From the IMG/VR virus record IMGVR_UViG_3300037137_003071: a DNA stretch of 64,000 nucleotides. One strand, 5' to 3'. Below the pieces are notes generated by a model. The model was given only the letters and a program-made list of their open reading frames with translations. It had not been told where the DNA came from and searched no databases. This DNA comes from an uncultured virus (IMG/VR IMGVR_UViG_3300037137_003071). Its lineage: Duplodnaviria > Heunggongvirae > Uroviricota > Caudoviricetes. Below are positions 1-64,000 of the stretch, in pieces. Each line of letters opens with the position of its first letter. The stretch's first letter is position 1. A program made the position numbers and the translations under genes.

Positions 1-71
1 CGTCCTACGCAGGGGGAAATGAGGCACTGAAGAAGCAGTTCCTTGCGGCCAAGGCAGCCCTCGACACCTTC

Positions 72-674
72 ATGCCCAAGGCACAGCGATACGCGGCGAA
101 CACACGCGCGCAGGAACTTACCGCACGTCGTGGCGAGGTGGTCTTGGCGAGCTTCGACCCCAAGAAGGTCGAGTGGTGGAAGACGTACGCCCTGCCGCTC
201 ATCAAGCAGTGGGTGACGTTCAAGCAGGCTCAGCTCGGTGGAATCTATACCCACGGCGACGCCTATATCGCGTTTGCCGAGCGCTTCCAGACGAACTGGG
301 ACGTCTACGAAGACTGGAAGAGTAAGCTCGACGCACTTCGGGCCGAAGCGGTGCGACGTGGTTTCACGATCGACGTGTCCCCCACGACACCACTTCCGAC
401 GACGATCTGGGCCGACGCCGCGCACACCGTCGAGAAGGGCGCGGGCGCCATCGCGGGCGGCATCGGTGACATATGGACCGTCGCCAAGTACGGCATATGG
501 GCAGTGCTTGGCATCGGCGCGGTTGTCGCCCTGTCGAGCGTCGCGTCGAACCTACGAAGCGGCAAGGATCCGGCCGAGAAGTACATGGCGCTGGTCAAGA
601 GTCGCAGTCGTACGGCAGCGCGAGCAGCACTGCCCGCGCCCGCCCAGCTTGCTCTGATGGAGGGCGGCGCATGA
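72..674 (+). CDS. Hypothetical membrane-anchored protein, Trp-rich paralog family
   Basis: TNWDVYEDW...LPTTIW motif and C-terminal hydrophobic helix shared with 961..2082 and 8254..8994. Confidence 0.75.
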   Translation: MPKAQRYAANTRAQELTARRGEVVLASFDPKKVEWWKTYALPLIKQWVTFKQAQLGGIYTHGDAYIAFAERFQTNWDVYEDWKSKLDALRAEAVRRGFTIDVSPTTPLPTTIWADAAHTVEKGAGAIAGGIGDIWTVAKYGIWAVLGIGAVVALSSVASNLRSGKDPAEKYMALVKSRSRTAARAALPAPAQLALMEGGA

Positions 675-964
675 AATGGTCGGCCTTGACGACTCCGCCT
701 CCGGTGCGACCTCCGCCACCGAAGTATCCGCTCTTCACGACGAAGTTCTTCTCGACCAAATCGTTTGGTCCGGGACACCTCGTCGGCGCGGGGATCCTCG
801 TCGTCGGCGTGGTGGGGATCTCGAAGCTCTTCATCGCGCGCGGCCAAGAAGAGGCTGAACGCACGCGGCAGTTGGCGCAGTCGCCGCGTCCGCCGCGTCG
901 GCCTGAAGACGAGCCGAAAGTCGCGCAGGCTAACGTGCGCGGCCAGTACGGGAGGAAGCTGTGA
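671..964 (+). CDS. Small membrane protein
   Basis: ATG overlaps previous stop (ATGA); hydrophobic LVGAGILVVGVVGI segment. Confidence 0.6.
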   Translation: MKWSALTTPPPVRPPPPKYPLFTTKFFSTKSFGPGHLVGAGILVVGVVGISKLFIARGQEEAERTRQLAQSPRPPRRPEDEPKVAQANVRGQYGRKL

Positions 965-2082
965 ACGCTCGAGGCATGTACGGAAATCAAGCAGGGCGCG
1001 CTCGCGGCGGTTCGCCGCGTGAGTGGGTCGGTGTCTCGCTGTTCCACACGGTTGCCGATCGTGATCGGCTGGTCGAGCAGATCGACGACGCCTTCGGTCG
1101 CCTCGCCTCCGAGCTGTTCTCGAAGATGGGCGGAGATTCCGATCTCCTCAAGATCAGCGAGATGTACAAGGATCCTGGCGGCTGGGCGAGGCGCTACCAG
1201 GTCGCACAGCAGACGATCCAGCGGAGTCCGATCTATCCGGTGTGGCATTACGCCGTCATGCCGCTGTGGAACGAGTGGAAGCGCTTCTACACCGAGCAGA
1301 GCTCGTGGGAGGAGTGGAAGACGAACTGGGGGGTGTACGAGGGCTGGCGTGATCGCGTCGCGAAGCTCCTCGCGGACGTCTCCGCGGAAGTGTCCAGGCT
1401 GACAGGTCAGCGGATCTGGACGTCGGCACCGTCGGTCGGCATCTCGCTGTTCCACACGGTCGGCGACCGCGACAGGCTCGTCGAGCAGACCATGACGGAG
1501 TTCACCCAGCTCCTCCTCGCGCTGAAGCGGAAGATGGGCGTGCCGGAACTCGATACGTCGATTGCTCTGAACGTGCGAGACCCGCAGCAGTGGCAGAAGA
1601 ACTACGAGATCGAGCAGGCCACGATGAAGAAGAGCCCGCTCTACCCGCTGTGGCACGACGCCGTCTCGCCGCTCTACAGCGAGTTCAAACGTTTCTACGA
1701 CGATCAGAGTTCGTGGGAGGAGTTCAAGACGAGCTGGGAGACGTACGAGCACTGGCACGACCGCGTCGCAGCCCTCCGCGATCACGTCGCCAACGAGGTC
1801 GCCCGGATCATGCCCGGTGACCCGATCCGAACGCCAACCCCTTCGGACGTTCCCACGACGATCTGGGCCGACATCGAGCACAAGGGAGAGACCGTCGTCA
1901 AGAAGGGGGCGGGCGCAGCGGGCGAGGCCGCGAGGGGAATCGGTGACGTCCTCAAGTATTCGATCTACGCCGTGCTCGCGATCGGGGGCATTGTCGCGAT
2001 ATCGAGCGTCGCGGCGAACCTGAAGAAGGGCGAAGATCCGATGGGGAAATGGATGCAGTACGCGAAGCGCGGCGCGCGATGA
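961..2082 (+). CDS. Trp-rich paralog family protein with two tandem domains and C-terminal TM helix
   Basis: Internal duplication VGxSLFHTVxDRDRLVEQ...QSSWEExKTxWxxYExW. Confidence 0.8.
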   Translation: MNARGMYGNQAGRARGGSPREWVGVSLFHTVADRDRLVEQIDDAFGRLASELFSKMGGDSDLLKISEMYKDPGGWARRYQVAQQTIQRSPIYPVWHYAVMPLWNEWKRFYTEQSSWEEWKTNWGVYEGWRDRVAKLLADVSAEVSRLTGQRIWTSAPSVGISLFHTVGDRDRLVEQTMTEFTQLLLALKRKMGVPELDTSIALNVRDPQQWQKNYEIEQATMKKSPLYPLWHDAVSPLYSEFKRFYDDQSSWEEFKTSWETYEHWHDRVAALRDHVANEVARIMPGDPIRTPTPSDVPTTIWADIEHKGETVVKKGAGAAGEAARGIGDVLKYSIYAVLAIGGIVAISSVAANLKKGEDPMGKWMQYAKRGAR

Positions 2083-2151
2083 CCCTTTCGCCGATAAGAG
2101 GATCGACCCGCACGACGCGCGTATGATGAGAGCGAGAGCGAAACAAACCCC

Positions 2152-3258
2152 ATGAACAGCCCCGATCCCTGGAACCCGATCGTCGTCGCTCCTGACGGAG
2201 AGGTCGTCTTCCCGCGGCCCTACTACGGACACCCCTTCTACCGGGAGGTGCCGAGCTGGGTCACGCCGCGCGACGGCGCGACGCGGCTGCTGTTCGACGG
2301 CGCATTCATCGGCGCCGAAGCTCTGCCGTCGCTTCCGGCGGGCGAGCAGCGCACGGGGCTCACGGCCGAAGTCGCTCCGGTCCTCGCTCCGGCGACGGGC
2401 GGCTTCACGTCGCGCGTCGAGCTCGATGATCGTCAGCGCCTCCACGCGGAGATCTGCGTCGACGGTAAGTGCTACAAGGGGTCGATCGATCTCGCGCCCG
2501 CGATCTCCGCTTTGATGGCGAAGTTCGCGCAGTACCACCGCGACCTGCACAAGGCGATGCCGTCGCCCTCCCCAGTGATCTCTGGCGACGTCATGATCAG
2601 CCGCATCAACCAGGCCGTGAGCGCGGCCGGCGACGCGCTGGTCGGAGCGTTGCTCGATCATCACACGCACGTCGCATGCGCCGGCTGGCTCGACGACATC
2701 GGCCACGCGATCGGCGGGACGCTCCGCACGCTCAAGCCGGTGATCTCGATAGCCGCGACCGGCGTTGCGACAGCCTTCGGCGGCCCGGCCGCTGGTGCCG
2801 TCGCGGGACAGCTTGTGGGACCCCTCACCGACGTCGGGGCCGACGCACTCAATCCTCAGAAGAAGACTCCCGCGCAGGCCCAACAGGTGCAGAACAGTAA
2901 GAAGATCATCGCCCAGGCCAAGGAACAGGCGAAGACCGATCCCGTGATGGCCAAGGCACTCGCCGCCGCGCATCGGGCCGTCGCGCACACGACGGTCGCG
3001 TATCATGTCAAGGAGACCGTCCAGAAGGCGGCCCAGGGCGATCCCGTCGCGCAGCAGAGGAGCCAGCAGCTCGCGAAGGCCGCGGACCAGGGCGATCCTG
3101 CCGCTCAGTCGGCGATGGACATCGCCAAGCAGGTGCTCTCCAAGTACGAGCAGAACGCTGCCGCAGATCTCGCCAGTCGCGTGCAGCACTCGCAGTGGGG
3201 GGCGCACCTCTGGGAACAACTGACTGGGCGCGGGCCAGCCACCGTGTCGGGCTGGTAA
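2152..3258 (+). CDS. Hypothetical Ala-rich protein, possibly structural; paralog of 3296..5926
   Basis: Shared GLTAEVAP...ICVDGKCY...VACAGWLDDIG modules. Confidence 0.75.
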   Translation: MNSPDPWNPIVVAPDGEVVFPRPYYGHPFYREVPSWVTPRDGATRLLFDGAFIGAEALPSLPAGEQRTGLTAEVAPVLAPATGGFTSRVELDDRQRLHAEICVDGKCYKGSIDLAPAISALMAKFAQYHRDLHKAMPSPSPVISGDVMISRINQAVSAAGDALVGALLDHHTHVACAGWLDDIGHAIGGTLRTLKPVISIAATGVATAFGGPAAGAVAGQLVGPLTDVGADALNPQKKTPAQAQQVQNSKKIIAQAKEQAKTDPVMAKALAAAHRAVAHTTVAYHVKETVQKAAQGDPVAQQRSQQLAKAADQGDPAAQSAMDIAKQVLSKYEQNAAADLASRVQHSQWGAHLWEQLTGRGPATVSGW

Positions 3259-3295
3259 CATCATCGACCGTCAGCGATCTCGGAAGGAAGCCACA

Positions 3296-5926
3296 ATGAC
3301 TGCAACGATCGTTCATCAAAAGCCAGAGCGGCGCCCGGGTCTCACTGCCGAGGTCGCTCCGGCGATCGCTCCGGGGACGGGGGGCTTCACGTCGCAAGTC
3401 GATCTCGACGCGCACCAGTGCCTCCACGCGAAGATCTGCGTCGACGGCAAGTGCTACGAACGATCGGTCGACCTCGCGCCCGCGATCGCGGCGGTGATGG
3501 CGAAGTTCGCGCAGTACCACGCCGACCTCCACGCCGCGGAGGCGGCGGCTCACGCGCTGCCGCAACTGCCGCCAGGCTTCGATCGACCACCTTCCGTCGG
3601 TGCGGGCTGCGGTGCCAAGACGTACTCCGGCGTCACGCAAGCCACACTGAAGACGATCCTCGACACGCTTCACAAGGACGGCGCCACGATCACGGGGCAG
3701 AACCCGTGGGACGTCGTGACGCACGAGCACGGCGTTGAGTTTCGCGGCACGTGGGACGCGACCGCGCAGACGCTGATCGTCGAGGTCACCGACTCGGATT
3801 TCATCGTGCCGTGCTCGTCGATCTGGGACGCGCTCGATCCGATGTTGCAGAACCTCGGCGCCCGGCCGCGCGTGTCGGGCGAGCTGGTCTCCGGCGAGGT
3901 CGTGATCGGCGCGGTCGAGCGCGTCGTGAGCTTCGCTGGCAACGAGCTGATCGGCGCGATGCTCGATCAGCACGTCAGCGTCGCGTGCGCTGGCTGGCTC
4001 GACGACATCGGCAGTGCGATCAAGAGCGCGGGCGTCGGTCTCTACCGCGGCGTGACCGAGACCGTCCAGAAGCTCAAAGGCCCGATCACGCAGGCCGCGG
4101 TGGCCGCGGCGTCGAAGTACGGCGGCCCCGCCGCCGGCGAGGCGGCGGCGCAGCTCGTTGGCCCGGTCATCGACACGGCGGCGAACCTCGGTAAGGACAC
4201 GCCCCAGAAGGCGGCTGCCGAGCAGCAGGCTCAGACCGATCCGCAGGTCGCGACAGCCCTCGCCGTGGCCAAGGAGGCGGCGGCGAAGACCATTGCCGCC
4301 TATCACGTCACGGAGACGGCGAAGCAGGCAGCGGCCGGTGAGCCGGCCGCACAGCAGAAGATCGCCCAGGTCACGCAGGACGCGGAGCAGGGCGATCCGG
4401 TGGCGAAGGCCGTGACGCCCCTCGTCGCGCACGGATTCTCGCACGCGATCGCGACACGCAGGCCCGGGTCTCCCGAGTCGTATCAACATCACGCAAGTCG
4501 CGCCGTCGCGCGCGCGGATCAGCGGTACCGACAGCAGAACGGCGGAGCGTTTCCGCCTGTGCTTGGCTACGTTCGCACCGCCGACAGGCATCAGAAGACA
4601 TACTTCTTCAAGGCTCTCGAAGATGCCCAGAGCTGGTACGCCGCGCTTGTTCCCGGCCAGTACAGCTATGCCGCGCTGTTCGCCGCGGGCAACCTCGGGA
4701 CGCCGTTCGCCGAGAGCTTCGGCGGCACGACGGCGGTCAGCGGAGCGTGGGTGTCTGGCTTCTTCGACGACGTCAAGAACGCGGTCCTCACAGTCACCGG
4801 GACGAAGGCGACCAACCAGTTCATCAAGGACAACCACCTCGAGCCCTACGTCAAGTTCGCCGCGCAGGCGGTGGCGACCTACTACGGCGGACCCGCGGCC
4901 GGCGCGGCGGCCGGCGCGATCTCGCCGATGGTCATGAACCTAGGTGTCGAGGACAAGCAGAAGGCCGCAGCAGCGGCGCAGGACGTCCACGGCGTGAAGA
5001 CGATGGCGAGCCAGCAACACCCACAACTGGCGCAGGCCGCGGACATCGCGCACGGCGCGATCGACAAGACGGCGACGACCTACCACGTCGCGCAGATCGT
5101 GAGGGACGCCAAGGCCGGTGTTCCTGAAGCGCAGAGGGCTCTCGCGAACCTCAACGCGGCTGCCGCGCGCGGCGACGCCAAGGCTGCACAGGCGCTCCAG
5201 CTCGCAGCTATGATCGATCGCGAGCAGCGCAAGACCCCGGGTCCATACGTCGGCGCGTGGTACGACATCGCGGGCGTCGTTCTCGGCTGCGATCCGGTGA
5301 CGGTCGGCGGCTGGCACGACATCGTCGGAGCAGATGATCCGCAAAATCCAATCATGGATCCGGCGCTCAGGCGGGACGTGTACGCCTTCTTCCAGCAGCC
5401 GTTCATCGATAAGCTCATCCGCCAGTCCTTCTGGTGGACGTACGAGGCAGAGCCGTTCCTGTCTGCCTTCCGCGAATGGCAGTTCGGAAAAAGTCAGTTC
5501 GGACAAGATCGCAACGCGTACTTCCGCGCCAAACTGTCGTGGCTGCAAAGCGAAATGTCAAAGCACGGCTTTCCTTCGACGCAAGCGTCCGTCTGGCACG
5601 ACGTCGTCGGGGCGTCGCCGCTCGATGCTCTTCGTGCCCGCGCGAAGGAACTCGCGACCGCGAAGGCGGGGAACGCGGCGGGCGTCATCCACTCGCGACT
5701 CGACGGGCACTGGCACGCGTTCGGGTTCACGAGCCTGGACGACGCGATCGACTGGCTCCAGCGCGCGACGCACGAACGGGCGGGCTTCACGTACGCCGCA
5801 GCGTTCGAGAAAGGGTCCGACGGAACGGCGTACTTCCAGCAAGAGGAGTTCTCCGACCCGATCCGCACACCAACCAGCGATCAGCCGATCCGCCGCGGCG
5901 TCGCGACGACATCGGGCGGATGGTGA
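3296..5926 (+). CDS. Large modular Ala-rich protein, possibly a virion polyprotein
   Basis: 876 aa, GGAAGGA RBS, repeated GGPAAG modules, domains shared with 2152, 7361 and 42884. Confidence 0.8.
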   Translation: MTATIVHQKPERRPGLTAEVAPAIAPGTGGFTSQVDLDAHQCLHAKICVDGKCYERSVDLAPAIAAVMAKFAQYHADLHAAEAAAHALPQLPPGFDRPPSVGAGCGAKTYSGVTQATLKTILDTLHKDGATITGQNPWDVVTHEHGVEFRGTWDATAQTLIVEVTDSDFIVPCSSIWDALDPMLQNLGARPRVSGELVSGEVVIGAVERVVSFAGNELIGAMLDQHVSVACAGWLDDIGSAIKSAGVGLYRGVTETVQKLKGPITQAAVAAASKYGGPAAGEAAAQLVGPVIDTAANLGKDTPQKAAAEQQAQTDPQVATALAVAKEAAAKTIAAYHVTETAKQAAAGEPAAQQKIAQVTQDAEQGDPVAKAVTPLVAHGFSHAIATRRPGSPESYQHHASRAVARADQRYRQQNGGAFPPVLGYVRTADRHQKTYFFKALEDAQSWYAALVPGQYSYAALFAAGNLGTPFAESFGGTTAVSGAWVSGFFDDVKNAVLTVTGTKATNQFIKDNHLEPYVKFAAQAVATYYGGPAAGAAAGAISPMVMNLGVEDKQKAAAAAQDVHGVKTMASQQHPQLAQAADIAHGAIDKTATTYHVAQIVRDAKAGVPEAQRALANLNAAAARGDAKAAQALQLAAMIDREQRKTPGPYVGAWYDIAGVVLGCDPVTVGGWHDIVGADDPQNPIMDPALRRDVYAFFQQPFIDKLIRQSFWWTYEAEPFLSAFREWQFGKSQFGQDRNAYFRAKLSWLQSEMSKHGFPSTQASVWHDVVGASPLDALRARAKELATAKAGNAAGVIHSRLDGHWHAFGFTSLDDAIDWLQRATHERAGFTYAAAFEKGSDGTAYFQQEEFSDPIRTPTSDQPIRRGVATTSGGW

Positions 5927-5932
5927 GGAACC

Positions 5933-6334
5933 ATGGCTAAACTCAACATTGGAGAACTCGTCTCCAAGATCGCGATGTTCGGCTTCGCCGGCTGGGTCGT
6001 CGAGAGCGCGCTGTGTGGTGACAGGTACTCGACGCTGTTCCGCGGGGCCAAGGTTCCGTTCTTGCCCATTTACGCGGTAAACGGTGTCGTTCTGACAGCC
6101 GCGGCTCCCTACGTTTCGAGCTGGCCGACCTTCGGCAAGGGCCTCGCGTACGCGACGCTCGGAAGCGCGGTCGAGTACGTCGGATGTCAGATCGACCGCA
6201 GGCTCCTTGAGCAGCGCGCGACCTTCAGCCCTGGCGGCCCCGACGCCCTCGCTCGCGCGTCTGAGGGCTGCGTCAACTTCTCACGTGCCGCCATGTGGGG
6301 TGGTTTGGGGCTCGTCGCCGAGAAGTTCAAGTAG
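5933..6334 (+). CDS. DUF1113 / CmpB-like putative membrane protein
   Basis: GWxxE...PFLPIY...EYVG...GC...WG pattern. Confidence 0.6.
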   Translation: MAKLNIGELVSKIAMFGFAGWVVESALCGDRYSTLFRGAKVPFLPIYAVNGVVLTAAAPYVSSWPTFGKGLAYATLGSAVEYVGCQIDRRLLEQRATFSPGGPDALARASEGCVNFSRAAMWGGLGLVAEKFK

Positions 6335-6339
6335 CGTCG

Positions 6340-6747
6340 ATGTCCGCAGCACGGACTACCACGACAGAGGCCGTCGTCGCCAAGACGGCACTGTTCGGCG
6401 TGGCCGGTTGGGTCGGCGAGAACGCGCTCTTCGGACCGCGCTACTCCGCCGTGTTCCAGGGGCGCCCCATCCCCTTCTTGCCGGTCTATGCGGCCGGCGG
6501 TCTGGGAATGCTCATCGCTGCACCCAAGGTCGCCGGTCAATTCGTGCTCACACGCGCGCTGACGTACGCGGCGATCGGAATGGCGATCGAGTACGTGGGC
6601 TGCCAGCTCGATCGTAACGTGTTTGAAGCTCGATCGTGGGACTACGGTCAGCTCGATGGACTCGCAACCAGCACGGATGGGTGCCTGAGCTGGAAGCACA
6701 CAGCTCTGTGGGGAGGGCTCGGACTCCTCGTGGAGAAGTTCTTGTGA
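6340..6747 (+). CDS. DUF1113 / CmpB-like putative membrane protein (tandem paralog)
   Basis: GWVGE...PFLPVY...EYVG...WDY...WGGLG; clear paralog of upstream gene. Confidence 0.6.
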   Translation: MSAARTTTTEAVVAKTALFGVAGWVGENALFGPRYSAVFQGRPIPFLPVYAAGGLGMLIAAPKVAGQFVLTRALTYAAIGMAIEYVGCQLDRNVFEARSWDYGQLDGLATSTDGCLSWKHTALWGGLGLLVEKFL

Positions 6748-7360
6748 AGGAAGCCGTTATGCACGTGAGGTACCTGCCGCACGGCGATCGCCTGGAGTTT
6801 CGCCCCGGCAAGCACGGCGGCTGGGCTTCGCGTTACGTGAGCGGGCGCGCGTCGCGCGGGGATCCCAACGCGACGCTCCACAACTTCGTCTACTTCGGGC
6901 CCGCGTTGCCGAAGGATGCGATCAAGGTCCGCGCGCATGACTGACGTGTTCCAGGACTTCCTCGTCGTCATCGAGAGTGCGGACGGCACGCGACGTGGCT
7001 CGCTCACGCCTGAGGAGTTTCGCAGCGTGTCGGGATGCTCGAAGACGGCATTTTTGGCTGACTGCCTCGAGCGCTACAACGCGCGACAGGCACGTGAGGG
7101 CGCTGAAGATCGCGCGCGCCTGGAGATGAGAACGACGCCTGGGCGAAGGAGGCGTCGGTGACCGACGGCGAGCGTCTCGTGTGGGCGACGAGCTACGCGC
7201 TCGCACACTCACGCCTCGGCGACGCGATCGCCGCGGTTCGCGAGGCCACGCTCGCGATCACGGAGCTGCGCGAGGTGGCCATTCGTCGCACGTCCAACGG
7301 CGCCCGCGTGATCTCCCAGATCGATGAGCGCGACTTCGTCGACGAAATGGTGAGTGCTCC

Positions 7361-8209
7361 ATGATTCCGCTCCTTCTCCTCGCGCTCGGTCTCGGTGCAG
7401 CGCTCACGGCGTACGAGTTCTCGCCGCATGCACGCGCTCGCATCGACGACTACGCGCGTGTGATCCGAGAAGCGCACGAAGCCCACCGCGCGGCGGACGT
7501 CCACCTGAGCAATGCGAATACGGCCGCGACGGTCGCCGCACAGCACGAGCAGGCGGCCCAGCAACAGCAGCAGCAACCACAGCCGGTGCCGCCGCAGGCG
7601 ATACCGATTCCACCGCAAGTGCAGCCGCCGCAGGTGCAGCCGCCGCAGGTGCAGCCGCCGCAGGTGCAGCCGCCGCAGGTGCAGCCGCCGCAGCCACAGG
7701 TGCCGCCGCCATCACCCCAGGACGTAGCAAACGCTCACGCGAACGCGGGACAAGTCGCCACCGACGCGGGTGTGGATCACGCGGTGGCTGCGACGGAGGC
7801 GAACCAAGAGGCCGCACGCAAGACAGCCGAGGCGGCCCAGAAGGCGAAGACGGAAGCCGAGCGGATCGCCGCCGCGCAGAGTGCCGCGAAGGTGCTCGAG
7901 CGGGAGAAGAAGATCGCCGCCGCGTTGGCCAGGCTCGGCGTGGGGGAGTGCGGTGTGCGCTCGTACGGACGTGTGACAGCACAGAAGAAAGATGCACTCC
8001 TCGCCAAGCTCCACGGCGAGGGGATGGTCGTCACCGGCGATAATCCCTGGGACATCGACACGCACCAGGCCGACGTCAAACTGCGGGCCGTCTGGGATCC
8101 CAAGGCGCAGGTGCTAAAACTGATCGTGGTGTCCAGCGCGGCCTGGGCCCCATGTTCAGCGATCTGGGAACGGATCGAGCCCAAGTTGCGAGAGGTCCTC
8201 GGGTCATGA
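7361..8209 (+). CDS. N-terminally anchored protein with QVQPP repeats
   Basis: Hydrophobic N-terminus; C-terminal domain homologous to an internal domain of 3296..5926. Confidence 0.75.
   Translation: MIPLLLLALGLGAALTAYEFSPHARARIDDYARVIREAHEAHRAADVHLSNANTAATVAAQHEQAAQQQQQQPQPVPPQAIPIPPQVQPPQVQPPQVQPPQVQPPQVQPPQPQVPPPSPQDVANAHANAGQVATDAGVDHAVAATEANQEAARKTAEAAQKAKTEAERIAAAQSAAKVLEREKKIAAALARLGVGECGVRSYGRVTAQKKDALLAKLHGEGMVVTGDNPWDIDTHQADVKLRAVWDPKAQVLKLIVVSSAAWAPCSAIWERIEPKLREVLGS
7616..7695 (+). repeat. 15-bp coding tandem repeat (CAGGTGCAGCCGCCG, QVQPP)
   Basis: About 5 near-perfect copies. Confidence 0.85.
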
Positions 8210-8253
8210 GGCGAGAGCAGATCGCGGAGCTGATCGATGGCTGAGGACTACCG

Positions 8254-8994
8254 GTGACACGCGAACGCGGCAACTACGGTCCGCTCGATCGCGAGCGACA
8301 CTTTGTGGCCGGCTGGGCCGCCGACCACGCGGTCGACTACGCTCGCGATCGAACGGTCGGTGCGGCGCTCCGACCCGTCCTCCCGGTCGTCGACGCTGCG
8401 TCGCGAACGTCGCGCGCGGCGTCTCGCTGGTGGACCGGCGCGCGCGGTCTCGGGGGTCGCGATGCGGCGCAGATGCCGCTCACGCAGGTAGGACAGGAAA
8501 TCATTCACACGGTGGCTGATCGCATGCGGGCCGTCACGTCGCTGTCGACGTATTTCAGGGTGCTCGTAGATGATCTTGCGACGTGGCAGATGGCGAACAC
8601 GGCTGCTCCGAACGCGAGCACGAGCGCGCAGTGGTTCGCCGCCGACGTGACACCGACGCTCGAGGAGTGGCGCGGGTTCGTGGCGCAACAGGAGGCGTCG
8701 TGGTGGACGAAAGCCGCGACGAGCTGGGAGACGTACGAGGAGTGGTGGAACCGCCTCCGTGGGCTTCGCGCTCTCGCCCGCGCGCACGGCATCTTGCTCC
8801 AGAGTGCGGAGCCGGTGCCGTTGCCGAAGACGATCTGGCAGCGCGGCGCCGAGGGCAAGGGCAGCGAGGCGACCGCGATCCTCGGCGTCCTCAAGGTCGG
8901 GGTGTTCACGGTTTTGACGATCACGGGGGCGCTGTCCATGTTCATGGTCCTCCGGGATCTGCGCCCGAAGCAGACACCTAACGAAGCAGTCTGA
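8254..8994 (+). CDS. Trp-rich paralog family protein with C-terminal TM helix
   Basis: TSWETYEEW...LPKTIW motif. Confidence 0.7.
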   Translation: MTRERGNYGPLDRERHFVAGWAADHAVDYARDRTVGAALRPVLPVVDAASRTSRAASRWWTGARGLGGRDAAQMPLTQVGQEIIHTVADRMRAVTSLSTYFRVLVDDLATWQMANTAAPNASTSAQWFAADVTPTLEEWRGFVAQQEASWWTKAATSWETYEEWWNRLRGLRALARAHGILLQSAEPVPLPKTIWQRGAEGKGSEATAILGVLKVGVFTVLTITGALSMFMVLRDLRPKQTPNEAV

Positions 8995-9022
8995 CTTCAT
9001 GCCTTCATGTTAGACATGGGGC

Positions 9023-9934
9023 ATGAGCGACAACGCGGAGCTCCACGGCAAGGTCCTCGGCTTTCTCATGGCCGAGTGGGCTCGCAAGGACAACCGCCAG
9101 CTCATCGGTGTCGACCTGCTCTACGCACCCGGCAACGGCTTCAAGGACGAGGAGATCCGCAAGTGGATCCGAGCGGACGAGCCGGAGCTGTTCGCCGAGT
9201 TCGTCAACGTCGAGAAGTTGGTCTCGCAGATCGTCGAGATCGCCGAGGGCGAGGCCGACGCCAAGCCTGCCGGCAAGCACCGCTTCCTCATCCGCACGCA
9301 CCAGCACATGGGCGGACGAGCGGTGCACTCGTTCGCTCTCTCCCCGAGCTACCGCGGGGGCGACGAGATCATGGTCTCCGGTGGTGGGGGCGGTGGTGGG
9401 GGCAGAGATCAGCAGGTGATCGCCAACCATGCCGGCCAGCTGATGCGCATCAACGCGCAGATGTTCGAGGGCACGATCCGCGTGCTCGGCCAGCAGAACA
9501 TGAACCTGCACGAGCAGGTCTCGACGCTCACGGCCGAGAACGCGATGCTGCGCCGCGAGCTGGAGGACGCGCGGTCGAACAAGATGGATCGCGAGTTCCA
9601 GATCGCGATGGCCGCCGAGAAGAACGCGCGCACCAACGCGGGCTTCCAGAAGCTGCTCCAGATCGGCAGCGTCTTCGCTGCCAGGATCGGATCGGGTGCC
9701 GAGGCCCTGACCGCAGGCTCTCCGACACCCCTCGCGGGGCTCATCGGAGATTTCTATCAGTCGCTGCGCCAAGACCAGCTCGGCGTCCTCATGCAGACGC
9801 TCGACATGGGTCAGAAGATCATGTTCATGGAGATCGTGAACCTGGTGAAGCCTCCCGAGCAGGGCGGCGGTCAGCAGGGCGACGGTCAACAGAATGCTCG
9901 GCCGCCGGGCGCCAACACCGCACCGCCCCCGTGA
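9023..9934 (+). CDS. Hypothetical protein with coiled coil
   Basis: Coding-like composition; stop overlaps galE start. Confidence 0.7.
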   Translation: MSDNAELHGKVLGFLMAEWARKDNRQLIGVDLLYAPGNGFKDEEIRKWIRADEPELFAEFVNVEKLVSQIVEIAEGEADAKPAGKHRFLIRTHQHMGGRAVHSFALSPSYRGGDEIMVSGGGGGGGGRDQQVIANHAGQLMRINAQMFEGTIRVLGQQNMNLHEQVSTLTAENAMLRRELEDARSNKMDREFQIAMAAEKNARTNAGFQKLLQIGSVFAARIGSGAEALTAGSPTPLAGLIGDFYQSLRQDQLGVLMQTLDMGQKIMFMEIVNLVKPPEQGGGQQGDGQQNARPPGANTAPPP

Positions 9935-10905
9935 AGACAGTCCTCGTCACCGGAGCCGCCGGTTTCGTCGGCTCTCACTTCGCGCGTGCGGCACACGACG
10001 CGGGGCTTCACGTCGTCGCAATCGACGACCTCTCGACGTCTCAGCGATGGCCGCGGCTGCCCGATGCAATCGATCGCGTCCAGGCCGACGTCGGTGACCG
10101 TGCCCTCGTCACGCAGCTCGTCGCCGATCGCGACGTCGACGCGATCGTCCACTTCGCGGGACGGATCCGCGTCGACGAGTCGGTCCGCGATCCCGCGCTC
10201 TACTTCGATCAGAACCTCGCGCGGACGATCACGCTGCTCGACGCCGCGACGTCCGTGGGCAAGCAGCTCTCCTTCATCTTGTCGTCGAGCGCCGCGGTGT
10301 ACGGGCAGCCCGAGCGGTCGCCGATCGTCGAGCTGGCACAAACACGTCCGATCAATCCGTACGGGGCAAGCAAGCTCGCCGCCGAGATCGTGCTTGAGGC
10401 GTACGGGCGCGCGCGCGGAGTTCGGTGGGCCGCGCTGCGCTACTTCAACGCGGCCGGCGCCCACCCGGACGGATCCCTGCGCGAGAGGCACGACCCGGAG
10501 ACGCATCTCGTGCCGCTCGCGATCGACGCCGCGCTCGGCACGCGCCCCGCCCTGGTGGTGCACGGTAGTGACTACGCGACGCGCGACGGCACGTGCGAGC
10601 GCGACTACGTCCACGTGATGGACCTCGCCGAGGCCCACCTCTCCGCGCTGGAGGCCCTCGGTCGCGGCGTTGCCGTTGGCGCGGTGAACCTCGGCTCGGA
10701 GCGTGGATTCACGGTGCGCGAGGTCCTCGCCGAGGTCTCCACCGCCGTCGGGCGGCAAGTCCCGCACACGGTCGGTCCCCGGCGCGAGGGTGATCCGCCC
10801 AGGCTCGTCGCGTCCTCAGGGCTTGCCAACGAGACGCTCGGCTGGTGCCCGCGCCGTGGCCTGCCTGAGATCGTCGTCGACGCGCTGCGGGGGCGCCGCG
10901 TGTGA
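9931..10905 (+). CDS. galE: UDP-glucose 4-epimerase
   Basis: TGAAGFVGSH, SSSAAVYG, YGASK, LRYFNAAGA, ETHLVP, RDYVHVMDLA motifs. Confidence 0.92.
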   Translation: MKTVLVTGAAGFVGSHFARAAHDAGLHVVAIDDLSTSQRWPRLPDAIDRVQADVGDRALVTQLVADRDVDAIVHFAGRIRVDESVRDPALYFDQNLARTITLLDAATSVGKQLSFILSSSAAVYGQPERSPIVELAQTRPINPYGASKLAAEIVLEAYGRARGVRWAALRYFNAAGAHPDGSLRERHDPETHLVPLAIDAALGTRPALVVHGSDYATRDGTCERDYVHVMDLAEAHLSALEALGRGVAVGAVNLGSERGFTVREVLAEVSTAVGRQVPHTVGPRREGDPPRLVASSGLANETLGWCPRRGLPEIVVDALRGRRV

Positions 10906-11018
10906 CCCAGATCTGCAAATTCTACATTCTTCCGTGGGAATGATAAGATCTGGCCCGTGCCCTGAGACGCGGCGCCCCCCGCTTCGTTCTTGAGACGTTC
11001 CTGCGACTTGGAGACTTC

Positions 11019-12566
11019 ATGGCGACCAGCATCAGCAAGGACATCTTGAACAACGAGGCCAACGCGCGCTTCTGGGCGCAGACGGGCTACAAGCCAAAGC
11101 AGAAGCTCGATCCGAACAATCCGACGGACAGAGCGATGATGCCGGTCTGGATGGGCATCTTCCGCAAGGTGCAAGAGCAGGCCGACGCCGGCACGCTCGT
11201 CACCACGTACGATCATCCCGAGGTCGATCAGCACCTCTCCGACGCCGCGGTCGCGCTCAAGGCCGCGGCGGCGCACGCCGACATGGCGGCGGCGGCACCC
11301 GACGCGGCCACGGCGCAGGAGAACATCATCGCTGCGACGACCGCGACGCAGATCTCCGATCAGAAGGCCCGCGAGGCGGCGGCGAAGCAGCCACCGACGG
11401 TTTCGCCGAAGCTAGTGAACGAGGCAAAGAAGGAAGCGGCCAAGTCGCCGCCGCCTCCACAAGCCTCGTCGAGCGATCACATCGCGCATGCGCAGACGCA
11501 GAACGGACAGTTTCTTCGTCCCGAAGAGGATCCATGGGACGCGCGCTACGTGCCGAAGTCCAAGTCGCCACGTGAGCAACCGCCTGCACGACCGTCGAGG
11601 CAACCACACGCAGGCCCACCGCACGAGGCGCTCTACAAGGAGACGAACGCACGGTTCTGGGCGCAGACGCACTACAAGCCCAACCAGCGGCTCGACATGT
11701 CCGTCCCGAAGGACCGCGAGATGGCGAAGACCTGGATGGAGATCTTCCACCAGATACAGCGCGAGGCCGATGCCGGCACGCTCGTGTTCACGAGCCCGGA
11801 GCTGGCTCCGCCGCAGGCGCCGCTGCCGCCGCAGGTGCCGCCGATGCCGCAGGCACCGATGCCGCCGCAGGTGGTGCCGATGCCGCCGCAGGGGCAGGGG
11901 CCGATGCAGCCGTATCCGCCGATGCAGCCGTATCCGTATCCGCCGATGGGTCCGCGTCCGATGCAGCCGTATCCGTATCCGTATCCGCCGATGGGTCCGC
12001 GTCCGCCGATGGGTCCGATGGGTCCGGGACCGATGGGCCCGCGTCCACCGATGGGTCCGAACGGTCACGAGCGGGGCCGCGAGCACGATCACGAGCGGCA
12101 CAGGCATGGACGCGGACAGCCGCGCCGACCGATGGACCCGATGGGCCCGATGGGACCGTCGATGCCCGTCTCGGCACCTGCGGGCGGGCCGGGGGCTCCG
12201 CCGCCAGGTCCAGGCGCGCCGGCACCGGGGGATCTTGGTGCTCCCTCGGGAACGCCGCCTCCGCCGTCGGAGGGTGCTCAGAGCACTCCAAGCACGCCCT
12301 CAGGCACACCGTCGGGAACATCGGAGACCGGGGCTCCACCGTCGGAGCCGTCTTCGATCGGGAAGTACCTCGCGATCGGCGTAGCGGTCATCGCGGGGGG
12401 AGGACTGATCTACTACGCGACGACGCGCAAGTCGTCGTCGAAGTCGTCACCGCGCGCCCGCATGGCCACGCCGACGCGCGCGCCTTCAGCTCGGGCGTTT
12501 CCAGCAAGCTCGTTTCCAGCAAGCTCGGAACCGGCGCTTCCCTCCGCTCGCGGATCGAGGTCCTGA
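11019..12566 (+). CDS. Pro-rich membrane-anchored protein with two tandem N-terminal domains
   Basis: Duplicated ExNARFWAQTxYKP...ADAGTLV domain, PPMGP repeats, C-terminal TM plus basic tail. Confidence 0.75.
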   Translation: MATSISKDILNNEANARFWAQTGYKPKQKLDPNNPTDRAMMPVWMGIFRKVQEQADAGTLVTTYDHPEVDQHLSDAAVALKAAAAHADMAAAAPDAATAQENIIAATTATQISDQKAREAAAKQPPTVSPKLVNEAKKEAAKSPPPPQASSSDHIAHAQTQNGQFLRPEEDPWDARYVPKSKSPREQPPARPSRQPHAGPPHEALYKETNARFWAQTHYKPNQRLDMSVPKDREMAKTWMEIFHQIQREADAGTLVFTSPELAPPQAPLPPQVPPMPQAPMPPQVVPMPPQGQGPMQPYPPMQPYPYPPMGPRPMQPYPYPYPPMGPRPPMGPMGPGPMGPRPPMGPNGHERGREHDHERHRHGRGQPRRPMDPMGPMGPSMPVSAPAGGPGAPPPGPGAPAPGDLGAPSGTPPPPSEGAQSTPSTPSGTPSGTSETGAPPSEPSSIGKYLAIGVAVIAGGGLIYYATTRKSSSKSSPRARMATPTRAPSARAFPASSFPASSEPALPSARGSRS

Positions 12567-12569
12567 CGA

Positions 12570-13547
12570 ATGCGCAATCCAAAGCTCAGCGTGCCACGCC
12601 CCGTCGAGGAAAGCGCTCCTCGTCCCGTCGAGGATCTTTACCCGAGCAACGCCCCGCGTTTCGCTCGCGAACTTCACGTCGAGCCGCTCTACCCAGGCAA
12701 CGGGCTTCCTCCGCGCCCCGGCGAAGATCGCCCGGGCCTGTCGCCCTTCGGGCGGCTCGCGATGGGGCAGTGCCTCGGGAAGTCGACGATTCTGATCTAC
12801 GACCACCACGCGGACGACGTGCAGTCGTCTCTGAACGACATGATCGTCATCGAGGGTGACGACCTCGATGCACAACAGCTGATCCTGACGCTGCATCCTC
12901 CGCGCGTGATCCCGCTTTCGTTCGACGAGATCAGCGCGCGCCTCGACCAGCAGAACCTCACGGGTGAGCAGACCAACGCGGAGGTCACGCCGTGCGACTT
13001 CCCCGGGACCGATCATTCGATCCGGTGGCCGCCGCTCGAGGCAATGATCGAGTTCGGCGTCGGCGGCGTGGGCACGAAGGTCATCGTCGACTACATGAAC
13101 GGCGTGACGCTCTCGGTGAGCGCGTCGTACTTGCGTGTGAGCGCACTGGTCTCGCAGAGCAAGTGCACCGGCGACATCATCGGCACGAGCGCCGCGTACT
13201 ATCTCGCGGCGCACGTTGGTCCGGGCTTCGCCGAATCCCACGCACAGCGCACGATCTTCGTGGGGGACGTCGACGACCACGACGACAGCGAGGTGCTCGA
13301 TGTTCCGAGGTTGGCCAAGATCGCCACCCTCATCGGGTGCCGGAGTCGCCACCACCGCTCCCCGACGCTCACGATCGGGTGGATTCGCTTCTGGCAGGAT
13401 CCCAAGGGCAAGCACTGTGTGGGAGACTTCTTCGTGTCCGACCACCAGTCGCGCGTCGAGGTCCCCAACGCCGCGCAATACTTCAGCGTGTTCAACGAGT
13501 CGGGGCATAAAATGAAGATGGCGGTCATCTTCGAGCTGGCGCTCTGA
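12570..13547 (+). CDS. Hypothetical beta-rich protein
   Basis: 325 aa ORF in operon context. Confidence 0.65.
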   Translation: MRNPKLSVPRPVEESAPRPVEDLYPSNAPRFARELHVEPLYPGNGLPPRPGEDRPGLSPFGRLAMGQCLGKSTILIYDHHADDVQSSLNDMIVIEGDDLDAQQLILTLHPPRVIPLSFDEISARLDQQNLTGEQTNAEVTPCDFPGTDHSIRWPPLEAMIEFGVGGVGTKVIVDYMNGVTLSVSASYLRVSALVSQSKCTGDIIGTSAAYYLAAHVGPGFAESHAQRTIFVGDVDDHDDSEVLDVPRLAKIATLIGCRSRHHRSPTLTIGWIRFWQDPKGKHCVGDFFVSDHQSRVEVPNAAQYFSVFNESGHKMKMAVIFELAL

Positions 13548-13576
13548 CCAGGCATCCACTAGGAAAGGAAACCAAG

Positions 13577-14728
13577 ATGGCAGAGACGACCTTGCTCCGT
13601 AGTTCCGCGATCGTTCGCAACGCGACCGTTGCACCCCCTCAGCACGGCCCGGTGAAGACTGGCGCGCTTCCGCTGGTGCAGGTGCGGATGTCGCCTGGAG
13701 GGCCCCAGGTCCAGGACGGTCAGCAGAAGGCGGTCGTGATCCTGCCGCCACGCGACGCGAAGTCTGCTGTCGCGATTGGCGGTTTGCCGATGGTGCAGGT
13801 GAAGATGACCCAGAACGGCCCGCAGATTGACGACGGCCGCGACCAGCCAGTCTTGATCAAGAACGGCAAGCAGCAAGGCTCCGCCAACGCGGGCGGTCTG
13901 CCGATGGTCCAGGTGAGGATGGATGGCGGGAAACCGCAGGTCCAGACGATCCCGAACGTCCAGGGAGGACCACCGCGGATCCCGGCCGCTCTCCCGGCGC
14001 TGAGCCAGCAGCGCGGCACTCCCGTCGCTCGCCAGGGATACGTCGCGCGCGTCGCCGCTCCCACTGCGAACCAGGGGACCGTCGCTCGCATCGCGGCGCC
14101 ACAGGCACCACTGCCGCAGGCGGTGTTGCCGTCGGTGCCGGAGATGTCGACCGATCAGCTGATGCTCTGCCATCACCGCGTCACCGCCTACCTCAACGAT
14201 CTCGTCGCCGCCGACCATCCGACCGAGCCGCCTACCGAGGCGCGCGTCGAGTCCGACATCGTCAAGCTCGCCAGGGAGACGATCGCCAACATCGACGAAA
14301 TTCTGGTCGCGACGGCGGTGCGGGACGAGGCGGTGGCCCTGGCCGCGGCAGCAGCGCAAGCCGCTCCAGCCGTCGCCGCGGTTCCGTCCACGCAGTCGTT
14401 CGCGGCGGCGACCTCGATCGCGCCGACGCCGTCGGCTTCGTACGTCGCTGGTCGCGTGACTCGGCCGCAGCAAGGGTACACCGGCGGTGTGCGATCGCAG
14501 CGCAACTCGGGGATGGCCCCGCGGCGCGTGGTACGGTCGGGCCCTCCGCTGCCGCCCGTGATCGTGAAGATGGACGGTCGACAGCCGGTCGTGCAGAGCG
14601 CTCCGGTGCCGCCTCCCGCCCCCGAGCCCGTGGCGGAGGAGGTGGTGGTGGAGGTGATGATGGCGCAGCCGCCCTCGGCGGACGCGACCTCGTCGACTGC
14701 ACCGAACGCGACCGACGCGCAGGGCTAA
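13577..14728 (+). CDS. Hypothetical protein with LPMVQVxM-x2-G-x-PQ repeats
   Basis: AGGA-rich RBS; three to four copies of the repeat. Confidence 0.65.
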   Translation: MAETTLLRSSAIVRNATVAPPQHGPVKTGALPLVQVRMSPGGPQVQDGQQKAVVILPPRDAKSAVAIGGLPMVQVKMTQNGPQIDDGRDQPVLIKNGKQQGSANAGGLPMVQVRMDGGKPQVQTIPNVQGGPPRIPAALPALSQQRGTPVARQGYVARVAAPTANQGTVARIAAPQAPLPQAVLPSVPEMSTDQLMLCHHRVTAYLNDLVAADHPTEPPTEARVESDIVKLARETIANIDEILVATAVRDEAVALAAAAAQAAPAVAAVPSTQSFAAATSIAPTPSASYVAGRVTRPQQGYTGGVRSQRNSGMAPRRVVRSGPPLPPVIVKMDGRQPVVQSAPVPPPAPEPVAEEVVVEVMMAQPPSADATSSTAPNATDAQG

Positions 14729-14731
14729 GCC

Positions 14732-15715
14732 GTGCGCGACGGCGGTCGGATCGTTGGAGCAGCGATCGGCGCTGGCGCGATCGCCGGCGTCGTGTTCCTG
14801 CTCGTTCGATCGCGCTCGGCGTCGGCTGCGACCCTTGACTCGCGCCAGCGAACGCCCGAGGAGCCTCCAGCCTCGCCGCCTGCTCCGCAAGGGCCCTCAG
14901 CTCCGAGTGTGGCACCCCCGACCGTCGAGGCGTGGCGATCGTACGTGCGAAAGCTTGCTCCCGCGTTCGGGCTCGGCGGACCTGGATGGGAGGCGTTCAT
15001 CATGCAGTACATCACGATGGAGTCGGGTGGTCGGCCGTGCTCCGTCGGGTTCCCTGGTGAGCTCGACGAGACGAAGACCTGGCCGTCTGAGTCGGGGATC
15101 GGGCAGTTCATGTCCCCGCACGATCTTCGCCTCGCCGGTACGACTGCTGCGGAAATGCGGTCCGCGTGCTCCGCGGAGGTCGTGTTCCCCGGACTCTCTC
15201 GCGCGTCGCCCGGGCCGCAGATCGCCGCGGCGCGCGCGAAGGCCGAGGCGCAGGTCCGCCCACTCACCGAGGACGAGAAGACGCGTCAGGTCGTTGCGCT
15301 CCTGACGTTCCTCTCCAACATCGCGCGGATCGTGGACAAGAGCTTCGCCGAGCATGGCGTGTCGTGGCCCAAGACGAATGCGGACTACCTCGCGATGATC
15401 AAGGGCTACCACGCAGGGCAGTCGTTCCCAACGGCTGGCGTCGCGGCGGCCAAGCGTGCTCTCGGTCATCCGCCGCGCACGTGGGGCGAGTTCGCGAGCG
15501 GCTACCTGTCGACGATCACCGACGCGAACGTTCGCGCGCGGCACGCGCACGCGCTCGACAACGCCCGCCGCGCGGGCGCTGGGTCGGGCTTGCCGTGGAT
15601 CGAGCAGCCGTCGAGCATGGTGAGCGGTTCGAGCATGAGGCTGGCGGTCGGTCCACGTAAGTCGACGGCCAGAGCCGCGAGGCTCGCGTCGTGGGGAAGC
15701 TACGCGTGGCGGTGA
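14732..15715 (+). CDS. Membrane-anchored lytic transglycosylase (SLT)-like muramidase
   Basis: N-terminal TM; MESGG, GIGQF and YHAG resemble SLT motifs I-III. Confidence 0.55.
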   Translation: MRDGGRIVGAAIGAGAIAGVVFLLVRSRSASAATLDSRQRTPEEPPASPPAPQGPSAPSVAPPTVEAWRSYVRKLAPAFGLGGPGWEAFIMQYITMESGGRPCSVGFPGELDETKTWPSESGIGQFMSPHDLRLAGTTAAEMRSACSAEVVFPGLSRASPGPQIAAARAKAEAQVRPLTEDEKTRQVVALLTFLSNIARIVDKSFAEHGVSWPKTNADYLAMIKGYHAGQSFPTAGVAAAKRALGHPPRTWGEFASGYLSTITDANVRARHAHALDNARRAGAGSGLPWIEQPSSMVSGSSMRLAVGPRKSTARAARLASWGSYAWR

Positions 15716-15818
15716 AGGAGGTCTCACGCGTTGACCGCGCGTGGGGGATCTTCACGGCACGTACCACTGGTGTTGGTCGCGCGTGGGGCCGCTCGTGGGG
15801 TACCTTCACGTAGACGCG

Positions 15819-17096
15819 ATGAAGGACGTGAAGAACGCCAAAGACCTCATCCCCTGGCGAGTCACTGACATCTCTGTTCGTCCCTACGAGGGCTACTGGT
15901 CGTTCAACCCGTCGATCCATTTCGACGGTGCGCTCTGGCGCTGTGTCCTCCGCTGCTGCGACTACGCGATGCCGGGCGGCGTCACGATTCGCAGCAAGAA
16001 CGCGCGGCCGACTGGCCAGCAGACCAAGAACGCGATGGTCATCCTCGATCCGCAGTCGTGGAAGCCCGTCCAGGTTTTCAAGATGGGCGAGAAGGATGAG
16101 CTGCCGCGGGCGTCGACCCCGCACGTGGGTTACGAGGACATGCGGCTCTTCAAGACGGACAAGGGAGGGCTACAGGGGATCGCGGCGTCGCTTCACCTCA
16201 AGCGTGATCGCCGCATGGTGGAGGGTGGGTTGCAGCATCAGCCCCCCGAGCAGGTGGTGCTCTCGTTCGACGAGAACTACGACATCGTCGCCGCGCGGCC
16301 GATTCGTGGGGACGGCTGGAGCGGCACTCCGCAGAAGAACTGGGTACCGTTCGACCACTGCACGGAGCCGCGCTTTCTGTTCTCGATCGACAAGGGCACG
16401 ATGTTCGATGATCGCGGCACCGTCTCTGGCGATGCAGCGAAGGCCCGCCCGTCGACCAGCGTGCGAGCGGCGCCGTCGCCTGCTCCTCGCGCACCCGCGC
16501 CCTCGCCCGAGGCACCATCGGCACCACCGTCCGCTCCAGCTCCAGCTCCAGCTCCGGCACCGGAAGCTCAAGTGCGGCATCCCACGCGCAAGACGATGAT
16601 CCGCGGCGGGGACGTGCAGATCGTGCGCGGTGGGCGGATCAAGGTCGACACGCTGTCCTCGCGCCCGTCGTCACGCCCGTCGTCGCACCCATCGTCGCGC
16701 CCGGCATCGCGGGCATTCGCGACGCGCAGTGGGAACGACTCCACGCGCGTGATGGGTACGGGACGATCGCTCGGACCGAAGTACAACGGCCTGCGCGGTG
16801 GGACCCAGCTCGTGCGGGTGGGTGACGACGCGTGGCTCGGGATCGGGCACGAGATGACGTTCCTGAGCGGCAAGAAGTATTACTGGCACGTGTTCTATCT
16901 CGTCGACTCGTGCGGCAAGCTGACGGCCGCCAGCGCGCCGCTAAAGCTGGCGCCGAACGGGATCGAGTTCGCGGCGGGCCTCGCGATCGACGGCGATCGT
17001 GTCGTGGTCTCATTCGGCGTCGATGACATGGAGTGTCGGATCGGCGAAACCCAGCTGTCCGCGGTGCTGGAAAAGCTCGTGTCGATCGCGCGGTGA
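15819..17096 (+). CDS. Five-bladed beta-propeller glycosidase/phosphorylase-like protein
   Basis: FNPSI, GYEDMRLF, QKNWVPF, LRGGT, IEFAAGL motifs; Pro/Ser-rich insert. Confidence 0.65.
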   Translation: MKDVKNAKDLIPWRVTDISVRPYEGYWSFNPSIHFDGALWRCVLRCCDYAMPGGVTIRSKNARPTGQQTKNAMVILDPQSWKPVQVFKMGEKDELPRASTPHVGYEDMRLFKTDKGGLQGIAASLHLKRDRRMVEGGLQHQPPEQVVLSFDENYDIVAARPIRGDGWSGTPQKNWVPFDHCTEPRFLFSIDKGTMFDDRGTVSGDAAKARPSTSVRAAPSPAPRAPAPSPEAPSAPPSAPAPAPAPAPEAQVRHPTRKTMIRGGDVQIVRGGRIKVDTLSSRPSSRPSSHPSSRPASRAFATRSGNDSTRVMGTGRSLGPKYNGLRGGTQLVRVGDDAWLGIGHEMTFLSGKKYYWHVFYLVDSCGKLTAASAPLKLAPNGIEFAAGLAIDGDRVVVSFGVDDMECRIGETQLSAVLEKLVSIAR

Positions 17097-18235
17097 ACTT
17101 CGAGGGATCCGTGAAGAGTGTTAGTGATTTCATCCCCTGGAAGGTGACGGACATCTCGCTGCGCCCCTTCAAGGAGCTGTGGTCGTTCAATCCCAGCATC
17201 CACTTCGACGGAGTTCTGTGGCGGTGTACCCTTCGCTGCTCCGATTATGCGATGCCCGACGGCGTCGTGATCAGGAGCAGCAGGGCCCGGCTGGCCGGGG
17301 CGCGGACCAAGAACGCGATGGTCATCTTCGATCCGACCTCGTGGAGACCCGTCGAGATCTACAAGATGCACGAGCATGACGAGCTACCGCGCGCGGCCTG
17401 CGACAGCGTCGGGTACGAGGACATCCGGATCTTCAAGACCGCCAAGGGCGGTCTCCAGGGAATCGCCGCGTCGTTGCACATTCAGCGCGATCGTCTCTCG
17501 ACGCTCGGGAAAGTGCAGAAGCCCCTCGCGGAGCAGGTGCTGCTCTCGTTCAGCGAGGAATACGACATCGTGGATGCGCGTCCGTTCCGTGGCGGCTACG
17601 GGGACGACGCCCCTCAGAAGAACTGGGTGCCGTTCGATCGCTGCGTGGAGCCGCGCTTTCTCTACTCGATCGGGCGCGGAACGATGTTCGACGATCGCGG
17701 GGTCCTCCGCAACGGCGACGCGCTGGTGCGGTCGGCCACGCACGCATACCCCCGGTTCTACGAACCTGACGAAGGCATTCGCGAGCGAGCGAGCGAACGA
17801 GCGAACGAAACCGAGGCCGCACGAAGTCGTGAGCGATCCAAGGAGAAGCGTCGGCGAAGAGAACATGACGAGGCGCCTCGGGGTGGACTTGTTGTGGCTG
17901 TGACAGTGTCGACGTACGAGGGGCTCCGGGGCGGGACCCAGCTCATCCGTGTTGGGGACGACGCCTGGCTCGGCATCGGTCACGAGATGATGTTCGTCGA
18001 GAAGCGCAAATACTACTGGCACGTCTGGTACCTCGTCGATTCGCGGGGCAAGTTGAAGGCTGCGAGCGCTCCGATGAAGTTGGCGCCAAACGGAATCGAG
18101 TTTGCGGCCGGGATGGCGATCGACGGCGATCGGGTCGTGGTTTCGTTCGGCGTCGACGACATGGAGTGCAAGATCGGAGAGACGTCCCTTGCCGCGGTGC
18201 TAGAAAAACTCACCGTTGTGACAGGGGTGCCATAA
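17093..18235 (+). CDS. Beta-propeller glycosidase-like protein (tandem paralog)
   Basis: Same motifs as upstream gene, different charged insert. Confidence 0.65.
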   Translation: MNFEGSVKSVSDFIPWKVTDISLRPFKELWSFNPSIHFDGVLWRCTLRCSDYAMPDGVVIRSSRARLAGARTKNAMVIFDPTSWRPVEIYKMHEHDELPRAACDSVGYEDIRIFKTAKGGLQGIAASLHIQRDRLSTLGKVQKPLAEQVLLSFSEEYDIVDARPFRGGYGDDAPQKNWVPFDRCVEPRFLYSIGRGTMFDDRGVLRNGDALVRSATHAYPRFYEPDEGIRERASERANETEAARSRERSKEKRRRREHDEAPRGGLVVAVTVSTYEGLRGGTQLIRVGDDAWLGIGHEMMFVEKRKYYWHVWYLVDSRGKLKAASAPMKLAPNGIEFAAGMAIDGDRVVVSFGVDDMECKIGETSLAAVLEKLTVVTGVP

Positions 18236-18913
18236 ATGGTGGATACGCTCGCTCTCGCGATGACCACCGCTCCTCGTCGTGAGGTCACGCTCTATCGTGC
18301 GCTCTCCAGTCTGCGCCTGGCGGGTTTTCACGAGGAGGTCCAGCTGTTCGCTGAACCAGAGACGCTCGGCACGGGTGATCGCACTGGGATGGTGGATACC
18401 AGTGTAGCGGTGCACGAGAGCGTGAGCCGCCGCGGCTGCTTCGGAAACTGGAAGCACGCCCTCAAGTGGCTCATCTCGCACACGACCGCTCCTTGGCTGA
18501 TGATCGTCCAGGACGACGCGATCTGGCGACCTGGATCCGCGGACACGCTGCGTGCGCAGATGCGGGGGCGTCAGGATCCTCGCACCGGACTGCTTTCGCC
18601 GTACGCGAGCCCCACGAACGTGAAGAAGGACTTTGTCGACGGCTGGAACGAGTGTCGCGCGGGATGGGACTTCTGGGGTGCGCTCGCGCTCTGCATGAAG
18701 CGCGTGGCTGCTGAAGATCTTCTTCGGCATCCCCGTTTCGTGAAGCACGCGTCACCAAAACAAGTGGACGCGGTCGTCGCCGCGTCAATGCTTGACCTCA
18801 ACCGCCCGAGCTTCGTGCACGTGCCGAGCCTTGTGGATCACATCGGCGACACAAGCACGATCAACAACGACGCCTTGACCCTAGGTCGGCGAGGCTATCG
18901 ATTCGAGCCATGA
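18236..18913 (+). CDS. GT-A fold glycosyltransferase-like protein
   Basis: GCFGNW, IVQDD, PSLVDHIG motifs. Confidence 0.6.
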   Translation: MVDTLALAMTTAPRREVTLYRALSSLRLAGFHEEVQLFAEPETLGTGDRTGMVDTSVAVHESVSRRGCFGNWKHALKWLISHTTAPWLMIVQDDAIWRPGSADTLRAQMRGRQDPRTGLLSPYASPTNVKKDFVDGWNECRAGWDFWGALALCMKRVAAEDLLRHPRFVKHASPKQVDAVVAASMLDLNRPSFVHVPSLVDHIGDTSTINNDALTLGRRGYRFEP

Positions 18914-19866
18914 CGCAGCTTCCTCTTGTCAGCGTTTGCATGGGCACCGCGCAGGTCGATCGGCCACTCCTGCATCGTCGTGAGTCCGTGTACGAGCTGC
19001 TCCGGCTCTCGCTAGCGAACCAGACGTACAAAGGTCCGATCGAGGTCGTCGTGGCCGACGCGATGACGGAGCGCCTGGAGCGCGAGCTCAAGGAGTCGTG
19101 GGGCCGGGCCGAGCGCGTCGTGCTCACCCAGCAAGTACGCCACGACCGCATCGCGATCTCAGCGGCACGCAACACGGCGGCAGTCTACGCGCGGGGCGAT
19201 CTACTCGTGTTTGTCGACGACGCGACCGAGCTGCTGTCGAACTTTGTTGAAGCGGCGGTTGACGTGCACGCGACCGGGAAGATCCCGAGCTGCTTCTTGA
19301 TCATGCTCGATCGACGCGCTCCGCACATCAATCCCACGTGGCGGGAGCAGCAGCATCCGTGTTCTCGCGGAGACGGCGATCTGTGCACGTGGCCCGTGGT
19401 CGGTCACGTGGGAGGTGTGTTCGTGATTTCTCGCGAAGCCTTCTTGAAGTTGAACGGGTTCGACGAGAACTTCGACGGCAACTGGGGCTGCGAAGATCAA
19501 GAATTCTGGGCGCGCGTTGATCGGGCGAAACTCGCTCGCGTTGGACGGTCCGATCTCGGCGCGCTGCGCTGGAAGCATCGCGAGACACCGCCACGGGCCA
19601 GGGTGCGGCGCTGCCGAGAGCTGTACGCGCAGTGGTCGTATCGCTCTACACGGCTCGAAGCGAACCGACGTCTCTCCGACGGAGATCTCGAGCAGCTGCG
19701 GAAGATGAAGTCCTGCGGTTCATCTACGTGCGCGCTCTGTCAAGCGGCCGATCGCAAGCAGCAGATCGAGACCTACCGGACGATTCCAGCGGAGTTCGAC
19801 CTGCGGGCCCTGCACGCCACGTACAGCGCGCGCCCGAGTGGCGTCTACGTGGATCCGTGGAGGTGA
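18910..19866 (+). CDS. Glycosyltransferase family 2
   Basis: LVSV, EVVVAD, AARN, FVDD, GFDENF..WGCED. Confidence 0.8.
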   Translation: MTQLPLVSVCMGTAQVDRPLLHRRESVYELLRLSLANQTYKGPIEVVVADAMTERLERELKESWGRAERVVLTQQVRHDRIAISAARNTAAVYARGDLLVFVDDATELLSNFVEAAVDVHATGKIPSCFLIMLDRRAPHINPTWREQQHPCSRGDGDLCTWPVVGHVGGVFVISREAFLKLNGFDENFDGNWGCEDQEFWARVDRAKLARVGRSDLGALRWKHRETPPRARVRRCRELYAQWSYRSTRLEANRRLSDGDLEQLRKMKSCGSSTCALCQAADRKQQIETYRTIPAEFDLRALHATYSARPSGVYVDPWR

Positions 19867-19870
19867 TCCG

Positions 19871-20983
19871 ATGAAGATCACGATCGGATACATCACGGCC
19901 CGCGAAGAGCCTCACCTCGAATGGTTGATCGCCGGGATCGAGAAGCAGGCTTCTAAGAAGGACGAGATCGAGCTGATCGTCGTCGACGCGCTCGGACGGT
20001 CCGCTTCCGCGATCGGCTTCCGTGCGATCAAGCCGATCAAGAAGCTGATCGAGACGAGGCCCAAGCCGACGATCTGGCAGGGACCTCACCGCATCACGCC
20101 ACGCGATTTCTTCGCCAATGCGAACGCCCGCAACACCGCCCTCGTCCTTTGCAGCACGTCCTACATTTGTTTCCTCGACGACCGTTGTAGGCTCGAAGCT
20201 GGCTGGCTTGAGCAAGTCCGTCGCGGCGAGCGCAAGCGTGAGTCGGTGATCTGCGGTCCCTACGACAAGCACGAGGACTGGGGGGTCTCGCTCGATCATC
20301 GGCGGCAGCGCAAGCCCCGCGGGTTGAAGAACTGCTCCGGGGCGTGGTGCTTCGGTGGCAACTTCGCGTTGCCGCTGGACTGGGCGCTCGAGATCAACGG
20401 CTGCGAGGAAGGCTGCGATCCGGTGGGCCTTGAGGACTGTGTGTTCGGTCACATGCTTGCTAACGCCGGCCGGCGAATCGACTTCGTGATCGAGATGTCC
20501 GTGCAGCAAGATCGTCGAGGGTTCGTGCATCCGCTGAACTTCCCGCGACAAGACAAGGGCCAGTCTCCCAACGACAAGAGTCACGCACTCGAAGATCGCT
20601 TTCGTGGCCGCAAGCGCACCGAGTTCACGCCCGATTTGAAGGCGCTCCGCGAGCGCCGCGCGCGGGGAGGATCATTCCCGATTCCCGATCCGAAGAGTGA
20701 TCCTCGCGACTGGTACGACGGCAGCTCGATCAGAGACGCGGGCATGACACGCGAAGAGTTGATCGCGCGTGCACAAGGAAGAGCCGAGGTGCTCGGAGAT
20801 GGGCGCCTCCGCGAAGAAGTGTCAAGGGGCACCGCGGTCAGTGTCACGGGGCGCGCAGCGCCGGCAACGGCGCCGATCGGATCGCCAGCTCTGCCGCTTG
20901 CCCCTACCACCGTGAAGGCATCGAAGGAGCCTGAATCTGCGGCGCCCGTGATCGACAAACTCGGCGAAACGCAGCGACGCTGA
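19871..20983 (+). CDS. Glycosyltransferase family 2
   Basis: LIVVD, NARN, FLDD, NGCEE...GLED. Confidence 0.7.
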   Translation: MKITIGYITAREEPHLEWLIAGIEKQASKKDEIELIVVDALGRSASAIGFRAIKPIKKLIETRPKPTIWQGPHRITPRDFFANANARNTALVLCSTSYICFLDDRCRLEAGWLEQVRRGERKRESVICGPYDKHEDWGVSLDHRRQRKPRGLKNCSGAWCFGGNFALPLDWALEINGCEEGCDPVGLEDCVFGHMLANAGRRIDFVIEMSVQQDRRGFVHPLNFPRQDKGQSPNDKSHALEDRFRGRKRTEFTPDLKALRERRARGGSFPIPDPKSDPRDWYDGSSIRDAGMTREELIARAQGRAEVLGDGRLREEVSRGTAVSVTGRAAPATAPIGSPALPLAPTTVKASKEPESAAPVIDKLGETQRR

Positions 20984-21070
20984 CGCTTATTTTCGACGGC
21001 AATTCAACGAGCAAGGCTCGGGATGTCAGAAAGGTGCCGTGGCCTTGCGGGGGGTGTAGAAGAGGGAAGC

Positions 21071-22150
21071 ATGGCGGACATTCAAAAGCGTGGTGGCACC
21101 GATGATTGCGATGACGAGCGTGGTGAGCGCGGGGAGCGCGGTCACCGAGGACATCGTGGTCACGACGGCTCCACCGGACCGACAGGTCCCACAGGCGGGG
21201 GCACGGGGCCAACGGGTCCAGCGGGCGGCAGCACAGGTCCCACGGGCCCGATGGGCTTCACGGGTCCGACGGGCTCCACCGGCGCGACTGGCACGACCGG
21301 GTTGACCGGCCCCGACGGCATTACGGGTCCGACGGGTCCTGGCCCTGCGGGTCCGACCGGGCCGACGGGACCGACAGGAAACTCCGGCAGCACAGGTCCG
21401 ACGGGACCGACTGGCGCCACCGGATCCACCGGACCGGCTGGTATTGCCAGCTCGACAGGCGCGACGGGGCCGACGGGGCCGACCGGATTCACCGGACCGG
21501 CGGGGACTGCCAGCTCGACGGGTGCAACGGGGCCAACGGGACCGACCGGACCGACGGGCGCGACGGGTTCGGGATCGACCGGACCGACTGGGCCGACGGG
21601 CACCGTCGGCGGCACGGGGTCGACAGGGCCGACCGGACCGACGGGCTCGGGATCAACCGGACCGACGGGCCCGACTGGGCCAACGGGCGCAACAGGTGCT
21701 GGCGCGACCGGGCCAACGGGTGCTACGGGGCCAACGGGGTTGATCCAGACGCAGGTCGCCAACGTCGTGGTCGACACGCTTATCGTGGCCATTGTCCCGG
21801 CCTTCGCGGTGCTTCCGCCGCTGGCGATCGTCATCGTCATCGGGGCCGGCAACGCGTTGCTGGTGAACTTCTCGGCGTCCGGTTTCAACAACGCTGCCGG
21901 CAACTCGACCTTCTTCCGCCTCCGTGTGGACGGCGTTGTGGTCAAGGGCACGGCGTTCTCGCGACCCGCTGGTGGCGGGCCGAACGCCACCGCGTCCGCT
22001 CCGATCGTCGCGAAGATCACCGGGCTCGCCGCGGGGGCACACACCGTCGATATCCAGGCGGCCACAACCGGCGGCACGACCAACATCAACCCGGTGACCG
22101 CGCTTGACTCGCAGCACGCGACGCTGCTCGTCGAAGAAGTCAGTGTGTAA
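21071..22150 (+). CDS. Collagen-like (GPT repeat) fibre protein
   Basis: Long GXT tract, [11 protein letters not shown] leader, beta-rich C-terminus. Confidence 0.85.
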
Positions 22151-22162
22151 AGGAGAACCCTC

Positions 22163-22846
22163 ATGACGGACATGAATAAAAAAGCGGGCGGTCCTGACGA
22201 CTGCGATGACGGAGAGCGTGGCAGGCGTGGCCACCGCGGCCACGACGGAGCGACGGGTCCGACGGGCTCGACGGGCTTGACGGGGCCGACGGGTCCGTCC
22301 GACGGGCCCACGGGTCCGACCGGCCCGACGGGTCCGACGGGATTCGGCGCGACGGGACCGACGGGACCCTCCAACGTACAGGGACTCGCCGCGTACGGAT
22401 ACGCCGCGGGGATTCAGGAGTTCGATTACACGCAGAACCAGGACATCCAGTTCGACCTGGGAGGGCTCGTGTTCCCGAACGTCGGGATCACGCCGCCAGC
22501 TCCGAACGGCAGCACGTTCGTCGTCCTCTCGACCGGCGACTACGAGTACGACTTCTACTTCGCCGCGTTCCCCATCGGCAATCCGAACTGCGGGCTCGAT
22601 CTCGCGATCTTCCTGAACGGCGTCTCAGCCGGTCCGGCGCACACGTTCCGTAGCAACCACAACGCGAGCGGCGCGGCAGGCGACGAACTGGTCGCCCGCG
22701 GTCAGGGCATCCTCAGCATCGCTGCTGGCACACTTGTCACCCTGCGCTTCGTGGCGCCGAACAAGGGGACCGCGACGGCGTCTGGATCTGGAAGCAATAT
22801 CCAGGGCGCGAATCGCACGCTCTCTTTGAAGAAGCTCTCGCCGTGA
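22163..22846 (+). CDS. Short collagen-like protein with BclA/C1q-like C-terminal domain
   Basis: GPT repeats followed by beta-rich domain (TGDYEYDF). Confidence 0.75.
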
Positions 22847-22965
22847 TCGGCTGATCGAACCGCGGCGGCGAGGCGGGTGTCCGGGAGGTGCGCCGATCTC
22901 GTCTCGTGGTGTCGCGTCAGTCTCGTGATTGACGCGTGCTGCACGCCAGCACTATAAGCGAGTGC

Positions 22966-23124
22966 ATGGCGAAGCGATCCAAGACGGTGACGCTCACGCT
23001 ACGCATCCCGACCGCACTTCGCGGCGCGCTTCGTGCCGCGGCAAAGGGTGATCACCGGTCGGTCAACGGCTTGGTCGTCGCGCTGCTCTGGAAGGCTCTC
23101 CCCCAGGGAGAGGCGATCAAGTGA
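22966..23124 (+). CDS. Arc-like ribbon-helix-helix DNA-binding protein
   Basis: TLTLRIP..LR..L..AA....RSVN pattern. Confidence 0.65.
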   Translation: MAKRSKTVTLTLRIPTALRGALRAAAKGDHRSVNGLVVALLWKALPQGEAIK

Positions 23125-23142
23125 TGAAGGGCTGGCGCTAGG

Positions 23143-23625
23143 ATGCTTGATCCGTACGCAACGCACGTGCCTGTCTTGGCCGCGGCCCTTGCCGCAGCGA
23201 GACCTGGACCTGTCCTGGAACTCGGGTCGGGATCCTTCTCGACGCCGATGCTGCACGCGATGTGTGCAGCAACTGGGCGTCGTCTCCTGACGCTCGACGG
23301 TGATCCGGTCTGGGCAGTGCGCTTTACCTCGTTTCGTTCAGAAACCCATCGCGTGGAGGTCGTTTCCGACTGGGAAGCGGCGATCCCCGAGGAAGCGTGG
23401 GCGGTCGTCTTCGTCGATCACGCCCCCGCTGAACGGCGCGTGCACGAGATCGCGCGGCTGCGGGAAGCCTGTGAGCTGATGGTTGTGCACGACACCGAAG
23501 ATGCTCGATACGGCTACGAGCCGATCTTCCAGAAGTTCACGCACCGCGTCGACTACAAGCGCATGAGCCCGTGGACGTCGCTGCTCTCCATGTCGCGGCC
23601 CCTCTCGAATTTTGGCCCGCTGTGA
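23143..23625 (+). CDS. Class I SAM-dependent methyltransferase-like protein
   Basis: VLELGSG..ST, VFVD, VVHD motifs. Confidence 0.65.
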   Translation: MLDPYATHVPVLAAALAAARPGPVLELGSGSFSTPMLHAMCAATGRRLLTLDGDPVWAVRFTSFRSETHRVEVVSDWEAAIPEEAWAVVFVDHAPAERRVHEIARLREACELMVVHDTEDARYGYEPIFQKFTHRVDYKRMSPWTSLLSMSRPLSNFGPL

Positions 23626-23629
23626 TTCG

Positions 23630-26600
23630 ATGATCATCGACACGCTGCCGTTCTTTTGCATTCACGTCGGGACCGCAACGGATCGACGGAAGCACTTCGA
23701 GGCCCAGTTCGAGAGAATTGGCGTGCGTCGTCTGACGGTCGTCGACGCGTTGACACCAGCCTCTGCGGAAGTCGTGGACCACTATGGGCGCGATTATCCA
23801 TGCGACGAAGCGCATGGACCCATGATGGTTGCGTGTTTTGCCAGTCACCTGAGAGCCTTGCACACCTTCGTCGAAGGGACGACGGATCCATACGCGATCG
23901 TCTGCGAGGATGACGTCTGCTTTCGCAAGGACTTCGGCGCCGCCTTCGAGCGTGTCTGGGACAACATGCCGGAGGGTTGCCCGCTGATCGCGCTGAGCTA
24001 CTGGCACACGCGCGCGGAGCTGACACCGCCGACGTGGGCGGGGCGACAACCCTCTCAGCAGAATCTCGCTCCGATCGGAGATACCGCGGGCGCACTGCTC
24101 TATCTCATCTCTCGCGCGTGGGCCATCGAAGCGCTTCTACGCTTCGATCGTCCCTTCAGGGACGTCGGCACGCCGATGCGAACGTCCGAGGCGATCACGC
24201 TGGCGAGTGGGGGCCTATTGGCTCACCCGCCCCTCGCGATAGAGCGCCCCGGCAACACGAGCTTGATCAAGCCCGATGACCCGGGTCACGTGGCCAAGCA
24301 CGTCACCTTCTATCAGCGTTGGAACTTCGACAATTTTTTCGTCGACGATCGCTACAAGCGTAAGACCGTCCACATCGAGGGGATCATGTACTCCAGCTTC
24401 CGCCCCGCCTTCTCTCCCAAGTCCTGCTACCTGCTCCGAGACTCCGACGAGGAGAGGTACTTCGGTAAGCACGGCGGCGCGCCAGAAGCTGATCTGATCG
24501 CTTGGGCGACAGAATTTATCAAACGCGATCAGATCTTCGTCGACGTCGGCGCGCACGTCGGCTCATGGGCACAGCACTTCGCTCAAGTGTGCAAGCAGGT
24601 TCATGCCTTCGAGCCTCAGCTCTCTACCTTCGAGCGTCTTCGCGAGGGTGCGTGTCTTGCCGAGCTGGACAACATCGTGTGCCACAACACGGCCCTCGGC
24701 GGGAGCGGTGAAATGGAGCTGAAGATCATCTCGGCGGACGGCGGCGGCTCGACCCTCCGCCATCGCCCCGAGATGGGTGACGTGCTCTCCGTCGAGCGGG
24801 TGCAATCCGCACAGCTCGACGACTTCGTGCTGGAGAACGTCGGCCTCATCAAGATCGACGCGGAGGGTTTCGAGATCGAAATCTTGCGGGGTGCCGCGAA
24901 GACCTTGGAGCAGCGCCCGACGCTCTTGCTCGAGGCATGGGATCATGACTGGTACGCCCACGAGCGCGAGCAGCTGATCGAGCACGTCCGATCGCTCGGC
25001 TACGACGTCACGCCGGTCATGAACTGGCCCCAGACGCTGCTCGTCACACATCCCCTCCGATCTTCGTTGAAGCGAGAGCCCGAAACGAGCACTACATCGG
25101 TGACGGAGCCGACCGGAGCGCACGGTGCAACGTCGCCTTCCATCGCGGATCAGGGCGCTACCCAAGCACTGATCCAGCGCATCGTAGACACGACGCAGCT
25201 CGGGCACGAGCGCCCGTTGCTCGGGCTCGTCATGATCGTCAAGAACGAGGCACGGCGCATCGTGGAAGTTCTCGCGTCGTATCGGTCCTACATCGACGCG
25301 TGGACGATCCTCGACACCGGATCGACCGACGGCACGCAGGACCTGATCCGCAAGGAGCTCGACGGGATCGCGGGAACGCTGCATGAGGAGCCGTTCGTGG
25401 ACTTCGCGACGAGCAGGAACCGCGCGCTCGAGCTGCACGGTACCGCGACGATGTTCTCGATCATGCCCAACGGAGACGTCTTGTCCGGCGGTCCCGAGCT
25501 GCGCACGTTCCTCGAAGCGCATCGCCGCGACTTCGCCGGCGCGTACCGCGTGCGAATCTCGCCCGGACACTACTATCACCCGCTCGTGATGCGCACGGGC
25601 ATGGGATGGCGCTACAAGTGGAGGACGCACGAATGCGCGATGGGTCCCCACGTTGGGAGCACGATCCCCGACGTGTTCGTCAATCGCGATCGCGGCGCGC
25701 GATCCGACGAAGAGTGGCGCGCGCGGTGGACGCGGGACCTCGACCTGCTCAACCGCGATCGCGCCGAAGATCCGAGCGACCCCAGGCCCTACTTCTACCT
25801 GGGGCAGACGCATGAGTGCCTGGGGCAGTTCGCGCAGGCGCTCCCCTTCTTCGAGCGGCGCGCCGAGATGGGAGGCTACTTCGACGAAGTCTTCGAGGCA
25901 AAGTTCCGCATTGGCAAGATGAAGGAGAAGCTCGATCGACCATGGGCCGAGATCCAGCAGGCGTACCTGGAGGCGTACGCGCACGATCCGCGGCGCGCCG
26001 AGCCGCTCTACGCGATCTCCGAGCATTGGTACAACAAGGGGCTCCATGCGATCTCGCGCATCTTCGCCGTCGCCGCGGCGGAGACGCCCAAGCCGCCGAC
26101 CGATCTCTTTCTCGACGAGGATGTCTACACCTGGAAGTCGGCAGATCGCGCTGCGATCTCGTCGTTCTACTCTGGGCACAAGGAAGACTCCCGCTACTGG
26201 GCGGACATCGCCCTGAGCTGGAGCCCCAACGACGAGCGTCTCCGGTCGAACCGCGCGTTCTCCGCTCCGAGTGCCAGCGAGCTGTTCGGCGCTACCGCGC
26301 GTCCGATCGAGTTCTCGCCGGAGCCGGGTTGGAATGCAAGCAACCCGTCGATCTACGCCGACGGTGATCGCGTGCGGTGCGTCGTCCGCACCGTGAACTA
26401 CAGGATCGTGAACGGATCCTACGTGACGCCCCCGGACGACGTCGTTCGAGACGAAGGTCGCTACAAGGGCTGGCAGATGATCCGGACGCGCAACTTCCTC
26501 CTCGATCTCGACGCCGATCTCAAGACGACGCGCACCGTCGAGCTGGTGGACGCGACTGGCGAGGCGCGCACGGGCTACCCGGTCCACGGCTTCGAGGACG

Positions 26601-27238
26601 CACGACTCTTCGCGTGGGAGGGGAAGTGGTGGGCGACTTCGACCGTGTGCGACTTCACCGAAGACGGCGCGAGAGAGATCGCGCTTCTCCAGATCGAGGA
26701 CGATGGATCGGTCGTCCGGGCGGAGGCCCTGCGCGGCCCGTGGAGCGTGCACGCGCAGAAGAACTGGATGCCCCTCGTCGACCATGACGTGGTGAAATTT
26801 GTCTACGCGACGCAACCGACGACGATCTTCGAGTTGGTCGTCGCAGCAGAGGATGCACGCCCTGCGTTCATGTGTGGCAAGAGCGCTTCTCACGCGCATC
26901 ACGACCTTGCTGACTACGGGCACGGGCGCTTGCGCGGTGGATCGCAGGGCGTTCGCGTCGACGGCGGCTGGATCTTCGTCGTTCACGACGTCGCGTTCCC
27001 GGGCGGCTCGAGCAGGACCTATCTCCACCGCTTCGTGCTGCTGGATGACAAGCTCCAACTCGTCTCGATGACCGATCCGTTCTACTTCGAGCAGCTCGGC
27101 ATCGAGTTCTGCGCGGGACTGGCGGCGGTCGGCGACAAGCTCGTCGCGAGCTACGCCGTCAACGACGGCTCGGCACGGCTCGGCGTCTTCGACGGCAAGG
27201 CCGTTCGGCAAGCCCTGCGCAAGAAGTTCGTGATCTAG
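23630..27238 (+). CDS. Multidomain glycan-modifying protein: GT25-like + FkbM methyltransferase + GT2/TPR + beta-propeller
   Basis: ACFASH/CEDD; VDVGAHVG/FEP/KIDAEGFE; MIVKNE/DTGSTDGT; NPSI/GFEDARLF/KNWMP/IEFCAGL. Confidence 0.8.
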   Translation: MIIDTLPFFCIHVGTATDRRKHFEAQFERIGVRRLTVVDALTPASAEVVDHYGRDYPCDEAHGPMMVACFASHLRALHTFVEGTTDPYAIVCEDDVCFRKDFGAAFERVWDNMPEGCPLIALSYWHTRAELTPPTWAGRQPSQQNLAPIGDTAGALLYLISRAWAIEALLRFDRPFRDVGTPMRTSEAITLASGGLLAHPPLAIERPGNTSLIKPDDPGHVAKHVTFYQRWNFDNFFVDDRYKRKTVHIEGIMYSSFRPAFSPKSCYLLRDSDEERYFGKHGGAPEADLIAWATEFIKRDQIFVDVGAHVGSWAQHFAQVCKQVHAFEPQLSTFERLREGACLAELDNIVCHNTALGGSGEMELKIISADGGGSTLRHRPEMGDVLSVERVQSAQLDDFVLENVGLIKIDAEGFEIEILRGAAKTLEQRPTLLLEAWDHDWYAHEREQLIEHVRSLGYDVTPVMNWPQTLLVTHPLRSSLKREPETSTTSVTEPTGAHGATSPSIADQGATQALIQRIVDTTQLGHERPLLGLVMIVKNEARRIVEVLASYRSYIDAWTILDTGSTDGTQDLIRKELDGIAGTLHEEPFVDFATSRNRALELHGTATMFSIMPNGDVLSGGPELRTFLEAHRRDFAGAYRVRISPGHYYHPLVMRTGMGWRYKWRTHECAMGPHVGSTIPDVFVNRDRGARSDEEWRARWTRDLDLLNRDRAEDPSDPRPYFYLGQTHECLGQFAQALPFFERRAEMGGYFDEVFEAKFRIGKMKEKLDRPWAEIQQAYLEAYAHDPRRAEPLYAISEHWYNKGLHAISRIFAVAAAETPKPPTDLFLDEDVYTWKSADRAAISSFYSGHKEDSRYWADIALSWSPNDERLRSNRAFSAPSASELFGATARPIEFSPEPGWNASNPSIYADGDRVRCVVRTVNYRIVNGSYVTPPDDVVRDEGRYKGWQMIRTRNFLLDLDADLKTTRTVELVDATGEARTGYPVHGFEDARLFAWEGKWWATSTVCDFTEDGAREIALLQIEDDGSVVRAEALRGPWSVHAQKNWMPLVDHDVVKFVYATQPTTIFELVVAAEDARPAFMCGKSASHAHHDLADYGHGRLRGGSQGVRVDGGWIFVVHDVAFPGGSSRTYLHRFVLLDDKLQLVSMTDPFYFEQLGIEFCAGLAAVGDKLVASYAVNDGSARLGVFDGKAVRQALRKKFVI

Positions 27239-27940
27239 ATGACACGTGAGCTTCGCATTTCGCGGGAGGTGCTCGCGAGGCCGATCGAGGAGTACCAGAC
27301 GTTCTGGTCCCGCGCCGAGCTGCTCACGATCGAGGCGTTCCTAGATCCTGAGGACGCCGCGCGTGTCACTGACTTCTTGGAGGGCGTTCCCGACAGCGCG
27401 TGGGCAGCCTCGGTACACCCCTACCATCCGAGTATCTACACGTTCGATAGCACGCCCGAGAATCGGCAGACGATCGACGACGCCATCAAGTCCGCAGCGG
27501 CGGAGTACGCGCGCGGCGGCTTCTCGTACCACTTCCGGCGCCACGAGCCGGCCGCGAGCGATCTGTTCGACTTCCAGCAGTTCGTCATGTCGGAGGCGTG
27601 CCTGTCTCTGCTCGGACGCGTGACGGGCTTGGAACTCTCGACGGGCGTGTCGGTCTTTTGCAGTCTCTACGAAGCCGGGTGCTTTCTATCCACACACACC
27701 GACACGGGCCGAGGCAAGCTCGCGTTCGTCTACAACGCGACTCGATCTTGGGACGATCGCGACGGTGGGCAGTTCCAGCTCTTGGCGCCGGACTGGTCGG
27801 AGGTCGTGGCGACCGTGCCGCCTCGACACAACAGCCTCACGTTCTTTCGAGTGGAGGATCAAGGCGTTCCTCACCGGGTGTTACCGGTGTCGCCCGCGAC
27901 AACTGCGCGGCGCCTCGCCATCTCGGGTTGGCTCGTCTGA
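27239..27940 (+). CDS. 2OG-Fe(II) oxygenase (prolyl-hydroxylase-like)
   Basis: HTD, GG, H-x-V, R-x-x-ISGW motifs. Confidence 0.75.
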   Translation: MTRELRISREVLARPIEEYQTFWSRAELLTIEAFLDPEDAARVTDFLEGVPDSAWAASVHPYHPSIYTFDSTPENRQTIDDAIKSAAAEYARGGFSYHFRRHEPAASDLFDFQQFVMSEACLSLLGRVTGLELSTGVSVFCSLYEAGCFLSTHTDTGRGKLAFVYNATRSWDDRDGGQFQLLAPDWSEVVATVPPRHNSLTFFRVEDQGVPHRVLPVSPATTARRLAISGWLV

Positions 27941-27976
27941 TCTCTGGGGCTGTGGCCTCTGTGGTAGCGTTTGGGG

Positions 27977-28546
27977 ATGGCTGTCCCCGGCACCAGGCAG
28001 ACGACGGATTCTCTGACGCAGCTCGTGACGCAGTGCCGTGACCAGCCGATCGTCTTCGACGGCGTCCGCCCGGAGCTCTGCATCGCGCTCAAGCAGATCA
28101 TCCTCGATCGGATGCAGCGCGACCGCGGTCGTAGGACCGGATCACTCAACATCGGTGGATGGAAGTCGAGCGAGGACTTCTTCACGTGGTCCGACGAGGC
28201 GGTGCAGGAGCTTCGCGCCACGATCGTCGACCTCGTCGGCGCGCGCGCGCCAGTGGCCTGGTCCATGGTGAACCGCGCGGGAAGCCAGCACCCGCGGCAC
28301 CAGCACCGCACCGCGATCCTCGTGGGTGTGTACTACGTGACCGTCGGCAGCGCCGACGCCATCACTCCCACGATCTTCGAGTGCCCGTGCGACGGGCGAG
28401 TCGTCCGCGGCGGCGACCGCTACGAGCTGGAGGTCGAGCCACACCCGGGTCGGCTCGTGCTCTGCCGCGGCGAGACATGGCACCGCGTCCCTGCCTATCC
28501 CGGCGAGCTGCCGCGGATCACGATCGCGTTCGACGTACGGCGCTGA
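27977..28546 (+). CDS. Putative 2OG-Fe(II) oxygenase (TIGR02466-like)
   Basis: GGWKS, HQH, GVYYV, WHRV, RITIAFD. Confidence 0.7.
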   Translation: MAVPGTRQTTDSLTQLVTQCRDQPIVFDGVRPELCIALKQIILDRMQRDRGRRTGSLNIGGWKSSEDFFTWSDEAVQELRATIVDLVGARAPVAWSMVNRAGSQHPRHQHRTAILVGVYYVTVGSADAITPTIFECPCDGRVVRGGDRYELEVEPHPGRLVLCRGETWHRVPAYPGELPRITIAFDVRR

Positions 28547-28599
28547 GGGGTCACGGCCGATTTATTGCCCGCCGTTTAGCAACAGCTTAGCGTTGGGAC

Positions 28600-29577
28600 G
28601 TGGCAGAAATCTCGATCCTCAAACCAATCGGCTGCGACGACGACGACTGCGAAGGTGAGCGGGGCGAGCGCGGGCACCGCGGCCATCGCGGGCACCGAGG
28701 ACATACGGGGCCCACAGGCCCAACGGGGCCCACAGGCCCAACGGGGCCCACAGGCCCAACGGGGCCCACAGGCCCAACGGGGCCCACAGGCCCAACGGGG
28801 CCGACCGGGGCGACCGGGGCGACGGGAAGCGCGTTGCAGCAGCAGACGCTCGAGATTCTCGGGATCATCGAGCCGCCACAGCTGCCGGCCGGCCAAACCA
28901 ACGACTACAACCCGCCGGGTCTCAGCACGGCGTCGATCATCTTGCAGGGAGCTACCGCTGGAACGTTGCTCTCCGGCATCGTCGCGCAGCCGAACGGGCG
29001 CGTTCTGTTGCTCACCAACAAGGACAACTCGGGAAATATCACGCTACTCGAAGAGGATCCGGGGAGCGCGCCTGCCAACCGCTTCCGGTTCTCCGCAGGA
29101 GCGAACGAGAACTGGTTCATCGATCGTTTCCAGACGGTGGTCTTCTTCTACGACACGACCATCTCGCGCTGGCGCGTGTGGTCGATCTACACCGAGACGT
29201 TTCCCACGCTGACCGCTGTCGATCGGATCATCCTCCAGGGCAACTTCTTGGCCGCTGGCAACAACACACCGCCACCGATCGCGGGCATCAACAACAACTA
29301 CGCACCTGGTGGCTCCGCAGCACTCTTCTGCGTCCTTCGGCAGGCGCTCACGGCGGCTGCCACGATCACCGGGCTCGCCGCCATTGGTGTCGGAAAGCGC
29401 GTCGTCATCCGCAACCTCAGCTCGACGTTCACGCTGACACTGACGCACGAAGACGCAGGATCCACCGCCTTCGAGCGCTTCAACCTGCCTGGGGCAGTGA
29501 GCGTCGTCATTCCGCCCTTCGGAAGCCGAGAGGTCATCTACGACACCATCGCGAGCCGTTGGTTCGTGGTGTCGTAA
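28600..29577 (+). CDS. Collagen-like protein with duplicated C-terminal domain
   Basis: GPT tract; two copies of NxYxP...ED.GS...RF...YDT..SRW. Confidence 0.8.
28705..28802 (+). repeat. Perfect 18-bp tandem repeat (ACGGGGCCCACAGGCCCA x5)
   Basis: Five identical units inside the collagen tract. Confidence 0.9.
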
Positions 29578-29589
29578 GCGGATCTGCGA

Positions 29590-29970
29590 TCAGGGCTTCC
29601 GAGCGCGCACCTCGCTGTCGCCGAGTACGAAGAGTGCCAGCGCGCGATGGTGTCCGTCGGTGATGTAGTAGCTCCGAAACGACGTGGGTTTGATCTTGAT
29701 GCCCTTGTCGTCGAGCGCGTAGATCCCGTCGCGTCCCTTCTCAATGAGCCACGCGAGCGCCTCGCGCTGGGCGGGCCAGCCCTCGTGCGAGGGCACGTCC
29801 CGGCCCTCGTACGCCTGCCTGACCCGACTCGCCAGGTGGAGGAAGGGCAGGTCCATGAGCGTCGGAAAGCCGAAGACCTCCCGGAAGCCCCACCTTCGAC
29901 CTCGATGGCTACCGATTTCGCGATAGTGCAGGGTCAGGCGCCCGAACGGCACCATGATCACCTTGGACAT
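29590..29970 (-). CDS. ParB/sulfiredoxin-like small protein
   Basis: YYITDGHHRALA motif. Confidence 0.55.
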   Translation of the reverse strand: MSKVIMVPFGRLTLHYREIGSHRGRRWGFREVFGFPTLMDLPFLHLASRVRQAYEGRDVPSHEGWPAQREALAWLIEKGRDGIYALDDKGIKIKPTSFRSYYITDGHHRALALFVLGDSEVRARKP

Positions 29971-30083
29971 CTTCGATGTATATCGCGGACGTCGGACGTG
30001 CGCGTGGCAGACGCGGGCGCTCGCGCTGAGTCTCGGCCGTTTTCTTGCCCTGCTCGACGGTTGAGCCTAGCGTTGTCTCACCC

Positions 30084-30623
30084 ATGGCCGACATCTCGAT
30101 CCGTACTCCAGGTTGCGACGACGATTGCGACGACGATTGCGAGCGAGGTGAGCGCGGCAAGCGTGGCAAGCGTGGCAAGCGCGGCCACGACGGGCCTCCG
30201 GGACCCCCGGGATTCGGCCTGCTCAAGTTCTCCGGGTTCGCGACAGCCTTCTCGGAGCTTCCGGGACCCGCGATCAGCTACCTGGCCGACGTCGGCGTCG
30301 GGCTCGGCTCTGGGACGATCCTCTTCGTCGCCCCGAGCTACCCCGTCGCCATCGCACGCAGCCTGCGCAACCTGGCTGTGAACGTCCTGGGGCTCATCGT
30401 GCCGCAGAACGCTTCGATCCTTGTCGAGCTGCTCCAGAACGGGGCGCTGGTGCCTGGTTTCGCGATCACGTACGGCCCCGGCGAGACCGGCGTCAAGACA
30501 ATCGTGGCCGGACCGACGCCGTACACGATCGGCGTCACGTTCGACGTCAGGGTCACCACCTCCGGCCTCGGCCAGCTGGAAGTGGCGGGCGTGGACATGT
30601 CGGCGACAGTCGGAGTGGAGTGA
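30084..30623 (+). CDS. Short collagen-leader protein
   Basis: MADI..PGCDDDCDDDCE-RGERGKRG leader; LLKFSG domain shared with next gene. Confidence 0.75.
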   Translation: MADISIRTPGCDDDCDDDCERGERGKRGKRGKRGHDGPPGPPGFGLLKFSGFATAFSELPGPAISYLADVGVGLGSGTILFVAPSYPVAIARSLRNLAVNVLGLIVPQNASILVELLQNGALVPGFAITYGPGETGVKTIVAGPTPYTIGVTFDVRVTTSGLGQLEVAGVDMSATVGVE

Positions 30624-30628
30624 TCGTT

Positions 30629-31129
30629 ATGTCCGACGACGACTGCAAGCGAGGTAAGCGCGGTCACCGCGGACATCGTGGCCACCGCGGGCACGACGGA
30701 AATCCGGGACCCACGGTGTCCGGAGGGCTACTCAAGTTCTCCGGGCAAGCGCTGACCGCCCCGGGCGGGCTGACCGCGATCAGCTACCTGGCCGACACCG
30801 GCTTCTCGATCGTGCCCGGGCCCGTCGTCGTGGCTCCAAGCTATCCCGTGGCCCGGGCCCTCAACTTGCGAAACCTGGCGACGAACGTCTTGATCCCCGT
30901 GATCCCGCCGACCATCTTCGTCTTCATCACCATCGAGCTGCTCCAGAACGGGACCCCAGTGCCCGGCTTCACGATCACGTACGGCCCTGGCGAGACCGGC
31001 GTTAAGACGGTCGCGGTCGGTCCGGCGCCGTTCGTGGCCGGTGACAGGTTCGATCTCAAGATCTCCACCAATTCGCTCGCGGAGCTGGAGCGGGGAGCGA
31101 CCGTGTCGGCGACGGTCGGGGTCGAGTAG
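30629..31129 (+). CDS. Short collagen-leader protein (tandem paralog)
   Basis: DDDC-KRGKRGHRG leader; LLKFSG...SATVGVE domain. Confidence 0.75.
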   Translation: MSDDDCKRGKRGHRGHRGHRGHDGNPGPTVSGGLLKFSGQALTAPGGLTAISYLADTGFSIVPGPVVVAPSYPVARALNLRNLATNVLIPVIPPTIFVFITIELLQNGTPVPGFTITYGPGETGVKTVAVGPAPFVAGDRFDLKISTNSLAELERGATVSATVGVE

Positions 31130-31208
31130 TCGGGCGGTCCTCCCGGGCCGGACGGCAGCTTCAACGTCCTCGTGACTGACAACCGCTAAGCGCGAGAGGG
31201 TAGTGGCC

Positions 31209-31751
31209 ATGGCCGAGATCCAGATCATCCAACCCATCGGGGGCGACTGCGAGGGCGAGGGCGAGGGCGAGCGCGGTGAACGCGGCGAGCGTGGCCATCG
31301 CGGCCATCGCGGTCGTACGGGTCCGACAGGACCGACAGGGGCAACGGGCAGCACGGGTCCGACAGGACCGACGGGGCCGACAGGTCCGACGGGCGCCACG
31401 GGTCCAACGGGCGCCACGGGTCCAACGGGCACAGCAGGAATTGCGCCGGCAATCGGCGTCGCGACCGTCCTCTCGAGCGCCGGCCCCATTTTCCCAACGG
31501 GCTACATCGCGCAGCAAGGCTTCATCGGATCTGTCGCGCATGTGCCAGGGAGCGGCGTCTACGATCTCATGCTCGCGAATCCTCCAGTGGATCTCAACAA
31601 CCTTGCCGTTCTGGTCACGCAGGGAGGACTCGTCGATGGTTCTGCTGCGTGGCTGGCGGGTGTCCCAAACCACGTCATTGTCCGCATGTTCGATGGAGCC
31701 GGTGTTCTCGTCGATCGCGGCTTCAGCGTCGCTGTTTTTGACCTCACGTAG
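31209..31751 (+). CDS. Collagen-like protein
   Basis: MAEI..PIGGDCE leader and GPT repeats. Confidence 0.75.
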
Positions 31752-31794
31752 TGCGGCGGAACGTCCGAGCGGCGGGTCGTGATAAGAAGGCGGC

Positions 31795-32148
31795 GTGCAA
31801 GAGACCACGACTGTCGACAAGCCCTGGGGCCACGAGTTGATCTGGGCCAAGACCGATCGCTACGTCGGCAAGATCCTCCACGTGAAGGCCGGCGAGGCGC
31901 TCTCGCTCCAGTACCACCGCGTGAAGGACGAGACGGTCATGGTCCTGTCCGGTCGCCTGCGCTTCGAGTTCTTCTCCGACGGCAATCCGTCGAGCTTCCG
32001 CGAGCTGGGTCCACGGGAGCCCTTCCACGTCATGCCGGGTCTGCGCCACCGGATGATCGCGATCGAGGACACCGACGTGCTCGAGGTGTCGACGCCGGAG
32101 CTGGACGACGTCGTCCGGCTTGAAGATCGCTACGGGCGTACGCAGTAG
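31795..32148 (+). CDS. Cupin (mannose-6-phosphate isomerase type II C-terminal-like)
   Basis: KPWG, LSLQYH..K.E, HR, EVST..LDDVVRLEDRYGR. Confidence 0.8.
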   Translation: MQETTTVDKPWGHELIWAKTDRYVGKILHVKAGEALSLQYHRVKDETVMVLSGRLRFEFFSDGNPSSFRELGPREPFHVMPGLRHRMIAIEDTDVLEVSTPELDDVVRLEDRYGRTQ

Positions 32149-32361
32149 ACGACGTCTGGCCGACCTCTCGACGAACCGTGCGGCGGCGCGAATGTTGGCG
32201 ATCGCGCCTTCCACTTGCTGTTTGTCGAGGTGTGCCAGCTCCGGTCGCGAGAGCGCGCCGCGGAGGACGCCGACACCGAAATCCATGCAGCGCGCCTCGA
32301 TGCGAAACTGGCAACCGCTCTCGTACAACACCTAGCGCGCAGATCCGGCTAGACTCGAAAC

Positions 32362-32643
32362 ATGACGCTCACCCTACCCGCCGACACCGGCGAGCCGATG
32401 TCGGCGGTGCTCGTCGCCGGGCCCAAGGTGAAGCACCACAAGTTCTCCACGCGCACGCGGCAGGTCTCGCTTCGCAACACGGGCACGAACACGCTGTGGC
32501 TCTCGCTCGACAAGAAGGAATGGTTCGACGTGGCGTGCGGCACGTCGTGGGACGATCGCGTGAGCATCCGCGAGCTGTGGTACTGCACGCAGATCGGCAA
32601 GACGCGGTTCCCGCTGCTCGGCATCGCGCTCATCGATCCGTGA
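32362..32643 (+). CDS. Small hypothetical beta-rich protein
   Basis: ORF whose stop overlaps the next start. Confidence 0.55.
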   Translation: MTLTLPADTGEPMSAVLVAGPKVKHHKFSTRTRQVSLRNTGTNTLWLSLDKKEWFDVACGTSWDDRVSIRELWYCTQIGKTRFPLLGIALIDP

Positions 32644-33482
32644 TGTTTTCTGACTCGCCAGATGGCCGCAGGCAGGGGGCGACGTTTCGTCTCGTCGAGC
32701 GTCTTCACGCCGACGGGCTGGCTCCGCGCGCGATCTCGAAGGTGTCCGGTCTCTCGACGGGTGAGGTGTTCAACGCTCTTGGCGCTCTGGGAGTGTCCAA
32801 GAAGAGCATTCATCTTCCTCAAGCGTTCTCGGCTTGGGAGGAGGCCGTCCTGCTCGGTTCGCTGCTCGGTGATGGCCATCTGCACTATCGACATCAGGGT
32901 CACGGCAACCCGCACTTCGTGCTTTCTCATGCCGAGAAGCAGTGCGACTACTTGCAGTGGAAGGTCGAGCAGCTCGGCGATCTGTTTCTTCAGCCCTCCT
33001 TCAACGTGCACGCGGATAGCGAAGGGCATCGTTCAGTGCACGCTACTTCGCGCTGTACTTCGTTACTCGTTGAGTTTTATCGATTGTTCTACGGAACAAC
33101 GTCCACGAAGAAGACGATCACAGACGAGGTCTTGAAACGTGTAGCCGAACATGATTTTCGGGACGCTATTTTAGCGGTCTGGTTCGGGGACGACGGCTAT
33201 CGGACGTCAGGGAACGGCAAGAGTGTTGGTTTCGTGTTTGGAAACCTCGGATCTGAAGAGGCGTACGAACGTGTAGCGTCTTGGTTCGGAGAACTTGGAT
33301 ACGAAGGGGTGCTGCATCAGCATTGTGGTCATCGCACTTATCGGTACTTTCTGCTGCGTGTTCGTGCGGCGCATCAGCTTCGTGATGCAATTGGACCGTA
33401 TCTACCTCCATCGATGCAGTACAAACTCGACATCGGCCCGCCTCGGAACATCCGACGCTCGCGCGGCAGAAAGGAAGGATAG
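32643..33482 (+). CDS. Free-standing double-motif LAGLIDADG homing endonuclease
   Basis: LLGSLLGDG and LAVWFGDDG motifs, YLQWK, SMQYKL; lower GC than flanks. Confidence 0.85.
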   Translation: MFSDSPDGRRQGATFRLVERLHADGLAPRAISKVSGLSTGEVFNALGALGVSKKSIHLPQAFSAWEEAVLLGSLLGDGHLHYRHQGHGNPHFVLSHAEKQCDYLQWKVEQLGDLFLQPSFNVHADSEGHRSVHATSRCTSLLVEFYRLFYGTTSTKKTITDEVLKRVAEHDFRDAILAVWFGDDGYRTSGNGKSVGFVFGNLGSEEAYERVASWFGELGYEGVLHQHCGHRTYRYFLLRVRAAHQLRDAIGPYLPPSMQYKLDIGPPRNIRRSRGRKEG

Positions 33483-33488
33483 ACGGCC

Positions 33489-33970
33489 ATGCCGTACACC
33501 TAACCCACTATCCCAAGAACTCCGACAACCTGGTGTTCGCGTGGGTCCTGCCCGCGCCACCCGACACTGACGTCGCGGAGGAAGGTCCCAACTTCCTCGG
33601 ACGTCCGTTTTCGGAGATGAACCTCCTCAAGAATCCGATCGGTTCCAACGAGGCGGTCGTCGGCTATCACGACGCGCAGCCCTTCACGCGCTTCTACGGG
33701 ACGATCGCGTGCGATCAGCCGCTCGAGGTCACGATCTCGTTTTCCAACGACGACGTCGACGCCAAGGGGATCGTGGTGAACGACGACAACATCTCCACGC
33801 TGCACTACGACGGCGAGGCACTGAAGCAGCTCTACGATCCGAAGAAGCAAGGACCGACGGGCAAGTTCTTCGTGACGATCTACGGGCGCTTCCTACGCGT
33901 CGAGGTCAAGAACGTCGGCGCAGCTCCGACGAAGGAGCTGCGCGCGTACGTGCGCGGCAGCGTCTTCTAG
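33489..33970 (+). CDS. Hypothetical protein, apparently frameshifted just after the start codon
   Basis: RBS+ATG at 33489 is out of frame with the open 33533..33970 frame. Confidence 0.55.
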
Positions 33971-34189
33971 GTGGCCAAGCGCGAGATCAAGACGCCGGTC
34001 GGCGGTAGCGTGTGGACGCAGGCGGTCGGCGTTGGGCAGCGCGTGCTTGCCGGCACCACGCTTCTCATCTGCGAGGTGATGAAGACCGAGTTTCCGATCG
34101 AGACGCCGATCGATGGCACGGTCGCGTGGCTCCGGCCGTGCGGCGAGACCGTCGAGGCCGAGGACGTCGTCGCGACGTTGGACGTGTAG
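33971..34189 (+). CDS. Stand-alone biotinyl/lipoyl carrier domain
   Basis: P..G.V, EVMKTE (cf. EAMKM), P.DGTV, GE.V pattern. Confidence 0.75.
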   Translation: MAKREIKTPVGGSVWTQAVGVGQRVLAGTTLLICEVMKTEFPIETPIDGTVAWLRPCGETVEAEDVVATLDV

Positions 34190-34191
34190 CG

Positions 34192-35058
34192 TTACTTGAG
34201 GCGACGCAGGTACTGGAAGTACATCCGTGCCGTCGAGCCCGGCGCGTCCTTGCGCTTGCGGTAGCCGGCCTCGCGCGCGGTGTCGGCAACGAGCTGTGCC
34301 TCGCTCATCCGCAGCTCGTCGGAGTCGCGGCTGAAGTCGATGCCTGCGGCTTCCAAACGCCGCTTGGCCTCGTGGTGGCCGATCTTCTTCTTCCTCGCGT
34401 GAGAGCTGGTGACGGCTTCATGCAAACGAAGGCACTTCTTACACGTCACCCGGTTGATGTCCGCGTGAGCGGCGCCCGGTTCGCCGCATTCGGTACCGCC
34501 GCGGGTCTTGAGCAGATGGATCTTCTTCGTCGCGTGAGAGCGCCCCGCGGCGCGGAGCGACTGCTGCTTCTTGCCGTAGCGATTGGTATCCTCGACGACC
34601 TGCTTCGCCTGCGCGTAGCGCTCCTTGCTGTAGCCGACGGCCGGCGCGGGCCGCCCCTCTTCGCGATCGAGGTCCGTGAGTTGACCCGCCAGACTCTGCA
34701 CGCGATCGAAGTCCTCGTTGCTGTAGCTGCTTGCCCATGGCTTGTAGCTCGCGATCAGGTCGGCGGCACGATCTCGCTTCGTCGCATGTGCTCGCTTCCG
34801 GCGTCCTCGCAGCTTTTCCTGCAACGGCGTGCGGAGCGGGACGTGCGAAGCGGGGACGGAGGGTCTCCCTTCCGCGGCGCGCTCGTAGTCTCGCGCCGCC
34901 CGCTCGTGGCCTTCCGCGATCGCCGTGTAGCCCACGGGGTGCCGCGTTGCTCGCAAGCGCGACGCCTGGTCGTACTCCCACGCTGAGCGCGCCAAGAAGT
35001 CCTCGCGCGTCCGCTCCTGCCCGAAGGGAACACCGTTGATCGGATTTACGTTGGCCAT
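34192..35058 (-). CDS. Basic modular hypothetical protein
   Basis: Segments separated by HATK/HARK linkers; one H-C...CxxC Zn-like segment. Confidence 0.65.
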   Translation of the reverse strand: MANVNPINGVPFGQERTREDFLARSAWEYDQASRLRATRHPVGYTAIAEGHERAARDYERAAEGRPSVPASHVPLRTPLQEKLRGRRKRAHATKRDRAADLIASYKPWASSYSNEDFDRVQSLAGQLTDLDREEGRPAPAVGYSKERYAQAKQVVEDTNRYGKKQQSLRAAGRSHATKKIHLLKTRGGTECGEPGAAHADINRVTCKKCLRLHEAVTSSHARKKKIGHHEAKRRLEAAGIDFSRDSDELRMSEAQLVADTAREAGYRKRKDAPGSTARMYFQYLRRLK

Positions 35059-35197
35059 GACTTTTCCGAGCTTATCCCGACCACGCGGGACCGCGCCAGA
35101 ACCTGGCGGCGTCCTTGCCCAGCTCGCGGAGCTTGGTCAGCGATGCGCGCTTCTACGACGCGCGCGCGAGTCCTCTGCGCGAAGTCGCTCGTCATCG

Positions 35198-35509
35198 TCA
35201 CGTGAGGGCCTCGTTCGCGGCTTCTCGAACGGCCCCCGATCGATCATGGGTCATCTTCGTCAGATACTCACGGATCGAAGGATCGTTGTCGAGCTGCTGT
35301 GCCAGGCCGTAGATCGCTCCCTCGCGGACCGTCGGCGACTCGTGGGCGAGCAGCGCAAGCAGCGCCGCGCGCGCGGTGGGCAGACAGCCGGCGACCTCGG
35401 CGGCGAACGACAGCTCCCACGTCGGCAGATCGTCGCCCGACAGCGCGGCGACCAGGCGATCGGGATCGCTGACCGCCAGGGCCTGCCAGTGCGACAGGTG
35501 GCTAGACAT
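35198..35509 (-). CDS. Small HEAT-repeat-like protein
   Basis: HESPTVREGA and DRSGAVREAA repeats. Confidence 0.5.
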   Translation of the reverse strand: MSSHLSHWQALAVSDPDRLVAALSGDDLPTWELSFAAEVAGCLPTARAALLALLAHESPTVREGAIYGLAQQLDNDPSIREYLTKMTHDRSGAVREAANEALT

Positions 35510-35749
35510 CGAGCGCCTTTGAGGACCGCGCGCTCACGAGCATTGTCCGCAGGGGCAGCGAATCGAGATGTCGCATCTTGAGCAGTAGATGCGTCCGACG
35601 TCGTACGTGAAACCAGGGACGATACGCAGTGCCGACGCCGACGCCGACGGTGCAGGATCGGCGTCGCAACGACAACCGGCTTCTTGCAGCTGCCCTCGCA
35701 TGACCTGGGCCCAGTGCTTCCAGGGCGTCTGCTCTCGCATGTCCCGAGA

Positions 35750-36250
35750 TTACTTCGCCAGCGCGTGATCGCGCCAGAACGCAGCGCTCGCGTCGACGTC
35801 CTTGCAGCCCGGGTCACCGGGTTCTTGCGGTGAGGCAGGGCCTCCGAACGCGGTGTACAGGATGCATGTGTGCTTGAGTTCGCCTGTACCTCCGCACGTC
35901 GGGCAGTCGGCCCGGTGCAGAATGTTCCAAGCGCTGGTAGTGCACTGCGGACACGGCTCGGCGTGCGGGCCGGCGATCACGGTAACCAGGCGCGTCGGCC
36001 TCGCCGGCCTCTCGATGAGGCGCGACGTCCAGGCGCGCGGGCCGCGCGCGGCGTGGCGCACATCGTCCTCACTGATCGGCGGATCACCCATGATCGGGCC
36101 CCACAGGCCACAGGGCACGGTGCCGAGGTCCTCGGGAAGCTCGACGGTCTCGAGGAAGAAGGCGCTCCGATCGACGAAGCGATCGAGCAGGTAGTTGAGC
36201 TGGGCCTCGGTGAGGCCGTGGTCGACGTGGCTGTCTTGGTGTTTGATCAT
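35750..36250 (-). CDS. Hypothetical protein with CxxC...CPTCGGTG Zn insert
   Basis: AGAGGA RBS before MIKHQ. Confidence 0.55.
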   Translation of the reverse strand: MIKHQDSHVDHGLTEAQLNYLLDRFVDRSAFFLETVELPEDLGTVPCGLWGPIMGDPPISEDDVRHAARGPRAWTSRLIERPARPTRLVTVIAGPHAEPCPQCTTSAWNILHRADCPTCGGTGELKHTCILYTAFGGPASPQEPGDPGCKDVDASAAFWRDHALAK

Positions 36251-36423
36251 GCGTGGGTCCTCTCGTTTTCCTGGACGGTGCGCAGCCCGCGGATCTGACG
36301 GGGGCGTAGTGCCGTTTGTGCTTTCAAGGACCTGACGCCGATCCCCCATCAGATCTGACAGCTAGCCGTCGACGATCTTGGAAATCCGCGTGGTCCCAAG
36401 TCTTTCATGGTAGAAATCGATCG

Positions 36424-36867
36424 ATGCCGCCTACGCGCGTCAACGGCAATGGCGACGCAGCCGCAGCCGGGCGAGGTCGGCAAAGGCTCAAATTCGCCGG
36501 GATCGGCTACGCCGCTTCGCGGCACGGCGTCGATGCAACTGTCGAGTTGACGCAGGCGGCGCGCAAGCTTCTTCGTCAGTACGCCCTCGAATACGTAGCG
36601 GCACTACCTGGCGATCTCCTGAGGAATCGTCGGATCGACCTCGCGATCGCCGGCCGTCAGGGAGACGACGAGATGCTCTGCATCGCTGCGATTGCCTACG
36701 CGAGCGCGCGCCACGGCGTGGACGGTGACGTTGGAATGGCCCGCGAGGGGATCGCCCTTTTGAGCCAGGCGGCCATCGACTTCTCCGAGACCGTGCCGAG
36801 GGAAGAGCCCTCAACGAAACGATCGAGTAGCCCGCACCTTCATCTCGGCAACGGTAGTGGGGCCTGA
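36424..36867 (+). CDS. Hypothetical protein with internal duplication
   Basis: Two copies of YAxxRHGVD. Confidence 0.55.
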   Translation: MPPTRVNGNGDAAAAGRGRQRLKFAGIGYAASRHGVDATVELTQAARKLLRQYALEYVAALPGDLLRNRRIDLAIAGRQGDDEMLCIAAIAYASARHGVDGDVGMAREGIALLSQAAIDFSETVPREEPSTKRSSSPHLHLGNGSGA

Positions 36868-37679
36868 TGAGTGACAAGCTGCCGAAGTCGTGGCCCCCGA
36901 CGGCGCGTCGCATCCTCCTGGACGCGGCTCGCTACTACTACCGTGAGATGAACGAACCGTTTCCCGTGCCTGACGTGATCATGGAGCAGGCGATCGAGTG
37001 GGCGAACAAGGAACTCGATGACCGTCGACGCGAGATCGTCGAGGAAGCTACGTCGCGATGGGTCGACCGCTGGGATCACGGGCTGCTCGACGCGGAGATG
37101 AAGAAGGTTATCGACGCCACCTACGGCAGACTCCGTCGTGCCGAGCGCGGGATCCGGTCGCACGCGACCGTCGGAAAGGGAGCAGCGGCGGTGACGTGCA
37201 AGCGTTGCAAGGGCTCCGGCTACATCTACACGACGCAGCAGGAGGCGTGCCCGGCGTGCGACAAGCTTGGCAAGGTCACGGTGCGCAAGAAGAGCTCGGC
37301 CCAGCTCGACGCCGAGATCGCACAGCTACTCTCCGAGCGTCGTGCCACGCCGACGTCCTCGCACAGGCACGCGACGATCCTGGGTCGCGGCATGATTACC
37401 GAGGAGCAAGCACGGGCTTTGCCCCGTTTCGAGTTCATCGCGCACTGGCTCACGGTCGTCACGAAGAAGAAGGAGAACCGCGGGCCTCTGGGCTTGTACG
37501 TCAAGCGTGTCGGGAAGCGCTGGCAGATCGTGAGCCCGGTGGGCGGCGGCACCGTCACGTACGAGACGACCGATCCGGCGCTCTTGTTTGACTACGCGCG
37601 CCGCGGTCAGCTGGGGGCACACATCCGCGACGCTGAGGATTTTCGCGGGCTTGCGTATCAGCGAACCTTGGTAGGATAG
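36867..37679 (+). CDS. Modular hypothetical protein with DnaJ-like Zn finger
   Basis: CKRCKGSG...CPACDKLG; HAT linkers. Confidence 0.6.
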   Translation: MSDKLPKSWPPTARRILLDAARYYYREMNEPFPVPDVIMEQAIEWANKELDDRRREIVEEATSRWVDRWDHGLLDAEMKKVIDATYGRLRRAERGIRSHATVGKGAAAVTCKRCKGSGYIYTTQQEACPACDKLGKVTVRKKSSAQLDAEIAQLLSERRATPTSSHRHATILGRGMITEEQARALPRFEFIAHWLTVVTKKKENRGPLGLYVKRVGKRWQIVSPVGGGTVTYETTDPALLFDYARRGQLGAHIRDAEDFRGLAYQRTLVG

Positions 37680-37724
37680 AAGCGTGGAACTCACGAAGGA
37701 AGTCTTGTCACAGCGCCTGGCGCC

Positions 37725-38420
37725 ATGCGATCCATGCGATCGCGTGACGGAGGATCTGGAGACATGGTCGTGACCGACGGACCCTCGACGAGCACGATCT
37801 TCGGCGTGTCCTTCCTTGGGGCGCTGTTCGCGATCCTGGCGGCACTGCTCGTGGTCTACACGTACGTGATGCTCCGGCTCGTCCCCAAATTCATGCGCGG
37901 GGTGCGCGAGCTGGTCGAGGAGATCGGCCCGCGCGCCATGTTCGAGCGCGCCAATATCGATCCGGCTGAGGCGATGCGGCAGCTCGGCGTCTCGCCGACA
38001 GAGGCCGCCGCGGCGCTCGCGGCGCTCGCGCCCGCAGACGGCGCCGTGCGTGTGATCTTCACGTGCGAGGACCACGGGCGGTGCGACGGCTGTCCCAAGG
38101 TGCTCGCGCAGTTCGCCGCGATCATCCGTCACCAGGGCGAAGACAGCTTCGACGACGTCGAGCGCAAGTGCTACGCGCAGCTCCGTGATCAGCTGGCGGG
38201 GGACGCGCTCCTCGACGGTGAATCGGAGGCCGAGAGGCAGAAGCGGATCGCCGCCCGCGTCGTCGAGGCGCTCGTCCGCGAGGGCTGCTCGTCGAGCATC
38301 GCGAACACCGTGGTGTGGAGCCGGGGCAAGGAAGATCGGGGGACGTTCGTGGCTTGGCTCTCTGCGGCGCGATCGGGTCGCGAGAAGCTCGTGGTTCAGG
38401 ACGAGGAGGATGCTGCATGA
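37725..38420 (+). CDS. Membrane-anchored hypothetical protein
   Basis: N-terminal TM, CxxH-x2-CxxC. Confidence 0.55.
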   Translation: MRSMRSRDGGSGDMVVTDGPSTSTIFGVSFLGALFAILAALLVVYTYVMLRLVPKFMRGVRELVEEIGPRAMFERANIDPAEAMRQLGVSPTEAAAALAALAPADGAVRVIFTCEDHGRCDGCPKVLAQFAAIIRHQGEDSFDDVERKCYAQLRDQLAGDALLDGESEAERQKRIAARVVEALVREGCSSSIANTVVWSRGKEDRGTFVAWLSAARSGREKLVVQDEEDAA

Positions 38421-38839
38421 GTGCCGGCTATGGTCGCGGCTACTATGGGACGGGGCAGCTCGCGCCGCAGGCGCCTCGCCGCCGCGGCAGCGGCTGGATC
38501 AAGCTTGCGGTCGTCGTGGGCGTCGGCGCGGTGGTCTGGGTCATGTGGCCTCGCAGTCCCAAGCCCGAGCACGCGCCCGGCTCCGGCGACGACGAGCCGA
38601 AGCCACCGTCACCGCCGCTTCCTCCTCCCGAAGCTCCGCCCCAGCAGCTTGCTCTCGTCCAGCACATCCACCAGCACGTCCCGCACGATCAGCTCACGAT
38701 CGCTCAGTCGCGTGGCTACTCGTCGCAGAAGGCGTACGAGGACGCGGTGGTGGCGAGCGCGCGACAGCTCCAGGAGACAGGCGCTAAGGTCGCGCTTGCG
38801 CCGCACCTCCAGCATCTCTCCTCGCGCCTGGAGCCTTGA
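38417..38839 (+). CDS. Small membrane-anchored Pro-rich protein
   Basis: ATGA overlap; single TM. Confidence 0.55.
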   Translation: MSAGYGRGYYGTGQLAPQAPRRRGSGWIKLAVVVGVGAVVWVMWPRSPKPEHAPGSGDDEPKPPSPPLPPPEAPPQQLALVQHIHQHVPHDQLTIAQSRGYSSQKAYEDAVVASARQLQETGAKVALAPHLQHLSSRLEP

Positions 38840-38894
38840 TGACGTACTCGGCGATGCAGTTGATCGAGACCCGCACAACCTATTGGTTGGTGTC

Positions 38895-40946
38895 ATGAGC
38901 GATCCAGCCGCGGCTCGCCGCTTCGTCTGTTCTGATTGCCGCTGGATCCATCTCACCTGGGCCGCGCGATGCTCAAGCTGCCTTTCGTTGAAGGGGCTCA
39001 CCCTGTTTATGGGCGGCACCGACGGCGTCGTTCCGACTCCCGCGCAGATGTCGCTAGGTTCCGTGGAGAAGGAAGCGGAAGAGGATTCGGAGGCGTCGGA
39101 GGCGGCGCCGCCTGAGCTGCCCGAGAGACCACGGCTCATGATCGCGCGCTCACCCTCTCCCGAGCCCGAACTCTCCGATCCAGTCGATGAGCTGGTCGAT
39201 CTCGGCCCGTCGTCTTCCGGGCCAGTCCCCATCTCCGACATCGCCGAGGAGACGTTCGTGCGCGACTCCACGGAACTGCCGCCGCTCGACCACGTGCTCG
39301 GCGGCGGTCTCGTCGTTGCCTCGGTCGTGCTGCTCGCGTCTCCACCGGGGGTCGGCAAATGTCTTGGCCAGGGCACTCCGGTGCTCCTGTTCGACGGGCG
39401 CGTTTTGCCGGTCGAGCAGGTGCTGCCAGGAGATCGTCTGATGGGCCCCGACGGCAAGCCGCGCGTCGTCCTCACGACGACCGAGGGCGTCGGAGAACTC
39501 TATCGGATCGATCCGATCAAGGGCGAGCCGTGGATCTGCAACGACGTGCACGTGCTCACGCTGGTCAACAGCTACACGGATGAAGTGCTCGACGTCCCGC
39601 TTGACGAGTGGCTCGCGAAGGCGCCACGTTCCGATCTTCGTCACTACGGCAAGCTCTTCAGCGTTGGTGTCGAAAGCTTCGGGGGCGATTCGCAGAAGCT
39701 CCCTGTGGATCCATATTTCCTTGGACTGTGGTTCGGCGACGGTACCAAGCAGATCCAGGACAATGCTCTCAAGAAGGTTCAGATCACGAAGCCCGATCCT
39801 GAGGTGCGTGAAGCGTGTGAAGAGATGGCCCGCGCTTGGGAATTACAGGTCACGATCGCCGAACATCATGGCTGTCCGCACCACGTAATCACGAATGGCC
39901 ATCGAGGCTACGGCACGATCAATCGACTACTGAACACGATGCGCGACTTGCTCGGCACGGGCCTGCGCATGCCGACAAGCTACACGAGAGCCCCCCGTGC
40001 ACAGCGGCTTCAGTTCCTCGCGGGGCTGCTCGATAGTGACGGCGATTTGGCCAACAACTGCTTCTGCATTACGCAGAAGCGCGAGGACTGGGCGCGAGAG
40101 ATCTGGTGGACGGCACGATCGCTCGGTCTGTGCGCGACGATCGTGCCCAAACGCGGGCGTTGCAAGCGACCCGATGGATCGATCTTCGAGGGCGACTACT
40201 GGAGAGTCACCATCTCAGGAGACACCGACATGATCCCGACGCGCATCCCACGCAAGCAAGCGCGTCCGCGTCAGCAGAAGAAGGTCGCGACGCGCACGGG
40301 CTTCACCGTTGAGCCAATCGGGCAAGGTACTTACTACGGCTTCACGCTCGACGGCGACGGTCGCTTCCTGCTTGGGGACTTTACCGTCACACACAACTCG
40401 TCGCTCACGCTCCAGATGCTCGTCGGGCTTCGCCACCGCTGTCTCTACGTCACGGGCGAAGAGACGCGCGAGCAGATCGCCGCGACGGCGCGGCGCATCG
40501 GCGCGGTCTCGAACCGGCTCTACGTGCTCGTCGAGCGGAGCCTCTCGAAGATCTTCGTCCACGCGCGCGCGATGCGCGCGCAGACGATCGCGATCGACTC
40601 GATCCAGAAGATGATCTGCGAGGACGTCGGGGGTCGAGCGGGGTCGCCGACGCAGCTCAAGGAATGCACGGCGCGCCTGGTTGACTACGCCAAGACGACG
40701 GGCACGGCGGTCTGGCTGATCGGGCACGTCACAGGGGACGGTGACATCGCGGGGCCCAAGACGATCGAGCATGACGTCGACGTCGTGCTCGAGTTGTCAC
40801 AGGGCACAAAGTTCGACGGCAACGAGAGGATCTTGCGGTGCCCGAGCAAGAATCGCTTTGGAGCCACCAACGTGGTGGGGCGCTTCGAGCTGACCGCGAA
40901 GGGCTTCGTGTCCGTCGATGCTGACGGCTGGAACGAGGAGCTGTGA
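38895..40946 (+). CDS. radA: RadA/Sms-like ATPase lacking the Lon-like C-terminal domain, intein-containing
   Basis: C4 Zn finger, LDHVLGGG, PGVGK/S Walker A, YVTGEE, IDSIQ, AGPK.IEH.VD, KNRFG. Confidence 0.88.
   Translation: MSDPAAARRFVCSDCRWIHLTWAARCSSCLSLKGLTLFMGGTDGVVPTPAQMSLGSVEKEAEEDSEASEAAPPELPERPRLMIARSPSPEPELSDPVDELVDLGPSSSGPVPISDIAEETFVRDSTELPPLDHVLGGGLVVASVVLLASPPGVGKCLGQGTPVLLFDGRVLPVEQVLPGDRLMGPDGKPRVVLTTTEGVGELYRIDPIKGEPWICNDVHVLTLVNSYTDEVLDVPLDEWLAKAPRSDLRHYGKLFSVGVESFGGDSQKLPVDPYFLGLWFGDGTKQIQDNALKKVQITKPDPEVREACEEMARAWELQVTIAEHHGCPHHVITNGHRGYGTINRLLNTMRDLLGTGLRMPTSYTRAPRAQRLQFLAGLLDSDGDLANNCFCITQKREDWAREIWWTARSLGLCATIVPKRGRCKRPDGSIFEGDYWRVTISGDTDMIPTRIPRKQARPRQQKKVATRTGFTVEPIGQGTYYGFTLDGDGRFLLGDFTVTHNSSLTLQMLVGLRHRCLYVTGEETREQIAATARRIGAVSNRLYVLVERSLSKIFVHARAMRAQTIAIDSIQKMICEDVGGRAGSPTQLKECTARLVDYAKTTGTAVWLIGHVTGDGDIAGPKTIEHDVDVVLELSQGTKFDGNERILRCPSKNRFGATNVVGRFELTAKGFVSVDADGWNEEL
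39360..40397 (+). mobile_element. Intein with LAGLIDADG endonuclease in the RadA P-loop
   Basis: GK|CLGQGT...VTHN|S junctions; LGLWFGDG and LAGLLDSDG motifs; 346 aa. Confidence 0.93.
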
Positions 40947-41686
40947 CGCCATGAAGCTGCGCTGGGACGGAGACGATCGGATCATGCGGGGCGCCACGGC
41001 GCTTGACTGCCTGCGCTACCACTGCCACGGCGACCACAGCGCCGCGGCCCAGCGTGGCGACGTTGATGGCGTGATGAAGCGCCTCGCTGATACCTTCCAG
41101 CTCGATCCGTCCTACGCGGCGCTGCCGACCTTGGAGGAGCGCGCCGCGGGCTTCGTGAAGATCGCTCGCGATCAGAAGCTGCTCGTGGACGTGCCCTGAC
41201 GTGCTGACGATCAAGCTCACGCCGGGACAGCGGAGCGCGGTCGAGATCTATGTAACCGATCCGGCACACGCCGAGGACTTCCCTGAGGCGTCGCTCCACG
41301 GATCGATCTTGAGCTTCGATAGCAGCATCGACCGCGCGTCCGGGATCCTGATCGAGGCCGTCAACAGCGCAGATGTCGGAGACGGGCGAACGCCCGACCA
41401 CGGCGCGGTCAAGGCGCTCTCCAACGTGCTCGACAAGCTGCGGAAGCAGCGTGCGAGCTGAAAGTGTCGGGTGCTGACGTGAAGGAGATCGAGCGTTGTG
41501 AAGCATGCGATCGAGAGCGCCCACCTGAAATGACGGAACAATGGACGTGGATCTGGTCGGCAGCGGCCAGGCGTGCTCTCTGTTTCTGCCCCGTCTGCTC
41601 GGCGAAGCTCCCGTCCCCCTCGGACGATACTCGGCCGATGTCCTGACCACGGCGGCTCTGTCAGCCCCTCGGCGTACGCTCTCGTC

Positions 41687-41986
41687 ATGGCCAAGAAGCA
41701 GACCCGCCGCAGCGTCTCGCTCAACCGGAGCGACTATGAAGCTGCCAAGCTGGAAGCCGCCCGCCGGGGCATGACGCTCTCCGGGCTCGTCGAGACCGGG
41801 CTCGCTGCCCTTGGTGTCCCGGTGGTCGCACACCCCCAGCAGACGCCTGCCCTGGTGCAGGCGAGCGCAGCCCGCCGGGCCGCGAGCACGGCATCGCGGC
41901 GCGTGCCCCGCGTCCCACCGCGGCGGCCGTCGCGAGAGCGCCAGCTGCTTGGCGACCAGGTCGCAGACGCCTGCGGCTTTCAGTGA
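41687..41986 (+). CDS. Ribbon-helix-helix-like protein
   Basis: RSVSL...Y...K.EA.RRGMTLSGLVE. Confidence 0.55.
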   Translation: MAKKQTRRSVSLNRSDYEAAKLEAARRGMTLSGLVETGLAALGVPVVAHPQQTPALVQASAARRAASTASRRVPRVPPRRPSRERQLLGDQVADACGFQ

Positions 41987-42174
41987 CCCAGCAAGATCTC
42001 AACAAGCGGCGGGCGTTGATCGTCCGCCGCTGGTCCGCGTATCGTGTTGGACGGGCGCAGCGCGAGATCTGGCGCAACAAGCGCCGCCAGACGGCCGAGG
42101 TCGACGTCGACGAGGTCGTTGGCGAGGACGGCTTGTTGGCGGATCTGCCCGAGGGTCTGTTAGGCTGAAGGTCC

Positions 42175-42675
42175 ATGAAGGATAAGCCTGCCGTCTCGAG
42201 TCCCATCCACGTTGTCGACGGCGACGGCTGGATCGGCTTTGACAGCCGCCAGGGACGCCTGCTTGCCGGCGAGGTGAACCGGACCGGCGAAGTCATGCCG
42301 GCAGGGTTCGTCGCGATCGAGTCCAAGCCGCAGATGCCGTTCCGGGGGCAGCGGTTGTTCGTGCATCAGCCGATCGCCTCGTCGTTCCTGATCCACTCGG
42401 TGCGCGTCGGTCGGATGGAGACGACGGTGGCGTGCGCGCCGATCCCGGCGGATGCCTTCGCGACGCACATGGACGCGCTCGCGCAGATCGACGAGATGTT
42501 CGCCCGCGACAAGGTCATCGAGCTCAAGGTCGGCAAGACCGCGGCCGAGCTGCTCGGATCGCCGTGGACGCTTCCACTCGCGCAGATCGGCATCGAGATC
42601 ACGTTCTCCGTCGAGAACATCGGCGATCGGCCCCTGCGCTTCCTCGCCGGCATGCTCGGCAAGGTTCCACGGTGA
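42175..42675 (+). CDS. Beta-rich hypothetical protein (jelly-roll candidate)
   Basis: Alternating hydrophobic strands PQMPFRGQRLFV, FLIHSVRVG, ITFSVEN. Confidence 0.55.
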   Translation: MKDKPAVSSPIHVVDGDGWIGFDSRQGRLLAGEVNRTGEVMPAGFVAIESKPQMPFRGQRLFVHQPIASSFLIHSVRVGRMETTVACAPIPADAFATHMDALAQIDEMFARDKVIELKVGKTAAELLGSPWTLPLAQIGIEITFSVENIGDRPLRFLAGMLGKVPR

Positions 42676-42883
42676 GCTTCGACGCGTGCTCCTGCTGCGG
42701 TCGCCGGGACGGCCTGACCACCGGCGGCTGCGTCTACTGCGCGGCGCGGACGTACTGCGCGTGCGGGCAGCTCGTGGGGTGCGGGTGCGGGCGATCGTTC
42801 TCGATGCACGCGTGTCCCAGCGTCGTGTTCGTCGGCTTGTTCGAGCCGATCCCGACGCTGCCTCTCGCGGAGGTCCCGTCACC

Positions 42884-43414
42884 GTGAGCGAAGCGTCGGC
42901 GATTCTTCGCGCGTCTGCGACCGCGCTCGCGCGGCGTGCTTCAGGGAACTTCATCGGCGTGGTGCTCTACGTCCCTATGGGAGGTCAGTCCACGTCCCCG
43001 TGGTGGAGCATGTCGGCGTTCCCGCGTTCCGAGGCACTCGAGGAGTGGTACGAGGAGATCGCTCCTTCCGCGCCCCTCTTCTACTACATCGCCGCGTTCG
43101 ACAAGGCACGCAGCTCATTGCCTGTGGGTGAATCGATCGCCCCGCCCAAACCCGGCGATCCTGACTTCAACCTCGTCGTCACGGATCGGTGGAGGCATTC
43201 ACCGTTCAAAAAGCCAATCGGATCTCCAGTCTCGGGCGAGACCGAAACGCGTGGTAGCAGTGCTGCGGATATCGCGAAGACCTTCGCGCTCTTCGCGGTG
43301 TTCGCGATCCCGGCGGGGCTTATCATCTCGAAGACGAAGGAGCGGAAGCAGCTCCGAGAGCAGAAGTCATCGTTCCAGCGGCTTGGCTTGGATTGGAACC
43401 AGAGGTATCGCTAA
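42884..43414 (+). CDS. Membrane-anchored protein sharing a W-x-Y..Y.AAF domain with 3296..5926
   Basis: EEWYEE...YYIAAFDK; VSG linker; C-terminal TM. Confidence 0.6.
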   Translation: MSEASAILRASATALARRASGNFIGVVLYVPMGGQSTSPWWSMSAFPRSEALEEWYEEIAPSAPLFYYIAAFDKARSSLPVGESIAPPKPGDPDFNLVVTDRWRHSPFKKPIGSPVSGETETRGSSAADIAKTFALFAVFAIPAGLIISKTKERKQLREQKSSFQRLGLDWNQRYR

Positions 43415-43417
43415 GCC

Positions 43418-43882
43418 GTGTCGCGTAGCGAGATCCTTCCGAATCTCTTCGTCGGCAGCAAGCCCTCACCCGGCCGCCACGAGGGCATCGACACGATCAT
43501 TTTGGCCGCGATGGAGTACCAGCCACCGGCCGACCTGTTCCCCGGCACGGAAGTGATCCATGTGCCCCTCGACGACGCGCCGGATCGGCCCATGCGCGAG
43601 GACGAGATCACCGCCGCGACGAAGGCGGCGGGGCGCGTGGCGCGTCGACTGCGGGCCGGTCGTCGGGTGCTCGCTACCTGTCAGATGGGCCTTAACCGAT
43701 CGGCGCTCGTCGCCGCGCTGGCGATGCACGAGGTCTATGGCATGAATGCCGACGAGATCATCGCGCGGCTCCGTCGCGCGCGCGGCGCGTGGTCGCTCTC
43801 GAACCCGAACTTCGAGCGGCTGCTGCGTACCGTGATCGATGTGCGACGTGGCTCCGCAGTCGCGCACGTCATTGCAAGATGA
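43418..43882 (+). CDS. Dual-specificity protein phosphatase-like protein
   Basis: EILPNLFVGS, PLDD, CQMGLNRS (CX5R), R..R....NP.F. Confidence 0.85.
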   Translation: MSRSEILPNLFVGSKPSPGRHEGIDTIILAAMEYQPPADLFPGTEVIHVPLDDAPDRPMREDEITAATKAAGRVARRLRAGRRVLATCQMGLNRSALVAALAMHEVYGMNADEIIARLRRARGAWSLSNPNFERLLRTVIDVRRGSAVAHVIAR

Positions 43883-44247
43883 TGATGAAGCGCCGTCGCG
43901 TCCTCACGATGCGAGCCCACGTCTCGAGGAAGTGCGCGACGGAATCTGGATCCGACGGATCGACTTCGATCCGATCCGCGAGCAGTGGTTCAGCCAGCGG
44001 TTTCGTCGGCACGCGGGCTTCCGAGTCACCGGGGCCTGGCGGCGGATCACGAAGTGATCGGACGCCGTGATGTCGTTCGACGGCGTCGTGCGCGCACGGA
44101 AAGGCGAGATCGTCTGCGCCGCAGGCCGCACAGCTCTTGCCCGCGCACATCGCGCAGCCATCAACGGTGCACGTTTTCATGATCCATTGCTCGTTCCGCG
44201 CGGCTCCCGCGCGATCGCGTTGTCACCAACGGGTCTACAATAACTCG

Positions 44248-44718
44248 ATGCGCATTGAGATCGCCAGAATCGCGTCAGACCTCGTACAGCAGCGGCGATC
44301 GGAGTTCCTTCACGACGTGTCTCTGCCGCTGTCCGTGCGCGGCATGATCAATGTTCACCTCGAGAAGCCGTGGATCGCGGACTACTGGTCGGTCGCGATC
44401 CGCGCGCCGAAGGCGAGCAGCGAGAGCTACTTCGATTTCCCGATCGGCTTCGCGGAAGACAGCACGTCCTGGTTCTTTCCATCGCGACAGTGGTGGATCG
44501 CCCACGCGCAGGCGAGTCATCCACCGACGGGCATCGGATGTGACGTCGAGATACACACGAAGTTCTTGTCGAGTGAGGGATCTGCTCACGAGTTCGACTA
44601 CGCGACGGTCTTTCGCGACGGTCGGCTCAACATCCTGGGGCGCGTGGACTTTGTCGAGGAGTGTGCGTGGTGGACGCGCGCCTTCGGCTCCGCGCCACAG
44701 GAGGAGCAGACGCCGTGA
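44248..44718 (+). CDS. Hypothetical protein
   Basis: ORF with coding-like composition. Confidence 0.45.
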   Translation: MRIEIARIASDLVQQRRSEFLHDVSLPLSVRGMINVHLEKPWIADYWSVAIRAPKASSESYFDFPIGFAEDSTSWFFPSRQWWIAHAQASHPPTGIGCDVEIHTKFLSSEGSAHEFDYATVFRDGRLNILGRVDFVEECAWWTRAFGSAPQEEQTP

Positions 44719-44833
44719 AGATCATTGACGCCCGATCGGGCGAGGTCATGACGCTCGGTAAGGCTGTGACCTACGGTGACGGCGAGAAGATCCGACTCGT
44801 CGACGTCGACGTGTGCCGGGCCTTCATCCCGAG

Positions 44834-45316
44834 CTAGCGATCCGGCTCCTCTGGCGGCTTGGGCGGTGGCTTGGGCGGCTTGGGCAGCGGCACGTCGACC
44901 GGCGTGACTTCTTCGTCTGACGCGGCGACGACCGTGTCGGCGTCCACGTCGTCGGCGACGTCGGCGACATCGAACTTGACGACGTCGCGCGTGGTCGTTC
45001 GCGGGATCTCCGCGAGCGGCACGCGGACCAGCGGCACCATATCGCCGGTCGAGGTCCGTGCCGGCGTAACGTCGTCCTCGTCGAGAAACGGCGCCATCAC
45101 CAGGTGGAGCACGCGCTGCGGATGATCGGGGACGTCGACGAGGACGAACAGATCCCGTCCGGATCCCTGACGAAGGCCGGGCAGGCGCCCGAGGCGGCGC
45201 ATGTCGTCGATCTCCTCCCAGATCTCGACGATCGCGTCATGCGCGATCGTCGTTTCGGCCGTCGACAAGAACTTGCCCGTCTGCCGGAAGTAGCTGAGCT
45301 GGACCTTGTAGGGCAC
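44834..45316 (-). CDS. Hypothetical protein
   Basis: YF..TGKF N-terminus, acidic/Pro-rich tail. Confidence 0.55.
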   Translation of the reverse strand: MPYKVQLSYFRQTGKFLSTAETTIAHDAIVEIWEEIDDMRRLGRLPGLRQGSGRDLFVLVDVPDHPQRVLHLVMAPFLDEDDVTPARTSTGDMVPLVRVPLAEIPRTTTRDVVKFDVADVADDVDADTVVAASDEEVTPVDVPLPKPPKPPPKPPEEPDR

Positions 45317-45441
45317 TACGCTGCACGCTATCGCGGTCTGCGCTCAAGCGCGAATCTTGTGCCGTGGTGAGGCAGATCTGCTTCCATCCCAGATGGTGCT
45401 GACCCGTCGTCAGACGGGCGTGGTAGACCTTTCAGGTCGCG

Positions 45442-46011
45442 ATGACGTCAGCGCTGTCGGAAGTTCCGCGCATCTACACGTCCTTCGCCGAGTTCGAGCG
45501 CGAGGAACTTCTCCGACTGGGGTTGGATTCGATGCCCGTGCCGGCGCCTGTGCCGATCATCGACAAGCCAATCATCGAAGACTTGCATCCCGTACTACGG
45601 CCAGCCACCACGCCCACGACACCACGCCCGGTCACCCGCGGTGTCACACCCGCGTCACTGCGCGCGGAGGGCATCCTCGAGATCGGCGGCGCGACGGGAA
45701 CGAGCGTCTTGTTCGTGCGGACGCGCGCGAAGCTCCACCTGTTCCATTCGACCTCCTTGCCCGATCGAGCACTTGACGACTACGCGGTGGCGCTGGCCGT
45801 GAACTGGATCGAGGGTCATGGGTTGCCGAGCTACGAGGTCGCACGAAATCTCGGCGTCAGCGAGAGCGCGCTCAGAAAGGCACTCGTGAGCGCGGGCTAC
45901 GAGCGCGTCACCCCGGCGCAGCACGAGGCACTCACTCACGCGCGAGCTGCACGCAGGTTCGGCAATCGACGCGGGCGTCTCGCTCGTGTGAGCGCTCACG
46001 CGAGTGTTTGA
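45442..46011 (+). CDS. Hypothetical protein with HTH-like segment
   Basis: EVARNLGVSESALRK. Confidence 0.5.
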   Translation: MTSALSEVPRIYTSFAEFEREELLRLGLDSMPVPAPVPIIDKPIIEDLHPVLRPATTPTTPRPVTRGVTPASLRAEGILEIGGATGTSVLFVRTRAKLHLFHSTSLPDRALDDYAVALAVNWIEGHGLPSYEVARNLGVSESALRKALVSAGYERVTPAQHEALTHARAARRFGNRRGRLARVSAHASV

Positions 46012-46552
46012 GACGAGTATAGTTTCGTCGATCGTGGGCGCGACGGTGGTGCGGGGTGATCACCTCGCCATCCAGCAGGTCATTGACTTCGCCGCGCGGC
46101 CACGCTAGCCTTCTCTTCGTAGAGAACCTCATGTCGATCGCATCCGCATCCACGAGAGTCACAAGGCGCCAAGTCGGCGTCATGGGACATGCGTGCGCGC
46201 GCCGCGATTGGGCCGGCCAGGCGAACTTCGCCGGCCAGGGGACCGTCGTGGGTATCAAGCGCGAGCCGCAGCCCAAGACGTACGAAGGGAAGGCTCCAGA
46301 CTCGTAGACCAGGCTGAAACAGCCGAAACGATCTGGAGCCGCCCTGGGAAACAACCCCTCGGCGGCTTTCTCGTTTTCGGGCGTGCAGACCGGCGTGGCT
46401 CCGGGCGTGGTTGTAACCCACGCATGCTCTGCATCATCTCGGTTCGATTCCGAGCGCGCCCACGAAAGGAACGTGATGACGACGAAGACGAAGACGATGA
46501 CGATGACGAAGACGATGACGCGACTCAAACGCTCGACCACGCAACCCATCCT

Positions 46553-46624
46553 GGGCTCGTGGCGTAATGGCAGCGCACGCGGCTTTTAACCGCTGAGGTG
46601 AGAGTTCAAATCTCTCCGAGCTCA
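46553..46624 (+). tRNA. tRNA-Lys(UUU)
   Basis: Cloverleaf folded by hand. Confidence 0.88.
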
Positions 46625-46635
46625 CTACAGATCGA

Positions 46636-46706
46636 TCAGGGTTCGTCCAACGGTAGGACCTGCGCCTCTGGAGCGCATGACGAGGGTTCGAGTCCTTCAC
46701 CCTGAA
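46636..46706 (+). tRNA. tRNA-Gln(CUG)
   Basis: Cloverleaf, U1-A72. Confidence 0.9.
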
Positions 46707-46855
46707 CTGCGGCCGACTGCATCGCGCGTGAATCGACGGTCCCCCGAGCACAGCGCTCACAGTGGGACGCCAGCGACACGGCGAGGACGGGGCAGATGAC
46801 AACCGAATAGTTGACGACGATGACGCGGTCGCGGCATGTAGCGCGATCGCAAATT

Positions 46856-46928
46856 GCCCAGACAGCTTGCGTGGTGCAAGCGCTCCGCTGAAGACGGAGA
46901 GATGATCGTTCAACTCGATCTCTGGGCA
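46856..46928 (+). tRNA. tRNA-Phe(GAA)
   Basis: Cloverleaf. Confidence 0.85.
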
Positions 46929-46935
46929 CGCGTAC

Positions 46936-47064
46936 GCCGGAAAAGCCACGTGGTGTGGCACTTCTCTATCAAAGAAGAAAATTCCCAGCTTCGATACTCG
47001 TCGCGCTTGCGCGACATCCTTCGATGCTCACAAGCAAAGGTTGGTTCGACTCCAGCTTCCGGCG
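46936..47064 (+). ncRNA. tRNA-chimeric RNA E1 (Asp-like body, AUC anticodon, ~60-nt module in variable arm)
   Basis: GCCGGAA/TTCCGGC stem, D, anticodon and T arms, plus CC..ACTC..ATCC..CACAAGC module. Confidence 0.8.
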
Positions 47065-47152
47065 CGATGAAGAACGATCTTTCTGCTCGGGGTGCGAACG
47101 CACGCTGCGCATGAAGGCAACCGTCCTTCTGATTCTCTTCTGATTCTCTTCT

Positions 47153-47287
47153 GGGCGAAGACGCTCCACGGTGGGGCACTTGACTATGGATCAAGCAAAC
47201 AACCGACAACAATACTCGCCGCGTTCACGCGTGGCATCCGTTGCGTGTCTACAAGCAAAGTTGGTTCGACTCCAACCTTCGCCCCCA
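47153..47287 (+). ncRNA. tRNA-chimeric RNA E2 (His-like body, AUG anticodon, module in variable arm, CCA end)
   Basis: G-1:C73, encoded CCA, CCGACA..ACTC..ATCC..TGTCTACAAGC module. Confidence 0.82.
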
Positions 47288-47299
47288 ATTTCCGTACTC

Positions 47300-47371
47300 G
47301 CCTCCGTAGCTCTAATGCAGAGCACTCGGCTCTTAACCGATGGGTTGTCAGTTCAAGTCTGACCGGGGGCA
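47300..47371 (+). tRNA. tRNA-Lys(CUU)
   Basis: Cloverleaf. Confidence 0.85.
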
Positions 47372-47486
47372 CGCGCGGGTCGTCAAAGCTCTCCTATGCA
47401 GACGACATCTTGCCCGGCACTTTGAGACCGCAGGCGCAGAAGCCCCATGCCGGGGAATAACTGGGGCTCAGGGAGAGCAACTTTTT

Positions 47487-47558
47487 CGAGGTGTGGCCTA
47501 ACGGTAAGGCACGGCGTTTGGGACGCTGGGATTGGAGGTTCGATTCCTCTCACCTCGA
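47487..47558 (+). tRNA. tRNA-Pro(UGG)
   Basis: Cloverleaf, C1-G72, A73. Confidence 0.9.
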
Positions 47559-47672
47559 CGAGAAGCGCGGGCATCCGAGAGCCCGGGCCGGCGATCACGC
47601 GTGATCGCCGTAGCAACGATGAGACGTTCGAGCTTCCAGCACGAGCGGTTGAAACGCGACTCGGGCTCCTTT

Positions 47673-47743
47673 GCGGCGGAAGTGTTGTGGTGACACGTCG
47701 GCTTGCCAAGCCGGAATCACGGGTTCGATTCCCGTTCGCCGCT
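47673..47743 (+). tRNA. tRNA-Gly(GCC)
   Basis: Cloverleaf, U73. Confidence 0.88.
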
Positions 47744-47756
47744 CGATGAGACGTTT

Positions 47757-47827
47757 GCCCTCGTAGCACGACGGTCGTGCATCGGTTTCGTGAACCGGAG
47801 GTTCGAGTTCAATTCTCGACGAGGGCT
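47757..47827 (+). tRNA. tRNA-Thr(CGU)
   Basis: Cloverleaf. Confidence 0.85.
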
Positions 47828-47832
47828 CTGAT

Positions 47833-47905
47833 GCCGGTGTGGCCGAGCTGGTTAGGCAGCCGCCCTGTAAGCGGACACACGCGGGTTCAACTCCTGCCGC
47901 CGGCT
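47833..47905 (+). tRNA. tRNA-Thr(UGU), C33
   Basis: Cloverleaf, loop CC-TGT-AA. Confidence 0.8.
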
Positions 47906-47941
47906 CTGGTAGAACGCGTGTGTTAATCTGACCGTCCTTCG

Positions 47942-48373
47942 ATGAAGAATGGTCCGTACGAACTTGTGATAGCTCCACCGGACTATCCTGGTTTCAAGTA
48001 TCGCGGACGCTACGTATACGAGCATCAGCTCGTGTGGTGGCAACGAACCGGCAAGCTCGTGCCGAAGGGCTACGTGGTGCATCACAAGAACAAGCAGCGA
48101 CGTGACAATCGCTTTCGTAACCTTGAGCTGAAACCGTCCCTGACCCATACGCGTGAGCACAGCCAAGCTCGTCGAGTGTTGCCGGTCATCTTGGAATGCC
48201 CTGTTTGCGAGAAGAAGTTCCCGATCGTGGCCAGGACCTATCGTTACAGGAGGCGCCAAGGTCAGACCAAGTTTCGCTGCTCGCGCTCGTGTCAGGTACG
48301 AGCGCAGCAACGTGAGTTACGTGAAAAGAGGGCTTCAAGCAAACTGGCGATGCGGCGGTCCGTTAAACCGTAA
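47942..48373 (+). CDS. HNH homing endonuclease (HNH_3-like) with C-terminal Zn finger
   Basis: YVYEH..V, VVHHKN....DNR..NL, CPVC..F...FRCSRSC. Confidence 0.85.
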   Translation: MKNGPYELVIAPPDYPGFKYRGRYVYEHQLVWWQRTGKLVPKGYVVHHKNKQRRDNRFRNLELKPSLTHTREHSQARRVLPVILECPVCEKKFPIVARTYRYRRRQGQTKFRCSRSCQVRAQQRELREKRASSKLAMRRSVKP

Positions 48374-48401
48374 GAGCTGGGTTCGATCCCCAGGGAGCCC
48401 G
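48330..48401 (+). tRNA. tRNA-Asn(GUU), C33
   Basis: Cloverleaf, G73; overlaps HNH 3' end. Confidence 0.82.
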
Positions 48402-48413
48402 CGAATGCAAAAC

Positions 48414-48485
48414 GCGAACGTGTTGTATTGGTCGCATGCGGGCCTTCCAAGCCCTGCGGTGAGGGTTCGAGTCCCTTCGTTCGCT
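48414..48485 (+). tRNA. tRNA-Gly(UCC)
   Basis: Cloverleaf, U73. Confidence 0.85.
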
Positions 48486-48492
48486 CGATGAT

Positions 48493-48564
48493 GCGCGCGT
48501 AGATCAGAGGCAGATCGCCAGCTCGACACGCTGGAGCTCGCAGGTTCGATTCCTGCCGCGCGTA
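48493..48564 (+). tRNA. tRNA-Val(GAC), C33
   Basis: Cloverleaf. Confidence 0.85.
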
Positions 48565-48569
48565 CGACG

Positions 48570-48863
48570 CTACGAGGCCGGCACTGCTCCAATGATCTGG
48601 CCGGTCACCTTCTCGGCGCGGGTCTCAAGTTCTCGCCGTGCTTCGTCGAGTTCAGCGCGCAGCGATCCCGCCTCGCGACGAGCTTCTTCGAGCTGCGCAC
48701 GCAGCGCGACGACTTCCTCGTTCGGTCCCTGCGGTGGAGGTGACACGCTCGCGACCTTCAGTTGATCGATCTCGGTGAGCAACCACTCGTGATAGGCGAT
48801 CCCGCATTCGCATACGAGGGCGAAGACCTTGCTGGTGGCTCTCCAGTGATGCTCGTGTTCCAT
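48570..48863 (-). CDS. Small coiled-coil protein with Cys/His N-terminus
   Basis: ORF fills the spacer between two tRNAs. Confidence 0.5.
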   Translation of the reverse strand: MEHEHHWRATSKVFALVCECGIAYHEWLLTEIDQLKVASVSPPPQGPNEEVVALRAQLEEARREAGSLRAELDEARRELETRAEKVTGQIIGAVPAS

Positions 48864-48882
48864 GACCCCGATGGTACTTCTT

Positions 48883-48955
48883 GTCGTGTTCGTCCAGTGG
48901 CCCAGGACTCCGGCTTCTCACGCCGGCAACGCGGGTTCGATCCCCGCACACGACG
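48883..48955 (+). tRNA. tRNA-Glu(CUC)
   Basis: Cloverleaf. Confidence 0.9.
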
Positions 48956-48963
48956 CGATCGAT

Positions 48964-49036
48964 GTCTCTGTAGCTCAACAGATAGAGCGCTCGGCTACGG
49001 ACCGAGAGGCTGAGGGTGCAAGTCCTTCCAGAGACG
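48964..49036 (+). tRNA. tRNA-Arg(ACG)
   Basis: Cloverleaf, T-loop TGCAAGT. Confidence 0.85.
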
Positions 49037-49119
49037 CTAGCGGCTCGCGTGCACGTGGGCAGCTCGCGATGGTGTCCCACCACCACCGCGATGACTGGTG
49101 CACGCAGCCCTTCTTTCAT

Positions 49120-49189
49120 AGGACGCGCGAGATGGTCTCGCCACGGTCTCCAAAGCCGTCGGGACAGGGTTCGATTCCCTGGCGTCCTG
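49120..49189 (+). tRNA. tRNA-Trp(CCA), reduced D arm
   Basis: A1-U72, G73, good anticodon and T arms. Confidence 0.75.
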
Positions 49190-49201
49190 CTCACCCGTTA
49201 C

Positions 49202-49301
49202 GCCGCATGCGCGCCAGAGCGCTGCCCCATCGAGGCGAAAGCCAGGAGGTGCACCTCCCTTTTCGACGGGTGTCATGGTGAGAGCCCATGGTGCGGCACC
49301 A
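49202..49301 (+). ncRNA. tRNA-like RNA family 2, copy A
   Basis: GCCGCAT/GTGCGGC-ACCA, T-like arm, GGC-GAAA-GCC and GGAGGTGCACCTCC hairpins. Confidence 0.65.
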
Positions 49302-49387
49302 ATTTCACGTGGTCTTGGCCTCGCGGACGGCGAACGCGGGGAGGAAGCCAAAGCGCAGCCGGGTGAAAGTCCTGGAGACCACGCCTT

Positions 49388-49459
49388 CGCAGCGACCAGG
49401 GGATCTGGACGACGGTTTCATAAGCCGTGCGGGGTGCGGTTCAAGTCCGCCCGCTGCGA
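49388..49459 (+). tRNA. tRNA-Met(CAU)-like, atypical D arm
   Basis: CGCAGCG/CGCTGCG stem, TT-CAT-AA loop. Confidence 0.7.
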
Positions 49460-49493
49460 CGACTGCTGGTTCGGGACTGGTAGAATTGTCCCG

Positions 49494-49841
49494 ATGCCGT
49501 TCGCGTCGCTCAAGGAGAAGCAGGCTTACCAGCGCACGCATTACGCGAAGAATCGAAAGCGCTACCTTCAACGAAAGAAACGCTGCCGCGCCGCGCACTA
49601 TGAGAGGAACAAGCGCGTTCTCATCGAGGCCAAGAAAGGGGGCTGCGTCGACTGCACGAAGTAGTTTCGGCACTGGGTGCTTCAATTCGATCACGTGCGT
49701 GGGCGTAAGCTCGGCAACGTGTGCGAGATGCTGGACGAGTCTGAGAAGCGGCTTCGGAAGGAGATTGCGAAGTGCGAAGTGGTTTGCGCCAACTGTCACG
49801 CAGATCGAACGTATCAACGGGGTGTGGCTCAATCTGGTTAG
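49494..49841 (+). pseudogene. HNH endonuclease interrupted by an in-frame TAG at 49662
   Basis: CVDC * ...LQFDHV...EIAKCEVVCANCH continues in the same frame. Confidence 0.8.
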
Positions 49842-49892
49842 AGCGCTCGGTTCGGGACCGAGAGACTGGTGGTTCAAATCCACTCACCCCGA
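49818..49892 (+). tRNA. tRNA-Pro(CGG)
   Basis: Canonical cloverleaf. Confidence 0.92.
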
Positions 49893-49902
49893 CGAAATTC
49901 AT

Positions 49903-50015
49903 GCCGCGCGCGTGTGAGAGCGCTGTTCGTTCGTGGGCTGCCCATCCGTGGAGCAATCCAGGAGGTGCACCTCTGTATTCGACGGGCAACGTGGGTGCGA
50001 TCCCACGGCGCGGCA
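49903..50015 (+). ncRNA. tRNA-like RNA family 2, copy B
   Basis: GCCGCGC/GCGCGGC-A, GGA-GCAA-TCC and GGAGGTGCACCTCT hairpins. Confidence 0.65.
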
Positions 50016-50027
50016 CCTTTTCAACAT

Positions 50028-50100
50028 GGGGAACAGTTCACCTGGGGGTGATGGCGCTCCTACAAAGCGCTCGCGGTCGGTCCGATTCCGACGTTCCCTA
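50028..50100 (+). tRNA. tRNA-Val(UAC), C33
   Basis: Cloverleaf with atypical D arm and T-loop TCCGATT. Confidence 0.7.
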
Positions 50101-50106
50101 CGACAC

Positions 50107-50178
50107 GGGGCCGTAGCTCAACGGTAGAGCACTTGGTTGATAACCGAGCGACGAGAGGTTCGACCCCTCCCGGCCCTA
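50107..50178 (+). tRNA. tRNA-Ile(GAU)
   Basis: Cloverleaf. Confidence 0.88.
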
Positions 50179-50184
50179 CGAGAT

Positions 50185-50255
50185 GATGCCGTAGCACAAC
50201 GAAGTGCGGTCGCTTTATAAGCGAAGGGTTGGTGGTTCGAGTCCACCCGGCATCA
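50185..50255 (+). tRNA. tRNA-Ile(UAU)
   Basis: Cloverleaf, loop TT-TAT-AA, A73. Confidence 0.8.
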
Positions 50256-50262
50256 CGATCAT

Positions 50263-50339
50263 GGTGCGCGTAGCCATCTGGTGATGGCGCTGGATTGTGG
50301 CTCCAGCTCAGGCGGGTTCGATCCCCGTCGTACACCCCA
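50263..50339 (+). tRNA. tRNA-His(GUG)
   Basis: G-1:C73, encoded CCA. Confidence 0.9.
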
Positions 50340-50342
50340 GCT

Positions 50343-50414
50343 CGAGCAGTGGCGAAGTGGCATCGCGCCGGTTCGGGGAACCGGAGATCGCAGGTTCGAT
50401 CCCTGTCTGCTCGA
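50343..50414 (+). tRNA. tRNA-Pro(GGG), C33
   Basis: Cloverleaf. Confidence 0.88.
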
Positions 50415-50484
50415 CGAAAGGAGGTCCGGCTGTCAGATCCGCGCCGGACAAGCGTCATAGGATCGAACAAGGAGAACGAACGCC

Positions 50485-51018
50485 ATGGAGTCGACACATA
50501 GAACCCTGGTCCTGTCGCAGAGCTACGAGCCGGTGAACATCGTCTCGTGGAAGCAGGCCATCACGCTCCTCTTCCTCGGCAAGGCCGAAGTGATCGAGGA
50601 GTACGACCGCAACATCAAGACGACCTCGCTCGTCATCAGGATCCCCGCGGTCGTGCGTCTGCTCTCGGCGTTCCGTCGGCACAAGAAGCCGGTGAAGTTC
50701 TCCCGCATCAACATCTACGGCCGCGACAAGTACACCTGCCAGTATTGCGGCACGAAGAAGTCGATCGGCGATCTGACGTACGACCACGTCGTGCCGCGCG
50801 CGCAGAACGGCAAGACGACATGGACGAACATCGCGACGTGCTGCGAGGACTGCAACCGCAAGAAGGCGAACCGCACGCCCGCGCAGGCCGGGATGAAGCT
50901 GCTCAAGGCGCCGGTGCAGCCAACTGCGTCGCCGGTGCTCGTAGTGACCGTGAGCCGCGAGTCGGTTCCCGATGCGTGGCGGGACTACCTGTACTGGACG
51001 TCCGAGCTGGAGGAGTGA
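50485..51018 (+). CDS. HNH endonuclease (McrA-like family)
   Basis: LVL..SYEP, RD.YTCQYCG, DHVVPR..G..TWTN..TCC..CN.KK. Confidence 0.9.
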   Translation: MESTHRTLVLSQSYEPVNIVSWKQAITLLFLGKAEVIEEYDRNIKTTSLVIRIPAVVRLLSAFRRHKKPVKFSRINIYGRDKYTCQYCGTKKSIGDLTYDHVVPRAQNGKTTWTNIATCCEDCNRKKANRTPAQAGMKLLKAPVQPTASPVLVVTVSRESVPDAWRDYLYWTSELEE

Positions 51019-51132
51019 TCGTGCGGCTCCTGCGAAAGATCGTCGCGCTGATCCGGTTCGAGGTCGGGATGTGGAAGGCGCGGTTCTGGTGAACGAAGAC
51101 TGATCGCGGGCGCGCGGCAACGCGCTCGCTTT

Positions 51133-51205
51133 GCCACGTAAGGCTACTGGTGTGGCCGGGTGATTGTCGATCACTTGCGGACGGGTCCGATTCCCGTACG
51201 TGGCG
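51133..51205 (+). tRNA. tRNA-Asp(GUC)
   Basis: Cloverleaf, G73. Confidence 0.82.
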
Positions 51206-51210
51206 CTTCT

Positions 51211-51282
51211 GGGTACGTGGCTCAACGGGAGAGCGCTCGGTTCGCATCCGAGAGGTTGAGGGTTCGATTCCCTTCGTATCCA
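51211..51282 (+). tRNA. tRNA-Ala(CGC)
   Basis: G3-U70, cloverleaf. Confidence 0.9.
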
Positions 51283-51288
51283 CGACAT

Positions 51289-51360
51289 GGGTCCATGGTT
51301 CAACGGGAGAGCGCTCGCATGGCATGCGAGAGGTTGAGGGTTCGATTCCCTCTGGATCCA
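51289..51360 (+). tRNA. tRNA-Ala(GGC)
   Basis: G3-U70, cloverleaf. Confidence 0.9.
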
Positions 51361-51370
51361 CGAGCTGGTG

Positions 51371-51625
51371 TCAGTGTCCCTGGCACGGCCCGGCGCAGAC
51401 CTCGCAGAAACCCTCGTCGAGGGTGTCCTCCGGTGCACTGCCGGCCGGATAGACCACTTCCTCTTCGAGGACGTCGCTGGCCGCATCGGCCTCGCGCACC
51501 CCGGTGTCCCCGCAGTGTGGGCAGAACAAGTCGGCTAGCGATCGCCGCCAGCCCTCGGGGAGCTGATCGAGGACGGCGGTCTCTTGAACGTTGCCGCATC
51601 GCGAGCACACGACGAACGTGGCCAT
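51371..51625 (-). CDS. Small acidic Zn-finger protein
   Basis: CSRCG...LPEGW...FCPHC. Confidence 0.5.
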   Translation of the reverse strand: MATFVVCSRCGNVQETAVLDQLPEGWRRSLADLFCPHCGDTGVREADAASDVLEEEVVYPAGSAPEDTLDEGFCEVCAGPCQGH

Positions 51626-51672
51626 GCATCAAGGCTACGTGAACGCGGGCGGCACCGACAGTTTTTGGCTCT

Positions 51673-51745
51673 GGGCAGGCATGTTCCAAGGAGGCGAGCT
51701 GGATTTGCAATCCGGTTGCGGCGGGTCCGATTCCCGTCCTGTCCA
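51673..51745 (+). tRNA. tRNA-Ala(UGC)
   Basis: G3-U70, atypical D arm. Confidence 0.75.
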
Positions 51746-51758
51746 CGATCGATGTAAC

Positions 51759-51832
51759 GCCGCCAAGGTGCCCGCGGTTCGGCACGCTCGCCTGGTATGC
51801 GAGAGGGCTCGGTTCAATTCCGAGTGGCGGCT
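51759..51832 (+). tRNA. tRNA-Thr(GGU)
   Basis: Cloverleaf. Confidence 0.82.
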
Positions 51833-51847
51833 CGAAGGCTTCGACGA

Positions 51848-51918
51848 TCAGGGGTCGTCTAACGGTAGGACGCTGGCCTTTGGAACCAGCTATGAAGGTT
51901 CGACTCCTTCTCCCTGAA
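51848..51918 (+). tRNA. tRNA-Gln(UUG)
   Basis: Cloverleaf. Confidence 0.88.
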
Positions 51919-51923
51919 CGCAT

Positions 51924-51994
51924 GCATGGGTCGCCAAGAGGCTAGGCACTGCTCTGCAAAAGCAGCAACGCGGGTTCAAATCCCGTCCCATGCT
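51924..51994 (+). tRNA. tRNA-Cys(GCA)
   Basis: Cloverleaf, U73. Confidence 0.88.
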
Positions 51995-52000
51995 CGACTC

Positions 52001-52075
52001 GCTCCTGACGCCTCATAGGAAGGGGCCTCCGTTTTCTAAACGGATCTGTTGGGGGTTCGAGTCCCCCCAGGAGCA
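52001..52075 (+). tRNA. tRNA-Arg(UCU)
   Basis: Cloverleaf. Confidence 0.85.
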
Positions 52076-52097
52076 CGACTGGACGTAGACTTCTCTC

Positions 52098-52460
52098 GTG
52101 TCCTTCATCCTTCCACAGCACGACGAGAAAACAGGACGTCCGATCCTGCCGAAGGCAGAGCTCGTCGACGGCGCGTACTACGTCGGCCGGTGCAGGAACG
52201 CGACGATCGCGCGCTGGAGCGCGACGCGGAACGCCTTCTTCCACTGGAGGCAAAAGTTCGATCGGATCTTCGTCGAGGAGATCCAGCATCCGGTCGACGA
52301 GGAGCACTACGACGTGTTCCGCGTCGTGCGCGTGCTCGCCGATCCGAAGTTTGAGATCCCGTTCGACACCAAGGCCACTTTCGGTGGTCGCGTCGAAGAT
52401 CTCAGCGAGCACGACCACGAGCTGTGGCGTGCTCCAGCAAGTCTGGGTCCCGTAGCCTAG
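52098..52460 (+). CDS. Hypothetical phage-type protein
   Basis: G.YY.G.CRNA..ARW motif; stop lies in the next tRNA. Confidence 0.6.
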   Translation: MSFILPQHDEKTGRPILPKAELVDGAYYVGRCRNATIARWSATRNAFFHWRQKFDRIFVEEIQHPVDEEHYDVFRVVRVLADPKFEIPFDTKATFGGRVEDLSEHDHELWRAPASLGPVA

Positions 52461-52519
52461 TGGATCAAGGCACTCGTTTCCTAAACGGGTCGACGCAGGT
52501 TCGAGCCCTGCCGGGATCA
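52446..52519 (+). tRNA. tRNA-Arg(CCU)
   Basis: Canonical cloverleaf. Confidence 0.9.
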
Positions 52520-52563
52520 CTTCATCATCATCATCGTCATCATCATCGTCGTCGACTACGCAC

Positions 52564-52631
52564 GCCTCCGTACGTGGACGTGACCCGAGTTTCCGAAGCT
52601 CGGTGAGCTGGTTCGAGTCCAGCCGGAGGCA
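52564..52631 (+). tRNA. tRNA-Arg(CCG), truncated D arm
   Basis: Acceptor, anticodon and T arms intact. Confidence 0.7.
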
Positions 52632-52637
52632 CTTCAC

Positions 52638-52709
52638 GCTCTCGTCGTCTAACGGTCAGGACCGTGGCCTTTCAAGCCGCGTGTACGGGTTCGATTCCCG
52701 TCGAGAGTA
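52638..52709 (+). tRNA. tRNA-Glu(UUC)
   Basis: Cloverleaf. Confidence 0.9.
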
Positions 52710-52713
52710 CGAT

Positions 52714-52893
52714 CTACGCGCGCTTCAGCTTCTTAGCCGCGTGCAGCGCGACGCTCAACATCCACGAGCTGAGGCCGAGACCCGTGCTCTTCGCGGTCGC
52801 GGCCAGCACGCGCTTCTGCGCTTCCGTGACGCGGATGAGGATCCCTTTGTCCTTGCGTCCAGTCTTGCGTTGCGTTGTTTTTTTCGCTGCCAT
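52714..52893 (-). CDS. Ribbon-helix-helix regulator (59 aa, absent from the ORF track)
   Basis: MAAKK...KDKGILIRVTEAQKRVLAATAKSTGLGLSSWML; divergent from the TROVE gene. Confidence 0.7.
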   Translation of the reverse strand: MAAKKTTQRKTGRKDKGILIRVTEAQKRVLAATAKSTGLGLSSWMLSVALHAAKKLKRA

Positions 52894-53026
52894 GTCGTGA
52901 TAGCGCTTGTATAGCGTCTCGCGAACGGCGCTGTCAATCGAGCACGGTGTTGGAGGCGATCACGGGATTGACTCCGCTTGCGAATGGCTATACAAACGCT
53001 AGCGTTGAATGGCAGGAGGATTCGCG

Positions 53027-54928
53027 ATGACGACAGCAGCAGCAGAGAAGTTGGGGCCGGCGGAGAAGATCCTCCAGACGCTCCTGAACCACACGGACCA
53101 CATGGTTCACAACCGGCCCGGCATGGTGACGCCGGATGCTCGGCACACGATCGGCGTGCGCTGGGTGCCCGTCACGCACAAGGAGGAGAACGGCCAGAAG
53201 GTCGTCTACGAGCTGACGAAGGCCGGTAAGAAGACGAACAAGATCCGCAGGGGCGTGATGCGCGCCGACAACAAGATCGAGGAGAACGGCAAGGTCGTCG
53301 GAGAGTACCGTGCGCCCGGCATCTACCCCGAGGTCGCCGCGTGGATGTATCGCCAGGTCGCCGAGGTCTGGAAGATGGACAACGAGTTCGCGGCTCGTTG
53401 GGCTTCGCACGCGTTCGGTCAGGAGCACCGCGATCTAAAGGTCGTGCTCGCGGCGTTCATGCTCGTACAAACCCGCAAGGGTGATCCCGTGCTCGACGGT
53501 GGCAAGGTCGCGTTCTACGACGACGACTTCCGCGACATCGGCGAGGCGATGATGCTCATCCATCGTCGAGACGGCAAGGATCTGAACCCGAAGCTCCTGC
53601 TTCGCGTTCACGACCTCTTGAAGATGCCTGGCGTTGCGGCCATCAACCGCGAGCTGGGCTTCGGCAACTCCGCCCGGCGTCCGTTCCTTGGGCGCTGGTC
53701 GAAGGCGGTCGAGAAGTGGCTCCAGTTCCGCGAGGAGAACCCCAAGATGCTCGACGGTCTCATCAAGGCTGGCTTCAAGAGCACCGTGAAGGATCTCGCG
53801 CGGGCGGTCGGCTACAAGCCCGAGACCCCGAAGTTCTTCGAGGCTCTTGGCTGGGCTCAGGACCAGGCCAAGGACGGTCGGCGCTCGATGCTCATCGGCG
53901 TCGAGATGGCCAAGGGCGAGACCTGGGACGAGCTGACCGAGGCACAGGTCTGCGAGAAGATCGTCGCCGAGAAGCCGGACTGGAAGCGCATCGTCGGTCT
54001 TCTGCCGAAGAAGCTCGGTGTCACGCGCGCCATCATGAGTGCTGCCGTCGAGTCAGGCTCTTTGTCCAACAAGGATCTCATCATCCTCACGCCCACGCTC
54101 GAGGAGCTGGGACTCCTGGAGGTCAAGGAGGTCAAGGCGAAGTGGGATCGGGCTTTGAAGAAGGCCGAGGACGACATGCGTGCGGCGAACATCGCTCGCA
54201 ACGTGAAGTCCAAGGACGTCCAGGAGCAGCTCGTCGCTGCGGCTGACACCGCTCTCCAGAAGGCCATCGAGCAGGTGACGAAGAATCTTCGGATCTACGT
54301 CATCATCGACATCTCGGGCTCGATGGGAAACTCGATCGTGAAGGCGAAGCAGCTCCTGGCGAAGTTTCTCCAGGGCTTCCCGCCGGACCGTACGCACGTC
54401 GCCGTGTTCAACACGGCGGGGCGCGTGGTCGAGATCAAGCACGCGTCGGCCGCTGGCGTCGAGAACGCCTTCAAGGGCATCTCGGCGGACGGTGGAACGG
54501 CTCACGGTGCGGGCGTGCTCGCGCTGGAGAAGTTCAAGCCGAAGGACGACGAGGACTCGCTGTTCATCTTCATCGGTGACGGCGGTGAGAAGAAGACGTT
54601 CGACGCGTACGTGACCCAGTCGGGTCTGCGTCCGATGGCGTTCGGATTCCTCAAGCTGCCGGGCGAGAACTTCGGCTGCATCGAGACCACCGCGGCGGCT
54701 CTGGGCATCCCGTGCTTCCCGATCCTGGAGAACACGTTCGAGGACGTCTACGCGATTCCGCGGACCATCCGCGCCCTCGTGGCGGCGACCCCGGTCGGTG
54801 TGGTTGCACGGGTGGCAGCAACGCCGCGCGTGACTCTCGTCGACACGATCCTCAAGACCGATCTGCTCAAGAAGCCTGCTTGGGCATTCTCGGCCCGAGC
54901 TTCCGCTCCGGCGGCTGCAACGGCGTAA
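53027..54928 (+). CDS. Ro60/Rsr-like TROVE-vWA protein
   Basis: AGGAGGA RBS; helical region with AVEKWL...KDLARAVGYKP; vWA MIDAS DISGSM, GGT, IGDG. Confidence 0.75.
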   Translation: MTTAAAEKLGPAEKILQTLLNHTDHMVHNRPGMVTPDARHTIGVRWVPVTHKEENGQKVVYELTKAGKKTNKIRRGVMRADNKIEENGKVVGEYRAPGIYPEVAAWMYRQVAEVWKMDNEFAARWASHAFGQEHRDLKVVLAAFMLVQTRKGDPVLDGGKVAFYDDDFRDIGEAMMLIHRRDGKDLNPKLLLRVHDLLKMPGVAAINRELGFGNSARRPFLGRWSKAVEKWLQFREENPKMLDGLIKAGFKSTVKDLARAVGYKPETPKFFEALGWAQDQAKDGRRSMLIGVEMAKGETWDELTEAQVCEKIVAEKPDWKRIVGLLPKKLGVTRAIMSAAVESGSLSNKDLIILTPTLEELGLLEVKEVKAKWDRALKKAEDDMRAANIARNVKSKDVQEQLVAAADTALQKAIEQVTKNLRIYVIIDISGSMGNSIVKAKQLLAKFLQGFPPDRTHVAVFNTAGRVVEIKHASAAGVENAFKGISADGGTAHGAGVLALEKFKPKDDEDSLFIFIGDGGEKKTFDAYVTQSGLRPMAFGFLKLPGENFGCIETTAAALGIPCFPILENTFEDVYAIPRTIRALVAATPVGVVARVAATPRVTLVDTILKTDLLKKPAWAFSARASAPAAATA

Positions 54929-55025
54929 ACGACTCGATCGCGGAGGCACGCGGTCCATGGTGGTTGGTTCATGACTACTCGCGTGGTCCCGGCGATACGG
55001 GACTTTCGTTTCAAGGAGGGCACTG

Positions 55026-55958
55026 GTGGGCTGGCGCGATCTACTTCAGACGGGCGACGAGAAGGTGACCCTTCCGTGGCTCGGCGGCGGGACGCTGTAC
55101 TCCGCCGCGCAGCGCTGGTCCATCGAGGGTCGCCACCCGAAGGAGTACGGGTGGTTCACGTTCAAGATCGTCAACCGGGGAGCTCGCCTTGCGGGCCCGG
55201 CTGACGCTCAACCGGAGCTACTCCAGCACTCCGTGCGCGGCTACCTGGTCGGGGATCGCATCGTCGCAGACGACGTTCGTGTCGATCCAGATCCGAAGCG
55301 CATTGTGGAGTTCTCCGAGAAGGTGTTCTTGCTCGACGACGGCATCGACCGCTTCGCACGCGTGCGCGCGGGGCGGATCAACAAGGAAGGTCCCCTGGTC
55401 TACCAGGGGCTGGAGATGCCGCTCGGGCAGGAGGACCAGGTACTCGAAGCGTTCCTCGATCAGAAGACGTCGGTGGTCAACCTCAAGGACGTAGCTCCTG
55501 CGCTCGACGCCGCCTTCCGCATGGAGAGCTGGCAGCGCGCGGAGGCCGAGCGCCGACGTGTCGAGCTGGAGCGCATCCGTCGGGAAGAGGAGGAGAAGCG
55601 TCAGAAGGAGGAGCGTCGCAAGGAGCTGGTGAAGAAGCTCGGTGACGGTGAAGGCCGGCGCGAGATGGCGCTCCACGACTTCGACGCCGCCGCGCGCGCA
55701 GCGCTCGCGGTCGGCGGCGCGGTGTTCCTCGATGCGAAGAAGCTGCGGCACAACGAGTGGGCGGTGAAGTACCGGCTCGATCGCCAGCGCTTCGAGTGCG
55801 TCTGCAACGAGCACCTCAGCATCATCGACGCCGGCATCTGTCTCATCGACCACGACACCAACGAGAAGGGGGACACCTTCTTCACTCTCGAATCACTCCC
55901 AGCCGTCGTGCAGCAAGCGCAACGCGAACGACGGCTGGTCATCTTCCGCCACGTGTGA
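55026..55958 (+). CDS. Hypothetical protein with coiled coil and candidate E2-like C-terminal domain
   Basis: AGGAGG RBS; IIDAGICL...FTLESL. Confidence 0.7.
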   Translation: MGWRDLLQTGDEKVTLPWLGGGTLYSAAQRWSIEGRHPKEYGWFTFKIVNRGARLAGPADAQPELLQHSVRGYLVGDRIVADDVRVDPDPKRIVEFSEKVFLLDDGIDRFARVRAGRINKEGPLVYQGLEMPLGQEDQVLEAFLDQKTSVVNLKDVAPALDAAFRMESWQRAEAERRRVELERIRREEEEKRQKEERRKELVKKLGDGEGRREMALHDFDAAARAALAVGGAVFLDAKKLRHNEWAVKYRLDRQRFECVCNEHLSIIDAGICLIDHDTNEKGDTFFTLESLPAVVQQAQRERRLVIFRHV

Positions 55959-55963
55959 TCACC

Positions 55964-56533
55964 ATGAAGCCCATCTACGTACCTGACTACGCCGACGCCT
56001 TGCCGGCAGACCTTGCGATCGTCCCCTGGGGAACGTTCACCGAGGCCCGTCAGGAGTGCTTCATGGCGCTCACGACGACGAACTACACCTACGGCTCCGG
56101 TCGCGGCGTGAGGACGTACACCTCGATTCCGTTCCTGCCCTGGGTCGAAGCGATCCGCCAGCACTTGAACATGGCGCCGTTGATCCACGATGGGCTCGGG
56201 CTCGCGGTCAAGGAGCGCCAGTACAACGTCTGCTTCCTCAACCGCTACGAGGATGCCGGCCAGCACCTCGGGTGGCACGCGGACGATTCGCCGGGCATGA
56301 ACCACGAGCACCCCATCGCGGTCGTGTCCTTCGGGCAGGCGAGAGAGATCTGGTGGAAGCCTCAGGCCGATACCGGATCGATCCCGGACGGTCAGCGACA
56401 GCTCCTCGGACACGGCTCGCTGTTCGTGATGCCGACGCTCTTCCAGCGCGGCTACTTCCACAAGATCCCGAAGGGTGACCGAAAGATGGAGCCCCGCGTG
56501 AGCTTGACGTTCAGGCACTACATCCCGGAATAG
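55964..56533 (+). CDS. AlkB-family 2OG-Fe(II) dioxygenase
   Basis: N.CFLN.Y, GWHADD, VSFG..R, H.IPK, RVSLTFR. Confidence 0.88.
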   Translation: MKPIYVPDYADALPADLAIVPWGTFTEARQECFMALTTTNYTYGSGRGVRTYTSIPFLPWVEAIRQHLNMAPLIHDGLGLAVKERQYNVCFLNRYEDAGQHLGWHADDSPGMNHEHPIAVVSFGQAREIWWKPQADTGSIPDGQRQLLGHGSLFVMPTLFQRGYFHKIPKGDRKMEPRVSLTFRHYIPE

Positions 56534-56542
56534 GACAAGGTC

Positions 56543-57124
56543 ATGAAGTTCTCGGACATCAAGCTCATGGATATCGGCAACACGATCCAGATGGTTGGCG
56601 TGATCTACACCGACTCGAATGGCAAGGGGTTCTACTTCCCGTTCCCGTCCGCCAACGATGAGGGCAAGGATCCGATCCACGTCGAGATGACTCTCGACAA
56701 CTGGAAGGCACTGCTCCGTCAAGCGGATCACACAGAGACCGAGGTGCTCGGTCAGCACGAAGACGGCGAGCTGTACAAGGCGATCGCGCGCAAGTCGCAA
56801 CGCCAGGTCGATACGCAGGTCCAGTGGAACGTCTACCGCCGGGACAACTTCATGTGCCGCTACTGCGGCACCGAGAAGCTGCCGCTCACGGTCGATCACC
56901 TCGTGCGCTGGGAGGACGGCGGGCCAACGATCGAGGAGAACCTCGTGGCTGCCTGCCGAAAGTGCAACAAGGTGCGCGGTGACACTGCGTACGCGGCGTG
57001 GCTTCGGCATCCCTACTACGTCGAGGTCTCGCAGAAGGTCTCGTACGCATACCAAGAGCTGAACCGGCGCATCGCCGACACGCTCGTCAACATCCCCCGC
57101 ACGCCTGTCGTGAAGGACCGCTAG
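56543..57124 (+). CDS. HNH endonuclease with N-terminal extension
   Basis: RD.F.CRYCG, TVDH, NLVAACRKCN. Confidence 0.85.
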   Translation: MKFSDIKLMDIGNTIQMVGVIYTDSNGKGFYFPFPSANDEGKDPIHVEMTLDNWKALLRQADHTETEVLGQHEDGELYKAIARKSQRQVDTQVQWNVYRRDNFMCRYCGTEKLPLTVDHLVRWEDGGPTIEENLVAACRKCNKVRGDTAYAAWLRHPYYVEVSQKVSYAYQELNRRIADTLVNIPRTPVVKDR

Positions 57125-57126
57125 CC

Positions 57127-57522
57127 ATGATCGAAGCCGGAGTTGTTGTCGACAAGAGCGGGAACTCGATGTTCTGGCATCTTCCCGAGGGGCGCTCGGC
57201 GGGGAGCCTTCCCGACAGCCGGACCTTGTGGCAGGTTCTCTGGGACGCGTTCAAGGATGACACGCTGCTCGGGTTCGCACACAGTCACCCGGGCTCCGGC
57301 GTTCCCGGTCCCTCGTACTCGGACGTCACTACGTTCGCGGCCGTCGAAGCCGCGCTCGGCAAGCGGCTCGACTGGTGGATCACCAGCTCGGACCACGTGG
57401 TCCTGATCCGCTGGAGCGGACCCGACAAGATTTCATACCGCGCCACGATCGTTACGGAGGCACCGTCGTGGGTTGCGGAACTGCGACGCCTCTCTCAGCA
57501 CGAACAAGGACAAGGACAATGA
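57127..57522 (+). CDS. JAB/MPN+ metallopeptidase
   Basis: N-terminal E plus HSHP-x6-PS-x2-D JAMM motif. Confidence 0.85.
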   Translation: MIEAGVVVDKSGNSMFWHLPEGRSAGSLPDSRTLWQVLWDAFKDDTLLGFAHSHPGSGVPGPSYSDVTTFAAVEAALGKRLDWWITSSDHVVLIRWSGPDKISYRATIVTEAPSWVAELRRLSQHEQGQGQ

Positions 57523-57860
57523 ACGACATCAAGGACACCGAGGCGCGCGTCAACATCACGTACGGCGGCAAGAACGGCGATCTGCCGGACCCTGTCATGT
57601 TCCAGTCGACCGATGGCGACATCAAGATGTGGGTCACCGAGGCCGTCCGCACCGGCGGCGTTCCGGGGCTCGATGCGACGCCGAACGCCGACTTCGCGGA
57701 CTTCGTCGTCGATCGCTTCGCGGCGAGCGAAGTGCGCCCGTACCATTTGATCGCGATCCGACCGAAGACGCCGTTCGGGTTCGCTTCGTGCAATCACTGC
57801 AAGCAGTGCCTCGCGAAGATCGTCGGGCTGTCGTGCTGCGGGTGCGGAAGCAAGAAGTAG
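57519..57860 (+). CDS. Candidate ubiquitin-like (beta-grasp) protein with Cys-rich C-terminal extension
   Basis: 87-aa beta-beta-alpha-beta-beta pattern ending RPKTPFG, between JAB and E1. Confidence 0.6.
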   Translation: MNDIKDTEARVNITYGGKNGDLPDPVMFQSTDGDIKMWVTEAVRTGGVPGLDATPNADFADFVVDRFAASEVRPYHLIAIRPKTPFGFASCNHCKQCLAKIVGLSCCGCGSKK

Positions 57861-57861
57861 C

Positions 57862-58284
57862 GTGCGACGGATCGCGTTCGACATCGGGGGCGTGCTCTCG
57901 AAGTACCCGGAGAAGTTCCGGCCCTTCATCGTGAAGCTTCTCCACGGCGGCATCGAGGTGTTCGTCATCACCGACATGCACGACGTGGAGAAGATCTACG
58001 AGATGCTGGTCATGAACGACTTCGGGATGATTCCGAAGTCGAACGTCTACTCTGCTGACTACAAGGAGCATGGCGACGGCTGCAAGGCCGAGCTGCTGCG
58101 CGAGCTGGAGATCGATCTGTTCTTTGATGATCACCTACCGTACATGATGCTCCCCGGCGACACGATCCAGGCGCTCGTGATGCCGACCGCCTTCAAGCCG
58201 TACTGGTCCCCCGCGTGGAAAGTTCCTGAGGGCGGCGACGCGGAATTCGGACGGCGGTTCTACAAGAAAGGATGGTTGCTATGA
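57862..58284 (+). CDS. Capless HAD-family phosphatase-like protein
   Basis: IAFDIGGVL, VIT, K, FFDD. Confidence 0.7.
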   Translation: MRRIAFDIGGVLSKYPEKFRPFIVKLLHGGIEVFVITDMHDVEKIYEMLVMNDFGMIPKSNVYSADYKEHGDGCKAELLRELEIDLFFDDHLPYMMLPGDTIQALVMPTAFKPYWSPAWKVPEGGDAEFGRRFYKKGWLL

Positions 58285-58850
58285 TCCTCATCGTCGGCGT
58301 TGGAGCGCTGGGCAGTCACCTGGTCCAGTTCATCCGCAACGAGAAGGTGGACATCAAGGTCATCGACTTCGATCGCGTCGAACAAAAAAATGTGATGTCC
58401 CAGTTCCACGGCAAGCCGGGCGTTGGCAAGAACAAGGTCGACGCGTTGAAGCAGACGATGGACTTCCTCTTCAAGAGGAACCTCCAGATCGTCAGCCACA
58501 AGCTCGTCGAGAACAACGTCGACGTTCTCATGAAGGGCGCGACACTCGTCATCGACTGCCTCGACAACGGCGCAGCTCGGAAGCTCGTGCAGGACTACGT
58601 GCGCAAGCACAACCTGCCGTGTCTCCATGGCGCGCTCGCGCCGGGCGGCGAGTTTGGCCGCGCGATCTGGGACGAGCTATTCGTGATCGACAGCGAGATC
58701 GGCGCGGGCTCGGCAACGTGCGAGGACGGCGAGTTCTTGCCGTTCATCGCGCTCACGGCGGCGTACCTGGCGCGATCGGTTCAGCTCTTCTTGAAGGACG
58801 GAAAGAAGATCGGCTTCTCGATCTCGCCTGTTGGCGTCGTTGCCATCTGA
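58281..58850 (+). CDS. Minimal E1/ThiF-family adenylyltransferase
   Basis: IVGVGALGS, IDFDRVE.KN, K, IDCLDN..AR, ATCE cysteine. Confidence 0.9.
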   Translation: MILIVGVGALGSHLVQFIRNEKVDIKVIDFDRVEQKNVMSQFHGKPGVGKNKVDALKQTMDFLFKRNLQIVSHKLVENNVDVLMKGATLVIDCLDNGAARKLVQDYVRKHNLPCLHGALAPGGEFGRAIWDELFVIDSEIGAGSATCEDGEFLPFIALTAAYLARSVQLFLKDGKKIGFSISPVGVVAI

Positions 58851-59043
58851 ACCGCTAGTGGCGGATCTTGGCACCGAAGACAATGTTGTAGCGGCCTGTC
58901 TACGCTGCAATCTCCTGCGTGGCGACATGCCCTATGAAGCGTGGCAGGTGCTGATACCAGCTGTGCGCGAAGTCGCGAAGGCCGGTTTGTTTGGAAGCTG
59001 GCGATCTTCACCGATCAACCGAAGAAGTACGCCAGCCGCGTAG
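58851..59043 (+). pseudogene. HNH endonuclease C-terminal remnant
   Basis: NVVAACLRCNLLRGD.PY..W resembles 56543..57124; no N-terminal half. Confidence 0.55.
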
Positions 59044-59082
59044 AGCACGATCTCGCTGGTCGGCACAATTACCAGCTAGTGT

Positions 59083-59111
59083 TTGACAACGGCCCCAGTA
59101 TCAACTAGGCT
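59083..59111 (+). promoter_or_regulatory. Sigma70-type promoter for the RNA cluster
   Basis: TTGACA-17 bp-TAGGCT, about 8 nt upstream of E3. Confidence 0.75.
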
Positions 59112-59118
59112 TTCACCC

Positions 59119-59262
59119 ACTCGGTCACCAACCGAAAGTCCTCACAAGCCCGGGTTCGACTCCCGACAGATTCCTGAAAAGGGATCTGATAGCCAAACGG
59201 TAAGGCACCTGTCTTGTAAACAGGCTGAAAAGCATCCAGGACTATCAACTCGGTGACCAAGT
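59119..59262 (+). ncRNA. Circularly permuted tRNA-chimeric RNA E3 (YrlA-like topology, UGU anticodon arm retained)
   Basis: Order: module 3' strand, T arm, loop-closed acceptor stem, D arm, anticodon arm, module 5' strand. Confidence 0.8.
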
Positions 59263-59266
59263 ATTT

Positions 59267-59394
59267 GGCGAACAAGGGACGTGGTGTCCCACTTTCCTCA
59301 TAAGAAAGCATCATCCGACAGGCTTGACTCGAACCCGCGAGGGTTCACTCCGATTCTGTCTACAAGCCGCGTGGTTCGACTCCACGGTTCGCCA
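59267..59394 (+). ncRNA. tRNA-chimeric RNA E4 (CAU anticodon, module in variable arm)
   Basis: GGCGAAC/GTTCGCC stem; CCGACAG..ACTC..CTGTCTACAAGC module. Confidence 0.82.
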
Positions 59395-59401
59395 CTGAGA
59401 C

Positions 59402-59517
59402 GCAGCCAATCTAGAGTGCTCACACGCATAGCTCAACGGTAGAGCATCGGCCTACGAAGCCGAAGGTTGGGACTTCAAAAATCCCTGCATTCAACCAAGC
59501 ACTCTTCACTCGGCTGC
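59402..59517 (+). ncRNA. tRNA-chimeric RNA E5 (Arg-ACG body with module replacing the acceptor stem)
   Basis: GCAGCC/GGCTGC and AGAGTGCT/AGCACTCT stems enclose D, anticodon and T-like arms. Confidence 0.75.
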
Positions 59518-59581
59518 CCTCTAATTTTTACTCCGTGCCGGTCCTGAGCTGGCGCGTAGCTCAGCTGATACGCCGCGAGCC

Positions 59582-59806
59582 TCACATCCTGAACTTCGCT
59601 GGCACGTTCGCTTCGACCCAGTCGGCAACCGCCGCCTGTGCCGCGCGTTGGCGCGCGTGATGCGCTCCTGGGTCGAGGTCGCCGGTCTTGGCCTGCGGGT
59701 ACTTCTTCGCGACGACCCGCCAGAAGGCTTCCAGTGCGTCCTCGGTCACGGAGATCACGAGGGACGCGGCGATGTCACGATCGAGCTGTGCGGGCGTCTT
59801 GGCCAT
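59582..59806 (-). CDS. Small hypothetical protein
   Basis: AGGAGG RBS; MAKTPAQLDRDIA motif. Confidence 0.6.
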   Translation of the reverse strand: MAKTPAQLDRDIAASLVISVTEDALEAFWRVVAKKYPQAKTGDLDPGAHHARQRAAQAAVADWVEANVPAKFRM

Positions 59807-59827
59807 GCCCTCCTACCGCACCCCTCG

Positions 59828-60526
59828 TCACGTCGTTACTTTGGGCGCCGTCGAGAGCAGGTACGACGGGTAGCCACGCTTCTTGTAGTACGTGTCGAAG
59901 GCGCGATCCCGCTCTTCCTCGGTCATGCCTGACCGCAGGCCAACGTCGCTGGCAAGCTTGCGCGTCTCGGCCAAGCGGCGCTCGCCCGTCTTGATCGTCG
60001 GACGTACAAGCATGAGGTAGCCGACTCCCAGGACGGCAGTCGCGCCGATCGCGATCTTCCACCATGGCGTGCCGACGGATCGATCCTGCGCTGCGTCCAC
60101 GGTCCCGTGGATCACCACGCTCGGCGCCGCCGTCTCGAGCCCCCACGAGGCTCCCGCACTCATCTTGAGGTCGTTGTAGCGGGACGCCCAGCTCATCAGC
60201 ACGAGAGCGGGGCCGCGATCGGCGCTACTGATCTTTCCCGCGAGCAACTGTGCGAGCACCTGGTCGCGCGCGACGTTCCAGGCCCTGACGAAGGGCACCC
60301 AGTACGTGAGCACGAAGTGCGACTGATCGAGACCTTCGCCCGGTTTCTGGCCAGCCGCGCGCCAGTCGGTCTGGTACTTCGTCGCGTAGTCGTGATCCGC
60401 CTGCTGGATCGCCGCATCGAGCTCGTTGACGCGCTCGCGGAACACGTAGGCATAGCTGCGGTAGAAACCTTCCGCTTGAGGGAGCTTGCTGACGCCGTTG
60501 CTGCCGATGTATTCGCCGCGACCCAT
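59828..60526 (-). CDS. Membrane-anchored helical protein, possibly a distant member of the Trp-rich family
   Basis: W.PF..AW...W..RY pattern, WW plus TM helix. Confidence 0.6.
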   Translation of the reverse strand: MGRGEYIGSNGVSKLPQAEGFYRSYAYVFRERVNELDAAIQQADHDYATKYQTDWRAAGQKPGEGLDQSHFVLTYWVPFVRAWNVARDQVLAQLLAGKISSADRGPALVLMSWASRYNDLKMSAGASWGLETAAPSVVIHGTVDAAQDRSVGTPWWKIAIGATAVLGVGYLMLVRPTIKTGERRLAETRKLASDVGLRSGMTEEERDRAFDTYYKKRGYPSYLLSTAPKVTT

Positions 60527-60779
60527 CTGAGACCTCCGGGATCTCGATTCTAGAGCATAGCGCTGCGATCCGTGCGAGTGTCCGAGCATGCACTGCCCCG
60601 GGTGCGAAGCAGTCATCCCGATCCCGGACATCGGCTCGCGCACGCCGCCGGGCACCGAGGTCGCCTGTACCTGTGGCGACGCGATCGGCGTCCTCTACAC
60701 CAAGCACGGACCCATCCTCAGCTGGTGGCGTCCCAGCCGGCCGATCGTCGTCCGTAACGGGATGAGTGACGAGTCCTGA

Positions 60780-61388
60780 ATGCCTTCCGCGCGGGCACCG
60801 AGAGCGTGGCTTCGACCGGCGATCCTCGGCGGCGGCATCTTCGCGGTGTTCGCGTGGCTCGGCCGACGTTCGCGCCCAGCGCTTCCACCCGTGAGGACTT
60901 CGGGTGTAACGCCGACCTCGATCAGTGCCCAGGGGACGCGCTTCATCGCGCAGTTCGAGGGATTTGATCCCAAGCTCGTCAACGATGACGCGGGGCACTG
61001 CACGATCGGCTTCGGGCACCTCATCCACCTGGGCCCGTGCAACGGCAGCGAGCCGGCCGAGTTCAAACGCGGCATCACCGAAGAGCGCGGGCTCGAGCTG
61101 CTGGCGCAAGAGACGACCGCCGCGGCCGAGGGCGTGTCACGCATCGTGACGGTTCCGCTCACGCAGACTCAATTCGATGCTCTCAGCAGCTTTACGTTCA
61201 ACGTCGGTCAGACGAGCTTCGCGACTTCGACGCTGCTGAGGCTGCTCAACCGGGGCGACTACGCCAGCGTCCCAGGGCAGCTTGGCCGGTTCGTCTTCGC
61301 GGGGGGCCGGAAGCTGTCGGGCCTGGTCGCACGCCGCGCGGCCGAGGGGCGACTCTTCTCGACGGGCGGCTACGGCCTCGGCATCTGA
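60780..61388 (+). CDS. GH24 phage-type lysozyme with N-terminal membrane anchor
   Basis: FEG...D..G..TIGFGH, QFDAL.SFTFNVG, GL..RR..E. Confidence 0.92.
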   Translation: MPSARAPRAWLRPAILGGGIFAVFAWLGRRSRPALPPVRTSGVTPTSISAQGTRFIAQFEGFDPKLVNDDAGHCTIGFGHLIHLGPCNGSEPAEFKRGITEERGLELLAQETTAAAEGVSRIVTVPLTQTQFDALSSFTFNVGQTSFATSTLLRLLNRGDYASVPGQLGRFVFAGGRKLSGLVARRAAEGRLFSTGGYGLGI

Positions 61389-61889
61389 TCTGATCAGATA
61401 TGCTCGTTCGCATGGACGGTCACGCCCTTCTCGGAGACATCGCGCTGTACTCCAGCGTCTGTGGTGACGGAGGTCCTTGGGGGTACCGTCGCCGCGGCAA
61501 GTCGCTGCCGGAGAAGTACCTTCCAGGACGCTTCCTCGCAGGCATGCGCTCCGACGCTCGCGCAGATGTCGTACGCGCGGTCAACGCGACGAAGACGTCG
61601 CCGGCACCGTGGTTCCTTCGCTACGTCGTCGACGAGGAGGAGCCGCGCGTCGCCGTGCCGCCGCTGCCGGTCGATCGCCGCTGGAGCTGCCGTGGGCGTT
61701 GGTCGACGCCGCCGGCCTCGGTCGCGCGGCGCCGCAAGATCCCGAGCTAGCTCCTGGGTATCCTGTCACCCGTGTCTTGGGCAGCACACGCGCCGCCTCG
61801 TGAACACTGGGTGCGAGAGCACCCACGGTCTACTGACGGGCACTTGCAGCGGCCTTACGCCGGCACGCGGGCTGCTCTAGCTGTTCGTC

Positions 61890-62621
61890 ATGAGCAAGAC
61901 CAGCAAGCGTAGCAAGCGGTCCCGCGGTACCACCGATCGTTCGGCCACCACCGACGTTGTCACCCAGCTCGAATGCGCCGTCCGCAATCCCCACGCGGCG
62001 CTGATCGGCGCCGTGATTGGCGGGCTCGTCCCGTGGTTCGGTCGCACGCTCGCGCACGAGGAGATTCCGTCGACCTGGTCGGCCGGTTACCACGGGTTCG
62101 CGACGGTGATGATCGCGGTCGTCCTGGGCTGCGCATGCTTCTCCGCGATCTCCGTCTACAAGTTCGGCAAGGCAGCGTTCGGCGACTCGCGCAAGGCTCT
62201 TGGCTTTGTGCTCGCCCTGGAGGGCGTGATGCTGGTGTCCCATGGGGCCACGAGCAACGTGGCGCTCGGGGTTCTGATCTTGATCAACGCGGTCGCGAAC
62301 GGATCAGTGATCGCCCTTTCGCGCGACGCGACCAAGCGCCGTTGCGAGGCCGACGCACGCCGCGCCGCGACGCGGGCTCGCAGTCGGACCTCCGCGCGCG
62401 GCACGACTGCCGAGCAGCCCGCGCCGCAGCCCGCGCCGCAGCCCGCGGCTCCCACTCGTCAGGCCCCGGCCGTCGGTACGTCGGCGCGGCGGCAGGCTGC
62501 TCGCCCCGCGCGCCCCGCGAGCGCGCCTGGTCTGGTGATCACGGCGCCGTGGCGCCGCGCGACACTCGACGACGACGTGATCGATGCGGAGATCGTCTCC
62601 GAGCAGAAGTTCCTGGCGTAG
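61890..62621 (+). CDS. Multi-pass membrane protein
   Basis: Three to four hydrophobic segments. Confidence 0.6.
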   Translation: MSKTSKRSKRSRGTTDRSATTDVVTQLECAVRNPHAALIGAVIGGLVPWFGRTLAHEEIPSTWSAGYHGFATVMIAVVLGCACFSAISVYKFGKAAFGDSRKALGFVLALEGVMLVSHGATSNVALGVLILINAVANGSVIALSRDATKRRCEADARRAATRARSRTSARGTTAEQPAPQPAPQPAAPTRQAPAVGTSARRQAARPARPASAPGLVITAPWRRATLDDDVIDAEIVSEQKFLA

Positions 62622-63034
62622 CGCCACGGTGACGCTTGCCAGAAGCTCGGATCCGGCATACTCGCGGGCAGATGTCTCGAATGCCGCTCTTCTCGGTGGT
62701 GATCTACATCGCGACACGCCTCGCGCTCGATGGCCAGGTGGTGGACAAGAGCATGGTGGAGCTGTTCGGTCGAGCTGGACTGCATCTCGCCTCGCGTGAC
62801 ATCGCTGCGGACGATGGCGAGCACGTCGATGACTGAAGAGGCCGCCCGCACGCGCACACCCGAGCAGTGGGCGTACGGCGCGATCTTGGACTACTGGGAT
62901 CGTTGGAACGCCGCTCGTCGATCGGTGTGGCGCAAGCGTCCGCGTCGGGGTGGATCAGCAGCCCTCGCCTTCGCGCTCGCGGCAGCGACTTCGGTCGCTC
63001 CAGGCGTGCCGCAGATGCGGTACAACCGCGGTCG

Positions 63035-63379
63035 ATGAAGCTCGAAACGCATGAAGGGCTGATCGCGGGGCCGGTGACCGCGGACGTCATCGCGCGAACC
63101 GTCGCGCAGCTCACCGAGGTCGGCAAGGCGTACGTCATCCTGGACGACGACGTCGACGCCGAGACGTACGTGCAGGCCGCCGGCACAGTCGGTGAGGACT
63201 TCATCGTCGAGCGGCGCGACGGCTGCGCGGGCGAGCACTACCGGGGTGATCGTCGCGTGACGGCCGACGAGCTGGCCGCGATGCTCGTGGGTTGTCTGCA
63301 CGGAACGACGGACTGGAGCCACGTCATCTCGTGGCATCACGTGCGCGTCGACTTTGGTGCCGCGAATGCGAACGCCTAG
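63035..63379 (+). CDS. Hypothetical acidic protein
   Basis: YVIL...YVQAAG...VE.RDG...HY pattern. Confidence 0.5.
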   Translation: MKLETHEGLIAGPVTADVIARTVAQLTEVGKAYVILDDDVDAETYVQAAGTVGEDFIVERRDGCAGEHYRGDRRVTADELAAMLVGCLHGTTDWSHVISWHHVRVDFGAANANA

Positions 63380-63603
63380 TTGCTCTCTCGCTCGGCCGCA
63401 GTGGTGATGCGGCAAGAGCAGCCCTTGCCGGGGCGCTCCGCGGTAGCGCGCGCCTACTGCGCCGCCGCACGTCGGGCAGCTTGACGATCGCAGCCGCTTG
63501 CGCTACACGTGGATCTCCTCAATGCGCACGTTTCGCTTACCCGCTCGACTTCGCTCGCTACGCTTGCCGGCTTGAGGCAGGCGTAGCTCGCAGCTTGTCT
63601 TGA

Positions 63604-63675
63604 GCCGGCGTAGCCCAATGGAGAGGCAGCGCGCTTAAACCGCGTCCAGTGCGTGCTCGAACCACGCCGCCGGCA
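63604..63675 (+). tRNA. tRNA-Leu(UAA), short variable loop
   Basis: Cloverleaf, A73, atypical T loop. Confidence 0.75.
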
Positions 63676-63678
63676 GAC

Positions 63679-63754
63679 GTCGCGGTAGCCCAACCTTGGT
63701 AGAGGCGGTGCGTTGAGCGCGCACTGGTTGCGGGTTCAAGTCCCGCTCGCGACA
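63679..63754 (+). tRNA. tRNA-Leu(GAG), short variable loop
   Basis: Cloverleaf, A73. Confidence 0.85.
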
Positions 63755-63818
63755 CGAGGAGGAGGACACGTTTTTCGACCGAGTCCCGAAAAAGATCACC
63801 GATCCGTTTACGTTTTTC

Positions 63819-63894
63819 GCCGACGTAGCCCAATTTTGGTAGCGGCAATGGTTTCAGACACCATTCAGTCTCGGTTCGAGTCCGAGCGTCGGCA
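63819..63894 (+). tRNA. tRNA-Leu(CAG), short variable loop
   Basis: Cloverleaf, A73. Confidence 0.85.
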
Positions 63895-63905
63895 CGTTAT
63901 TTTTG

Positions 63906-63978
63906 GTCGTCGTGGCCCAACGGCAGAGGCGCCCGATTCAAGATCGGGAAGTTGCGAGTTCGACTCTCGCCGACGACA
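63906..63978 (+). tRNA. tRNA-Leu(CAA), short variable loop
   Basis: Cloverleaf, A73. Confidence 0.85.
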
Positions 63979-64000
63979 CCGAGTCCCGCGCGCTACGGAG

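Follow-up and report, generated by a model that had tools for sequence, protein, structure and literature searches.

To our knowledge, ubiquitin-like tagging in bacteria has been characterised so far as an anti-phage host defence (Bil, Bub and CBASS Cap2/Cap3). The archaeal SAMP/UbaA, Thermus TtuB/TtuC and eukaryotic Urm1/Uba4 systems use a small MoeB/ThiF-like E1 with a cysteine in its crossover loop and work without a canonical E2, and in the SAMP system JAMM peptidases both process and deconjugate the ubiquitin-like protein (Ubl). In eukaryotes, ubiquitin also occurs fused to small zinc-binding ribosomal proteins, which are freed by a cut after its terminal glycine. A cut right after a conserved glycine is described for the bacterial JAB domain BubC, which acts on a Ubl-E2 pre-protein (PMC11601596, in its accessible portion), and Iyer et al. 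2006 predicted like cleavage for phage TAPI and for ThiS/MoaD fusions (PMC1779556, in its accessible portion).

We analysed a window of 64,000 nucleotides from an uncultured virus of the Caudoviricetes (IMG/VR IMGVR_UViG_3300037137_003071). It carries a module with the fixed order vWA/MIDAS protein, p310, JAB, Ubl and E1, which is found at 57 giant-phage loci. These 57 sources are the window itself, 55 IMG/VR giant-phage contigs and Virus Rctr197k; they were sought with a closer Ubl alignment, the whole-family alignment being too divergent. The features are as follows, each with the evidence for it and the number of sources in which it was found:

53009..54928, + strand: 639-aa vWA/MIDAS protein, whose gene opens the module (Pfam vWA; upstream in 51/57 sources)
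55026..55958, + strand: p310, in which an alpha plus four-strand meander domain at the C-terminus follows two OB-like barrels and one long helix (model; 56/57 sources)
57127..57522, + strand: 131-aa JAB/JAMM metallopeptidase, predicted to process the Ubl (JAMM motif, co-fold; 57/57 sources)
57519..57779, + strand: putative Ubl core, residues 1-87, ending in RPKTPFG (fold model, neighbours, Gly87; 57/57 sources)
57780..57860, + strand: 26-aa Cys6-His tail (residues 88-113) and TAG stop (sequence; 27/270 homologues)
58272..58850, + strand: minimal ThiF/MoeB-type E1, 192 aa (Pfam ThiF 1.9e-19; 53/57 sources)

The loci without an E1 are mostly ones that stop early. A field of 34 tRNA genes surrounds the module, and collagen-like fibre genes are present elsewhere in the window.

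Because the Ubl gene adjoins the genes for a JAB protease and an E1, the Ubl precursor appears to belong to a protein-tagging system that the virus itself encodes. Our verdict is that the locus encodes a real, undescribed phage Ubl system built on a known processing principle.

Comparison with described systems

The module shares with Bub (6E/DUF6527) Type I a Ubl glycine masked by a C-terminal extension, a JAB peptidase encoded next to it that cuts (in the phage, is predicted to cut) directly behind that glycine, and a ThiF-superfamily E1 in the operon (PMC11601596, in its accessible portion). In Bub, however, the extension is the E2 itself, and BubAB is cut by the JAB of BubCD, whereas the phage Ubl bears a variable and mostly tiny tail. 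Similarly, the Bub E1 is presented in that portion of the paper as lacking a catalytic cysteine and forming oxyesters (PMC11601596), whereas Cys150 is invariant in the phage E1. Bub has Ubl-E2 or E2-E1 fusions and a JAB fused to the E1, whereas JAB, E1 and Ubl are separate genes in the phage module, and Bub has a DUF6527 serine protease, of which there is none among the neighbours of the phage module scanned with Pfam. The vWA and p310 partners further set the module apart, as does its location, which is phage-borne instead of in bacterial defence islands.

Bil (BilABCD), as presented in the accessible portion of the same paper (PMC11601596), likewise has a separate Ubl, a JAB peptidase and an E1, and its biology, too, is phage-related; a possible E2 is present in the phage module. 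According to that portion, the Bil E1 has an IAD-AAD-CYS architecture, with an inactive and an active adenylation domain in tandem plus a Cys domain, whereas the phage E1 has just one adenylation domain in its 192 aa. Bil also has an E2 of the UBC type, and no Bil-type E2 was recognised in the phage module. Moreover, Bil is described there as defending the host by tagging a structural protein of the phage, whereas the module studied here is carried by the phage.

The module resembles the SAMP, TtuB and Urm1 systems in its small MoeB/ThiF-like E1 with a conserved cysteine, in having no recognised canonical E2 and, as far as SAMP is concerned, in its JAMM peptidase. Ubls of this type end in Gly-Gly and double as sulfur carriers, and their E1s have CxxC pairs that bind Zn and, in many cases, a rhodanese domain as well; in contrast, the phage Ubl ends in PFG, and neither CxxC pairs nor rhodanese are seen in the phage E1. 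Against the NCBIfam model SAMP-E1, the phage E1 scores 52.8 bits, where the cut-off is 450. A GG end, a rhodanese or persulfide donor and a sulfur-accepting synthase, which characterise ThiS/ThiF, MoaD/MoeB, CysO/MoeZ/Mec+ and TtuB/TtuC, were not found for the phage system, although host-supplied partners are possible.

The probable ubiquitin-like precursor and its invariant glycine

The precursor gene (57519..57860, +) encodes 113 aa, and its ORF is enclosed by a longer GTG-started frame (57375..57860). As a preliminary description of this DNA had pointed out, the gene overlaps the JAB stop codon: its ATG (57519-57521) overlaps the TGA (57520-57522) closing the JAB frame, forming ATGA at 57519-57522 (...caATGAac...). 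The same description had ended the core at RPKTPFG, with a last codon finishing at 57779 and a 26-aa six-cysteine tail behind it, all of which is read directly from the sequence. Residue 87 is the glycine, the last base of its codon is 57779 (57519 + 261 - 1), and residues 88-113 (FASCNHCKQCLAKIVGLSCCGCGSKK; 26 aa) contain six cysteines, at positions 91, 94, 97, 106, 107 and 109, and a single histidine, at position 93.

A word-indexed search returned 811 homologues of the Ubl (E <= 1e-3), and an exhaustive search of the family gave 238 representative clusters at 50% identity. Gly87 is the sole invariant column in a 143-sequence alignment, in which R81, P82, K83 and F86 are each at least 90% conserved. 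By these homologues, clusters and this invariant column, the Ubl observation is confirmed as lying far beyond chance. The terminus is a single glycine after a phenylalanine (PFG), not Gly-Gly. Homology ends at Gly87, and the tails found downstream are mutually unrelated. The preliminary description had proposed to check whether homologues end at PFG, and they do: among the 253 motif-bearing homologues, 15 end exactly at the glycine and 126 add only 1-3 residues (141 with 0-3 residues), and the rest bear unrelated tails of 4-170 aa (4-14 aa in 19, 15-39 aa in 43, and 40 aa or more in 50). Hidden tails or read-through past the glycine were considered for 13 tblastn loci and rejected, because the apparent extensions run over stop codons and end up either in the following gene or in low-complexity sequence.

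Judged by its homologues, the core is a member of a large family that so far has no name. It matched no family in Pfam (E <= 0.1), PHROGs, NCBIfam or PADLOC, and a profile of the family matched no Ubl among PDB sequences. At the nucleotide level, megablast of positions 56500-59100 against 50,697 phage records gave no match, and the sole tblastn match among phage records was Virus Rctr197k.

A structure prediction had also been suggested, with a beta-grasp fold as the expectation. The AlphaFold2 model has a beta-beta-alpha-beta-beta order (strands 8-15, 18-21, 62-67 and 76-82; helix 32-45) and a mean pLDDT of 87.1 (about 97 for the core), with blocks of 95-98 for residues 11-80, 74 for residues 81-90, and then 68, 65 and 53 along the tail. 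Both the order and the high pLDDT fit the expected fold. Among the top 50 PDB neighbours of residues 5-87, almost all are ubiquitin-superfold domains, with weak scores (Z 3.6-5.3; according to the comparison tool, Z below 8 may mean merely a shared arrangement). The neighbours include PB1, PI3K ABD/RBD, NLE1-UBL, SUMO1, ubiquitin, ISG15, MoaD and protein G/L B1. Foldseek found no PDB match to the model at E <= 0.001 (best E about 0.2), and in BFVD it found the Rctr197k orthologue alone (1.1e-12). The modelled fold, together with the Gly terminus and the adjoining JAB gene, supports the interpretation of the gene product as a Ubl.

The JAB peptidase and predicted processing

The JAB gene starts at the ATG at 57127, not at the GTG at 56998 of the longest frame. 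Its product matches Pfam Prok-JAB under the cut-off (E 0.0056, 17 bits, cut-off 25), and the top matches of its profile among PDB sequences are Rpn11 (E 0.18). The JAMM zinc site (Glu, H-S/T-H, Ser, Asp) is invariant in 32/32 JAB sequences, with a spacer of 8, where we take 7 to be usual.

Folded together, JAB and Ubl gave ipSAE values of 0.86, 0.86 and 0.87 (best control 0.00), a pass that may reflect likeness to known complexes and not this particular pair, because JAMM-ubiquitin complexes have already been solved. Of 157 solved complexes, 116 attain this ipSAE mark, as do 2 of 215 mismatched pairs; these counts are only rough because we used our own alignments. The runs share at least 71% of their contacts, with partner pLDDT of at least 80, and JAB residues 4, 53, 55, 64 and 66-67, which in that numbering make up the JAMM motif, contact Ubl residues 81-89. 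From these models, we infer that the neighbouring JAB would trim the Ubl precursor after Gly87.

The sole PHROG match of the JAB is phrog_5556 (E 2.5e-4), annotated 'tail protein', which favours a different role: the Ubl, without being activated, could act as a chaperone for virion assembly in the manner of lambda tail assembly protein I, the JAB only separating its two halves and the E1 serving another purpose. In lambda and T1, TAPI is a phage Ubl with a conserved C-terminal glycine and a further C-terminal domain, flanked by the JAB-containing TAPK (JAB + NlpC/P60), whose JAB is predicted to cut at that point (PMC1779556, in its accessible portion). The collagen-like fibre genes of the window would also suit such a role. 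However, TAPI and TAPK are described in that portion as lying amid tail genes, with no E1, whereas E1, vWA and p310 are linked in the phage module (the E1 in 53/57 sources, the misses being mostly early-ending loci), which contains no tail gene. No conserved tail or baseplate gene was found within 6 kb on either side, and the NlpC/P60 domain is absent. Finally, most homologues have 0-3 residues after the glycine and thus no second domain to deliver. We therefore regard a role restricted to virion assembly as improbable.

The six-cysteine tail

Among 270 Ubl homologues, 27 carry the six-cysteine tail, all with exactly six cysteines and the histidine, and invariably in the pattern C-x-H-C-x2-C...CC-x-C. 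The tail is missing from two core homologues (P0025 and P0026) that are 84-87% identical. On the core tree, tail class changes 72 times over 243 tips (shuffled mean 88, minimum 79); with some 90 residues behind it, this tree is poorly resolved, and it establishes no more than the lability of the tails, leaving the number of gains aside. On sequence grounds, the tail is a lineage-specific add-on, accessory and outside the core mechanism, because the Cys6-His pattern is confined to one sub-lineage. It probably binds metal. The metal- or redox-sensing role put forward in the preliminary description was backed by no result. In the eukaryotic ubiquitin-fusion genes, as at this locus, a Ubl is joined in frame to a polypeptide that is small, basic and rich in cysteine, but this is an analogy only, given a tail of 26 aa that occurs in one sub-lineage.

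ThiF-like adenylating domains act in some peptide-maturation pathways. With this parallel, and with a conserved Cys-rich tail directly after a conserved cleavage-type motif, the gene might be seen as a RiPP-like precursor, in which residues 1-87 would be the leader and the Cys-rich 26-mer the core peptide, modified by the ThiF-like protein and released by the JAB. Yet just 27/270 homologues have the tail, and the 141/253 homologues with 0-3 residues after the glycine nonetheless retain JAB, E1, vWA and p310. Conservation thus falls on the 'leader', not on the 'core', and no conserved cyclodehydratase, lanthionine synthetase or radical-SAM gene is found nearby. Such a peptide precursor seems to us very improbable.

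The E1, p310 and vWA proteins

The E1 consists of one ThiF domain, without a rhodanese domain in Pfam, and matches Uba4 and MoeB at 1e-6 among PDB sequences. GxGxxG, R22, D32, K55, D95, D98 and Cys150 are invariant in 35/35 sequences. On the module, PADLOC matched generic E1-E2 models only, and only on the E1 gene. The E1 is not a PRTRC member (30.9 bits against PRTRC_ThiF TIGR03736, cut-off 144.75); its best named relatives are ThiF, MoeB, MoeZ, Uba4 and UbaA.

These relatives are also what one would expect of a sulfur carrier, in which the trimmed Ubl would be adenylated at Gly87, made into a thiocarboxylate and would donate sulfur without protein conjugation, for instance as CysO/Mec+/MoeZ, QbsE/QbsD/QbsC and TtuB/TtuC presumably do. 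The many tRNAs of the phage could be thiolated in this way, 34 tRNA genes being found around the module; alternatively, the target could be a metabolite or a cofactor. In line with this, no E2 or E3 was recognised in the module and in five related phage genomes, where searches for E2 families found none, with controls silent for three of the four families. JAB, Ubl and E1 trios are, in addition, known in sulfur-assimilation neighbourhoods (PMC1779556, in its accessible portion). On the other hand, the 192-aa E1 lacks a rhodanese domain, the Ubl has a single-Gly PFG end instead of GG, and the universally linked vWA/MIDAS and p310 proteins resemble no sulfur-insertion enzyme. Moreover, Rhodanese, Aminotran_5 and ATP_bind_3 were each above cut-off in 0/5 of the related phages (genomes at least 92% complete; one sub-threshold ATP_bind_3 match of 21 bits; controls positive in 13-14 of 14 genomes), although host enzymes could nonetheless supply the rhodanese, desulfurase and PP-loop functions. 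Overall, we consider sulfur transfer without conjugation fairly unlikely.

The N-terminal half of p310 (310 aa; model pLDDT 87.5) resembles the Mpa inter-domain (Z 5.1-5.5). Its C-terminal domain (residues 213-302), taken from the full model, shows weak similarity to FANCL 105-197 (Z 4.2) and to Ctf19-Mcm21 (Z 4.0), both of which we take to be RWD domains. Cys258 and Cys272 of this domain are invariant in homologues, and the G-I-C-L motif has what we take to be a resemblance to the UBC active-site loop. The topology (alpha, four-strand meander, Cys loop and helix) and the invariant Cys272 would fit an E2/RWD-like carrier, for which the domain is a tentative candidate. No E2, UBC or RWD family was found in a Pfam scan of 39 p310 members, a sequence profile search of PDB returned nothing, and residues 205-310 had no usable match in the ESM Atlas. 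A word-index search of the C-terminal region against shorter proteins yielded just 16 unannotated fragments of orthologues.

Residues 424-531 of the vWA protein match Pfam VWA_CoxE (1.6e-6) and VWA_2 (1.2e-5), and the MIDAS motif D434-x-S436-x-S438 is invariant in 24 homologues. A profile of the protein matched the vWA domain alone among PDB sequences, and no family was found for the N-terminal ~420 aa. The ESM Atlas pointed to TROVE/Ro60 (0.92-0.93, 160-175 shared features), but Pfam TROVE was found in 0/24 homologues and this reading was not adopted.

Proposed pathway

On balance, we think it probable that the gene encodes the precursor of an unnamed phage Ubl that would be trimmed, activated and passed on. 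Translation of the 113-aa precursor would be coupled to that of the upstream JAB gene. The JAMM peptidase would then grip the beta-grasp core and cut past the invariant Gly87, freeing the 26-aa tail, and the 192-aa ThiF-type E1, following the chemistry of its family, would adenylate the Gly87 carboxylate before loading it onto the invariant Cys150. From there the Ubl might be handed to protein targets, maybe via the invariant Cys272 of the E2/RWD-like C-terminal domain of p310, and the vWA/MIDAS protein could conceivably act as partner, receptor or substrate. The six-cysteine tail would be one among dozens of unrelated post-Gly extensions, which we propose are tolerated since cleavage removes them. 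The Cys6-His mini-module, which is conserved in this sub-lineage and most likely binds metal, would cap the glycine until processing, or leave as a small basic peptide. Conjugation in preference to sulfur transfer, the targets, the metal and the cleavage itself are all things that we infer.

If hundreds of giant phages encode a conserved Ubl/E1/JAMM module, the chemistry of the bacterial defence systems would also be in use on the virus side, with host takeover, virion assembly and counter-defence as possible uses. At 192 aa, the E1 of the module is very small and tractable, and its Ubl would be processed at one clean glycine. Repeated post-Gly capture of unrelated tails would amount to a natural experiment on JAMM protease tolerance, and the captured tails hint at co-translated 'cargo' peptides.

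A broader reading, possible but on the doubtful side, is that a giant-phage clade (200-620 kb contigs, probable Myxococcota hosts) has its own ubiquitination-like pathway and uses the Ubl gene as a fusion dock. In this pathway, a new Ubl would be served by a JAMM protease, a minimal E1 and a MIDAS receptor, together with an OB-OB-coiled-coil protein whose end is an E2/RWD-like Cys domain that has diverged. If this were true, host or virion proteins would be tagged during infection, and unrelated small modules (for example Cys6-His peptides, zinc ribbons, a winged-helix domain and transmembrane segments) would be repeatedly captured after Gly87, co-expressed and released, making the locus a viral counterpart to the eukaryotic ubiquitin-fusion genes.

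Distribution of the module

No description of the module was found in the accessible portions of open full texts, including a 2021 jumbo-phage comparative review, subscription-only literature being outside the scope of this search. A 140-aa ORF in the interval between the Ubl and E1 genes (57862-58284) was considered as the missing E2 and rejected, as none of the other 56 loci has a homologue of it and it belongs to no Pfam, PHROG, NCBIfam or PADLOC family. A scan of genome contigs matched only six MAG contigs, and there is thus no evidence for a version of the module in cells. These six contigs are labelled Myxococcota, Sorangium, Deltaproteobacteria, Gemmatimonadota and Rickettsiales.

A predicted ubiquitin-like precursor with a masked glycine

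The target gene's ATG at 57519 (+) overlaps the TGA ending the upstream frame of JAB, a JAMM metallopeptidase gene (caATGAac), and its frame runs to a TAG at 57858-57860, giving a product of 113 aa. The JAB gene itself starts at ATG 57127, downstream of the earliest start that its frame allows. Residues 81-87 of the precursor read RPKTPFG, with the Gly87 codon ending at 57779, and residues 88-113 form the tail FASCNHCKQCLAKIVGLSCCGCGSKK, which contains six cysteines and one histidine. The glycine position, the six-Cys tail and the overlap with the JAB stop had all been described correctly in the preliminary description, whose reading of the gene as a ubiquitin-like (Ubl) precursor with a masked glycine turns out to be largely right: the product is a predicted Ubl precursor in which the activating glycine is masked.

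The protein is recognised by none of Pfam, PHROGs, NCBIfam and PADLOC. Homologues were nevertheless numerous, with 811 matches at E <= 1e-3 in a word-indexed search and 238 clusters (143 at E <= 1e-10) in an exhaustive search of 1.84 billion representatives. Gly87 is the sole invariant column of the 143-sequence alignment, in which conservation reaches at least 90% at A9, N12, T14, E41, G46, G50, R66, R81, P82, K83 and F86.

An AlphaFold2 model built on the 143-row alignment (mean pLDDT 87.1, pTM 0.70, block means of 95-98 across residues 11-80) shows a strand (8-15), a strand (18-21), a helix (32-45) and two further strands (62-67 and 76-82), which is the beta-grasp order. In the PDB, Foldseek returned no match at E <= 0.001, and the best of its weak rows (E 0.2-0.7) belong to protein L B1 domains, ubiquitin-like proteins, NEDD8, SUMO, FAT10 and similar. 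VIA-align against 48,161 representative chains gave Z 3.6-4.8 over residues 5-87, nearly all rows being ubiquitin-superfold (PI3K ABD/RBD, PB1 domains, Fubi, ISG15, parkin Ubl, MoaD, FAT10), and rescoring the 1000 best Foldseek chains put the Cdc24 PB1 domain on top (Z 5.3), followed by the same classes. Since the matches agree on the fold class but score low, the model supports the expected beta-grasp core with moderate strength. One of its neighbours is NLE1-UBL in complex with the MDN1 MIDAS domain (8ql1, Z 4.7-4.8), and by analogy the MIDAS protein encoded nearby might read the phage Ubl.

Extensions beyond the glycine

Whether homologues end at PFG had been proposed as a check, and family homology does stop at Gly87. 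We sampled 270 homologues (the best 120 of the 811 matches, length 62-198 aa, and the best 150 of the 238 clusters) and could locate the motif in 253; proportions in this best-of sample are indicative only. Fifteen of the 253 end at the glycine and 126 add 1-3 residues, while longer tails comprise 4-14 aa (19/253), 15-39 aa (43/253) or at least 40 aa (50/253), with a maximum of 170. These longer tails are mutually unrelated; among them are hydrophobic segments, one winged-helix domain and several independent pieces that are Cys-rich or resemble zinc ribbons. For example, homologue P0193 carries a zinc ribbon after the glycine, and the tail of P0215 is a winged-helix HTH (HTH_Crp_2 at 8e-5 and eight further HTH-type families, all sub-cut-off); 23 of the 30 long-tailed homologues scanned have no Pfam match. 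The orthologue in Virus Rctr197k, a named phage record, shares RPKTPFG, behind which it carries 61 unrelated residues, and homologues P0025 and P0026, with a core identity of 84-87%, continue past the glycine for 3 and 1 residues. A poorly resolved core tree with 243 tips needs 72 changes of tail class, versus a shuffled mean of 88. Turnover of the post-Gly tails is rapid.

The six-Cys tail is present in 27 of the 270 sampled homologues. All 27 tails have exactly six cysteines and a histidine, in the pattern C-x-H-C-x2-C-(8-9)-C-C-x-C (homologue P0031 shows one variant spacing), and non-ligand positions vary; this amounts to purifying selection acting on the ligand set. We read the tail, modelled at a block pLDDT of 53-68, as a putative small metal-binding module, for which Zn, Fe-S and Cys disulfides are indistinguishable here. 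The tail is an accessory of one lineage rather than a family-wide feature, and one conserved case among many interchangeable post-Gly extensions.

Extensions also occur at the other end: in P0209 the Ubl lies at 126-204 behind a long N-terminal extension and the protein ends at the glycine, P0162 and P0182 being similar.

Predicted processing by JAB

The JAMM site of JAB (Glu, H-x-H, Ser, Asp) is invariant in 32/32 sequences. The match to Pfam Prok-JAB is sub-threshold (17 bits versus 25), and the best PDB matches of the JAB profile are Rpn11 (E 0.18). A single complex prediction of JAB and Ubl from their alignments gave ipSAE values of 0.86, 0.86 and 0.87, versus 0.00 for the best control, with contact agreement between runs of at least 71% and partner pLDDT of at least 80. 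Among solved complexes 116 of 157 reach this ipSAE mark, and among mismatched pairs 2 of 215, counts that are rough as our own alignments were used. Confident contacts link JAB residues 4, 53, 55-56, 64 and 66-67, which correspond to the invariant JAMM positions when numbered in this way, with the Ubl C-terminal stretch 81-89, in which the Gly87-Phe88 bond lies. Because JAMM-ubiquitin complexes have already been solved, the pass may reflect likeness to known complexes. The co-fold supports the proposed geometry of JAB at Gly87-Phe88, where cleavage would take place.

Processing by JAB at a glycine is an established principle: the JAB domain BubC cuts the BubAB Ubl-E2 pre-protein right behind a conserved glycine, as the relevant part of PMC11601596 describes, and JAB release at a terminal glycine was predicted for phage TAPI and ThiS/MoaD fusions in the section of Iyer et al. 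2006 concerned (PMC1779556).

A conserved module in giant phages

Beyond the target gene, the broader result is a phage-encoded Ubl module, of whose post-Gly extensions the six-Cys tail is one example. Window proteins were compared by BLAST with the ORFs of 56 loci, and all ORFs were clustered. The gene order vWA, p310 (a 310-aa protein), JAB, Ubl, E1 is fixed in the window, 55 IMG/VR loci and Rctr197k, with vWA present in 51, p310 in 56, JAB in 57, Ubl in 57 and E1 in 53 of the 57 sources; missing genes are mostly at loci ended by a contig boundary. No further conserved coding-strand gene was found within 6 kb on each side of the module in the 57 sources, the remaining large ORF clusters being antisense shadow ORFs. 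The module, the inserts and the homing-type nucleases of the window are as follows.

32178-33482, LAGLIDADG gene
50485-51018, HNH gene
53009-54928 (+), vWA/MIDAS protein
55026-55958 (+), p310
55757-56533, AlkB-like 2OG-Fe(II) oxygenase between p310 and HNH (2OG-FeII_Oxy_2, E 1.3e-16)
56543-57124, HNH gene between p310 and JAB
57127-57522 (+), JAB
57519-57860 (+), Ubl precursor
57862-58284, 140-aa ORF between Ubl and E1, starting one base past the Ubl stop
58272-58850 (+), E1 (ThiF/MoeB-type)
58831-59043, HNH remnant of 70 aa directly past E1

In the window the module is thus broken by non-conserved inserts, namely the oxygenase and the HNH gene in the p310-JAB gap and the 140-aa ORF in the Ubl-E1 gap. 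Neither the oxygenase nor the 140-aa ORF has a homologue in the other 56 loci; the latter has no family match, and its N-terminal FDIGGVL motif is reminiscent of HAD phosphatases. Since relatives of the p310-JAB HNH gene occupy variable positions in 18 of the 57 sources, the module is a target of mobile insertions.

The vWA protein has an invariant MIDAS motif (D-x-S-x-S) and lies near ESM Atlas clusters annotated TROVE/vWA_Ro60 (scores 0.92-0.93); Pfam detects TROVE in 0/24 members, and no family covers the N-terminal 420 aa. The p310 model (pLDDT 87.5) comprises two OB-like barrels, a 50-residue helix and a C-terminal domain. Its N-terminal half (residues 10-137) best matches the inter-domain of Mpa, the mycobacterial proteasome ATPase (Z 5.1-5.5, 103-109 residues aligned), a weak-scoring likeness that is curious in a Ubl setting. 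In the C-terminal domain, helices precede a four-strand meander, which is followed by a loop with the invariant Cys272 in G-I-C-L and by a final helix. Weak structural matches of this domain are FANCL 105-197 (Z 4.2) and Ctf19-Mcm21 (Z 4.0), regions that we take to be RWD (E2-like) domains. None of the sequence methods tried supports an E2 assignment.

The defining features of the module differ from those of Bil, Bub, PRTRC and sulfur-carrier operons and of lambda TAPI/TAPK. The vWA-linked bacterial Ubl systems of Kaur et al. 2020, as far as the relevant passages of PMC7159879 describe them, also have a different make-up, being MoxR/FtsH ternary systems that include a RING E3 together with a Ubl-E2 fusion. 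The relevant passages of a 2021 comparative review of 224 jumbo phages (PMC7824862) contain neither 'ThiF' nor a phage Ubl system, and no description of the module was found in the open full-text literature searched. Ubl, the JAMM peptidase, a minimal E1, the vWA protein and p310 form a new, widespread giant-phage module.

Conjugation or sulfur transfer

E1 matches Pfam ThiF (1.9e-19), and by sequence its nearest relatives of solved structure are two ThiF-type entries, Uba4 and MoeB (E 2e-7 to 2e-6). GxGxxG, R22, D32, K55, D95, D98 and Cys150 are invariant in 35/35 sequences, and the protein has only 192 aa, without a rhodanese domain or CxxC pairs. We searched five related phage genomes (92-100% complete) for sulfur and E2 families. 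Rhodanese and cysteine desulfurase were found in 0/5 and PP-loop ATP_bind_3 above cut-off in 0/5 (one 21-bit hit), with controls positive in 13-14 of 14 genomes. A Ubl acting as sulfur carrier, with host enzymes supplying the sulfur transfer, seems to us unlikely. UQ_con and Prok-E2_A, B and D were also found in 0/5 each, which is weak evidence as controls were silent for three of the four families. Protein conjugation is the function that we somewhat favour, because the Ubl is universally linked to a MIDAS protein and to a Cys-bearing E2/RWD-like candidate, the E1 cysteine is invariant and the Ubl ends in a single glycine. Conjugation would proceed through p310 or straight from E1, the latter route being known from SAMP, TtuB and Urm1.

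Origin and other genes of the window

The window encodes phage lysozyme, HNH and LAGLIDADG nucleases, collagen-repeat proteins and glycosyltransferases. All of its 34 tRNA genes lie in 46379-63980 (17.6 kb), with two tRNA-Arg(acg) and four tRNA-Leu at the end of the window among them; the Ubl module is located inside this field. Close homologues of the target protein are on contigs of 324-443 kb, and relatives occur on 55 IMG/VR viral contigs, the longest of 619 kb; the only named phage record with a relative is the 197-kb partial genome Rctr197k. Among prokaryotes (185,579 species, one genome each), only six MAG contigs match, mostly labelled Myxococcota or relatives. Given this gene content, the large viral contigs and the MAG labels, the window is part of a giant phage, plausibly one with a Myxococcota host. 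Several of its other genes are related to collagen-like proteins or lie near them.

9007-10905, epimerase/dehydratase fusion
18910-19866 and 19838-20983, glycosyltransferases
21023-22150, 22163-22846 and 28600-29577, collagen-repeat ORFs
23612-27238, GT25 and FkbM-methyltransferase protein (1208 aa)
27239-27940 and 27971-28546, 2OG-Fe(II) oxygenases

The 9007-29577 region may equip the phage to make collagen-like fibres that are hydroxylated and glycosylated. Finally, a 120-aa ORF in the tRNA field (52098-52460) matches phrog_18490 (function unknown) at 2.8e-23.

Follow-up and report, generated by a model that had tools for sequence, protein, structure and literature searches.

The RNA encoded at positions 59402 to 59517 of the window (the whole stretch of DNA analysed, 64,000 nt) is a conserved structured RNA that is not chargeable as it stands. 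It carries a tRNA body, held by its acceptor end, on a helix-loop-helix module. Together with its homologues it forms what is, on well-supported grounds, a new family of Y-like tRNA mimics that has the topology of Yrn1 and lies outside both YrlA and Yrn1. Our analysis suggests, with a probability of a little under 0.6, that this RNA acts as a Y-like tether linking a divergent Ro60 to a tRNA-recognising protein. An earlier note on this DNA had proposed a non-chargeable RNA mounted through its acceptor end, and the conservation of the RNA, its 3-bp acceptor and the lack of a CCA speak for that proposal.

The window contains a phage lysozyme gene, HNH genes and a tRNA array (34 ARAGORN calls), and for this reason it probably stems from a large phage. 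Genes for a 639-aa vWA protein, a 310-aa protein, AlkB, HNH, a JAB-like protein, a small protein and a ThiF/E1 protein lie upstream of the RNA on the same strand (Table 1). Triplet-repeat runs of the GAY/GAA and CAT/CGT types, directly upstream of tRNA genes at 46474-46520 and 52520-52560, might be short leader ORFs.

Table 1. Coordinates of the acceptor-mounted RNA, its parts, its sibling RNAs and the genes of the neighbouring cassette.
Feature	Positions	Strand	Content or basis
Acceptor-mounted tRNA-mimic Y-like RNA	59402..59517	+	fold z -3.98; 101 distinct family members
Module 5' strand	59402..59427	+	GCAGCC terminal helix, C-A loop opening, inner helix AGAGTGCT, invariant ACA(C/A)GC
tRNA body	59426..59488	+	3-bp acceptor stub, D arm, anticodon arm, variable loop, T arm
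Module 3' strand	59489..59517	+	A/C-rich linker, inner helix AGCACTCT, CUC(G) 59509-59512, terminal helix GGCTGC
Sibling RNA, circularly permuted tRNA mimic	59123..59258	+	motif scans; fold z -4.85
Sibling RNA, unpermuted, 7-bp acceptor, anticodon CAT, module hairpin in variable arm	59267..59394	+	fold and motif scans
Sibling RNA in tRNA array, variable-arm module, anticodon ATC	46936..47064	+	motif scans
Sibling RNA in tRNA array, variable-arm module, anticodon ATG	47153..47285	+	motif scans
Divergent Ro60-like protein, 639 aa, presumed partner	53009..54928	+	N-terminal beta domain, TROVE-like helical domain, vWA
310-aa protein, cysteines near C-terminus	55026..55958	+	tblastn match in 73/73 RNA-bearing loci
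JAB-like protein	57127..57522	+	HSH..S..D motif in translation; 65/73 loci
Small protein (114 aa) between JAB-like and E1 genes	57516..57860	+	71/73 loci
ThiF/E1-family adenylyltransferase, upstream of three-RNA cluster	58281..58850	+	Pfam ThiF E 2.8e-19; 70/73 loci

Fold and family of the acceptor-mounted RNA

The 116-nt plus-strand RNA folds at -39.1 kcal/mol (z -3.98), and none of 200 shuffled sequences folds as well. Its D arm (GCTC 59431-59434 with GAGC 59442-59445), anticodon arm (TCGGC 59447-59451, loop CTACGAA 59452-59458, GCCGA 59459-59463, the ACG itself at 59454-59456), 3-bp acceptor stub (GCA 59426-59428 with TGC 59486-59488) and the module stems all lie where the earlier note had placed them. 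The module contributes an inner helix of 8 bp (59413-59420 with 59498-59505) and a terminal helix of 6 bp (59402-59407 with 59512-59517). The T arm has 4 bp (GGGA 59469-59472 with TCCC 59482-59485) and a 9-nt loop. This loop had been described as enlarged and is so, because its closing pair G53-C61 is replaced by C.A in the Rfam tRNA alignment; the U54-U55-C56-A57-A58 core is intact. The acceptor remnant is likewise present, with the refinement that its GC/GC part belongs to the conserved module, in which a GC lies opposite ACA(C/A)GC in 76 of 101 homologues.

Both ARAGORN and Rfam (49.4 bits) call positions 59422-59493 a tRNA-Arg(ACG). The D arm, the anticodon arm, U33 and the elbow bases are indeed those of such a tRNA, with the G53-C61 pair broken. 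A 7-bp acceptor with a free 3' NCCA is lacking: the Rfam alignment shows mismatches at three of the seven acceptor pairs, ATTC stands in the place of CCA, and since only 3 bp form and both ends are buried inside module helices, the RNA cannot be charged as it stands.

A covariance model built from 14 acceptor-mounted sequences was run against 166 sources, namely the window and 165 loci around relatives of the 639-aa protein. It returned 122 full-length hits of at least 60 bits in 90 sources, 101 of them distinct; 14 of the 122 match by construction, being the model's own input. Model R1 scores the RNA of the window at 115 bits, having been built partly from that same RNA. The acceptor-mounted form is present in 47 of 57 non-redundant, fully flanked loci and missing within 10 kb in the other 10; a partial hit in locus L108, excluded from the 122 hits and from the alignment, is counted as present in this tally. 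The 60-bit cut-off is not clean beyond the protein-selected loci, as tRNA-Thr(TGT) genes that follow ACACGC reach 56-65 bits. Eight loci (L167, L168, L170, L171, L172, L175, L216 and L239) hold ordinary tRNA-Thr(TGT) genes of this kind, with flanks pairing over about 7 bp; these look-alikes have neither the module loops nor a Ro60-like gene.

Base pairing in the family is maintained by paired substitutions. An unfitted MAFFT alignment of 14 sequences has two-sided changes at 18 of 23 pairs. The model alignment of 101 sequences, which leans towards the structure, shows covariation at 21 of 23, with 97% of cells paired as compared to 31-49% when the partners are slid. Compensatory changes occur in all eight terminal pairs of the module, and 64% of sequences have an inner helix of at least 6 bp; combining the 5' strand of one sequence with the 3' strand of another lowers this share to 15%. 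The module bases are nearly fixed (ACA and G 101/101, closing C 97/101, next A 89/101), as is the CUC of the 3' strand (101/101). An alternative 2-bp helix proposed by RNAalifold (columns 22-23 with 32-33) is an artefact of poorly aligned linkers; when the sequences are tested one by one, the inner helix and the acceptor stub come out ahead. These results bear on the possibility that the RNA is a tRNA-Arg pseudogene in decay whose flanking stems arose by chance, an outcome that the earlier note had itself named as fatal to its proposal. The automatic tools would agree with it, ARAGORN labelling 68 of 103 family hits as tRNAs, and the T-loop pair is broken in the clade, but covariation, the invariant non-tRNA motifs and the presence of the form in most loci refute the idea, which retains next to no probability.

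The tRNA body is conserved as well. Elbow bases are found at high frequency among the 101 sequences (C56 101, A14 98, U55 97, A58 95, G19 93), with A14, G18, G19, U54, U55 and A58 each retained in 90-98, and position 15:48 covaries (A-U 35, U-A 21, G-C 15). The T-loop closing pair, damaged in the copy of the window, is intact in 88 homologues, and 96 have a 7-nt anticodon loop. The acceptor strand measures 2-10 nt, with a mode of 3 (27/101) and 2-3 nt in 31/101, and NCCA follows the acceptor in only 9/101; the short stub is thus a recurring design rather than damage. Some members come closer to a tRNA: an acceptor of at least 7 pairs with at most one mismatch occurs in 20 of 101, and in 6 of these NCCA comes next. 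They would suit a tRNA precursor that is kept on Ro60 until RNase P and 3' processing release a functional tRNA, and YrlA of M. smegmatis is reported to be cut by RNase P and to gain CCA (PMC4201824, accessible in part). Against such a precursor speak the three acceptor pairs of our RNA, which is the commonest length in the family, the many anticodons that are unusable for decoding, and the complete, separate tRNA-Arg(ACG) gene at 48964 in the array, so that we regard this reading as very improbable.

Two variants deserve mention. Six members (L134 4787-4915, L118 19092-19218, L115 8884-9025, L111 21711-21838, L220 9979-10107 and, on the minus strand, L300 9919-10045) combine a 2-3 bp acceptor with a small extra hairpin capped by a tetraloop; it lies in the 3' linker and occupies the place of the acceptor 3' end. 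In an ACG homologue, L082 21121-21247, the acceptor has 7 nt with 6 pairs and ACCA comes after it; this RNA may stand midway on the path from a tRNA-Arg to the acceptor-mounted family.

Anticodon and mountings

The anticodon is the most variable part of an otherwise conserved loop. Positions 34-36 carry 0.06-0.09 bits and positions 32, 33, 37 and 38 carry 1.0-1.2 bits (C32 in 78, U33 in 84, A37 in 84 and A38 in 78 of 101). Read from the model alignment, the 96 seven-nt loops hold 33 anticodons, led by ACG (10), TGA (9), GAT (9), TAT (8), TAA (6) and ATG (5). Among the five closest relatives, with 85-93% identity, two read ACG and one each GAT, CGT and TAT, these latter three at 85-89% identity. 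The array contains a tRNA-Ile(TAT) at 50185-50256, and TAT is also recurrent in the family. The acceptor-mounted family is not Arg-specific. The earlier note's decoy or modification substrate specific for arginine is therefore weakened by this diversity; what stands of it is that ACG is the commonest anticodon and that the loop of our RNA contains UACG, a motif edited by TadA (PMC13170351, in its accessible part). From its sequence, I34 editing of this one member is plausible, and as the purpose of the family it is ruled out.

A34 occurs in 27 of 96 family loops and, among the remaining tRNAs that ARAGORN calls in these loci, in 33 of 989 (Fisher p 9e-15, uncorrected for kinship), so that these RNAs do not follow decoding rules. 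The anticodons are not random draws either. Across sequence clusters they recur with a Simpson index of 0.035-0.039, against 0.021-0.022 expected from base frequencies (p about 0.001), and ACG is found in 7-8 clusters, which are not fully independent, against about 1.2 expected. Selection might explain this recurrence, or array tRNAs might have been recruited repeatedly. Paralogues carry different anticodons in all 24 multi-copy loci, which is near the chance expectation.

A motif scan of the window located the same module in five RNAs and in three mountings: as a variable-arm hairpin (46996, 47214, 59327), in permuted form (59123-59258) and on the acceptor. The permuted sibling has the order T arm, closed acceptor, D arm, anticodon arm, and its module opens at the variable-arm position. 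The two siblings in the tRNA array have A34 anticodons and a short, G+C-rich D arm, and are missed by ARAGORN and Rfam. A looser scan of the window and the 165 loci gave 75 acceptor, 99 variable-arm and 85 permuted hits (66, 85 and 70 distinct), all on the strand of the Ro60-like gene and none on the opposite strand; shuffled sequences gave 0, 0 and 2. All three mountings are held by 10 of the 57 loci, and a variable-arm or permuted form by 44.

The anticodon arm is retained in all three mountings of the window and, unlike it, YrlA is without the loop according to the accessible part of 10.1101/312249, which keeps a decoy role under consideration. The RNAs could form an anticodon panel that soaks up anticodon nucleases or other defence proteins reading the anticodon, with Ro60 stabilising the RNA or holding the cut halves for repair and with the anticodon switching with the host; an arginine-specific decoy would be a special case. 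The conserved loop frame, the excess recurrence of a few anticodons, ACG foremost, and the differing paralogues would all fit. A34 in two-codon boxes is avoided by bacterial tRNAs, however, and among the 33 anticodons there are many of this kind, which would mimic no host target. Moreover, the paralogue difference is near chance, the recurrence could stem from recruitment of, or conversion by, array tRNAs across clusters that are not fully independent, and the array already supplies a complete tRNA-Arg(ACG). We consider a decoy panel unlikely.

It is also conceivable that the tRNA fold is a stable cap, which keeps nucleases off the Ro60-binding module and gates the ring, with no effector bound to the tRNA body. 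Chen et al. raised this possibility for YrlA and Yrn1 (PMC4201824, accessible in part). The free anticodon, the variable acceptor length and the interchangeable mountings would be compatible with a cap, as would two module-only RNAs (L051 6760-6841 and L053 6268-6349), in which the handle is capped by a plain hairpin in a YrlB/Yrn2-like manner. Yet stability would not require the degree of conservation seen in the D stem sequence, at C56 and in the frame of the anticodon loop, and the co-occurrence of several forms per genome suggests distinct roles, which makes a mere cap a rather improbable explanation.

A divergent Ro60-like protein and its cassette

The presumed protein partner is encoded 4.5 kb upstream of the RNA on the same strand. 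Pfam recognises only a vWA domain in this 639-aa protein; neither it nor 13 distant homologues match Pfam TROVE, there is no sequence match in the PDB, and none of the sequence-based searches ties the protein to Ro60. The full AlphaFold model (pLDDT 79, pTM 0.48) has Ro60 structures as its top 10 Foldseek hits, led by those of Thermus phage phiLo, with low TM-scores of 0.22-0.31 and 12-15 A rmsd. When the helical domain is taken alone (pLDDT 91), three Ro60 representatives rank first among 48,161 chains (Z 13.8, 11.5 and 9.6, the next unrelated fold reaching 6.6). The best match, 1YVP, aligns 264 of 325 residues at Z 13.8 and rmsd 3.8. Foldseek E-values for this domain are weak (0.05-0.18), with Ro60 giving the highest TM-scores (0.39-0.43), and sequence identity to Ro60 is only 11-18%. 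By its predicted helical-domain fold, with a TROVE-type helical region followed by vWA, the protein is Ro60-like. About 100 residues at its N-terminus (53009-53305) form a beta-rich domain outside the Ro60 alignment. Transcribed divergently from the gene, at 52714-52893 on the minus strand, is a NikA/TacA-like small protein (Pfam E 3e-5), a candidate regulator.

A query of viral sequences with the single protein found no match, and an alignment query did find relatives. At least 1778 are known in total; their carriers include viral contigs of up to 619 kb, Virus Rctr197k, where the gene lies beside a tRNA array and ThiF, and 24 GTDB contigs, most of which belong to MAGs of Myxococcota or Deltaproteobacteria.

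The linkage between RNA and protein was also approached from the DNA side. A protein-blind scan with two patterns matched at least 239 viral stretches, of which 160 were examined. Among the matches listed, a true module RNA is present in nine of these 160 loci, and a Ro60-like protein is encoded on each of the nine contigs, inside the locus in seven and about 20 kb off in two. The remaining 151 loci have no such gene in the fetched DNA, again among the matches listed. Seven of the nine contigs were already in the protein-selected set, from which the scan pattern derives. Three borderline tRNA-Thr(TGT) loci (L197, L236 and L241, 57-61 bits), without a Ro60-like gene in the fetched DNA, were excluded. 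The Ro60-like partner that the earlier note had envisaged is thus backed by both fold and linkage. Linkage alone cannot name the binder, since out of 73 loci with the RNA, 73 also have the 310-aa gene, 65 the JAB-like gene, 71 the small gene and 70 the E1 gene.

The other cassette products are less easily classified. The 310-aa protein has no Pfam, PHROG, NCBIfam or usable ESM Atlas match, and 'E2-like' is a tentative label of our own. The product of 57127-57522, which we take to be a JAB protein from its HSH..S..D motif, has a weak match to PHROG 5556 (E 2.5e-4). The 114-aa protein, which has no family match and no usable ESM Atlas match, is presumed from its gene context to be ubiquitin-like.

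As to expression, a soil metatranscriptome contig (151 nt, depth 2) covers 59410-59493 with one difference and then continues into a related module end. It comes from a relative, may be DNA carry-over, and is at most a weak hint of expression. Two sequencing runs only had a word share of 0.05, and their contigs stem from relatives, one probably being DNA. We found no sigma-70 promoter and no intrinsic terminator in 58700-59900.

Relation to known Y RNAs and proposed role

The RNA shares with Y RNAs a long stem, interrupted by an internal loop, in which its 5' and 3' ends pair, and a same-strand gene near Ro60, the 4.5 kb being slightly beyond the 4 kb given in the accessible part of PMC4201824. 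Rfam Y RNA models have no hit in the window, at gathering thresholds or at E up to 5. Five related records score at best 37 bits with RF02553 (YrlA, cut-off 69) and at most 21 bits with RF01053 (Yrn1, cut-off 80). The Ro60-binding motif GNCGAAN0-1G is present in none of the 101 sequences within the first 30 nt, and CGAA in five.

Yrn1 of Deinococcus radiodurans (RF01053) partners Rsr and PNPase (RYPER). Like our RNA, it is encoded near Ro60 on the same strand and has a 5'/3' stem bearing a tRNA-like domain that is mounted by the acceptor, with a stem-loop between D and T at the anticodon position. As described in the part of PMC4201824 that is accessible, and which covers all these points, Yrn1 differs in that it lacks a clear D arm and any V arm, has a loop of 6 nt and carries a metazoan-like Ro60 helix, whereas the acceptor-mounted family has a complete D arm, mostly 7-nt loops, a V loop and other module motifs. 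YrlA (RF02553; Salmonella, mycobacteria, phages) is also a tRNA mimic with a conserved elbow and a 15:48 pair, several Y RNAs may share a locus adjoining Ro60, and its arm order is that of the permuted sibling at 59123. The YYAC of the module before the T arm may recall YrlA's YUAY. YrlA is, however, permuted, with a closed acceptor, no anticodon loop as far as the accessible part of 10.1101/312249 describes it, and the GNCGAA motif; our RNA is unpermuted, in the order D, anticodon, T, and retains the anticodon loop. The Ro60 of phiLo is likewise phage-encoded, with adjacent Y-like RNAs, Yrl1 and Yrl2 (PMC12135203, accessible in part; PDB 9KOP, 9L5Y). These carry CGAA and are described there as hairpins rather than with a tRNA body, and compared to the phiLo protein the 639-aa protein has the additional N-terminal beta domain, and its gene belongs to a cassette that includes E1. 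A literature search, the coverage of which leaves out most subscription papers, found no description of the acceptor-mounted family and nothing joining phage Ro60 or Y RNA with ubiquitin-like conjugation.

Together, our data suggest a model in which the RNA tethers the Ro60 ring to a host protein that recognises the tRNA shape, or lets that protein gate the ring. The module, with its terminal helix, C-A/CUCG loop, inner helix and ACA(C/A)GC, is very probably the binding site of the Ro60-like protein, replacing the GNCGAA helix; because that motif is absent, the ligand of the module could also be another, equally linked cassette protein. The tRNA body, with its L shape and its exposed elbow and anticodon arm, would probably bind the host protein, leaving the anticodon letters largely free. 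Known Y RNAs offer a precedent, as Yrn1 and YrlA tether Ro60 to PNPase and their conserved elbow has been proposed to bind a further factor (PMC4201824 and 10.1101/312249, each accessible in part). The acceptor, variable-arm and permuted mountings would give Ro60 three tRNA-shaped handles that expose different ends. Our best guess for the effector, a speculation, is a host tRNA-directed nuclease or exoribonuclease, because the element also carries the 34-gene tRNA array.

The tight linkage of the RNA with the E1 cassette makes it admissible to view the RNP as a substrate adaptor for ubiquitin-like tagging. The phage might use it for counter-defence, the Ro60 handle, attached at three tRNA sites and fitted with a switching anticodon, capturing host tRNA attackers or sensors for covalent tagging by the E1/E2-like/ubiquitin-like/JAB cassette. 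We hold this extension to be doubtful; if it is true, a ubiquitin-like system of prokaryotes would have an RNA as its substrate adaptor.

The reason for tRNA mimicry by bacterial Y RNAs and the identity of the mimic's binding partner are still treated as open questions in the accessible parts of the literature. The present family amounts to a natural experiment, with one handle, three tRNA arms and about 100 sequences per form, and the combination of a free anticodon with a fixed elbow indicates which surface to test. The module is a candidate for a new Ro60 recognition motif, in a Ro60 clade that Pfam misses. As ARAGORN takes so many of the family RNAs for tRNAs, both tRNA inventories and codon-usage arguments for these large phages and for Myxococcota-binned contigs may count such RNAs in.
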